Origin: Nitrospirota bacterium
Lineage (GTDB): Bacteria > Nitrospirota > Thermodesulfovibrionia > Thermodesulfovibrionales > BMS3Bbin05
Length of the DNA stretch: 25,394 bases
Direction: 5' to 3'
Assembly (NCBI GenBank): GCA_020351835.1
Contig: CP070669.1
Span: forward strand, 1,575,999-1,601,392
The translations under genes were made by a program, and so were the position numbers. A model generated the notes under the pieces. That model made no database searches. It had not been told where the DNA came from and worked only from the letters and a program-made list of their open reading frames with translations. Below, one piece after another: positions 1-25,394 of the stretch. Numbering within the stretch: position 1 is the first letter of the stretch; each line of letters begins with the position of its first letter.

Positions 1-65
1 AGGTTTGCCTTCATCGGGAAACCGGTTGAAGGCAGATTAAGCGTATCCTTGTAATCCTTTGCCAT
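1..65 (-). CDS. ileS: Isoleucyl-tRNA synthetase, N-terminal fragment (runs off the window edge)
   Basis: The reverse complement of 1-65 reads ATG GCA AAG GAT TAC AAG GAT ACG CTT AAT CTG CCT TCA ACC GGT TTC CCG ATG AAG GCA AAC, giving MAKDYKDTLNLPSTGFPMKAN. This matches the conserved IleRS N-terminus (E. coli IleS starts [21 protein letters not shown], from memory). Only 21 codons are visible and there is no obvious SD. Confidence 0.7.
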   Translation of the reverse strand, partial: MAKDYKDTLNLPSTGFPMKAN

Positions 66-164
66 AAAAGGAAAATTAACACTCTGATTTGTTAAATGTC
101 AAGAAAGGGGTTTCAAATGAAAAGCATTAAATATTCATAAATGTCAGATTAGTGACTTAATCAC

Positions 165-192
165 TTGACATAGTTTTAAAGCGATGTATAAT
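165..192 (+). promoter_or_regulatory. Sigma-70-type promoter for the small Sec-ORF/radical SAM cassette
   Basis: Perfect -35 TTGACA (165-170), 16-nt spacer, perfect -10 TATAAT (187-192) with TG directly upstream (185-186). The predicted TSS near 199 gives a leader of about 100 nt before the ATG at 301. Confidence 0.6.
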
Positions 193-300
193 TAGAAAAT
201 ATACCTATTGATAAATGTTTCTTTATAGGTAATGTCTATATAGATTGTTTCAACTCACGATCAGGGTCTTTTTTGTGATTTTTATCGAAAGGAGGTGAAT

Positions 301-513
301 ATGGACCTTAAAGAGCTGAAAAAGATACTTTCCGGTCTAGGGCTCGCCGGCCTTATAGCCGGTGCAAGCTTAATGGCTGCCGGCTGTGCAAGCACTGGCG
401 CAAGCGGTTGAGGAGCAGATAAGGCACCACCGGCCAAAAGCGGCTGAAGTGGTAGCTCCGGTGCAGGTAGCACCGATAATCCCGAAGGGAAAAGTGGTTG
501 AAGTTGATCTTAA
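301..513 (+). CDS. sbtA: Candidate selenocysteine-containing RiPP precursor/lipoprotein-like peptide (SbtA-like), 70 codons with 4 in-frame UGA
   Basis: AGGAGG (290-295) lies 5 nt before ATG 301. Reading UGA as U, the translation is MDLKELKKILSGLGLAGLIAGASLMAAGCASTGASG-U-GADKAPPAKSG-U-SGSSGAGSTDNPEGKSG-U-S-U-S-stop(TAA 511-513). The in-frame TGAs are at 409, 445, 499 and 505. Three of them follow Ser-Gly (AGC GGT TGA, AGC GGC TGA, AGT GGT TGA). Purine-rich first codon positions and high GC continue in the same frame past every TGA, then end at the TAA. The N-terminus looks like a signal peptide with a lipobox-like AAG/C. The gene sits directly upstream of a radical SAM/SPASM enzyme. Confidence 0.6.
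426..453 (+). promoter_or_regulatory. SECIS-like hairpin candidate for UGA-409
   Basis: ACCACCGGCC (426-435) pairs with GGCUG..GUGGU (442-453). This gives 10 bp including one G-U, a 2-nt AA bulge (447-448) and loop AAAAGC. The loop starts 27 nt after U409. The 3' arm contains the second UGA (445-447). There is no G in the first loop positions, so the match is imperfect. Confidence 0.3.
459..475 (+). promoter_or_regulatory. SECIS-like hairpin candidate for UGA-445
   Basis: CGGUGC (459-464) pairs with GCACCG (470-475), a 6-bp perfect stem with loop AGGUA. The loop starts 20 nt after U445 and has G at loop positions 2-3. Confidence 0.35.
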
Positions 514-533
514 CGTGCAGTTTGCACAATTAA
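510..533 (+). promoter_or_regulatory. SECIS-like hairpin candidate for UGA-499/UGA-505
   Basis: UUAA (510-513) and GUGCA (515-519) pair with UGCAC (523-527) and UUAA (530-533). The apical loop is GUU (520-522). There is a small internal loop (C514 opposite A528, A529). The loop starts 21 nt after U499 and 15 nt after U505. The 5' arm includes the terminal TAA. Confidence 0.35.
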
Positions 534-550
534 AGTAGTTCAAGGATGAT

Positions 551-586
551 AGGAACGGTGTGTTAAATAAATAGCACACCGTTCCT
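551..586 (+). terminator. Strong intergenic hairpin between precursor and maturase (partial terminator/attenuator or RNA-stability element)
   Basis: AGGAACGGTGTG (551-562) and CACACCGTTCCT (575-586) form a perfect 12-bp stem with a 12-nt AT-rich loop. The hairpin is followed by TATTTAG, a weak and interrupted T tract. Confidence 0.45.
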
Positions 587-639
587 TATTTAGTGGCTTT
601 CACGTAATCCTCAAAAATAATATAAAATAACTTAGGGAT

Positions 640-2253
640 ATGAGTAAGAAAAACGAAAGAAACGGGCTGATAAATGTACTTGAGGTCTTCCCAAGGACTG
701 CATCGATGTTAAATGACATAGTTAACGAAGAGATCATAAATAAATTCGGGATAGATCTTGAGCGTTTTCCGGATGAAGTAGAAAATATAAAGGAAAGCTA
801 TTCTCTTAAGGATTATATTGGTGATGTTGCAAGAATTGAGTATGCTCGTTTTAAAGCTAAAAATACTGAAGAAAGCATAGAGGAGCCGGAAAATAGAACG
901 GTCAATCCGTCATTTCAGCTTTTACAGGTCTCGTGGCAGAACCTTATATCGATCTTTAACGGAGATGACAAGGGTAAGGGTAATGGTAATGACATTATCA
1001 GTGGTGACCAGCTGATAATGGTTTGGAAGGACAAGGATGAAGATGAAGTAAGAATGGAGTATGCTTCGTCTGACGACCTGCTTGCGCTCAAGATAGTGGT
1101 TGAGGGGATAGGGCCTGAAGATTTAGTTAGTGATACAGACCTCACTATCGGCAAGATCGATAATGTTATAAGGAGTTCCATCGAAAAGGGGATATTGATA
1201 GCACCACCTTCTTCATTGGTCAGAGACCCGGATATCTTTAAGGAGATAAAGGATACTGGTGAGGAGTTCCTGGTTGCCGATACATTCACTTTGCAGTGGC
1301 ATATAACACAGAGCTGTGACCTTCACTGTAAACATTGTTACGACAGGAGCGACAGGACAAATACAGACCTTGCTGATGCTATAAGGATACTTGATGATAT
1401 GAGATCATTCTGCCTCGAGAGAAATGTAAAAGGGCATATTTCTTTCAGTGGAGGTAATCCCCTTATGCATCCTGATTTCCTCGATATATACAATGCTGCT
1501 TCCGACAGAGGTTTTTCTTTGGCTATCCTCGGTAATGTTGCTTCTAGAAAGCAACTAAAAGATATTATTGCTATACAGATGCCGGGATTTTACCAGGTAA
1601 GTCTCGAGGGGCTTGAAGGTCATAATGACAGTATTCGCGGTGAGGGATATTTCAGGAGAGTAATGGATTTCCTGACGGTGCTAAAGGAGTTGGGTATCTA
1701 TTCGATGGTTATGCTCACACTTACAAATGAAAATATCGATCAGGTGATCCCTCTTGCGGAACTCCTCAAGGGTAAAGTAGATAGCTTTACATTTAACCGC
1801 CTGTCTCTTGTAGGTGAGGGTGCATCTCTCAAAATGGCAGACAATGAAAAGTTCAGGAAATTCTTAGAGGACTATATTGAGCTGGCAGGAAAGAACAAGC
1901 ATGTAAGGCTAAAGGATAACTTTATCAATATTATCAGGAGAGAAAAGGGCCAAAACCCGTTCGGAGGATGCGCGGGGTACGGGTGCAGTGCCGCATTCAA
2001 TTTTATCACGGTTTTGCCGGACGGAGAGGTGCATGCATGCAGAAAGTTTCCATCAAAGATCGGCAGAATAATGGATGTCTCTCTTTCGGAACTGTATGAC
2101 TCGGAAATGGCGAAGAAATACCGTTCGGGACCTGAGGAATGCAGGGGTTGCGATATCCGTGCAGTATGCGGTGGATGTATGGCTGTAGCATACGGTTGCG
2201 GGAAGGACGTATTTAAAGAAAAGGACCCTTTTTGCTTCATGCGTTTGGTATAG
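640..2253 (+). CDS. sbtM: Radical SAM enzyme with C-terminal SPASM domain; probable peptide maturase (SbtM-like thio(seleno)oxazole-forming family)
   Basis: 537-aa ORF. The CxxxCxxC motif CDLHCKHCY has Cys codons at 1315, 1327 and 1336. SFSGGNP is a GGE-like SAM-binding motif. The Cys-rich C-terminus (GGCAGYGCSAAF...HACRKF...CRGCDIRAVCGGCMAVAYGCG...DPFCF, about 1965-2240) is typical of SPASM auxiliary Fe-S clusters. About 220 aa precede the radical SAM core. The start is uncertain: ATG 640 has AGGGA only 1 nt upstream, while ATG 706 has AAGGA 8 nt upstream. The radical SAM/SPASM call is secure. The SbtM assignment rests on gene context. Confidence 0.85.
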   Translation: MSKKNERNGLINVLEVFPRTASMLNDIVNEEIINKFGIDLERFPDEVENIKESYSLKDYIGDVARIEYARFKAKNTEESIEEPENRTVNPSFQLLQVSWQNLISIFNGDDKGKGNGNDIISGDQLIMVWKDKDEDEVRMEYASSDDLLALKIVVEGIGPEDLVSDTDLTIGKIDNVIRSSIEKGILIAPPSSLVRDPDIFKEIKDTGEEFLVADTFTLQWHITQSCDLHCKHCYDRSDRTNTDLADAIRILDDMRSFCLERNVKGHISFSGGNPLMHPDFLDIYNAASDRGFSLAILGNVASRKQLKDIIAIQMPGFYQVSLEGLEGHNDSIRGEGYFRRVMDFLTVLKELGIYSMVMLTLTNENIDQVIPLAELLKGKVDSFTFNRLSLVGEGASLKMADNEKFRKFLEDYIELAGKNKHVRLKDNFINIIRREKGQNPFGGCAGYGCSAAFNFITVLPDGEVHACRKFPSKIGRIMDVSLSELYDSEMAKKYRSGPEECRGCDIRAVCGGCMAVAYGCGKDVFKEKDPFCFMRLV

Positions 2254-2273
2254 CTCCATCTGGTTCGACATCC

Positions 2274-2292
2274 GGACCATGTTAAATGGTCC
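2274..2292 (+). terminator. Weak hairpin after the radical SAM gene
   Basis: GGACCAT (2274-2280), loop GTTAA, ATGGTCC (2286-2292): a 7-bp stem with no following T tract. Confidence 0.25.
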
Positions 2293-2335
2293 CGTGCAAA
2301 TTAATAAGAACATAAGAATATATAATCATCTTTTC

Positions 2336-2365
2336 TTGACAAATAAAAAATACAGTTATTAATAT
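2336..2365 (+). promoter_or_regulatory. Putative sigma-70 promoter of the mrp operon
   Basis: Perfect -35 TTGACA (2336-2341), 18-nt spacer, -10 TAATAT (2360-2365). It lies about 55 nt upstream of the mrpE ATG. Confidence 0.45.
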
Positions 2366-2418
2366 ATCGACCAGCCGTTATATCTCTTTTTTTCCAGATA
2401 ACAAGGGGTTTCTTACAG

Positions 2419-2904
2419 ATGCACTTTATTTACATGTTTCTCATCATGTTCGGCTTCTGGATCGTGCTATCGGGGAAGTTCGATGCTTTCCATATAACAC
2501 TCGGGGTAATATCATGCCTGATAGTTTCATTTCTTTCTCTTGACCTTTTCTTCCATGAAACGAAGAAAAAGGGCAGGATCGCAGAGGTCGTACGCTTTTT
2601 GAGCTATATTCCATGGCTTGTAAAGGAGATCGTGCTGGCGACGATCCATGTTGCATTTATAGCGCTAAGGCCAAATGTCAAAGACAATATAGATCCCAAG
2701 GTTATCATGTTCAAAACCAGGCTTAAAAAGGACCTCTCGAAGGTGACATTCGCCAATTCAATAACTCTTACCCCGGGGACCATAACCATTAAGGTCTCAG
2801 ATGATGAGTTCTATGTTCACGCCCTGACTAAGAAGACGGCCGAGGGTCTGCCGGGAGAGATGGAAGAGCGGGTAGGTAAGGTCTTCAAGGAGTTCGGGGA
2901 ATGA
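2419..2904 (+). CDS. mrpE: Mrp/Mnh cation:proton antiporter subunit E
   Basis: 161 aa with two N-terminal TM helices, then the MnhE-type core including ANSITLTPGT. The stop overlaps the next start (ATGA at 2901-2904). Confidence 0.85.
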   Translation: MHFIYMFLIMFGFWIVLSGKFDAFHITLGVISCLIVSFLSLDLFFHETKKKGRIAEVVRFLSYIPWLVKEIVLATIHVAFIALRPNVKDNIDPKVIMFKTRLKKDLSKVTFANSITLTPGTITIKVSDDEFYVHALTKKTAEGLPGEMEERVGKVFKEFGE

Positions 2905-3221
2905 CGACATATTTCATTTACGCAGGTGTAGGACTCTGCTTTCTTATGTTCCTGGCGCTCTATCGTGTGATACTCGGGCCCACGGCAATAGACAGGCTGA
3001 TGGGCGTTAATGTGATCGGCACGAAGACGACCGTTCTTCTTATCGTGATAGGTCTTATTTACGGCAGGGTGGAGATGTTCGTAGATATTGCTATTGCCTA
3101 CGCTTTACTGAACTTCATTGCAACTGTAGGTGCTGCAAGGTATTTTCAGCATCGAAAGAACCTTTGCTCGGTTGGTTTCGGGCTCAGGCACAAGGAAGAT
3201 AAGGGGGATACCACGGAATGA
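2901..3221 (+). CDS. mrpF: Mrp/Mnh antiporter subunit F
   Basis: 106 aa, three TM segments, with GPTAIDRLMGVNVIGTKT typical of MrpF/PhaF. It is translationally coupled on both sides. Confidence 0.85.
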   Translation: MTTYFIYAGVGLCFLMFLALYRVILGPTAIDRLMGVNVIGTKTTVLLIVIGLIYGRVEMFVDIAIAYALLNFIATVGAARYFQHRKNLCSVGFGLRHKEDKGDTTE

Positions 3222-3550
3222 TCATTGCTCTGACGGTATTACTGACGGTCACAGGGTTCTTTTTCTTCTTTGCTACAACGATCGGACTGATAAGGTTCCC
3301 TGATTTCTATTCAAGGATGCATGCCGCGGGAAAGGGTGATACCCTGTCATCGCTGCTTATGCTTTTGGGCCTTGCAATTTACAGTCTTCATCATTTTTCG
3401 TTCGGCAACTTTCTTGTATCACTTAAGATAATTTTTATAATGGTATTTATATTCCTCGCGAGTCCTACGGCAACACACGCTATTATCGATGCAGGGTTCG
3501 AGTCCGGCGTAAAGCCGTGGACGAAGGAAGAGGAAAGGGCGGAAGAATGA
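3218..3550 (+). CDS. mrpG: Mrp/Mnh antiporter subunit G
   Basis: 110 aa with the MnhG signature RFPDFYSRMHAAGKGDTL. ATGA overlaps at both ends. Confidence 0.9.
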   Translation: MIIALTVLLTVTGFFFFFATTIGLIRFPDFYSRMHAAGKGDTLSSLLMLLGLAIYSLHHFSFGNFLVSLKIIFIMVFIFLASPTATHAIIDAGFESGVKPWTKEEERAEE

Positions 3551-4560
3551 TCTGGCAGATAGACCTGATGGTGCTGACGCTTATAGTGTTCTGTGCTTTT
3601 TCGGCCGTAATGGTAAAGGACCTGTTGAGCGCGGCAATAATATTCGGTGCATACAGTTTTTTAATGTGCCTTCTCTGGACCGAAATGGGTGCGGTTGATG
3701 TGGCCTTTACAGAAGCGGCGGTTGGGGCGGGCGTAAGTACCATATTCATGATAGCGGCTATATTCAGGACCTCCCGTTCGGTCAAGCATAGGAGCAGGGG
3801 CAGGAGGTTCTATAAGCTGATCGGGTTCTTTGCAGCTGCTGTGACCGGTATGGTTCTGTTATACGGTCAGAGCGATTTCCCCGGATGGGCCGATCCGAAC
3901 TCACCGGCGAGCTCTCATCTTTCACCATACTTTATAACCCATACCATAAGCGATACGGCCGTGCCTAACATTGTTACCTCGGTGCTCGCAGATTACAGAG
4001 GGTTTGATACTATGTTCGAAACGGCGGTAATCTTTACTGCCGGAATAGCCGTTATATTCGTTTTAAGGCAATACCGGCGTGATCAGACCGATGTTGCCGG
4101 TACTGATGAGGTTGCCTACCAGAGCCCTATCATTCAAACCGTATCACGACAGATGGTGCCGTTCATACAGTTGTTCGCCCTTTACGTCGTGGCACATGGC
4201 CACCACAGTCCTGGTGGCGGGTTCCAGGGAGGAGTGATACTTGGAGCAAGTTTCATCCTTGTCGGGCTCAGCTACGATCTAAGGTCGGTCCTTAAGAAGA
4301 TGGGTGAGGGCCCTAACATTATCTTTGGTAACCTGGGGGTATTTCTGTATGCCGGGATCGGTGCCGTATGCATACTTCTAGGGGCTAATTTTCTTGATTA
4401 CAGTGTCTTAAGCAGGATCCTGCCGGCAACAGATAGTGTGATGGCAAGATCCCATGGAATACTGGGTGTCGAGATAGGAGTAGCAATTGCAGTAATGGCT
4501 ATCATGATAGCTATATATGTGAATATATCATCTCACGGAAAATATGATAAGGGGCTTTAA
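3547..4560 (+). CDS. mrpB: Fused MbhD/DUF4040-like plus MnhB-domain membrane subunit (MrpA C-terminal/MrpB equivalent)
   Basis: I place the start at ATG 3547 (MIWQIDL), which forms an ATGA overlap with the mrpG stop, rather than at the track's 3517. The N-terminal roughly 80 aa resemble MbhD/DUF4040. The MnhB motifs NIVTSVLADYRGFDTMFE and GHHSPGGGFQGG are present. Confidence 0.8.
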   Translation: MIWQIDLMVLTLIVFCAFSAVMVKDLLSAAIIFGAYSFLMCLLWTEMGAVDVAFTEAAVGAGVSTIFMIAAIFRTSRSVKHRSRGRRFYKLIGFFAAAVTGMVLLYGQSDFPGWADPNSPASSHLSPYFITHTISDTAVPNIVTSVLADYRGFDTMFETAVIFTAGIAVIFVLRQYRRDQTDVAGTDEVAYQSPIIQTVSRQMVPFIQLFALYVVAHGHHSPGGGFQGGVILGASFILVGLSYDLRSVLKKMGEGPNIIFGNLGVFLYAGIGAVCILLGANFLDYSVLSRILPATDSVMARSHGILGVEIGVAIAVMAIMIAIYVNISSHGKYDKGL

Positions 4561-4563
4561 TAG

Positions 4564-4947
4564 ATGGATGTAATAATCGCCAGCTATAATTACTGGATAT
4601 ACATACTTTTGATGATGATCGGACTGTATGCCATGCTTTCCAAGAACAATCTCGTAAAGAAGATCATCGGTATGAGCATATTCCAGGCCGCAATCATCGT
4701 CTTCTATGTATCGATCGGTGCTAAGAGGGGCGCTACGATCCCGATCATTGAGCATGGGCACGGCCATGGTGCCGCAGAGCATGCGGTAAATGTTATGAAC
4801 TACGTAAACCCGCTCCCCCATGTGCTGATGCTGACTGCCATTGTTGTATCGGTGAGTACGCTCGGTGTGGCCCTTGCCATTATCCTTGGGATACACAGGA
4901 GGTATGGAACGGTCGAGGAGGACGAGATCATGGAGAAGATACAATGA
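4564..4947 (+). CDS. mrpC: Mrp antiporter subunit C (NuoK-like)
   Basis: 127 aa, three TM segments, with the conserved YVNPLPHVLMLTAIVV region (MrpC has Y.DPLPQAL.LTAIVI). It carries an extra His/Gly-rich loop, EHGHGHGAAEH. Confidence 0.85.
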   Translation: MDVIIASYNYWIYILLMMIGLYAMLSKNNLVKKIIGMSIFQAAIIVFYVSIGAKRGATIPIIEHGHGHGAAEHAVNVMNYVNPLPHVLMLTAIVVSVSTLGVALAIILGIHRRYGTVEEDEIMEKIQ

Positions 4948-6437
4948 TCTCACCGGAGCAGTACCCTGTACTGATAGTGGTTATTCCACTTTTGTCGGCC
5001 TTCATTATTAATGTGATCGGATGGTTCAGAAAAGGTTTCTCTTATCCGCTTATCGTTCTTTCCCTCATAATCACCTTTTATCTGTCAGTCAGCACATTGC
5101 TTCAGGTGGTAGATGGAGGTGCTATCAGTTACCGCCTTGGCGGATGGCCTCCTCCTTTCGGAATAGAATACGTTATAGACCATCTTAACGCTTTAGTTCT
5201 TGTAGTAATATCTTTTGTGAGCCTGGCTGCAGCCGTTTTTTCGAAGGAGAGCGTTAAAAAAGAGCTTCCCGACAGAATACCCCAGTACTATACTCTTTTT
5301 ATACTTCTGGTAACGGGCCTGCTCGGAATGACGATAACCGGGGATGCCTTTAACTTATATGTACTTATAGAGATCGCGGCATTAACTTCATATGCTCTTA
5401 TAGCATTTGGCCGTGACAGAGCGCTGGTATCCAGCTTTAACTACGTGATAATGGGTACCGTTGGCGCCAGTTTTTATTTGCTTGGAGTTGGCCATCTTTA
5501 CATCATGACCGGATCGCTTAATATGGGTGACCTGCTCTCAATACTGCCGGCGATATCAGGTTCCAGGGCTATTTTCGTAGCTTTCCTGCTTATAATAGTC
5601 GGTATCTGGACCAAGATGGCCTTTTTCCCGCTTCATGGCTGGCTTCCTAACGCTTATACTTATGCCCCTACCGCAACGGGTGTCCTCGTTGCCCCTCTCA
5701 TGACCAAGGTGTCTGTATATATAATGATAAGGCTGATGTTCTCGGTATTTTCTGCCGATTATGTGTTCAATACCCTTAACGTCCATGACATTATTGTCTG
5801 GATGGCTGTTGCGGCTATTATCGGCGGCTCTCTGCTTGCTCTCACGCAGACAGATTTCAGGAGGATGCTTACCTATCTTATAGTTGCTGAAGTAGGTTAC
5901 ATGGTGGGTGGTGTATGGCTGGCTAACAGCGCCGGCATAACCGGGGCTATATTGCATATCCTGAACGATGCCCTGATGACACTCTGCCTGTTCCTTGTAG
6001 CAGGAATAATCTACCACAAGACCAGAGGACATCATCTGGATGATATCAGAGGGCTATACCGCAAGATGCCGTTTACGATGGCGGCATTTACAGTTGGGGC
6101 CCTTTCCATGATAGGAGTCCCTCCAACAGTGGGTTTCTTCAGCAAGTGGTATCTGATACTCGGTGCTATCGATGCCGGGCAGTGGGGTTTTATGGCAGCG
6201 CTTATCATATCGAGCCTCATAAATGCCGTCCTGTTCTTCAAGGTCATTGAGGTAGGATACTTTGAGCCGATGCACGGCCATCACGATGATGGACACCATG
6301 AGGTGACTATCGATGAGGCTCCATTCAGCATGCTGGCACCATTATATGTTATTGCCGTAAGCTTAATTGTCGTAGGTATATATACGAGCAGCATTATTAC
6401 CAATATCATAGCTCATGCGGTACCGAAAGGATTGTAG
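4944..6437 (+). CDS. mrpD: Mrp antiporter subunit D (NuoN/ND2-like antiporter-like subunit), copy 1
   Basis: 497 aa polytopic protein with Proton_antipo_M-type motifs (FPLHGWLPNAY, KMPFT...GVPPTVGFFSKWYL). The C-terminal loop is His-rich, MHGHHDDGHHE. Confidence 0.85.
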   Translation: MISPEQYPVLIVVIPLLSAFIINVIGWFRKGFSYPLIVLSLIITFYLSVSTLLQVVDGGAISYRLGGWPPPFGIEYVIDHLNALVLVVISFVSLAAAVFSKESVKKELPDRIPQYYTLFILLVTGLLGMTITGDAFNLYVLIEIAALTSYALIAFGRDRALVSSFNYVIMGTVGASFYLLGVGHLYIMTGSLNMGDLLSILPAISGSRAIFVAFLLIIVGIWTKMAFFPLHGWLPNAYTYAPTATGVLVAPLMTKVSVYIMIRLMFSVFSADYVFNTLNVHDIIVWMAVAAIIGGSLLALTQTDFRRMLTYLIVAEVGYMVGGVWLANSAGITGAILHILNDALMTLCLFLVAGIIYHKTRGHHLDDIRGLYRKMPFTMAAFTVGALSMIGVPPTVGFFSKWYLILGAIDAGQWGFMAALIISSLINAVLFFKVIEVGYFEPMHGHHDDGHHEVTIDEAPFSMLAPLYVIAVSLIVVGIYTSSIITNIIAHAVPKGL

Positions 6438-6447
6438 GCCAGAACAA

Positions 6448-7917
6448 ATGGAAACAAAAATATGCATCAGGCCCCTTCTTGCGATACTCGTGTCTCTTAT
6501 AGCCGTGGCCCCTATCGTACTTAGCAGTAAAAGGCCGAACCTTCGCGAGGGATGGACATTTATTGCCGGTATCATAAAGTTCTCTTTGGTCGCATCTATG
6601 GTACCGCTCGTTCTTGATGGTGTAAGGCTGGAGTATACCGTAGCTCAGGTTCTGCCCGGAATGGCGATCAAATTGGCGGTCGACCCGATGGGTTTGATGT
6701 TCGCATTAGTATCTTCTTCATTATGGATAGTAACCTCGGCTTATTCCATCGGTTACATGCGCGGGCTCGATGAGCATAGCCAGACGAGATACTTCTCTTT
6801 CTTTGCCATTGCGCTTTCATCTACCATAGGGGTAGCGTTCTCTGCAAACCTGTTCACCATGTACCTGTTCTATGAGATGCTTTCCCTGGCCACTTATCCT
6901 CTTGTTACTCACCATCAGGACGATGAGTCGCGATACTCGGGGAGAAAATACCTCGCATTCATACTTGGCACATCAATAGGTTTCGTGCTCCCTGCAATGC
7001 TGATATCTTACAACCTTGCGGGCACCCTGGAGTTTGCCAATAATGGCTTCCTTTCAGGTACTACATCAAAGACAGTAATGACGGTTCTGCTTATAATGTT
7101 CGTGTTCGGATTTGCAAAAGCTGCGATAATGCCGTTCCATGGATGGCTTCCTGCCGCGATGGTCGCCCCTACACCCGTCAGCGCTCTTCTTCATGCTGTT
7201 GCTGTTGTTAAGGTCGGAGTCTTCTCGATATTCCGCATCATAACAGGAGTATTCGGTACCGATATGCTGAGGTCGCTTGAACTCGGGACCGTTGTCGCTT
7301 ATCTGGCAGCATTCACAATAATAATAGCGTCACTTATAGCACTTTCACAGGACGGGCTGAAAAGAAGGCTGGCCTTTTCGACGATAGGTCAGCTTTCCTA
7401 CATAGTTCTTGGAGCAGCACTTCTTTCCCCGAAAGGTATGTCCGGTGGACTTGTCCATATAGCTATGCATGCATTCGGCAAGATAACCCTGTTCTTCTGC
7501 GCAGGTGCAATATATGTTGCTACCAGGAAAAAGAATATCAGTGATATGGTCGGTATCGGGAAAAGGATGCCCGTGACGATGATAGCTTTTCTGATAGGTT
7601 CTATGAGCGTTATTGGATTGCCTCCGACCGGAGGGTTCTTCAGTAAGTGGTATCTTGTTCTCGGAACTATAGAAGCTGATCAGATCGTTATGCTATTTGT
7701 TCTTTTAACAAGCTCTCTTCTTAATGCTGCATACTTTCTGCCTATTGTATATAAGGCATTCTTCTGTACTGCAGAGGAATCTATGTTTGATGATAAGGTA
7801 GCTGAGGCACCTGTGTGGTGCGTTGCACCGCTTTCTTTAACGGCCTTGGTCTCTATCGCTTTGTTCTTTTATCCGACCTTATTTATGAGATTAGCAGAGA
7901 TGGCATTAGGTGTCTGA
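6448..7917 (+). CDS. mrpD: Mrp antiporter subunit D/NuoM-like antiporter-like subunit, copy 2
   Basis: Same family motifs (MPFHGWLPAAM, KRMPVT...GLPPTGGFFSKWYL). I prefer the start at ATG 6448 (METKICIRP) because it does not overlap. ATG 6415, which overlaps the previous gene by 23 nt, is an alternative. Confidence 0.8.
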   Translation: METKICIRPLLAILVSLIAVAPIVLSSKRPNLREGWTFIAGIIKFSLVASMVPLVLDGVRLEYTVAQVLPGMAIKLAVDPMGLMFALVSSSLWIVTSAYSIGYMRGLDEHSQTRYFSFFAIALSSTIGVAFSANLFTMYLFYEMLSLATYPLVTHHQDDESRYSGRKYLAFILGTSIGFVLPAMLISYNLAGTLEFANNGFLSGTTSKTVMTVLLIMFVFGFAKAAIMPFHGWLPAAMVAPTPVSALLHAVAVVKVGVFSIFRIITGVFGTDMLRSLELGTVVAYLAAFTIIIASLIALSQDGLKRRLAFSTIGQLSYIVLGAALLSPKGMSGGLVHIAMHAFGKITLFFCAGAIYVATRKKNISDMVGIGKRMPVTMIAFLIGSMSVIGLPPTGGFFSKWYLVLGTIEADQIVMLFVLLTSSLLNAAYFLPIVYKAFFCTAEESMFDDKVAEAPVWCVAPLSLTALVSIALFFYPTLFMRLAEMALGV

Positions 7918-7927
7918 GGAGGTTAAT

Positions 7928-8176
7928 ATGCAAGGTGAAAAAGAAAAGGATTATTTCGAAAGGCCGGGCAATATCAAGAAGCTTTGGATAGCTCTGTATG
8001 TTGTGTGCGCTTTAACTATAGTATTTGAGCTGTTCATTGACAGGACACCTCATTTTGGTATTGATAGAATATTCGGTTTCTATGCATTGCTTGGATTTGT
8101 CTCTTGTGCGATCCTGATCATTATTGCTAAGGTGATCGGATTTATCCTGAAGAAGAACGAGGACTATTATGATTAA
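7928..8176 (+). CDS. Small two-TM membrane protein of unknown function embedded in the mrp operon
   Basis: GAGGAGG (7916-7922) lies 5 nt before ATG 7928, so the track's GTG 7910 start is less likely. The protein is 82 aa with two hydrophobic helices. Its 3' end overlaps the next gene by 8 nt, which suggests translational coupling. Confidence 0.65.
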   Translation: MQGEKEKDYFERPGNIKKLWIALYVVCALTIVFELFIDRTPHFGIDRIFGFYALLGFVSCAILIIIAKVIGFILKKNEDYYD

Positions 8177-9929
8177 TATACATCCTGGATGGCTTTTAAT
8201 TGCAGGCGCACTGCTTTTGCCGTTGATCGGTGGTAAAGCGCGCAACTGGTTCGTTATATTTCTTCCTGCCGCGGCATTGTACATTATTTCGCAGCTCCAG
8301 CCGGGCATGTCACTGCAGTATCATTTCTTCGGGTATGAACTTACTTTCCTCAGGGTAGACAGGTTAAGCAAGATATTCGGTTATATCTTTACTCTTAATG
8401 CTTTTGCCGCATTCATATATGCCTTTTACGTAAAGGATAGTACTCAGCACATGGCGGCTCTTTTTTATATTGGCAGTGCGCTGGGATCGGTTTTCGCCGG
8501 AGACCTCGTGTCCTTATATTTTCACTGGGAAGTAATGGCGATCGCGTCTACTTTCCTGATCCTTTCAAGGAGAACGAAAAAGGCGATGGGTGCCGGATTA
8601 AGGTACATACTTATGCATATTTTCGGAGGTCTCTGCCTGTTGGCGGGAATAGTGCTTTATATCTCAAAAACAGGCTCGATCGATTTTAACGCTATGACCG
8701 AAAGGACCGCGGCAACGTATCTCATACTCGTCGGGATACTTGTTAACGCAGCAGCACCTCCTCTTTCCGCGTGGCTTTCAGATGCCTATCCCGAAGCCAC
8801 AGTTACCGGTGGGGTTATACTGAGCGCGTATACCACAAAGACCGCAGTGTATACCCTGATAAGAGGATTTCCCGGCTGGGAGATACTTATAGTGGTCGGT
8901 TGCATAATGACGATCTACGGTATTATATATGCGCTTCTTGAGAATGACATGCGTCGTATACTTGCCTATAGCATTATTAACCAGGTCGGTTTCATGGTGA
9001 CGGGCGTAGGGATCGGTACTGTCATGTCATTGAACGGGGCCGCAGCGCACGCTTTTGCTCATATCATATACAAAGCGCTGCTATGGATGTCCGCAGGTTC
9101 GGTCCTTTACATGACAGGTAAAAGCAAGTGTACAGAGCTCGGGGGTCTGTATAAAACTATGCCTTGGACAATGATTTTTGGTACGATAGGGGCACTTGCG
9201 ATCTCTTCGTTCCCAGGCACGAGTGGCTTCACGACAAAAACACTTATTATAGAGAGCTCGGTCCATCAGCATCTCTTTTGGGTATGGATGGTACTGGAGA
9301 TCGCTTCAGCCGGCGTTTTCCTGCATGCCGGAATTAAGTTCCCCTATTTTGTGTTCTTTGCCAAGGACAGGGGCCTCCGTCCCGGAGAAACGAATAGGTC
9401 GATGCTGGTTGCGATGGCCTTTATGGCGTTCCTGTGTATCTTCCTCGGGTTGTTCCCGGGTCCTCTTTATGATATTCTCCCTTTTGAAATGGAACACTAT
9501 CACGCATATTCCTTTGCACATGTTACTACTCAGTTGCAGCTCTTAATGCTGTCAGCTCTTGTTTTCTTCCTGTTCCTTCCTCTTCTTAAAAGAACTGACA
9601 CTATTGCGATCGATACCGATTGGATCTACAGAAGAGGAGGTGCTTTTTTCTATTCTGTGGTTGACAGGGTTCTAAATGGGTTTAATGAGGTTGTGGAAAG
9701 ATTGGTGGTAAAGGGGTTGGTCCGGTCCATTGTCAATTTTTCACAGCTCGCTCCTGCTCTGGTGCTCTCTGCACTTATATATCCCTATTGGGTAATAAGC
9801 GGTTTTGACAAGAAAGAGAGGGCACAAAGGAAGGAAGAGCTGTATCGTGACATCAATACGGGAGCTATGTCGGTTGGCTTAATATCCATCTCTGTTCTCC
9901 TTTATTTAGGGATATTGTTTATCTTTTAA
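8169..9929 (+). CDS. Large antiporter-like subunit (NuoL/MrpA-N-like) with C-terminal extension
   Basis: 586 aa with a Proton_antipo_M-type core (SAWLSDAYPEATV, KTMPWT...). Two C-terminal segments follow. The first, of about 110 aa, includes a long amphipathic stretch (YRRGGAFFYSVVDRVLNGFNEVVERLVVKGLVRSIVNF). The second carries the terminal TM helices. This resembles the lateral helix plus anchor of NuoL/MrpA. Confidence 0.75.
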   Translation: MINIHPGWLLIAGALLLPLIGGKARNWFVIFLPAAALYIISQLQPGMSLQYHFFGYELTFLRVDRLSKIFGYIFTLNAFAAFIYAFYVKDSTQHMAALFYIGSALGSVFAGDLVSLYFHWEVMAIASTFLILSRRTKKAMGAGLRYILMHIFGGLCLLAGIVLYISKTGSIDFNAMTERTAATYLILVGILVNAAAPPLSAWLSDAYPEATVTGGVILSAYTTKTAVYTLIRGFPGWEILIVVGCIMTIYGIIYALLENDMRRILAYSIINQVGFMVTGVGIGTVMSLNGAAAHAFAHIIYKALLWMSAGSVLYMTGKSKCTELGGLYKTMPWTMIFGTIGALAISSFPGTSGFTTKTLIIESSVHQHLFWVWMVLEIASAGVFLHAGIKFPYFVFFAKDRGLRPGETNRSMLVAMAFMAFLCIFLGLFPGPLYDILPFEMEHYHAYSFAHVTTQLQLLMLSALVFFLFLPLLKRTDTIAIDTDWIYRRGGAFFYSVVDRVLNGFNEVVERLVVKGLVRSIVNFSQLAPALVLSALIYPYWVISGFDKKERAQRKEELYRDINTGAMSVGLISISVLLYLGILFIF

Positions 9930-9988
9930 ACAGTTGTTGCCCATAATCTTACCTAAATCGTCCATAAGAATATAAAATCTCAATTTTA

Positions 9989-10018
9989 TTGACATAATTC
10001 GCTGTAGATTCGTATCAT
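9989..10018 (+). promoter_or_regulatory. Putative sigma-70 promoter for the TauE-family gene pair
   Basis: Perfect -35 TTGACA (9989-9994), 18-nt spacer, -10 TATCAT (10013-10018). Confidence 0.4.
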
Positions 10019-10096
10019 AAGCCTCGGTTTTCCTTTGTATTCTTTTAATCATAGTTTAAAGATATTCTCAAATAGGCCTAAAAGGAGGCGGATGTA

Positions 10097-11059
10097 ATGT
10101 TGCGAATGAGACATCTTATTCTTATTATTTCTGTAGTTATGGTCGTTGTATCTGTATTTGGGGTTGCTTTCGGATCTGAAGTGGCCGAAGCACCTGCAGC
10201 TGTAGAAGGGGATGGCCAAGCCTGGTGGTTCTGGCCGCTAGTCCTGCTCATACTCTGTTTCTTCCTTGGTGTATTTGCGGTCCTTGCTGGTGTAGGGGGC
10301 GGTGTTCTTTACGTCCCTATCGTTAGTGGGTTCCTGCCTTTTCATCTTGATTTCGTAAGGGGGGCCGGATTGATAGTCGCCCTTGCAGGTGCACTTGCAG
10401 CCGGCCCGGGACTGCTTAAGAAGGGCATGGCCGACCTGAGACTTGCCATACCTGTTGCGCTGATAGCGTCTACTTGCGCAATATTCGGTGCGATGATAGG
10501 GTTGGCACTTCCTACACATATAGTTCAGACCCTTCTCGGAGCCACGATACTCGGTATAGTTTTGATTATGATAAAGGCCAAGAAGTCAGAGTTCCCGGAG
10601 GTCCCTAATCCTGATAGATTGTCACAATCACTCAGAATAATGGGCGTATACTATGAGCCGACCAGGAAAGAGGATATCAACTGGCAGATTCACAGGACGC
10701 CTCTCGGTCTCGGCCTGTTCGTCTTTATAGGAATCATGGCCGGTATGTTCGGGCTCGGCGCCGGTTGGGCAAATGTACCGGTCCTTAACCTTGTTATGGG
10801 AGCGCCGATAAAGATATCCGTTGCTACGAGTAAGTTCCTTTTATCGATAACGGATACATCGGCAGCCTGGATATACCTTAATAATGGTGCTGTTCTTCCT
10901 TTGATGGTGGTTCCGTCAGTGGTAGGGATAATGCTGGGATCGTTCGTCGGAGTAAGGGTCCTTGCCGTTACGAAGCCGTCTGTAATAAGGATACTCGTAA
11001 TTGCCGTTCTGGGTGTTGCCGGCCTTAAGGCACTTCTTAAGGGTCTTGGTATAGGATAG
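10097..11059 (+). CDS. TauE/SafE-family (DUF81) anion permease, copy 1, with N-terminal signal-like segment
   Basis: AGGAGG lies 8 nt upstream. The 320-aa polytopic protein has a Gly-rich internal duplication typical of TauE/SafE (LAGVGGGVLYVPI in the first half, MFGLGAGWANVP in the second). The first roughly 27 aa look like a signal peptide (VAFG/SE). Confidence 0.8.
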   Translation: MLRMRHLILIISVVMVVVSVFGVAFGSEVAEAPAAVEGDGQAWWFWPLVLLILCFFLGVFAVLAGVGGGVLYVPIVSGFLPFHLDFVRGAGLIVALAGALAAGPGLLKKGMADLRLAIPVALIASTCAIFGAMIGLALPTHIVQTLLGATILGIVLIMIKAKKSEFPEVPNPDRLSQSLRIMGVYYEPTRKEDINWQIHRTPLGLGLFVFIGIMAGMFGLGAGWANVPVLNLVMGAPIKISVATSKFLLSITDTSAAWIYLNNGAVLPLMVVPSVVGIMLGSFVGVRVLAVTKPSVIRILVIAVLGVAGLKALLKGLGIG

Positions 11060-11086
11060 ATAAGGGATAAATACAGGAGGATAAAT

Positions 11087-11497
11087 ATGGAAAATAAAGC
11101 AACAGAAGAACAGATACTATATGCGAATCTGTTGAATAAAGGAATGCTGATAGGGCTTGTTGGTCTAGTTATCACCTTCGTTGTATATGGAGGGGGAATT
11201 TTGAAGCCTTTTATTCCGATCGGTGATGTTCAGAACTACTGGGTGCTCCCTGTAAGTGAATATCTCGAAAAAAGCGGAATGCATGCCGGTTGGTGGTGGC
11301 TTAGTAATCTGAAGTTCGGTGATCTGCTGAATTTTCTGCCGATCGCTTTTCTTTCAGCAGTAACGATCTTTTGTTATGCAGCTATAGTGCCGGGGCTTTT
11401 AAAGAAGAAGGATACGGCATACGTTGTTCTTGCCATACTTGAGGTGATAGTGCTTGTGGTAGCAGCCTCAGGGATACTAGGTTCCGGAGGACATTAA
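11087..11497 (+). CDS. Small integral membrane protein, possibly DUF1634-like TauE partner
   Basis: AGGAGG RBS. 136 aa with about four hydrophobic helices. DUF1634 proteins commonly sit next to TauE/DUF81 genes, but this assignment is from memory and is not verified. Confidence 0.55.
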   Translation: MENKATEEQILYANLLNKGMLIGLVGLVITFVVYGGGILKPFIPIGDVQNYWVLPVSEYLEKSGMHAGWWWLSNLKFGDLLNFLPIAFLSAVTIFCYAAIVPGLLKKKDTAYVVLAILEVIVLVVAASGILGSGGH

Positions 11498-11519
11498 AGG
11501 GCACTTGGTTAATTATGAA

Positions 11520-11545
11520 GGGCGGCCCGAGGCCGCCCTTTTTTA
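11520..11545 (+). terminator. Rho-independent terminator
   Basis: GGGCGGCC (11520-11527), loop CGA, GGCCGCCC (11531-11538), followed by TTTTTT (11539-11544). Confidence 0.85.
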
Positions 11546-11574
11546 TTGACCTGCCAATTGTTAGGCTGTATATT
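11546..11574 (+). promoter_or_regulatory. Putative sigma-70 promoter for TauE copy 2 (would give a leaderless or near-leaderless mRNA)
   Basis: -35 TTGACC (11546-11551), 17-nt spacer, TG-extended -10 TATATT (11569-11574). The ATG of the next gene is at 11583. Confidence 0.45.
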
Positions 11575-11582
11575 GAACTGTA

Positions 11583-12482
11583 ATGGAACTGCTTAAGATA
11601 ATTTTCCCAGCTTCAGGGGTAGAAACATATCTGTTCATTCCTCCACTCGTTGCCTTTGTTATATCTTTTTTCTCTTCAATGGCAGGTCTGTCCGGTGCAT
11701 TCTTTATCCTTCCGTTCCAGATGAGCGTATTCGGTTTTACGTCTCCTTCTGTAAGCTCAACAAACTTCCTGTATAACGTAGTAAGTATTCCTGGAGGGGT
11801 GTTAAGATTCATTCGGGAAAAACGGATGTCCTGGCCTCTCATTTTTGTTATAGTTGCTGGAACATTTCCAGGTGTCTTCGCTGGTTACTTTATAAGAATA
11901 AGATACCTTCCCGACCCGAAAGCATTCAAGCTGTTCGTTGGCCTTGTATTGTTTTATATAGGGATAAGGTTGATAAGAGGTTTCAGGAATAAAAGGAAAA
12001 GGGCCGATCAGGGTGATGCAAGTATGTTCGTTATTTCTAATGTCAGTTATAGCCTGAAAAGAATAAGTTACGATTTTAATGGTGAGACGTTCTCGTTCAG
12101 TGTTCCCGCTATGTTCTTGCTGTCCGCTATAGTAGGAATTATCGGTGGCATTTATGGTATCGGAGGGGGTGCCATCATAGCTCCATTCTGTGTTTCTGTG
12201 TTCGGGTTACCCGTATATACTGTTGCCGGTGCCGCTCTTATGGGGACGTTGATAACGTCCGTTGCGGGGGTATTTGTATACAGCATTGTTCCTTTCGGCG
12301 ATGGTATGGCGGCTCCTCCTGACTGGTCCCTGGGAGCGCTTTTCGGCCTGGGGGGGCTTGCGGGTATATATCTGGGTGCGAAGGTCCAGAGATTCATGCC
12401 CGAACGCGTGATAAAGGTAATACTTGCACTAATTATATTCTGGGTATCAGCAAGATATATATATCAGTTTATAGCCGGGTAG
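11583..12482 (+). CDS. TauE/SafE-family (DUF81) anion permease, copy 2
   Basis: 299-aa polytopic protein with Gly-rich repeat motifs (MAGLSGAFFILPF, IYGIGGGAIIAPF). No SD precedes the start. Confidence 0.8.
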   Translation: MELLKIIFPASGVETYLFIPPLVAFVISFFSSMAGLSGAFFILPFQMSVFGFTSPSVSSTNFLYNVVSIPGGVLRFIREKRMSWPLIFVIVAGTFPGVFAGYFIRIRYLPDPKAFKLFVGLVLFYIGIRLIRGFRNKRKRADQGDASMFVISNVSYSLKRISYDFNGETFSFSVPAMFLLSAIVGIIGGIYGIGGGAIIAPFCVSVFGLPVYTVAGAALMGTLITSVAGVFVYSIVPFGDGMAAPPDWSLGALFGLGGLAGIYLGAKVQRFMPERVIKVILALIIFWVSARYIYQFIAG

Positions 12483-12491
12483 AACGGTCTG

Positions 12492-12947
12492 CTAACGCCC
12501 GGTCCCGTTCTTCTTAAGCAGCTCACTTATTTTACGGTTCTTTCTGGACATGGAGGTCATTAAAGCTGTCTTTCCGTAAATGTCCTTCTTTTCAGTATCT
12601 GCTCCGTTTTCTAATAATATCTTTACGATAAGGGGGTTCCCTGTGACGACGGCCCACATCAGTACCGTTGTGCCTTCACTGTCGCTTGCATTTACATCGG
12701 CTCTTTTGGAAATAAGGAACCTGGCCATCTTAACATTCTCATTGACCACTGCCCACATGAGAGTTGTCTTTCCGTAATGGTCCCTCGTGTCCACAGGGAT
12801 GCCTGAGTTCACGAGCTCCATTACCTTGGCCGTGTCATTATGGTATGCATATTTGATTATCTTATGGACGCTCTTCGAGGCAGACAACGAAATGCTGGGG
12901 GCAACAAGGCATATTATAATAACGAATATAATTTGTCTGAAGGACAT
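12492..12947 (-). CDS. Secreted ankyrin-repeat protein
   Basis: 151 aa with an N-terminal signal peptide (MSFRQIIFVIIICLVAPSISLSA/SKS). About three ANK repeats follow (GKTTLMWAVVNENVKMARFLISKRADVN, GTTVLMWAVVTGNPLIVKILLENGAD, GKTALMTS). Confidence 0.8.
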   Translation of the reverse strand: MSFRQIIFVIIICLVAPSISLSASKSVHKIIKYAYHNDTAKVMELVNSGIPVDTRDHYGKTTLMWAVVNENVKMARFLISKRADVNASDSEGTTVLMWAVVTGNPLIVKILLENGADTEKKDIYGKTALMTSMSRKNRKISELLKKNGTGR

Positions 12948-13065
12948 TTCAGATATATTTTACCTTAATAATATTGAATTTTACATTGCTACTTAAAAGA
13001 GTGCAATTAAGGTTTATGAAGCAACGTATTCTGATATAATTAATGAAAGTTAGAACAGATTAGGA

Positions 13066-14307
13066 ATGATAACCAAACAGCTTGTCATAAACCTCCTTCT
13101 CATCCTGTCCGTTGCATGGATCATGGGGGATGTGTTCAGAAGGCTAGGATTGCCTTTTGTTATGGGAGAATTATTTGCGGGCATCCTTCTGGGCCCTCCT
13201 GTCCTGGGGCTGGTAACGGCTGCTCCCCCTCTTGAGCTAATGGCAGAGTTTGGGATCTTCTTTGTCATGTTCCATACCGGACTTGAAATGGACCCTAAAG
13301 AGCTTATAGAACATATCAGACCTTCACTTGCCGTAGCTGTCGGCGGATTTGTTCTTCCTTTCATGCTGGGATATTTTGTGACAAGGATGTTCGGAGGTAC
13401 TCTATATCAGTCATTGTTCGTCGGAATGGGCATATCGATAACTGCAATTGCAGTTCAGTCGGTCGTTCTTCGTTCGATGAGGATCCATTCTACCTATCTG
13501 GGACATATAATTATTGGTGCTGCCATTGCCGATGATATTCTTTCTCTGATCGGATTATCCGTTCTGATAGGCCTGGCAAAAACGGGATCTTTCGAACCGG
13601 TCAGCGTTATAATCGTACTTTCAAAGGTTGTAGGGTTCTTTGCTGTAACTATCTTGATGGGGCAATATGTAGTCCCCAGGTTTACAATTCGCCTCCATGA
13701 CCGGGAAGCAAAGGCTTTTACCTTTGCCATGGTTACTGCTTTGTTGATGGCGTTCCTCGCTGAGCTTGCCGGACTGCACCTGATCATTGGTGCCTTTATG
13801 GCAGGGCAGTTCGTACGTAAGGAGATGATGGATGAAAAGATATTTGACGCCATAAGCGACCGTTTCTACGGATTAAGCTACGGATTTCTGGTTCCTATTT
13901 TCTTTGTTTCCCTATCTTTCCATCTCCACATACCCTGGGATCTTAGTTTTATGGCGTTCGCCGCGGTTCTCACCGGAATGGCAGTTGTAGGCAAAGTTAT
14001 CGGCAGTGGAGTGGGGTTGGCTTTCTTCAGGAGGGATATAAGGGAGTCCCTTATAGTGGGATTTGGTATGAATGGACGTGGTGCGGTAGAGCTGGTAGTA
14101 GCGACCATAGTTCTGCAACTTAGCAGTGACCTTATGGCATCAGGAACTATAGCCGAACCATTGCTGACAGAGAACCAGTTCTCTGCGCTTATATTGATGG
14201 CATTTGTCACTACTGTTATGGCTCCAATAACGCTGAAACTCTCAGTAGTTAAGGCATGTAAAGCAGATGAAGCGGCAACATTTTGCAAGCTAATGGATGA
14301 GAACTGA
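13066..14307 (+). CDS. Cation:proton antiporter, CPA2 (Kef/NapA-type) family, transporter domain only
   Basis: 413-aa polytopic protein with N-terminal LGLPFVMGELFAGILLGP and GLEMD motifs typical of the Na_H_Exchanger (CPA) fold. There is no C-terminal TrkA-N/KTN domain. Confidence 0.8.
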   Translation: MITKQLVINLLLILSVAWIMGDVFRRLGLPFVMGELFAGILLGPPVLGLVTAAPPLELMAEFGIFFVMFHTGLEMDPKELIEHIRPSLAVAVGGFVLPFMLGYFVTRMFGGTLYQSLFVGMGISITAIAVQSVVLRSMRIHSTYLGHIIIGAAIADDILSLIGLSVLIGLAKTGSFEPVSVIIVLSKVVGFFAVTILMGQYVVPRFTIRLHDREAKAFTFAMVTALLMAFLAELAGLHLIIGAFMAGQFVRKEMMDEKIFDAISDRFYGLSYGFLVPIFFVSLSFHLHIPWDLSFMAFAAVLTGMAVVGKVIGSGVGLAFFRRDIRESLIVGFGMNGRGAVELVVATIVLQLSSDLMASGTIAEPLLTENQFSALILMAFVTTVMAPITLKLSVVKACKADEAATFCKLMDEN

Positions 14308-14394
14308 ATCTTCCTTGCCGGGATGTTTTAGCAGTTGTTATTTATTGTTCTATCAAATCGCTTAAATCTAATGGTCTGACATAACTGCGATCAC

Positions 14395-14423
14395 TTGACA
14401 ATTGTGAAATGTTGGTAAAAAAT
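14395..14423 (+). promoter_or_regulatory. Putative promoter for nhaA
   Basis: Perfect -35 TTGACA (14395-14400). The -10 is ambiguous within TGGTAAAAAAT (14413-14423). Confidence 0.35.
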
Positions 14424-14469
14424 CTAAATATAAGGCAGTGCACCAGTGTTAGTGAGGGGAATCTGGATC

Positions 14470-15837
14470 ATGCATATCGAAAGAAGGCACCGGGAAAGAA
14501 GGTCGGAGAGGGTTAAGTATGACATAATGAAGCCCTTCCAGCAGTTCGCTCGTAACGAGGCATCAAGTTCCATACTGCTTATGGGAATGACAGTTATGGC
14601 GCTTATATGGGCAAATTCTCCACTTGCAACGACTTATCATCATTTCTGGGAGACTGAACTTCATTTGTCTCTCGGCGGACATGAGATATCCAGAAGCCTA
14701 AGGGACTGGATAGATGAGGGGCTGATGGCCTTCTTTTTCTTTACAGTCGGTCTTGAGATCAAAAGAGAGATATTGGTCGGTGAGCTTGCATCGATGAAGA
14801 GGGCGTTCCTCCCGGTTGGAGCGGCAATAGGGGGGATGGCGGTCCCGGCTCTGATATTCCTCTTTTTTAATAGTGGCTTATCAACAGCGTATGGTTGGGG
14901 TATTCCGATGGCTACTGACATTGCCTTTTCACTAGGAGTGCTATTTATTCTGGGCAAAAGGGTCCCGATAGGGATAAGAGTGTTCCTCTCCGCATTTGCT
15001 ATAGCTGACGACCTCGGGTCCGTGTTTGTTATAGCAGTGTTCTATACGAAACAGATCTTCACCGAGTATCTTTTAATATCAGCAGTCATCATATTATTCC
15101 TTGCTATTGCTAACTACATGTGGGTAAGGAAGGCTCTTATATACTCCATTCTGGGGATTTTATTGTGGCTGTCTATCCTGGCATCGGGTGTTCACGCGAC
15201 AGTGGCGGGTATAATCGTTGCCATGTTCATCCCGGCCAGGGCAAGGTATGATACGGATGGGTTTATCGAAAATGTTTCAAGATGCATGGAAGAGTATCAA
15301 TGCCCTCCTGATGGCTGCGGTGATACAGTAATGCTGAACCGCAGGCATCTTAATGCGGCTCAGGCCATTGAGATGGCCTGCCACAACTACGAAACTCCAC
15401 TCCAGAGACTCGAGCATGCTCTGCATCCATGGGTCGCCTTTCTTATCATACCGTTGTTTGCCCTGGCAAATGTAGGTGTAACGCTCTCAGGGCTGAATGC
15501 GGGGGATATGCTCTTTTCGCCTCTTGCGCTGGGAATAACGTTAGGGTTGGTCATAGGAAAACCGGTAGGAATCACACTCTTTGCATATATCACTGTTCGA
15601 TTAGGTATCGCCCAGCTTGCAGATGACATAAATTGGTGCCATATTGTCGGTGCCGGTATACTCGGAGGGATAGGTTTTACAATGTCTCTTTTTGTCTCCA
15701 GTCTTTCCTTTGCGGACCCGCAGATACTGGATTCGGCCAAGATCGCTATACTTACCGGGTCTATCATCTCAGGCATAACGGGACTCTTGATACTCAGGTT
15801 CGGCGTCGGGCTACATCCCGGGAAAAGTGCCAGCTAA
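14470..15837 (+). CDS. nhaA: Na+/H+ antiporter NhaA
   Basis: NhaA signatures are present: FFFFTVGLEIKRE, AFSLGVL, FLSAFAIADDLGSV (the catalytic DD pair) and GILGGIGFTMSLF. I prefer the start at ATG 14470, with GAGGGGA about 10 nt upstream. GTG 14446 and ATG 14527 are alternatives. Confidence 0.9.
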   Translation: MHIERRHRERRSERVKYDIMKPFQQFARNEASSSILLMGMTVMALIWANSPLATTYHHFWETELHLSLGGHEISRSLRDWIDEGLMAFFFFTVGLEIKREILVGELASMKRAFLPVGAAIGGMAVPALIFLFFNSGLSTAYGWGIPMATDIAFSLGVLFILGKRVPIGIRVFLSAFAIADDLGSVFVIAVFYTKQIFTEYLLISAVIILFLAIANYMWVRKALIYSILGILLWLSILASGVHATVAGIIVAMFIPARARYDTDGFIENVSRCMEEYQCPPDGCGDTVMLNRRHLNAAQAIEMACHNYETPLQRLEHALHPWVAFLIIPLFALANVGVTLSGLNAGDMLFSPLALGITLGLVIGKPVGITLFAYITVRLGIAQLADDINWCHIVGAGILGGIGFTMSLFVSSLSFADPQILDSAKIAILTGSIISGITGLLILRFGVGLHPGKSAS

Positions 15838-16008
15838 CAACACCTTCCCCCTACTTTCTGTTTTCCTAAATGCTTGAAATAAAAGTAAATTTTAGAAATT
15901 AAAGCATATTAGTGTGCATGTATGTACAGCGAAAATGGCAATCGATGACATAAATGAACTAATAACAATAAATATAAGTAAAATTTATATTCTGATTTTA
16001 ATTTTTGT

Positions 16009-16037
16009 CTTGCAAAAGATTTTTTCATTATGTAGTA
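16009..16037 (+). promoter_or_regulatory. Putative sigma-70 promoter for adk-sat
   Basis: -35 TTGCAA (16009-16014), 17-nt spacer, -10 TAGTAT (16032-16037) preceded by TG. It lies in a 290-nt AT-rich intergenic region. Confidence 0.45.
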
Positions 16038-16134
16038 TATTGCGTTTTCTTTGGTAAGAGGGGTTCGTAAAGATCGGAAACCCTGTGTTTTATCTGGGAA
16101 AAGCTAGTTCAAAATAACTAATTGGAGGTTGCTC

Positions 16135-16788
16135 ATGAGACTCGTCTTACTTGGTGCGCCGGGTGCCGGGAAAGGTACACAGGCCAAGAAGCTTATTGAG
16201 AAATATCAGATCCCACAGATCTCTACAGGTGATATCCTCAGAAAGGCCGTCGCAGACGGAACTCCGCTTGGAAAAGAGGCTAAGTCATACATGGATAAGG
16301 GTGAGCTTGTACCGGATTCGGTCGTTATAGGGCTGGTCAAGGAGAGGCTTTCCCAGGACGATTGCACGAACGGTTATATACTGGACGGATTCCCGAGGAA
16401 CACTGCTCAGGCAGAGACACTTGATAGTGTGCTCGCAGACATGAACGCGTCACTGGACGTAGCACTTAGCGTGGATGTAGACATGGACATCCTTATGAAG
16501 AGGCTTACAGGAAGAAGGACATGCAAGTCATGCGGTCAGATGTTCAATGTGCATTTCTCTGCACCTAAGAAAGAAGGGATCTGCGATAAGTGTGACGGTG
16601 AGCTTTATCAGAGGGATGATGATCAGGAAGAGACGATCAAGAAGAGGCTTGATGTGTACGAGGAACAGACCGCTCCGTTGATAGATTATTATTCGAACAA
16701 GGGGATACTTACCAGTGTAAATGGTGTAGGCAATATGGAAGATATCTTTAAAGAAGTCATAGCGAAGCTTGACACGGTTACGAAATAA
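16135..16788 (+). CDS. adk: Adenylate kinase (long form with Cys4 zinc lid)
   Basis: GGAGG lies 6 nt before ATG 16135, so the track's TTG 16129 start is less likely. The protein begins [16 protein letters not shown] (P-loop). The lid is CKSCGQ...[14 protein letters not shown]. Confidence 0.95.
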
Positions 16789-16811
16789 ATAACCTTATTA
16801 AGGAGGAAGAG

Positions 16812-18023
16812 ATGGCATTAGTTAATCCGCATGGTAAGGACAAAAAGCTGAAACCTCTTATTCTCGAGGGAAGTGAGCTCGAGGCAGCGAAGAAGAAGGC
16901 TGAATCACTTAAGAAAGTACCTATGACCTCAAGGGAGACCGGTGACCTCATTATGTTAGGTATCGGCGGTTTTACCCCGCTTGAGGGTTTTATGGGATAC
17001 GAGGACTGGAAGGACGTATGTGACGACATGAAAACCTCGGATGGAACGTTCTGGCCTATCCCGATCACTCTGTCAGCCGACAAGGATCTCGCCGACAGCA
17101 TCAAAGAGCATGAGGAAGTAGCTCTTGTTGATGAGGAGAGTGGCGAGACCATGGGTATCATGACAGTACGTGAGAAGTACACAATAGACAAGGCTCATGA
17201 GTGCCAGCAGGTATTTACAACGACCGATATGGAACATCCGGGTGTCGCAAAGGTTATGGAACAGAAAGAGGTAAACCTGGCCGGTCCGGTGCAGGTCCTG
17301 AGCGAAGGTTCATTTCCGACAGAGTATAAAGGTATCTACATGACACCGGCGGAGTCAAGGAAGCTCTTCTCAGAAAAAGGCTGGTCGACAGTTGCAGCGT
17401 TCCAGACAAGAAATCCTATGCACCGTTCTCATGAGTATCTTGCAAAGATAGCCATCGAGATATGTGATGGTGTTTACATCCACATGCTCCTTGGTAAGCT
17501 AAAGGCGGGAGATATCCCGGCAGACGTAAGACAGAACGCTATTGATACACTTACCGAGAACTACTTCACAAAGGAAACAGTTTCAGTTGGCGGATATCCA
17601 CTCGATATGAGATATGCTGGCCCAAGAGAGGCGCTTTTGCATGCGGTGTTCAGGCAGAACTTCGGATGCAGCCACCTTATCGTAGGTCGTGACCATGCAG
17701 GTGTTGGTGACTACTACGGACCCTTCGATGCACATGAGATATTTGATAAGATCCCGGAAGGCGCACTCGAGACACAGCCGCTCAAGATCGATTGGACATT
17801 CTGGTGCCACAAATGTGATCAGATGGCATCAATGAAGACATGTCCGCATGGTAAGGATGACAGGCTCATACTAAGCGGTACAAAGCTAAGAAAAATGCTC
17901 TCAGAGGGCGAGGATGTATCAGAGAAGTTCAGTCGTCCCGAGGTTCTTAAGATCCTGAGGAATTACTATGAGGGTCTCACCGAAAAGGTCGAGATCAAGA
18001 TGCACAAGCATGCTGAAGGATAA
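16812..18023 (+). CDS. sat: Sulfate adenylyltransferase (ATP sulfurylase), dissimilatory type
   Basis: 403 aa with the [11 protein letters not shown] and GRDHAGVG motifs. A CHKC...CPH cluster near the C-terminus resembles the Zn site of bacterial Sat enzymes. AAGGAGG RBS. The gene starts 23 nt after adk. Confidence 0.95.
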
Positions 18024-18115
18024 AGCAGGATTATGGGTTGCCATCATTTTGATGGCTGAGTTTTGCAAACAAGCGGCTTACTTTAGGTCGCAAACATCAA
18101 GAAGGAGGTATATGT

Positions 18116-18553
18116 ATGCCTAGTTATGTGATCACTGAAAAATGTGACGGCTGTAAAGGTCAGGAGAAGACAGCCTGTATGTACATCTGTCCTAATGACC
18201 TGATGAAGCTGGATCGCGACAGGATGAAGGCATGGAACCAGGAACCCGATCAGTGCTGGGAGTGCTACAACTGTGTTAAGATCTGCCCTCAGCAGTCAAT
18301 CGAGATCAGGGGTTACCAGGATTTCAATCCGCTCGGTGGAAATGTTATTCCTCTCAGGGGTACAGATTCCATTATGTGGACTATCAAGTTCAGGAACGGC
18401 GTTCTCAAGAGGTTCAAGTTCCCTATCAGGTCGACCGCTGAAGGTTCAGTAGATCCTTATGCAGGTAAGCCGGAAGCTGACCTCTCAAAGATCAAGCAGC
18501 CAGGTCATTTTACGCAGCAGGGTGCTGGCGTAGAGATGCCAACAATAAAGTAA
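18116..18553 (+). CDS. aprB: Adenylylsulfate (APS) reductase beta subunit
   Basis: 145 aa beginning MPSYVITEKCDGCKG...CMYICP and containing CWECYNCVKICP (two 4Fe-4S motifs), with the typical AprB C-terminal tail. AGGAGG lies 7 nt upstream. Confidence 0.95.
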   Translation: MPSYVITEKCDGCKGQEKTACMYICPNDLMKLDRDRMKAWNQEPDQCWECYNCVKICPQQSIEIRGYQDFNPLGGNVIPLRGTDSIMWTIKFRNGVLKRFKFPIRSTAEGSVDPYAGKPEADLSKIKQPGHFTQQGAGVEMPTIK

Positions 18554-18572
18554 TAAAGGAGGTTTAAAAAAG

Positions 18573-20576
18573 ATGGAAAAAGAAACTTGCACATTTTCAT
18601 ATTGCGAGAAGCCCGAAGTTATCGAGCATGAAACTGATCTCCTTATCATTGGTGGCGGAATGTCAGCATGTGGTGCTGCTTTCGAGGCTACCAGGTGGGC
18701 CAAGGGTCAGAACATCAGGATAACGATGGTCGACAAGGCCGCAACGGACAGAAGTGGTGCTGTTGCAATGGGACTTTCCGCGATCAACACTTACATGGGT
18801 CAAAACGATCCGGCAGATTACGTAAGGTACGTCAGGAACGACCTTATGGGTATTATCAGGGAAGACCTCGTATACGACCTCGGAAGGCACGTTGATGATT
18901 CAGTTCATCACTTCGAGGAGTGGGGACTTCCGATCTGGAAAAAGGGAGATGAAGGATTCTCACTTGACGGTTTCCAGGCAAGGGATGCAGGAAAGCCGAT
19001 GCTTAAGGACGGTGGAACACCTGTCAATTCAGGCCGCTGGCAGATCATGATAAACGGTGAGTCTTACAAGGTCATCGTTGCTGAGGCTGCAAAAAAGGCT
19101 CTCGAGATAAACAGGCAGGAGACCGGAGTTGAAGAGAACCACTTTGAAAGGGTTTTCATTGTTAAGCTTTTCAAGGATGCTAACGTAGATAACCGTGTTG
19201 CTGCGGCAGCAGGTTTCAGTGTTCGCGAGAACAAGATCTATTTCTTTAAGGCAAAAGCTATGTTGCTTGGTGCCGGTGGTGCGGTTAACGTGTTCAGACC
19301 CAGGTCCAGTAAGGAAGGACAGGGGCGTGCATGGTACCCTGTTTGGAACTCAGGTTCCGGATACGCTCTCGGTATGCAGGTAGGTGCAGAGCTTACCCTT
19401 ATGGAGAACAGGTTCGTCCCGGCCCGTTTTAAGGATGGTTACGGTCCTGTTGGTGCATGGTTCCTCTTCTTCAAGGCGAAAGCCACGAACAGCCTTGGTG
19501 AGGACTACTGTGCTAATGAAGAGGCACTGGCAGAAGCAAAGGCCAAGTATGGCTCTTATGTAGATAAGCTCGGTACAGCAATCAGGAACCACCTGATGAT
19601 GAGGGACATGAAGCTCGGTAAGGGCCCGATCCTTATGAGGACCGACCAGGCTATGGATGCGATCAGTAAGGAAATGATCGAGAAACTTGGTGAAAAAGAA
19701 GGAAAGAAGAAGATCAAGCACCTTGAAGCAGAGGCATGGGAAGACTTCCTTGATATGTGTATCGGCCAGGCCGGTCTCTGGGCATGTGATAACGTTGAGC
19801 CAGATAAGGTTCCGTCCGAGATCATGCCGACAGAGCCTTATATCCTAGGTTCCCACGCTGGTTGCGCTGGATTCTGGGTAAGCGGGCCTGACGATCTCGG
19901 CGCTCCTGTTGAGTGGCACTGGGGCTACAACAGGATGTCGACCGTTACCGGTCTCTTCATGATGGGTGACATCTGCGGAGCATCAGGTCACAAGTTCTCT
20001 TCCGGCTCGCACGCAGAGGGCAGGATAGCCGGTAAAGCAGGTATAGCATTCATCCTTGATAACAAGGATTATTCACCTGCCATCAAGGAGTCGATGGATG
20101 ACATATCAGCTGAGCTCTACCTCCCATACGAGATGTACGAGAAGTACAAGAACTTTACGACCGATCCTAAGATGAACCCACACTACATCAAGCCTGACCT
20201 TCTCCAGACCAGGCTCCAGAAGATAGCTGACGAGTACTTCGGCGGCTGCTCAACATGGTACATGACTTCCAAGACCATGCTCGAGACGGGTCTCAAGAAG
20301 CTCGAAGTTCTTAAAGAGGATGCAGCTAAGCTTGCTGCCGCTGATCTTCATGAGCTGATGAGATGCTGGGAGAACTATCACAGGGTTCTTTCTCTCGAGG
20401 CACATGCACGTCATATCCACTTCAGGGAAGAGTCCAGGTATCCTGGATACTACTACAGAGGTGATTTTGACAAGATCGATGATGAGAACTGGAAGTGCTT
20501 TACAAACTCGGTCTACAATGCAGAAGACCTCACCTGGGAAATGAAAAAGGTTCCTTACGTACAGCTTGTAGACTAA
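18573..20576 (+). CDS. aprA: Adenylylsulfate (APS) reductase alpha subunit (FAD flavoprotein)
   Basis: 667 aa with the FAD-binding N-terminus DLLIIGGGMSACGAAFEA. The protein is a fumarate-reductase-family flavoprotein and sits immediately downstream of aprB. Confidence 0.95.
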   Translation: MEKETCTFSYCEKPEVIEHETDLLIIGGGMSACGAAFEATRWAKGQNIRITMVDKAATDRSGAVAMGLSAINTYMGQNDPADYVRYVRNDLMGIIREDLVYDLGRHVDDSVHHFEEWGLPIWKKGDEGFSLDGFQARDAGKPMLKDGGTPVNSGRWQIMINGESYKVIVAEAAKKALEINRQETGVEENHFERVFIVKLFKDANVDNRVAAAAGFSVRENKIYFFKAKAMLLGAGGAVNVFRPRSSKEGQGRAWYPVWNSGSGYALGMQVGAELTLMENRFVPARFKDGYGPVGAWFLFFKAKATNSLGEDYCANEEALAEAKAKYGSYVDKLGTAIRNHLMMRDMKLGKGPILMRTDQAMDAISKEMIEKLGEKEGKKKIKHLEAEAWEDFLDMCIGQAGLWACDNVEPDKVPSEIMPTEPYILGSHAGCAGFWVSGPDDLGAPVEWHWGYNRMSTVTGLFMMGDICGASGHKFSSGSHAEGRIAGKAGIAFILDNKDYSPAIKESMDDISAELYLPYEMYEKYKNFTTDPKMNPHYIKPDLLQTRLQKIADEYFGGCSTWYMTSKTMLETGLKKLEVLKEDAAKLAAADLHELMRCWENYHRVLSLEAHARHIHFREESRYPGYYYRGDFDKIDDENWKCFTNSVYNAEDLTWEMKKVPYVQLVD

Positions 20577-20589
20577 TTATAGCTTCAAA

Positions 20590-20620
20590 TTGGATGGGCA
20601 GGTCATTCCTGCCCATCCAA
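20590..20620 (+). terminator. Strong hairpin between aprA and qmoA (partial terminator or mRNA-stabilising stem-loop)
   Basis: TTGGATGGGCAGG (20590-20602), loop TCATT, CCTGCCCATCCAA (20608-20620): a 13-bp perfect stem. It is followed by A5 and then TTTT, so there is no immediately adjacent U tract. Confidence 0.5.
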
Positions 20621-20703
20621 AAAAATTTTGCTTTGAGCCTTCAGGTCTGAAGATCTTTAAACGATAATCAGGCTTGAATCTTCAAAGCGAACGGAGGAAA
20701 AAC

Positions 20704-21960
20704 ATGGCTGAAAACAAGGATATTCTTGTAATCGGAGGCGGAATTAGCGGTCTTACTACAGCTATTGAGGCAGCCGAAGCCGGATACAATGCGACTATAG
20801 TAGAGCGCAATCCGTATCTGGGTGGACGTGTCGCACAGCTGTTCAAGTATTTCCCAAAGCTCTGTCCTCCCTATTGTGGTTTAGAGATAAACTTCAAGAG
20901 GATCAAGACAAACCCCAGGATAACGTTCTATACAGGGGCAGAGGTAGAGAACATCGGCGGCAACGAAGGTGATTTCACAGCTTCTGTAAAGGTCAACGCA
21001 AGGAAGGTAAATGAGAAATGCACAGCATGCAATGCGTGCGTAGAGGCATGTCCCGTTGAAAGACCGAACGATTTTAATTTCGGTATGGACACGACCAAAG
21101 CTATATATCTTCCGCATGATCTGGCGTTCCCGATGAGATACGTTATAGACAGCAGTGTCTGCAAGGGGTCGGAATGCAACAAGTGTAAGGAAGCATGTAA
21201 GTACGATGCAATAGACCTGGACATGCAGGATAAGGCGGTCGAGATCAATGTCGGCAGTATAGTGACTGCAACCGGATGGAACCCTTATGATGCGACCAAG
21301 ATGGATAACCTTGGTTTTGGAAAAATCAAAGATGTCGTTACCAATATGATGATGGAAAGGCTGTCAGCACCTAACGGTCCTACAAAGGGTGCTATCAAGA
21401 GACCGTCTGACGGAAAGGATGTTCAGAGCATAGCCTTTGTTCAGTGTGCAGGCTCAAGGGATGAGAACCATCTGCCCTATTGTTCTGCGATATGCTGCAT
21501 GGCATCTCTGAAACAGGCTACATATATAAGAGAAAAGAACCCTGAATCGGATGTCTATATCTTCTATATAGATCTCCGGGCACCGGGCAAGTATGAGGAT
21601 TTCCTCAACAAGATAGATGCTGATGAAAAGGTAAAGCTGATCAAGGGAAAGGTCGCCAAGATCGAGCAGGATGGTGACGGAGTAGTTGTAACTGCTGAGG
21701 ATGTTATAGGCGGCGGCAAGATCAACCAGAAGGTAGACATGGTCGTACTGGCAGCGGGAATGGAATCAGCACTTAAGGGAAGCAACCTCTTGTCCACAAT
21801 TAAGACAGAGGAGAGTGATTTTGCAGTGTCAGAAGGTCAGACTGAAGGCATATACGCTGCCGGTGTAGCAAGCAGACCGAACGATGTTACAACCTCGGTC
21901 CAGGGGGCTACCGGCGCCGCGTTGAAAGGCATACAGAGTCTGGTGAGGAGGTCTGAATAA
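20704..21960 (+). CDS. qmoA: Quinone-interacting membrane-bound oxidoreductase subunit A (HdrA-like flavoprotein)
   Basis: The start is ATG 20704 (MAENKDILVIGGGISG) with GGAGG upstream, so the track's TTG 20674 start is less likely. The protein is HdrA-like and carries ferredoxin-type Cys motifs (CTACNACVEACP). It sits in the apr-qmo context. Confidence 0.9.
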   Translation: MAENKDILVIGGGISGLTTAIEAAEAGYNATIVERNPYLGGRVAQLFKYFPKLCPPYCGLEINFKRIKTNPRITFYTGAEVENIGGNEGDFTASVKVNARKVNEKCTACNACVEACPVERPNDFNFGMDTTKAIYLPHDLAFPMRYVIDSSVCKGSECNKCKEACKYDAIDLDMQDKAVEINVGSIVTATGWNPYDATKMDNLGFGKIKDVVTNMMMERLSAPNGPTKGAIKRPSDGKDVQSIAFVQCAGSRDENHLPYCSAICCMASLKQATYIREKNPESDVYIFYIDLRAPGKYEDFLNKIDADEKVKLIKGKVAKIEQDGDGVVVTAEDVIGGGKINQKVDMVVLAAGMESALKGSNLLSTIKTEESDFAVSEGQTEGIYAAGVASRPNDVTTSVQGATGAALKGIQSLVRRSE

Positions 21961-24198
21961 ATGAGCGAATCTAAATTAGGTCTATATATATGTACAGATT
22001 GCGGGATCGGTGATTCTCTGAACGTAGAAGATTTGCAGAACGCAGGCAAGGCAAAGGGTGCGGCCGTTATTAAGACCAATCCCTTTTTATGCAGCCAGGA
22101 GGGAGTGCAGGTCATCAAGGATGACATCAATAATGAGGGTGTCAATAAGATCGTTATAGCTGCATGTTCCCAGAGAGTTAACACAGATGCGTTTGAGTTC
22201 GATCCTCTGAAATATGTTGTAGAAAGGGTCAACCTGAGGGAACACGTTGTATGGTGCCAGCCACCAAACACCGATGAGACCCAGGCAATGGGTGAGGACT
22301 ATATAAGGCTCGGTGTCGTAAGGGCTATGAAGTCAGAGTGCCCGGTGCCGAAGATAACTGATATCAACAGGGACATCCTTGTTGTAGGTGGCGGAGTTAC
22401 GGGCCTGACTGCTGCCCTGGAAGCGGCTAAAGCTGGATCAAAGGTGATCCTTACAGAGAAACAGGCAGAGCTTGGCGGATGGGCTAGGAAGATGCATAAG
22501 GTCACGCCGACGAAGCCGCCGTTCACTGAACTGGAAAAGCCGGTGATCGGCAATAAGATCGACGAGGTTAATGCAAACGACAATATAAAGGTCTATACCG
22601 GAACAACAATAAAGAGCATAGCTGGAGAGCCCGGTATGTACAAGGCTACTCTCGATGTTAATGGCTCGGAAGAGACAGTGGAGATGGGAGCGGTGATCCT
22701 TGCCACAGGCTGGCAGCCTTACGACGCGGCCAAACTTGATAACTACGGCTATGGGAAGATCAAGAATGTCATTACGAACGTTGAGATGGAAGAGCTTGCC
22801 GCAAAGGGCAAGTTAGTAAGACCGTCCGACGGCAAAGATGCAAAGAGCGTAGTGTTCATTCAGTGTGCCGGACAGAGGGATGATAAGCATGTCCCGTACT
22901 GTTCATCAGTATGTTGTAATGTATCTCTCAAGCAGGCCATGTATGTAAGAGAGTCCAACCCTGACGCAGGTGCTTATATCATATACAAGGATATGAGGAC
23001 CCCGGGACTATATGAGAACTTCTACAAGGCAGCTCAGGATGATGAAGGCATATTTCTGGCAAAGGGTGAGTTCCTTGGCGTAGAAGAGGCCGGTGACGGC
23101 AGTGTATTGGTTGAGGTAGATAACCAGCTGCTTGGAAAGAAGGTGAAGATACAGGCCGATATCGTTGTACTTGCAACCGGTATGGTAACAAGCCTGATGC
23201 CGGAAGGTTTTGATGTTAACAACCTTACACCTGAGTATGTAGGGAATATTGTCAGGAAAGAGACCCAGGACGGTGTTATAGAGGAAATAGAAGCAGTACC
23301 TACAACACTTAATCTGGCTTACAGGCAGGGCCCGGAGATGCCGCACCTTAACTACGGTTTCCCGGACTCACATTTTATATGTTTCCCTTATGAGACCAGA
23401 AGGACCGGCATTTATGCTGCAGGAGCCGTTAGACATCCTATGGATTCGGTTCAGTCGGCTGCAGACGCCGCAGGTGCTGCACTAAAGGCGATACAGTGTC
23501 TTGAGCTCACGGCGCAGGGAAAGGCAGTTCATCCCAGATCTGGAGATCAAACATTCCCCGAGTTCAGGCTGGAGTCCTGTACACAGTGCAGGAGATGTAC
23601 GGTAGAGTGCCCGTTCGGGGTACTTGATGAAGATGAGAAGGGAACTCCCAAGGAGCATCCTTATCGTTGCCGCCGTTGCGGTACCTGTATGGGAGCATGC
23701 CCCCAGAGGATAATCAACTTCAAGAACTACAGTATCGATATGATCTCATCGATGATGAAGTCGGTCGAGATCGATGACGAAAGTGAAGAGCCGTTCATAA
23801 TCGGTCTCATTTGTGAGAACGATGCATATCCGGCGCTCGATATGGCAGGACAGAACAGGATACAGTACAGCCCTAACTTCAGGTTCATAACACTCAGGTG
23901 TCTTGGCGGTACTAACCTGGTATGGGTTGCCGATGCTCTGTCCAAGGGTGTTGACGGCATATTGTTGATCGGTTGTAAGTATGGAGATGACTACCAGTGT
24001 CACTTTGTTAAGGGAAGTCAGATGGCAAACGAGAGGCTTGGAAAGGTCCAGGAAACGCTGGACAGACTGATGCTGGAATCTGACAGGATACAGCAGGTTC
24101 AACTCGGAATAAACGAGTGGGACAAGCTTCCGGAGATACTTAACGAGTTCTCTGATGAACTTAAGGACCTCGGACCTAACCCTTATAAAGGATTCTAG
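21961..24198 (+). CDS. qmoB: Quinone-interacting membrane-bound oxidoreductase subunit B (HdrA-like plus MvhD-like domain)
   Basis: 745 aa with the FAD motif ILVVGGGVTGLTAA. The HdrA-like core is paralogous to QmoA (ATGWQPYDAAKLDNYGYGKIKNVITN versus ATGWNPYDATKMDNLGFGKIKDVVTN). It has 2x4Fe-4S motifs (CTQCRRCTVECP, CRRCGTCMGACP). The C-terminal domain is MvhD-like (RCLGGTNLVWVADALSKGVDGILLIGC). Confidence 0.9.
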   Translation: MSESKLGLYICTDCGIGDSLNVEDLQNAGKAKGAAVIKTNPFLCSQEGVQVIKDDINNEGVNKIVIAACSQRVNTDAFEFDPLKYVVERVNLREHVVWCQPPNTDETQAMGEDYIRLGVVRAMKSECPVPKITDINRDILVVGGGVTGLTAALEAAKAGSKVILTEKQAELGGWARKMHKVTPTKPPFTELEKPVIGNKIDEVNANDNIKVYTGTTIKSIAGEPGMYKATLDVNGSEETVEMGAVILATGWQPYDAAKLDNYGYGKIKNVITNVEMEELAAKGKLVRPSDGKDAKSVVFIQCAGQRDDKHVPYCSSVCCNVSLKQAMYVRESNPDAGAYIIYKDMRTPGLYENFYKAAQDDEGIFLAKGEFLGVEEAGDGSVLVEVDNQLLGKKVKIQADIVVLATGMVTSLMPEGFDVNNLTPEYVGNIVRKETQDGVIEEIEAVPTTLNLAYRQGPEMPHLNYGFPDSHFICFPYETRRTGIYAAGAVRHPMDSVQSAADAAGAALKAIQCLELTAQGKAVHPRSGDQTFPEFRLESCTQCRRCTVECPFGVLDEDEKGTPKEHPYRCRRCGTCMGACPQRIINFKNYSIDMISSMMKSVEIDDESEEPFIIGLICENDAYPALDMAGQNRIQYSPNFRFITLRCLGGTNLVWVADALSKGVDGILLIGCKYGDDYQCHFVKGSQMANERLGKVQETLDRLMLESDRIQQVQLGINEWDKLPEILNEFSDELKDLGPNPYKGF

Positions 24199-24238
24199 GT
24201 ATTGTGAAAATAATTAACCTTTTATCGGAGGTATAAAT

Positions 24239-25348
24239 ATGGCTGAAGAAACAATAATAACTCCTGATCTGAATTTTGTCAGGTCATTGAAAGGAGCAGG
24301 AGCCGAGACGCTGAAAAAGTGTTACCAGTGTGCAACGTGCTCTGTTGTATGCCCGATCTCGCCGGATGACAAACCTTTCCCTCGTAAGGAGATGGTGATG
24401 GCGCAGTGGGGTATGAAGCAGGAGCTGGCGGCCGATCCGGATGTATGGCTATGCCATAACTGCAATGATTGCTCCAAGTACTGCCCCAGAGGAGCAAGGC
24501 CTGGAGACGTGCTGAGCGTAATGAGGCAGAAGGCTATTGAAGAGAACGCGGTACCGGGATTCATGGGAAAGATAGTCAGGAACCCGTTCCTTGCTCTGCT
24601 GATCCCGATAATCCTGTTCCTTGCGGTGCTTGGCTCCACCGGTCACCTGAAGGCGCCTGGTGAGGGTGCAATTGAGTATTCGAACTTCATGCCGGTAACC
24701 TACATCGAGATCATATTCATGTCAGCGGTAGGTCTGGCCGGAATTACATATCTGGTGAGCCTTATGAAGTTCTGGAAGACGATGGGGTCAAACGGTGCTG
24801 CAACGTCAAAGGGTTTTGTCCCTTCGCTGATAGCAACACTGGTTGAGCTTATCTCACATAAGCGTTTTGCCAAGTGTGAGGCAAACGGTGACAGAAGGAT
24901 AGGGCATCTGCTGGTGCTGTATGCATTTATCGGTCTTGCTATAACGACTATATGGATCACTTACTACTATTATGTGCCTCACATCGAGACGCACATACCG
25001 CTTAGTGACCCTATGAAATGGCTTGGTAATGGTAGCGCCGCAGCGCTGATCATCGGTTCTCTGATACTTGTAGCTAACAGGATGAAGGATAAGGGGATAG
25101 ACACCATAAGTTCTTCCTTTGACTGGACTTTCCTTATCATGATAGTACTGCTTGCCATATCGGGTATTGCCACCGAAGCAGTAAGGCTGGCGGGGATCAA
25201 GTCAATTGCTTATCCGGTCTACTTTGTTCATCTTGTGTTTGTTTTCTATACGATCGTCTATTTCCCGTATTCCAAGCTTGCTCATATGGGATACAGGGCA
25301 TTGGCTATAACCTATGCAAAGATGGCTGACAGAGATGTTCAGCTGTAG
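24239..25348 (+). CDS. qmoC: Quinone-interacting membrane-bound oxidoreductase subunit C (HdrC-like Fe-S domain fused to HdrE/NarI-like membrane cytochrome b domain)
   Basis: 369 aa. The N-terminus has CYQCATCSVVCP and CHNCNDCSKYCP. About six TM helices with conserved His residues follow. GGAGG RBS. Confidence 0.9.
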   Translation: MAEETIITPDLNFVRSLKGAGAETLKKCYQCATCSVVCPISPDDKPFPRKEMVMAQWGMKQELAADPDVWLCHNCNDCSKYCPRGARPGDVLSVMRQKAIEENAVPGFMGKIVRNPFLALLIPIILFLAVLGSTGHLKAPGEGAIEYSNFMPVTYIEIIFMSAVGLAGITYLVSLMKFWKTMGSNGAATSKGFVPSLIATLVELISHKRFAKCEANGDRRIGHLLVLYAFIGLAITTIWITYYYYVPHIETHIPLSDPMKWLGNGSAAALIIGSLILVANRMKDKGIDTISSSFDWTFLIMIVLLAISGIATEAVRLAGIKSIAYPVYFVHLVFVFYTIVYFPYSKLAHMGYRALAITYAKMADRDVQL

Positions 25349-25360
25349 CCGGGAGGTTCA

Positions 25361-25394
25361 ATGAAAGTTAAGGACCTGTTAAAAGAAAAAGGTA
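25361..25394 (+). CDS. Start of an unidentified gene (11 codons visible)
   Basis: GGGAGG lies 6 nt before ATG 25361. The visible sequence is MKVKDLLKEKG and then runs off the window. No function can be assigned. Confidence 0.4.
   Translation, partial: MKVKDLLKEKG

Follow-up and report, generated by a model that had tools for sequence, protein, structure and literature searches.

Organization of the locus

The window analysed, 25,394 nucleotides from a Nitrospirota bacterium (GCA_020351835.1 CP070669.1:1575999-1601392), contains a two-gene cassette on the (+) strand: a 70-codon ORF with four in-frame TGA codons (301-513), followed by a 537-aa radical SAM/SPASM ORF (640-2253). Reading of the ORFs bore out the initial annotation, which had described a small ORF and, after a 126-nt gap, a 537-aa radical SAM enzyme with the motif CDLHCKHCY and a C-terminal cysteine cluster; the gap to ATG 640 on the same strand is 132 nt if the first gene ends at UGA 505-507. 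The cassette is an unremarkable member of the known SbtA/SbtM family and has already been annotated, both genes being named as such in GenBank (UCG77609.1 and UCG77610.1, the latter 100% identical to the window SbtM). The features of the cassette are listed in Table 1.

The -35 box of the sigma-70-type promoter starts at coordinate 165. ATG 301, not GTG 295, is favoured as the start of sbtA because of the ribosome-binding site at 288-297 and the motif GAAAGGAGGTG, which is also found upstream of the sbtA start in loci L001-L004 and L006. The terminator-like hairpin between sbtA and sbtM is not family-wide, such a site being present in only 6 of 49 loci. Upstream, the 21 codons at 3-65 (-) have a single match, a weak one (E 0.035) to the N-terminal end of an isoleucine-tRNA ligase model. 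Downstream, a promoter-like site (2336-2365) precedes genes for Mrp/Mnh subunits E, F, G, B and C and three D-like subunits (2419-9929). No MNIO family match was found among the ORFs scanned in the window.

Table 1. Coordinates of the sbtA-sbtM cassette and its features within the window
Feature	Coordinates	Strand	Remarks
Sigma-70-type promoter, TTGACA-16 nt-TATAAT	165..192	+	12/12 consensus match; sole perfect site in 1-2600
Strong ribosome-binding site, AAAGGAGGTG	288..297	+	5 nt upstream of ATG 301
sbtA precursor	301..507	+	68 aa if UGA 505-507 stops; 70 aa to TAA 511-513 if read through
Leader / signal-peptide-like region, residues 1-28, ending in lipobox LMAAG-C29	301..387	+	Lysines, hydrophobic stretch, lipobox pattern
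UGA-1, inferred selenocysteine codon (ASG-U-G)	409..411	+	Read-through needed to reach downstream SECIS-bearing UGAs
Non-canonical hairpin after UGA-1, ACCAC-CGGCC-AAAAGC-GGCUG-AA-GUGGU	426..453	+	3' arm includes UGA-2
UGA-2, selenocysteine codon (KSG-U-S)	445..447	+	445-477 is top match of covariance model R1 in 25-kb window (32.3 bits, E 2.6e-6)
Family-type SECIS hairpin, CGGUGC-AGGUA-GCACCG	459..475	+	11 nt past UGA-2; core GUGC-AGGUR-GCAC recurs family-wide
UGA-3, selenocysteine codon (KSG-U-S)	499..501	+	499-531 is second-best R1 match in window, marginal (11.5 bits, E 0.24)
UGA-4, probable true stop	505..507	+	7 nt from hairpin core; TAA 511-513 is in-frame back-up stop
Terminal SECIS-like hairpin, GUGCA-GUU-UGCAC	515..527	+	13 nt past UGA-3, 7 nt past UGA-505
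Terminator-like hairpin between sbtA and sbtM, 15-bp stem then UUAUUU	551..586	+	-24.5 kcal/mol, z = -6.7
sbtM, thio(seleno)oxazole-forming radical SAM/SPASM maturase by family	640..2253	+	537 aa; TIGR04082
SbtM N-terminal module, residues 1-215	640..1284	+	Predicted helical domain, then beta3-alpha3 RRE-like domain
Radical SAM CX3CX2C motif, CDLHCKHCY (Cys226/Cys230/Cys233)	1315..1338	+	Invariant in 109 homologues
SPASM region, eight Cys (C444, C449, C467, C501, C504, C510, C513, C532)	1969..2238	+	Cys invariant in alignment A3

The SbtM enzyme

The pair belongs, with near certainty, to the SbtA/SbtM family; it had been called SbtA/SbtM-like, and the TIGR04082 and TIGR04081 scores and the GenBank names make it a full member. 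The HMM searches proposed in the initial annotation both gave matches above cutoff: TIGR04082 at 709.7 bits (cutoff 350, E 2.2e-213; residues 16-533, profile positions 1-516 of 516) and, over the SPASM region, TIGR04085 at 41.4 bits (cutoff 27). Pfam SPASM (PF13186, 35.4 bits) and Radical_SAM (PF04055, residues 222-376) also match above threshold. SbtM of Geobacter lovleyi takes 4 Da off each Gly-Cys or Gly-Sec to form a thio(seleno)oxazole (PMC9204691, PMC11002830) that absorbs at about 305 nm (PMC9204691, PMC12668002), and by analogy the window enzyme would perform the same chemistry.

The N-terminal extension does not constitute the unusual architecture formerly attributed to this enzyme, for it lies inside the TIGR04082 profile and is kept in all SbtM homologues. 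The AlphaFold2 model of this module (pLDDT 84.1, pTM 0.78) has an RRE-like part of three strands and three helices, and its top Foldseek match is 3DEE (NGO1945/DUF2063; E 1.2e-6, TM 0.57/0.61, 15% identity); TglHI chain A comes next, and then MbnC and TbiB1 with weak matches. Pfam gives no match over the module in the window SbtM; DUF2063 and NGO1945_C each match weakly, below threshold, in 6 of 90 SbtM family members. 3DEE is a DUF2063-associated RRE paired with precursors that bear Sec-type signal peptides (PMC12710340). The predicted fold of the module resembles that of NGO1945 (DUF2063), a fold shared by the partner that recruits the peptide in the bufferin system, and the N-terminal 215 or so residues plausibly form a peptide-recognition module, in keeping with the suggestion that some 220 residues serve as a leader-recognition domain.

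The SbtA precursor and its selenocysteine codons

From ATG 301 to TAA 511-513, sbtA reads MDLKELKKILSGLGLAGLIAGASLMAAGCASTGASG-U-GADKAPPAKSG-U-SGSSGAGSTDNPEGKSG-U-S-U-S, with in-frame TGA codons at 409, 445, 499 and 505. With U replaced by C, residues 1-26 match TIGR04081 (37.8 bits, cutoff 30.5; profile positions 1-26 of 27). The peptide has no match in Pfam, DUF2282 and BUF_6/12Cys included; PF27804 (GSU1558_StbA-like) is recorded on ORFs homologous to sbtA. The core is a low-complexity sequence of G, S, T, K, P and E, with selenocysteine contexts SG-U-G (409), SG-U-S (445) and SG-U-S (499).

A survey recovered 67 distinct SbtA peptides adjoining SbtM homologues, usually with two or three selenocysteines (mode 3, range 0-4), each preceded by S, G or A and followed by S, G or T. 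Cysteine replaces selenocysteine in L008, L072 and L007, the first two being all-Cys. In all five Nitrospirota-type loci examined the leader is the same, 2-4 TGA codons come after it in frame, every internal stop is TGA, and the ORF closes with TAA or TAG (5 of 5). A hairpin lies 10-15 nt after 70% of the 168 family UGAs, as against 2.4% for shuffled controls and 5% for 20 core Cys codons, and family selenocysteine codons sit 12-17 nt from the GUGC core of the hairpin. The SECIS stems covary, with 103 cells changed on both sides versus 28 expected; the 89.6% paired figure from alignment A5 is biased by the pre-selection of its hairpins for pairing.

In the window, the recoding signal of this kind is strong at UGA-445 and weak at UGA-499. 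Covariance model R1, trained on 70 UGA sites at other loci and not on the window, finds the sites at UGA-445 and UGA-499 (Table 1) and has no match at UGA-505 in its search of the window. On folding energy the terminal hairpin is weak (z = -0.7), and its sequence after UGA-499, GUGCAGUUUGCAC, is common to the terminal SECIS of many relatives. UGA-409 scores 4.9 bits against the family SECIS model, which is not significant. It would nevertheless have to be read through for ribosomes to reach the downstream SECIS-bearing UGAs, there being no in-frame start codon at 412-444. The region 412-460 folds at -20 kcal/mol (z = -3.4; 0 of 200 shuffles as stable), and the closest relative, L006, has a corresponding stem (CUCCAC/GUGGAG) in which an A-U pair of the window hairpin is U-A. 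The genetic code is not reassigned, since TGA is the ordinary stop of 6 of the 22 other window genes (27%). The window SbtA probably carries three selenocysteines (409, 445 and 499), not four.

The leader and proposed mechanism

The SbtA N-terminus has the n-h-c layout expected of a Sec signal peptide, with lysines K4, K7 and K8 followed by a 15-residue hydrophobic stretch (mean Kyte-Doolittle hydropathy 1.91). The PROSITE-type lipobox rule is [LVI..][ASTG..][GAS]-C, with the Cys at position 15-35, a basic n-region and a hydrophobic h-region. In a pattern test the leader passes this rule at Cys29 (L-M-A-A-G-C29), which agrees with the lipoprotein signal initially proposed. The rule is also passed by 29 of the 67 relatives; of the other leader ends, about ten are xPGC and the rest are AxA-type (e.g. 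ANA-QQ, AGA-QQ, ASA-QQ). Lipidation cannot be a family-wide mechanism, because 38 of the 67 relatives fail the strict rule.

The locus is best read as a canonical sbtA-sbtM pair in a Nitrospirota sulfate reducer, and it likely works as follows. The perfect promoter and very strong ribosome-binding site would yield a short mRNA, on which UGA 409, 445 and 499 would be decoded as selenocysteine by the machinery assumed in the host, directed by hairpins inside or just 3' of the coding sequence. Translation would most likely stop at UGA 505 to give a 68-aa pre-peptide, which the DUF2063/RRE-like N-terminal module of SbtM may bind; the radical SAM/SPASM core would convert each small-residue-selenocysteine unit (here SG-U) into a 5-selenooxazole with the loss of four hydrogens. 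The modified peptide would probably leave the cytoplasm by the general Sec pathway, receive a lipid at Cys29 and be cut by signal peptidase II, a route that would explain why the cassette can do without a protease or transporter of its own. The end product would be a disordered peptide of the periplasm, anchored in the membrane and carrying three selenooxazoles. Export of SbtA as a lipoprotein, a step suggested by its leader, is proposed with modest confidence.

Alternative interpretations

If the UGAs were plain stops, the product would be the 36-aa peptide of GenBank, without selenium. UCG77609.1, the same SbtA peptide, is indeed cut at the first UGA, which has no family-type SECIS, and none of selA, selB, selD and tRNA-Sec was seen within the 25-kb window, which contains no tRNA at all. 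This is nonetheless very improbable: such a product would be a bare leader offering SbtM no Gly-Cys or Gly-Sec site, whereas the downstream frame, UGA positions and hairpins are kept across the 67 homologues, the all-Cys relatives have Cys at the same positions, and 445-477 fits the family SECIS model. At the other extreme, the initial annotation counted four selenocysteine sites, and decoding of all four UGAs would give 70 residues with a tandem U-S-U end. An in-frame TAA two codons past UGA-505 is consistent with this, as are relatives with four selenocysteines (L022, L053, L085) or a close U-S-S-U pair (L081). However, UGA-505 lies too near the hairpin core (7 nt) by comparison with decoded family UGAs, and has no R1 match. 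The U-x-UGA ending of the window recurs in L060, L067 and L057, and in L060 and L067 the second UGA evidently terminates, because no TAA or TAG is nearby and read-through would run into long nonsense. The U-x-stop endings of relatives comprise TAA or TAG in about 12 and TGA in 4, near the ordinary TGA usage of the window. The spacing and the L060 and L067 endings make three the better count, and a fourth selenocysteine is improbable.

That the enzyme is a non-peptide radical SAM/SPASM protein (e.g. of the anaerobic sulfatase-maturase type), beside a small ORF by coincidence, might be suggested by its generic SPASM architecture and by the resemblance of the proposed SbtM chemistry to anSME oxidation (PMC9204691). 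This identity is effectively refuted, with hardly any probability left to it, by the model scores (the best non-SbtM model, TIGR04340, reaches 162.6 bits where the cutoff is 400, and all others are far under their cutoffs), by the closest solved folds to the full-length model, which are the RiPP maturases CteB and SuiB (E 7e-15 to 2e-13), and by the conserved small ORF sought beside orthologues, an SbtA-type ORF being found at almost every metagenomic SbtM locus and at the Nitrospirota-type genome loci L001-L004. A less remote alternative, still unlikely, is that the SbtA N-terminus is a RiPP leader only, the peptide being cytoplasmic or freed as a 'selenobacteriocin' by an unlinked protease and transporter, with no lipoprotein formed. 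The motif (D/E)LKKxLAGxxIAGLLxG, the region modelled by TIGR04081, is far more conserved than usual signal peptides, a degree of conservation explained equally well or better by a RiPP leader; the family appears as 'Selenobacteriocin' in a 2026 review (PMC13188914), and the relatives that fail the strict lipobox rule point the same way. Against this, every leader runs from basic residues through some 15-18 hydrophobic ones to a short polar segment, whose end is either the Cys of a lipobox or a site resembling AxA. In L084, an SbtA-type leader and one selenocysteine site are fused to a CxxCH cytochrome c domain; a cytochrome c domain requires periplasmic export. None of the loci examined has a gene for a protease, a transporter or immunity linked to sbtA/sbtM, and the neighbours vary from locus to locus, so the lack of such genes reported for the window holds across the family. 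Bufferins also offer a precedent for one N-terminus acting as a Sec signal (PMC11626156).

Comparison with known systems

The SbtA/SbtM system (TIGR04081/TIGR04082) was predicted by Haft and Basu (2011), and the G. lovleyi enzyme was characterised by Lewis et al. (2021; summarised in PMC9204691 and PMC11002830). The window pair shares with it the full-length enzyme and the leader above cutoff, the two-gene layout, selenocysteine sites between small residues followed by SECIS hairpins, and the CX3CX2C motif with a multi-Cys SPASM region. It differs in its host, a Nitrospirota sulfate reducer, whereas PMC9204691 limits the pair to Geobacter and 'Desulfbacteria'; in its three (possibly four) selenocysteines, where the literature gives 'at least two SeCys' (PMC9204691) or '2' (PMC13188914); in its motif, SG-U-[SG] rather than GGUG; and in its explicit lipobox Cys. 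To judge by metagenomic sequences, all of these stay within what is normal for the family, and the multiple selenocysteines are not the unexplored trait they had been taken for.

The SECIS of E. coli fdhF has an apical stem-loop, GGUUGCAGGUCUGCACC, 11 nt after the UGA. The sbtA hairpins resemble it in being short and G-C-rich with a G/U-rich apical loop (AGGUR, GUU or GGUC in the SbtA family) and in starting about 10-15 nt past the UGA within the coding sequence. Unlike fdhF, sbtA packs several SECIS into one ORF of roughly 200 nt, each also coding G-A-G-[SG]-T; its last SECIS is in the 3' UTR, often overlapping the stop codon, and UGA-409 has a different, longer hairpin.

CteB (5WGG, 5WHY) and SuiB (5V1Q, 5V1S, 5V1T) have the same order of parts as SbtM (N-terminal recognition domain, radical SAM barrel, SPASM) at only 15-19% sequence identity, but make thioether or C-C cross-links instead of oxazoles, and their N-terminal domain is a PqqD-like RRE of about 100 aa, in contrast to the two-domain DUF2063-like module of roughly 200 aa predicted in SbtM.

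In bufferins, the MNIO enzyme BufB acts together with its DUF2063 partner BufC to modify BufA precursors (PMC11626156, PMC12452194). The two systems share the 5-thio(seleno)oxazole class of product from Cys or Sec (for the window, by family membership), occasional cytochrome c fusions and the absence of a dedicated exporter; bufferin precursors bear Sec-type signal peptides, predicted to be of lipoprotein type in about 16% of Buf2 bufferins. The recruiting module of NGO1945/DUF2063 fold is a separate protein in bufferins and, by its predicted fold, is fused in SbtM. The catalysts are unrelated, a DUF692 iron oxidase in bufferins versus radical SAM/SPASM in SbtM, and SbtA cores are short and low-complexity with no predicted fold, and match neither DUF2282 nor BUF_6/12Cys. 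Selenium replaces the sulfur of bufferins in the SbtA system, whose hosts are anaerobes. Copper binding has been shown for bufferins, and a metal-binding role of the SbtA product, putative and drawn from this analogy, is a tentative and rather doubtful suggestion. The lead offered at the level of the family is a candidate class of exported, bufferin-like selenooxazole lipopeptides.

Family assignment and database annotation

The 537-aa radical SAM protein matches NCBIfam model TIGR04082 ('thio(seleno)oxazole modification radical SAM maturase SbtM') at 709.7 bits against a cutoff of 350, and the selenopeptide encoded upstream matches TIGR04081 (SbtA) over its first 26 residues at 37.8 bits when U is read as C (cutoff 30.5). 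The initial annotation was therefore correct both in noticing a small ORF beside a radical SAM enzyme and in assigning the two genes to the SbtA/SbtM family. Membership in an anSME-like or other radical SAM family is rejected by the profile scores, the runner-up model (TIGR04340) reaching 162.6 bits against a cutoff of 400. The match to TIGR04082 spans profile positions 1-516 of 516, so that the N-terminal ~220 aa are part of the family definition, and the 'unusual architecture' that had been claimed for the enzyme is not upheld.

GenBank contains the exact enzyme as UCG77610.1 ('selenobiotic family peptide radical SAM maturase', from a 2.29-Mb Nitrospirota MAG contig) and codons 1-36 of sbtA (window 301-408) as UCG77609.1 ('selenobiotic family radical SAM modification target peptide'). 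Thus, public annotation had already classified the cassette, which is a textbook, automatically annotated SbtA/SbtM pair. Because UCG77609.1 ends at the first UGA (36 aa), the whole selenocysteine-bearing core is missing from protein databases, and the same probably applies to most SbtA entries.

MAGs of Nitrospirota and Thermodesulfovibrionales contain the nearest relatives of the enzyme. Full-length SbtM homologues with scores above 570 bits number at least 120, and homologues are present in 494 metagenomic stretches, many of them named Nitrospirota or Thermodesulfobacteriota, a broader range than the 'Geobacter and Desulfbacteria' quoted previously (PMC9204691). A scan of genome contigs with the single protein yielded four related loci, and a scan of metagenomes with an alignment yielded 80 more. 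According to two papers (PMC9204691, PMC11002830), the SbtA/SbtM pair was predicted by Haft, the G. lovleyi SbtM carries approximately three [4Fe-4S] clusters and removes 4 Da from Gly-Cys or Gly-Sec to form a thio(seleno)oxazole, and SbtA precursors 'likely have at least two SeCys'. The motif SGUG and two selenocysteines are given for the family in a 2026 review (PMC13188914).

Locus layout and neighbouring genes

Features of the sbtA/sbtM locus and of the sulfate-reduction block in the window
Feature	Position	Strand	Remarks
Promoter, TTGACA-16-TATAAT	165-192	+	perfect sigma-70
Ribosome-binding site, AAAGGAGGTG	288-297	+	strong
sbtA ORF	ATG 301 to TAA 511-513	+	in-frame TGA at 409, 445, 499, 505
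Terminator-like hairpin between sbtA and sbtM	551-586		15-bp; z = -6.7 on folding
Promoter-like site after the terminator-like hairpin	599-628		weak (9/12)
sbtM ORF	640-2253	+	537 aa; CDLHCKHCY, Cys-rich C-terminus
Dissimilatory sulfate-reduction block, complete	16812-25348		sat, aprB, aprA, two HdrA-like (QmoA/QmoB-type) genes, ferredoxin/membrane QmoC-like gene

A start of sbtA at GTG 295 is rejected because it overlaps the Shine-Dalgarno sequence and the homologues all begin MD. A terminator comparable to that between sbtA and sbtM is present in only 6 of 49 related loci, so it is not a family feature, and any control of stoichiometry that it might provide is local. Directly 3' of the perfect promoter, an imperfect inverted repeat (TACCTATTGATAAA / TTTCTTTATAGGTA, 202-231) may function as an operator or form a hairpin in the 5' UTR, and has no conserved counterpart in the upstream regions of relatives. 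A conserved 5'-UTR element is likewise rejected, the ribosome-binding site alone being common to these regions.

The flanks are as the initial annotation described them: the 21 codons upstream on the minus strand give a single weak match, to the N-terminus of an isoleucine-tRNA ligase model, and the mrp/mnh antiporter operon lies downstream. Beyond the operon are TauE-type, CPA2-type and nhaA transporter genes, adk, sat, aprBA and qmoABC-like genes, of which sat, aprBA and the qmoABC-like genes indicate that the host is a sulfate reducer. A 136-aa ORF with no family match (11087-11497) is located between two TauE/SafE-family transporter genes (10097-12482), and a gene for a 151-aa ankyrin-repeat protein, here in a bacterial genome, lies on the minus strand amid transporter genes (12492-12947). 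Two Deltaproteobacteria-type loci, L089 and L090 (1-905), also have a TauE gene, approximately 5 kb upstream of sbtAM; the proximity of TauE to sbtAM there and in the window may be coincidence.

Decoding of UGA and number of selenocysteines

In the window and the four related genome loci, the internal stop codons of sbtA are all TGA and the final stop codons are all TAA or TAG. A reassigned code in which UGA specifies Gly or Trp is rejected: TGA is the stop codon of 6 of 22 ordinary genes in the window, which indicates the standard code. Selenocysteine insertion was evaluated in 67 distinct SbtA peptides adjoining the enzyme gene, from the metagenome (80) and genome loci. A strong hairpin follows 70% of their 168 in-frame UGA codons at a distance of 10-15 nt, compared with 2.4% in shuffled sequence and 5% of 20 core Cys codons in the same peptides. 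The family hairpin core, GUGC-(A)GGU(R)-GCAC, covaries as GCGC/GCGC, AUGC/GCAU, GUAC/GUAC and GAGC/GCUC; these hairpins were pre-selected for pairing, so that only their covariation counts are informative and the unselected statistics carry the argument.

A covariance model of 70 family UGA sites (the window excluded), scored on both strands of the whole 25-kb window, had its best match at 445-477 (32.3 bits, E 2.6e-6) and a marginal second at 499-531 (11.5 bits, E 0.24); UGA-409, named like the others by its window position, received a nonsignificant 4.9 bits, and UGA-505 had no match. Translation of the downstream sites requires read-through of UGA-409, which is followed by a significantly stable hairpin of another kind (426-453, z = -3.4); the closest relative, L006, also possesses this hairpin, with a compensatory replacement of A-U by U-A. 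At a permissive threshold, Rfam gave only chance-level matches and no SECIS family in window 150-700, and a tRNA scan of the 25-kb window found none.

Every modification site is occupied by Cys in two SbtA homologues (L008, L072), and Cys and selenocysteine are mixed in six (L007, L012, L017, L019, L023, L043). Cys codons at these sites have no downstream hairpin, with one exception in L007 that is probably a recent change from selenocysteine to Cys.

UGA-505 is situated 7 nt from its GUGC core, as opposed to 12-17 nt for decoded UGA codons of the family. The same U-x-UGA ending is found in three relatives; two of them, L060 and L067, have neither TAA nor TAG for dozens of codons afterwards, so that the second UGA must be their stop, and about a dozen other relatives end in U-x-TAA or U-x-TAG. 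This spacing and these endings argue that the product is, with good probability, a peptide of 68 aa ending ...KSGUS, with three selenocysteines and not the four originally counted. Nor are multiple selenocysteines peculiar to this locus: among the 67 peptides, 28 have three, 26 have two, seven have four (with an ambiguous ending in four of the seven), four have one and two have none, making multiple selenocysteines the norm of the family. Prokaryotic selenoproteins mostly contain a single selenocysteine and a few contain 2-3 (PMC13188914), whereas SbtA typically has 2-4, each with its own SECIS and all inside an ORF of ~200 nt, which places SbtA among the most selenocysteine-dense. Six loci (L010, L054, L059, L064, L080, L086) possess two sbtA paralogues upstream of a single sbtM, one with a lipobox Cys and three selenocysteines, the other with a Cys-free leader (…LIAAESP…) and two.

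Leader peptide and export

The conserved 'leader' of SbtA is built like a Sec or lipoprotein signal peptide: in the window, K4, K7 and K8 precede a 15-residue hydrophobic stretch (mean hydropathy 1.91) and L-M-A-A-G-C29, which passes a PROSITE-type lipobox rule at C29. The same rule holds for 29 of the 67 relatives, lending computational support to the earlier suggestion of a lipoprotein signal; about ten more leaders end xPGC, and the remainder have AxA-like ends (e.g. ANA-QQ, ASA-QQ). At L084, one of the related loci, a gene divergent from sbtM at 1293 (~1244 down to ~745, minus strand) fuses an SbtA-type leader to a class-I cytochrome c domain (CNTCH); its single in-frame UGA (QAA-U-AG) precedes a GGUUCC-GGU-GGAACC hairpin by 13 nt. 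The product would be a selenocysteine-containing, SbtM-associated periplasmic cytochrome; the periplasm is where c-type cytochromes mature.

Neighbouring genes vary among sbtA/sbtM loci, and none of those in the loci examined encodes a protease or transporter. Together with the leader anatomy, the lipobox and AxA-like ends and the L084 cytochrome, this lack of linkage favours the general Sec pathway, by which the peptide would, on balance, be exported, here as a lipoprotein. Such a signal peptide would account for the minimal cassette of two genes. The unusually high conservation of the leader suggests that it also serves as the recognition sequence for SbtM.

N-terminal module of SbtM

The N-terminal 215 aa of SbtM are conserved throughout the family, with invariant E67, N89, W99, K151 and R195. 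AlphaFold2 (18-sequence alignment; pLDDT 84, pTM 0.78) predicts a helical domain (13-74) followed by three strands and three helices (93-183), and the modelled 93-183 segment has RRE topology, which strengthens the initial proposal of a recognition domain. Only one PDB structure matched the model below E 1e-3 in Foldseek, 3DEE (NGO1945, the DUF2063 representative; E 1.2e-6, TM 0.57/0.61, 200 columns), followed by TglHI holoenzyme chain A and, weakly, MbnC and the lasso RRE TbiB1. 3DEE is a DUF2063-associated RRE, and the partner precursors bear Sec signal peptides (PMC12710340). The full-length model (pLDDT 82.9) is nearest to the RRE-radical SAM-SPASM maturases CteB and SuiB. Pfam DUF2063 and NGO1945_C each match 6 of 90 family members below threshold (best E 0.0024 and 0.014, respectively), neither matches the SbtM of the window, and the N-terminal alignment profile found only a weak sigma-factor HTH match among PDB sequences (E 0.31). 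The fold predicted for the module is that of NGO1945/DUF2063, as in the partners of the MNIO thiooxazole pathway.

Proposed pathway and comparison with bufferins

The family membership, recoding signals, lipobox pattern and predicted fold computed here can be assembled into a candidate pathway. Translation with recoding would yield the 68-aa pre-peptide, to be captured by the DUF2063/RRE-like module of SbtM; the radical SAM core would oxidise the three SG-U units to 5-selenooxazoles, if it acts like the homologous G. lovleyi enzyme; and putative Sec export would be followed by lipidation of Cys29 and cleavage. As a single locus the cassette matters little; its residual value is at the level of the family, whose selenocysteine-dense peptides are cut short in databases and for which exported selenooxazole lipopeptides are a testable hypothesis.

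Bufferins are exported, copper-binding peptides on which MNIO enzymes and DUF2063 proteins (BufC) install 5-thiooxazoles (PMC11626156). Lacking both an MNIO enzyme and a DUF2282-type precursor, the locus does not qualify as a bufferin system. The two systems would have the heterocycle, the signal peptide and the recognition fold (predicted in SbtM) in common, as well as occasional lipoprotein and cytochrome c variants (for bufferins, PMC12452194), but the bufferin catalyst is unrelated to SbtM. The DUF2063/NGO1945-type module, a separate partner of MNIO enzymes, would be part of the radical SAM enzyme in SbtM. The modelled fold in common with MNIO partners suggests that SbtA peptides may function in periplasmic metal or redox chemistry, and metal binding is conceivable by analogy with bufferins. 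It is tentatively proposed, as an idea that may well prove wrong, that the SbtA family consists of Sec-exported, often lipid-anchored periplasmic poly-selenooxazole peptides, as opposed to cytoplasmic or bacteriocin-like RiPPs, made by a radical SAM enzyme with a captured DUF2063/NGO1945-type module, as the selenium counterpart in anaerobes of the copper-buffering bufferins. In that case the heterocycle, the export route and the recognition fold would each be a point of convergence between two unrelated catalysts.

Follow-up and report, generated by a model that had tools for sequence, protein, structure and literature searches.

A 'selenobiotic' system, SbtA/SbtM, was reportedly described for Geobacter and Desulfobacteria by Haft and Basu in 2011 (TIGR04081/TIGR04082), and the biochemistry of SbtM is said to be the subject of Lewis et al. 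in 2021. Both the chemistry of SbtM and a Sec-containing precursor have been described (PMC9204691, PMC11002830). The number of Sec in an SbtA peptide is given as 'at least two SeCys residues', and Sec peptides serve as substrates of the Geobacter SbtM in vitro (PMC9204691); the literature scope of the system is quoted as 'Geobacter and Desulfobacteria' and its motif as 'GGUG'. In the bufferins, which are exported copper binders, Cys residues of BufA are converted to 5-thiooxazole by the MNIO enzyme BufB together with BufC (PMC11626156). DybA and NedA are RiPP-lipoproteins with a lipoprotein signal peptide and a lipobox Cys, so that the modified core is lipidated (PMC13056109).

We compared these systems with a locus from a sulfate-reducing Nitrospirota MAG, contained in a stretch of 25,394 nucleotides (the window). 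The small ORF that begins at position 301 is a genuine gene that encodes selenocysteine and belongs to the described SbtA/SbtM selenium-peptide system. There is little doubt that 301–507 is sbtA, encoding a ribosomally made thio(seleno)oxazole-peptide precursor, and that the adjoining SbtM (640–2253) is its maturase. This bears out the core of an earlier note made from the sequence alone, which read the region as a selenocysteine-recoded small ORF of the SbtA family whose product is acted on by the radical SAM enzyme encoded downstream. The finding is already known, as GenBank names the ORF 'selenobiotic family radical SAM modification target peptide' (UCG77609.1), a record that comprises codons 1–36 and ends at the first TGA. 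The note had taken the ORF list to be empty on the + strand here; the mechanical list does contain a 38-aa version with a GTG start (295–411), and GenBank annotates the 36-aa version. Minus-strand ORFs across the region (282–473 and 370–579) were dismissed, being without support.

Scoring against the SbtA precursor model TIGR04081, a check that the note had proposed, gave 40.8 bits for the 36-aa reading and 37.8 bits for the 70-aa reading (curated NCBIfam cutoff, 30.5 bits), with residues 1–26 aligned to positions 1–26 of the 27 in the model. A local Pfam search of the SbtA peptide returned zero matches, even at E = 10; 36-aa SbtA homologues carry the precomputed Pfam label PF27804 GSU1558_StbA-like. 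sbtM lies on the same strand (+) and starts 127 nt after TAA 511–513. It encodes a radical SAM/SPASM maturase of 537 aa with the CxxxCxxC motif CDLHCKHC, scores 709.7 bits against TIGR04082 over model positions 1–516 of 516 (cutoff, 350 bits), matches Pfam PF04055 and PF13186, and is 100% identical to UCG77610.1. Next to sbtA, the window has sbtM and an mrp antiporter operon.

Signals upstream of sbtA were as the note had given them. A sigma-70-type promoter on the + strand at 165–192 (TTGACA 165–170, 16-nt spacer, TATAAT 187–192) matches at 12 of 12 positions, and the Shine-Dalgarno sequence AGGAGG, read at 290–295 (+), lies 5 nt before ATG 301. TTGACA-16-TAGAAT is found at an equal distance upstream of sbtA in three homologous loci (L006, L008 and L009; about 110–118 nt before the ATG). 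Around the Shine-Dalgarno sequence, GAAAGGAGGTGAA is invariant in the window and these three loci, and AAGGAGGTG is kept in L001–L004 too. In the 5' UTR, a repeat search revealed an AT-rich inverted repeat at 202–231 (no strand assigned; 14-nt arms at 202–215 and 218–231, 79% complementary). This block is conserved in an alignment, and L009 holds a longer counterpart at 2473–2516; the repeat is a possible operator or RNA hairpin. Between sbtA and sbtM, a terminator-like element at 551–596 (+) consists of a hairpin with a 15-pair stem (551–586) and a T-rich tail, and a comparable GC hairpin and T run follow sbtA in L008. The element is probably an attenuating terminator that would let precursor mRNA exceed enzyme mRNA.

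The frame that opens at ATG 301 runs to TAA 511–513 through TGA codons at 409, 445, 499 and 505, with zero TAA or TAG codons between, just as the note had read it. The high G+C content that it had seen to continue past the first TGA was also found, at 0.56 in 301–408 and 0.54 in 409–510 versus 0.32–0.34 in the flanks. Its observation of a shared Ser-Gly-TGA context holds for TGA 409, 445 and 499, so that S-G-U occurs three times in the peptide; the context of TGA 505 differs. TGA is a true stop elsewhere in the window, again as the note had stated, terminating 6 of the 22 other genes; the standard genetic code is therefore in use.

For a survey of the family, 90 SbtM loci were fetched, an upstream SbtA was located in 73, and 68 distinct precursors were obtained. 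Multi-Sec precursors are the rule: 59 of the 68 carry two or three in-frame TGAs, whose context is [S/G][G/S]-TGA-[S/G/T]-G, and the number of Sec residues per precursor is two in 30, three in 29 and four in 3. The rarity that the note had implied for several Sec in one protein is thus not borne out within this family, where most of the 68 precursors have two to four, in keeping with the published 'at least two' (PMC9204691). SG precedes the TGA at 69 sites, SS at 50 and GS at 18, while SG follows it at 66, making the KSG-U-SGS context of TGA 445 (SG before, SG after) the family's commonest. The peptide encoded in the window has a Gly/Ser-rich core with a small residue before Sec, the predicted site of oxazole formation. 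The homologue alignment that the note had called for revealed both conservation past the TGAs, with the frame continuing beyond the first TGA in 73 of 73 loci, and Cys codons at TGA positions. Two precursors (L011 and L088) are all-Cys, L066 contains a Cys paralogue next to its Sec copy, a Sec of L024 is replaced by Cys in L015, and Cys homologues aligned with UGA were also found in L010, L019, L021 and L035. The system is present in Nitrospirota according to the survey, and GenBank names of SbtM homologues add Thermodesulfobacteriota.

Most family TGAs are followed by a recognizable SECIS-like hairpin. A stem of 5–8 bp was found 10–17 nt downstream of 129 of 176 TGAs, with the loop GGU, GUU, GUC or AGGUA; the consensus is GGUGCA-GGU-nGCACC, 10–17 nt after the UGA, with an invariant loop G. 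The stem covaries, with changes on both sides in 7 of 8 pairs and double changes in 162 cells versus 54 +/- 9 in shuffled alignments (0 of 500 shuffles reached the observed value). Within the window, the second TGA (445–447, +; Sec49, context KSG-U-SGS) has a canonical SECIS hairpin 11 nt downstream, CGGUGC-AGGUA-GCACCG at 459–475 (+), which lies inside the ORF, encodes part of SGAGST, and matches both the family consensus GGUGCAGGUnGCACC and the E. coli fdhF SECIS GGUUGCA-GGUC-UGCACC. The third TGA (499–501, +; Sec67, the penultimate residue, context KSG-U-S) is followed after 13 nt by the hairpin GUGCA-GUU-UGCAC at 515–527 (+), located in the 3' UTR. Most homologues have AGUGCA-GUU-UGCACU just beyond the stop, after the last Sec codon, and compensatory variants of this 3'-UTR element occur among them, e.g. 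GUGCG-GU-CGCAC. For random TGAs of the window, the pass rates under the SECIS-hairpin rule are 7% (loose) and 0.8% (strict), and TGA 445 and TGA 499 are among the 7 of 915 TGA triplets on both strands that pass the strict rule. The five other strict hits were rejected as further selenoprotein genes, being off-frame to the ORFs checked (7803, 16136) or having poor hairpins. Rfam at gathering thresholds gave zero hits in the window. ARAGORN found no tRNA gene in the window, hence no tRNA-Sec, and none of selA, selB, selC and selD lies within these 25 kb.

The first in-frame TGA (409–411, +; Sec37, context ASG-U-GAD) lacks an fdhF-type SECIS where one is normally placed: no such hairpin is present 10–37 nt downstream, and it is 47 nt to the nearest canonical one. 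A different hairpin, ACCAC-CGGCC / AAAAGC / GGCUG-AA-GUGGU at 426–453 (+), starts 14 nt after TGA 409, and its 3' arm contains TGA 445. The fold of 409–460 has an MFE of -19.7 kcal/mol (z = -2.65), and hairpin 426–453 persists when the window, L006, L008 and L009 are folded to a consensus, though mostly via sequence identity. We regard it as a candidate for a non-canonical element that recodes TGA 409. Between TGA 409 and TGA 445, the window and L008 differ by six synonymous and three non-synonymous codons, with two codons identical; these mostly synonymous changes indicate that the frame beyond TGA 409 is under protein-level selection. The module U-xG(D/E)K(A/D)PPx(K/Q)(S/N)(G/S)-U is common to the window, L006, L008 and L009.

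TGA 409 belongs to the roughly one-fifth of Sec-context TGAs in the family that are without an fdhF-type hairpin. These lie 36–48 nt upstream of the next TGA and then have either a hairpin with an A-rich loop, starting 0–4 nt on, or, as in the window, one that includes the next TGA in its 3' arm. UGA-proximal hairpins (p <= 0.1) were found at 45% of SECIS-less TGAs versus 8% of canonical sites, but their stems are short, and Gly/Ala/Pro codons act as a confounder; no perfect UGA-proximal hairpin of this enriched type occurs at TGA 409. Tentatively, and with the balance of chances against it, we suggest that about one-fifth of SbtA Sec TGAs, TGA 409 included, are decoded without a workably placed fdhF-type SECIS, and that in the same mRNA a UGA 6 nt past a Sec-UGA is a stop solely by virtue of its spacing. 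If true, this would mean either that bacteria have recoding elements of a second class or that SelB acts at unusually long range in tightly repeated multi-Sec modules.

Could the ORF simply end at TGA 409, as GenBank and the gene callers have it, with everything beyond being untranslated RNA? The absence of a canonical SECIS at this codon would fit a 36-residue product, but such a product would offer SbtM no Sec or Cys target. Moreover, the frame past TGA 409 shows amino-acid conservation, its differences being mostly synonymous; it holds two TGAs with canonical SECIS hairpins; coding-level G+C persists to 510; and the same continuation past the first TGA is seen in 73 of 73 loci. We therefore give this reading almost no credence. 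It is just as improbable that the TGAs are read through without selenocysteine, whether by near-cognate insertion of Trp or Cys or under a reassigned code. Termination of 6 of 22 window genes by TGA argues against reassignment, the hairpins after the TGAs covary and match the SelB-binding fdhF SECIS, homologues exchange TGA specifically for Cys codons, and SbtM takes Sec peptides in vitro (PMC9204691). Selenocysteine insertion remains our reading of TGA 409, 445 and 499.

The last TGA (505–507, +) is most likely a real stop codon, judging from its spacing and from the homologues, and the in-frame TAA at 511–513 (+) would be a back-up, serving as the stop if TGA 505 encodes Sec. The note had proposed the latter, with four Sec and a peptide ending in KSG-U-S-U-S. 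If all four TGAs were decoded, the product would be a well-defined peptide of 70 residues, ending one codon past TGA 505 at the TAA, and hairpin 515–527 would serve both TGA 499 and TGA 505. Some homologues do have one hairpin that seemingly serves two TGAs that must be read (L062 at 20 and 11 nt, L016 at 28 and 10 nt, L066 at 37 and 13 nt), and Sec is often preceded by Ser (50 SS-U sites). However, TGA 505 is only 7 nt from the hairpin, whereas the family TGAs that are obligatorily read through are at least 10 nt away, the closest being at 10 nt, and the Gly that normally follows Sec is absent. Four homologues have a second TGA 6–8 nt before the hairpin (U-S-TGA in L053, L070 and L089; U-G-TGA in L046), and the long, unconserved tail that follows it means that it must be a stop in those four. 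An equal architecture, ending in '...U-(S/N/D/T)-stop' with TAA or TAG, is seen in eight homologues (L006, L010, L018, L019, L022, L038, L041 and L060). In the window, read-through at TGA 505 would leave no detectable tail, because the TAA comes one codon later, which leaves a fourth Sec some probability. We consider it unlikely, at perhaps one chance in several. Together, homologue comparison and SECIS spacing point to the C-terminus KSG-U-S-stop and hence to three Sec. The likeliest translated extent of sbtA, from its translation, TIGR04081 and the homologues, is 301–507 (+), comprising 68 codons and the stop TGA 505–507, and its product is most likely MDLKELKKILSGLGLAGLIAGASLMAAGCASTGASG-U-GADKAPPAKSG-U-SGSSGAGSTDNPEGKSG-U-S, with 68 residues.

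The leader of this peptide, residues 1–29 (301–387, +), matches TIGR04081 over residues 1–26 and ends at Cys29 (codon 385–387). It has lysines at positions 4, 7 and 8, followed by a hydrophobic stretch of 17 residues and then A-A-G-C29. The lipobox-like M-A-A-G-C is near-canonical only, with Ala at -3 versus the pattern [LVI][ASTVI][GAS]-C. Of 68 SbtA homologues, 36 have a lipobox-like Cys and 32 lack it. By its sequence pattern, a K-rich n-region and a hydrophobic h-region before the Cys, the leader resembles a lipoprotein signal peptide, and it may have signal-peptide and lipobox function.

These observations suggest the following scheme. Transcription would start at the strong promoter at 165–192 and ribosomes would initiate at ATG 301. 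Sec would be inserted at TGA 409, 445 and 499, with the fdhF-type SECIS elements 459–475 and 515–527 recruiting SelB with Sec-tRNA(Sec) and hairpin 426–453 as the candidate for TGA 409; SelB dependence in this organism is presumed. Translation would most likely end at TGA 505, since the last hairpin follows this codon too closely for recoding, with TAA 511 in reserve. SbtM would then recognize the conserved N-terminal leader and convert each X-Sec unit to a 5-selenooxazole by two SAM-dependent oxidations, beginning at the Sec beta-carbon (chemistry taken from the literature). Export of the modified 39-residue core is probable and its anchoring to lipid possible, given the likeness of the leader to a lipoprotein signal peptide and the lipobox-like motif around Cys29. 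By analogy with the 5-thiooxazole bufferins, the core may bind metal.

The practical value of the finding is an annotation fix. The public record ends sbtA at codon 36, so that the selenium-bearing part of the precursor is missing from databases, and gene callers also end sbtA early in related loci with a called gene (L007 and L009). Rules for re-annotating the SbtA family follow from the survey: the Sec-TGA context, the hairpin consensus, the 10–17 nt spacing, and a TGA less than 10 nt from the hairpin being taken as a stop. The range of the system, in Nitrospirota and Thermodesulfobacteriota, exceeds the literature's 'Geobacter and Desulfobacteria'. The leader, which resembles a signal peptide and lipobox, and the SECIS-less TGAs bear on the role of the peptide and on the serial insertion of several Sec.

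Compared with the described SbtA/SbtM systems, the locus has the same two-gene cassette, in which the gene for a small precursor, its leader conserved, directly precedes that for a radical SAM/SPASM enzyme, the same in-frame TGAs followed by SECIS, and Sec in a Gly/Ser-rich context, and it passes both HMM cutoffs. It differs in its host, a sulfate reducer of the Nitrospirota rather than Geobacter or Desulfobacteria; in its motif, S-G-U-(G/S)-(A/G) versus the quoted 'GGUG'; and in having three Sec, where the literature has 'at least two'. The last Sec is the penultimate residue; its SECIS lies in the 3' UTR, and its codon is followed at the second codon by a TGA stop. The upper stem-loop of the E. 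coli fdhF SECIS, 11 nt after its UGA (NC_000913.3), is nearly identical to that of sbtA. In contrast to fdhF, however, the SbtA consensus lacks the bulged U, and the sbtA mRNA carries several elements, one of them outside the ORF. Bufferins are likewise ribosomal peptides, and the N-terminus of BufA is a Sec-pathway signal peptide rather than a classical leader, but their maturase is an oxygen- and iron-dependent MNIO instead of a radical SAM enzyme, and they are without selenium and without sequence relation to SbtA. Neither an MNIO (DUF692) nor a DUF2063 partner lies beside sbtA in the window; the resemblance is functional only. The lipoprotein signal peptide of DybA and NedA has a possible counterpart in the SbtA leader, which here ends M-A-A-G-C; their enzymes differ, being MNIOs, and about half of SbtA homologues have no such Cys.

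The small precursor gene sbtA begins with an ATG at position 301, preceded by a Shine-Dalgarno sequence AGGAGG (290-295) and a promoter, TTGACA-16-TATAAT (165-192), that matches at 12 of 12 positions, all on the + strand. Translation places in-frame TGAs at 409, 445, 499 and 505, with the earliest TAA of the frame at 511-513. Each of these features reads as the earlier note had described, as does the high-GC coding signature continuing past TGA 409: G+C is 0.56 ahead of the first TGA and 0.54 over 409-510, compared with 0.32-0.34 in both flanks. A reassigned genetic code, already dismissed in that note, is excluded because TGA is the terminating codon in 6 of the window's 22 other genes.

Loci encoding SbtM, the adjoining radical SAM maturase, were gathered from genomes, exact-protein look-ups and metagenomes, and their upstream regions were searched with an HMM built from the SbtA leader. 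An sbtA gene was present in 73 of the 90 loci (designated L001, L008, etc.), yielding 68 distinct precursors. When TGA was read through up to the first TAA or TAG, three precursors contained no selenocysteine (Sec, U), three contained one, 30 two, 29 three and three four. Multiple Sec residues, which the earlier note had called very rare in bacterial selenoproteins, are thus normal for the SbtA family (two or three in 59/68 precursors). The context of the TGA is nearly always [S/G/T][G/S]-TGA-[S/G/T]-G, and in some precursors Cys codons stand at homologous positions instead. The L011 and L088 precursors have Cys at all sites and no Sec, L066 carries a Cys paralogue alongside a Sec copy, with GSG-x-G and SSG-x-G sites common to both, and L015 has Cys at the Sec position of L024. 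Between the first and second TGAs, 2 of 11 codons are identical in the window and L008, 6 differ synonymously and 3 non-synonymously, while the other two frames show no conservation; translation therefore continues past TGA 409. Judged by sequence comparison, the Sec-recoding interpretation of the ORF is correct, the upstream regions of orthologous radical SAM genes both keeping the frame past the TGA and carrying Cys codons at TGA positions.

Tandem pairs of sbtA genes lie upstream of one sbtM in L066 (1373-1678 and 2034-2363), L013, L044, L048, L051, L061 and L068. The L008 precursor (2632-2865) closes with tandem TGA TGA after '...GAGGTDESK', so that in one short gene UGA serves twice as a Sec codon and also as a double stop. 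L065 (minus strand, 2006-2407) encodes a fusion: an SbtA-like leader carrying one TGA runs into a C-terminal part of ~90 residues that holds a CxxCH motif (CNTCH) and resembles a cytochrome c domain.

Hairpins of 5-8 bp starting 10-17 nt past the TGA (mode 14) were found at 129 of 176 in-frame TGAs of sbtA genes, with loops of GGU, GUU, GUC, GGUC or AGGUA/G. A gap-free alignment of 99 distinct hairpins gave the consensus nnnGGUGCAGGUnGCACCnAn, in which the loop G is invariant. Changes on both sides occur in 7 of 8 stem pairs. Picking hairpins for their stems biases the percentage paired but not the compensatory changes, and double-change cells numbered 162, compared with 54 +/- 9 after shuffling (0/500 shuffles as high) and 11-38 in slid controls, every one far below the observed count. 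The hairpin is essentially the same element as the SelB-binding SECIS of E. coli fdhF (UGA + 11 nt + GGUUGCA-GGUC-UGCACC; NC_000913.3). For the window's 915 TGA triplets, the chance rate is 7% under a loose hairpin rule and 0.8% under a strict one, and the seven strict matches include TGA 445 and TGA 499. By the family hairpin rule, these are served by CGGUGC-AGGUA-GCACCG (459-475, +) and GUGCA-GUU-UGCAC (515-527, +), respectively, the latter in the 3' UTR directly beyond the stop; in E. coli, a 3'-UTR SECIS works for a C-terminal Sec (PMC10778597). Pairs of TGAs 9-24 nt apart, both necessarily read, share one downstream SECIS in L062 (codons 37 and 40; hairpin spacings 20 and 11 nt), L016 (codons 40 and 46; 28 and 10 nt) and the L066 gene at 1373 (codons 35 and 43; 37 and 13 nt).

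The earlier note had counted four Sec residues; recoding at 409, 445 and 499 stands, but TGA 505 is probably a stop codon. In L046, L053, L070 and L089, a second TGA two codons past the last Sec terminates the precursor (U-G-TGA in L046, U-S-TGA in the others). With 6-8 nt between this TGA and the hairpin, and an unconserved tail past the codon (9 residues in L046, up to 111 in L053), it can only be a stop there. The same architecture ends in '...U-X-TAA/TAG' in L006, L010, L018, L019, L022, L038, L041 and L060. Partial decoding of TGA 505 as Sec would accord with the TAA just one codon later, but it is unlikely given the stops in those four homologues and a distance of 7 nt to the final hairpin, compared with at least 10 nt for every homologous TGA that must be read. 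Termination at 505 gives the most economical reading of the window precursor, a predicted product of 68 residues ending '...EGKSG-U-S-stop', with Sec at 37, 49 and 67.

No fdhF-type hairpin lies within range of TGA 409, the nearest downstream one being 47 nt off. About 35 further Sec-context TGAs of the family share this lack, and each of them precedes another TGA by 36-48 nt within short repeated modules. Besides window 409, sites of this kind are the first two TGAs of L001, L013, L044, L048, L051, L061 and L068, and the middle TGAs of L015, L024, L026, L030, L040 and L043. Many have an A-rich-loop hairpin beginning 0-4 nt past the TGA; a TGA-proximal hairpin at p <= 0.1 versus shuffles occurs at 45% of non-canonical and 8% of canonical sites. 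In one subfamily, the two repeat modules differ in the stem of this hairpin, which is GGCG/CGCC in one and AGCG/CGCU in the other. In the window, a candidate hairpin at 426-453 (+; z = -2.65) begins instead 14 nt past TGA 409, its 3' arm including TGA 445, and is kept in L006, L008 and L009, mostly via identity imposed anyway by Pro-Pro and Ser-Gly codons. These candidates, at 426-453 and with A-rich loops, may represent a second kind of recoding element; decoding of TGAs without a canonical SECIS is the sole remaining lead.

As the earlier note had suspected, the peptide matches the SbtA model: residues 1-26 score 37.8-40.8 bits against NCBIfam TIGR04081 (cutoff 30.5), and the product of 640-2253 (+) matches TIGR04082 end to end (709.7 bits, cutoff 350). 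The titles of these models are 'SbtA family thio(seleno)oxazole RiPP natural product precursor' and 'thio(seleno)oxazole modification radical SAM maturase SbtM', respectively. Both the sbtA gene and the family to which it is assigned are already in the public record, since GenBank holds the identical SbtM (UCG77610.1; Nitrospirota MAG, 2.29-Mb contig) and the 36-residue product stopping at the first TGA (UCG77609.1, annotated 'selenobiotic family radical SAM modification target peptide'); only what follows that TGA is missing. The SbtA family, its chemistry and, in truncated form, the window ORF are already known. Two papers (PMC9204691; PMC11002830) state that Haft and Basu predicted, beside sbtM, a precursor containing Sec and accompanied by a SECIS, and that Bandarian's group showed the conversion of a Gly-Cys/Sec unit to a thio(seleno)oxazole by SbtM and noted that the SbtA peptide exceeds its first annotation, with 'at least two SeCys residues'. 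Ahead of its radical SAM core, SbtM has an N-terminal extension of ~215 residues (1-215; window 640-1290) that matched neither a Pfam domain nor a solved structure; PDB matches of SbtM (SkfB, 5wgg) begin only at residue 198-218. This extension is a candidate leader-binding domain.

The remaining window genes encode a Mrp-type antiporter, two TauE proteins, Na+/H+ antiporters, adenylate kinase, Sat, AprBA and QmoABC. Spanning 16129-25348 on one strand, adk, sat, aprB, aprA, qmoA, qmoB and qmoC make up a complete block for dissimilatory sulfate reduction, and the host is therefore a sulfate-reducing, Thermodesulfovibrionia-like Nitrospirota. The only substantial minus-strand gene (12492-12947), between TauE and cation/proton antiporter genes, encodes a 151-residue ankyrin-repeat protein.

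The sbtA promoter and 5' UTR are conserved among the nearest relatives. Directly past the -10 box, within the ~100-nt 5' UTR, sits a conserved AT-rich inverted repeat (TACCTATTGATAAA / TTTCTTTATAGGTA, 202-231; L009 equivalent, 2473-2516), which could be a repressor operator (e.g. metal-responsive) or an RNA hairpin. Between sbtA and sbtM, a terminator-like hairpin (551-586, +), with a similar one in L008, fits a precursor made in excess over the enzyme. In its Lys residues, its hydrophobic stretch of 17 residues and the M-A-A-G-C29 that follows, the SbtA leader resembles the signal peptide of a lipoprotein. Of the 68 homologues, 36 have a lipobox-like Cys, and many others finish with Ala-x-Ala-like sites. 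By analogy with bufferins, copper-binding 5-thiooxazole peptides that have signal peptides of the Sec pathway (PMC11626156), we infer that the modified SbtA core is probably exported, may bind metals and is possibly anchored by a lipid. Lipoprotein-pathway RiPPs offer a second parallel (PMC13056109).
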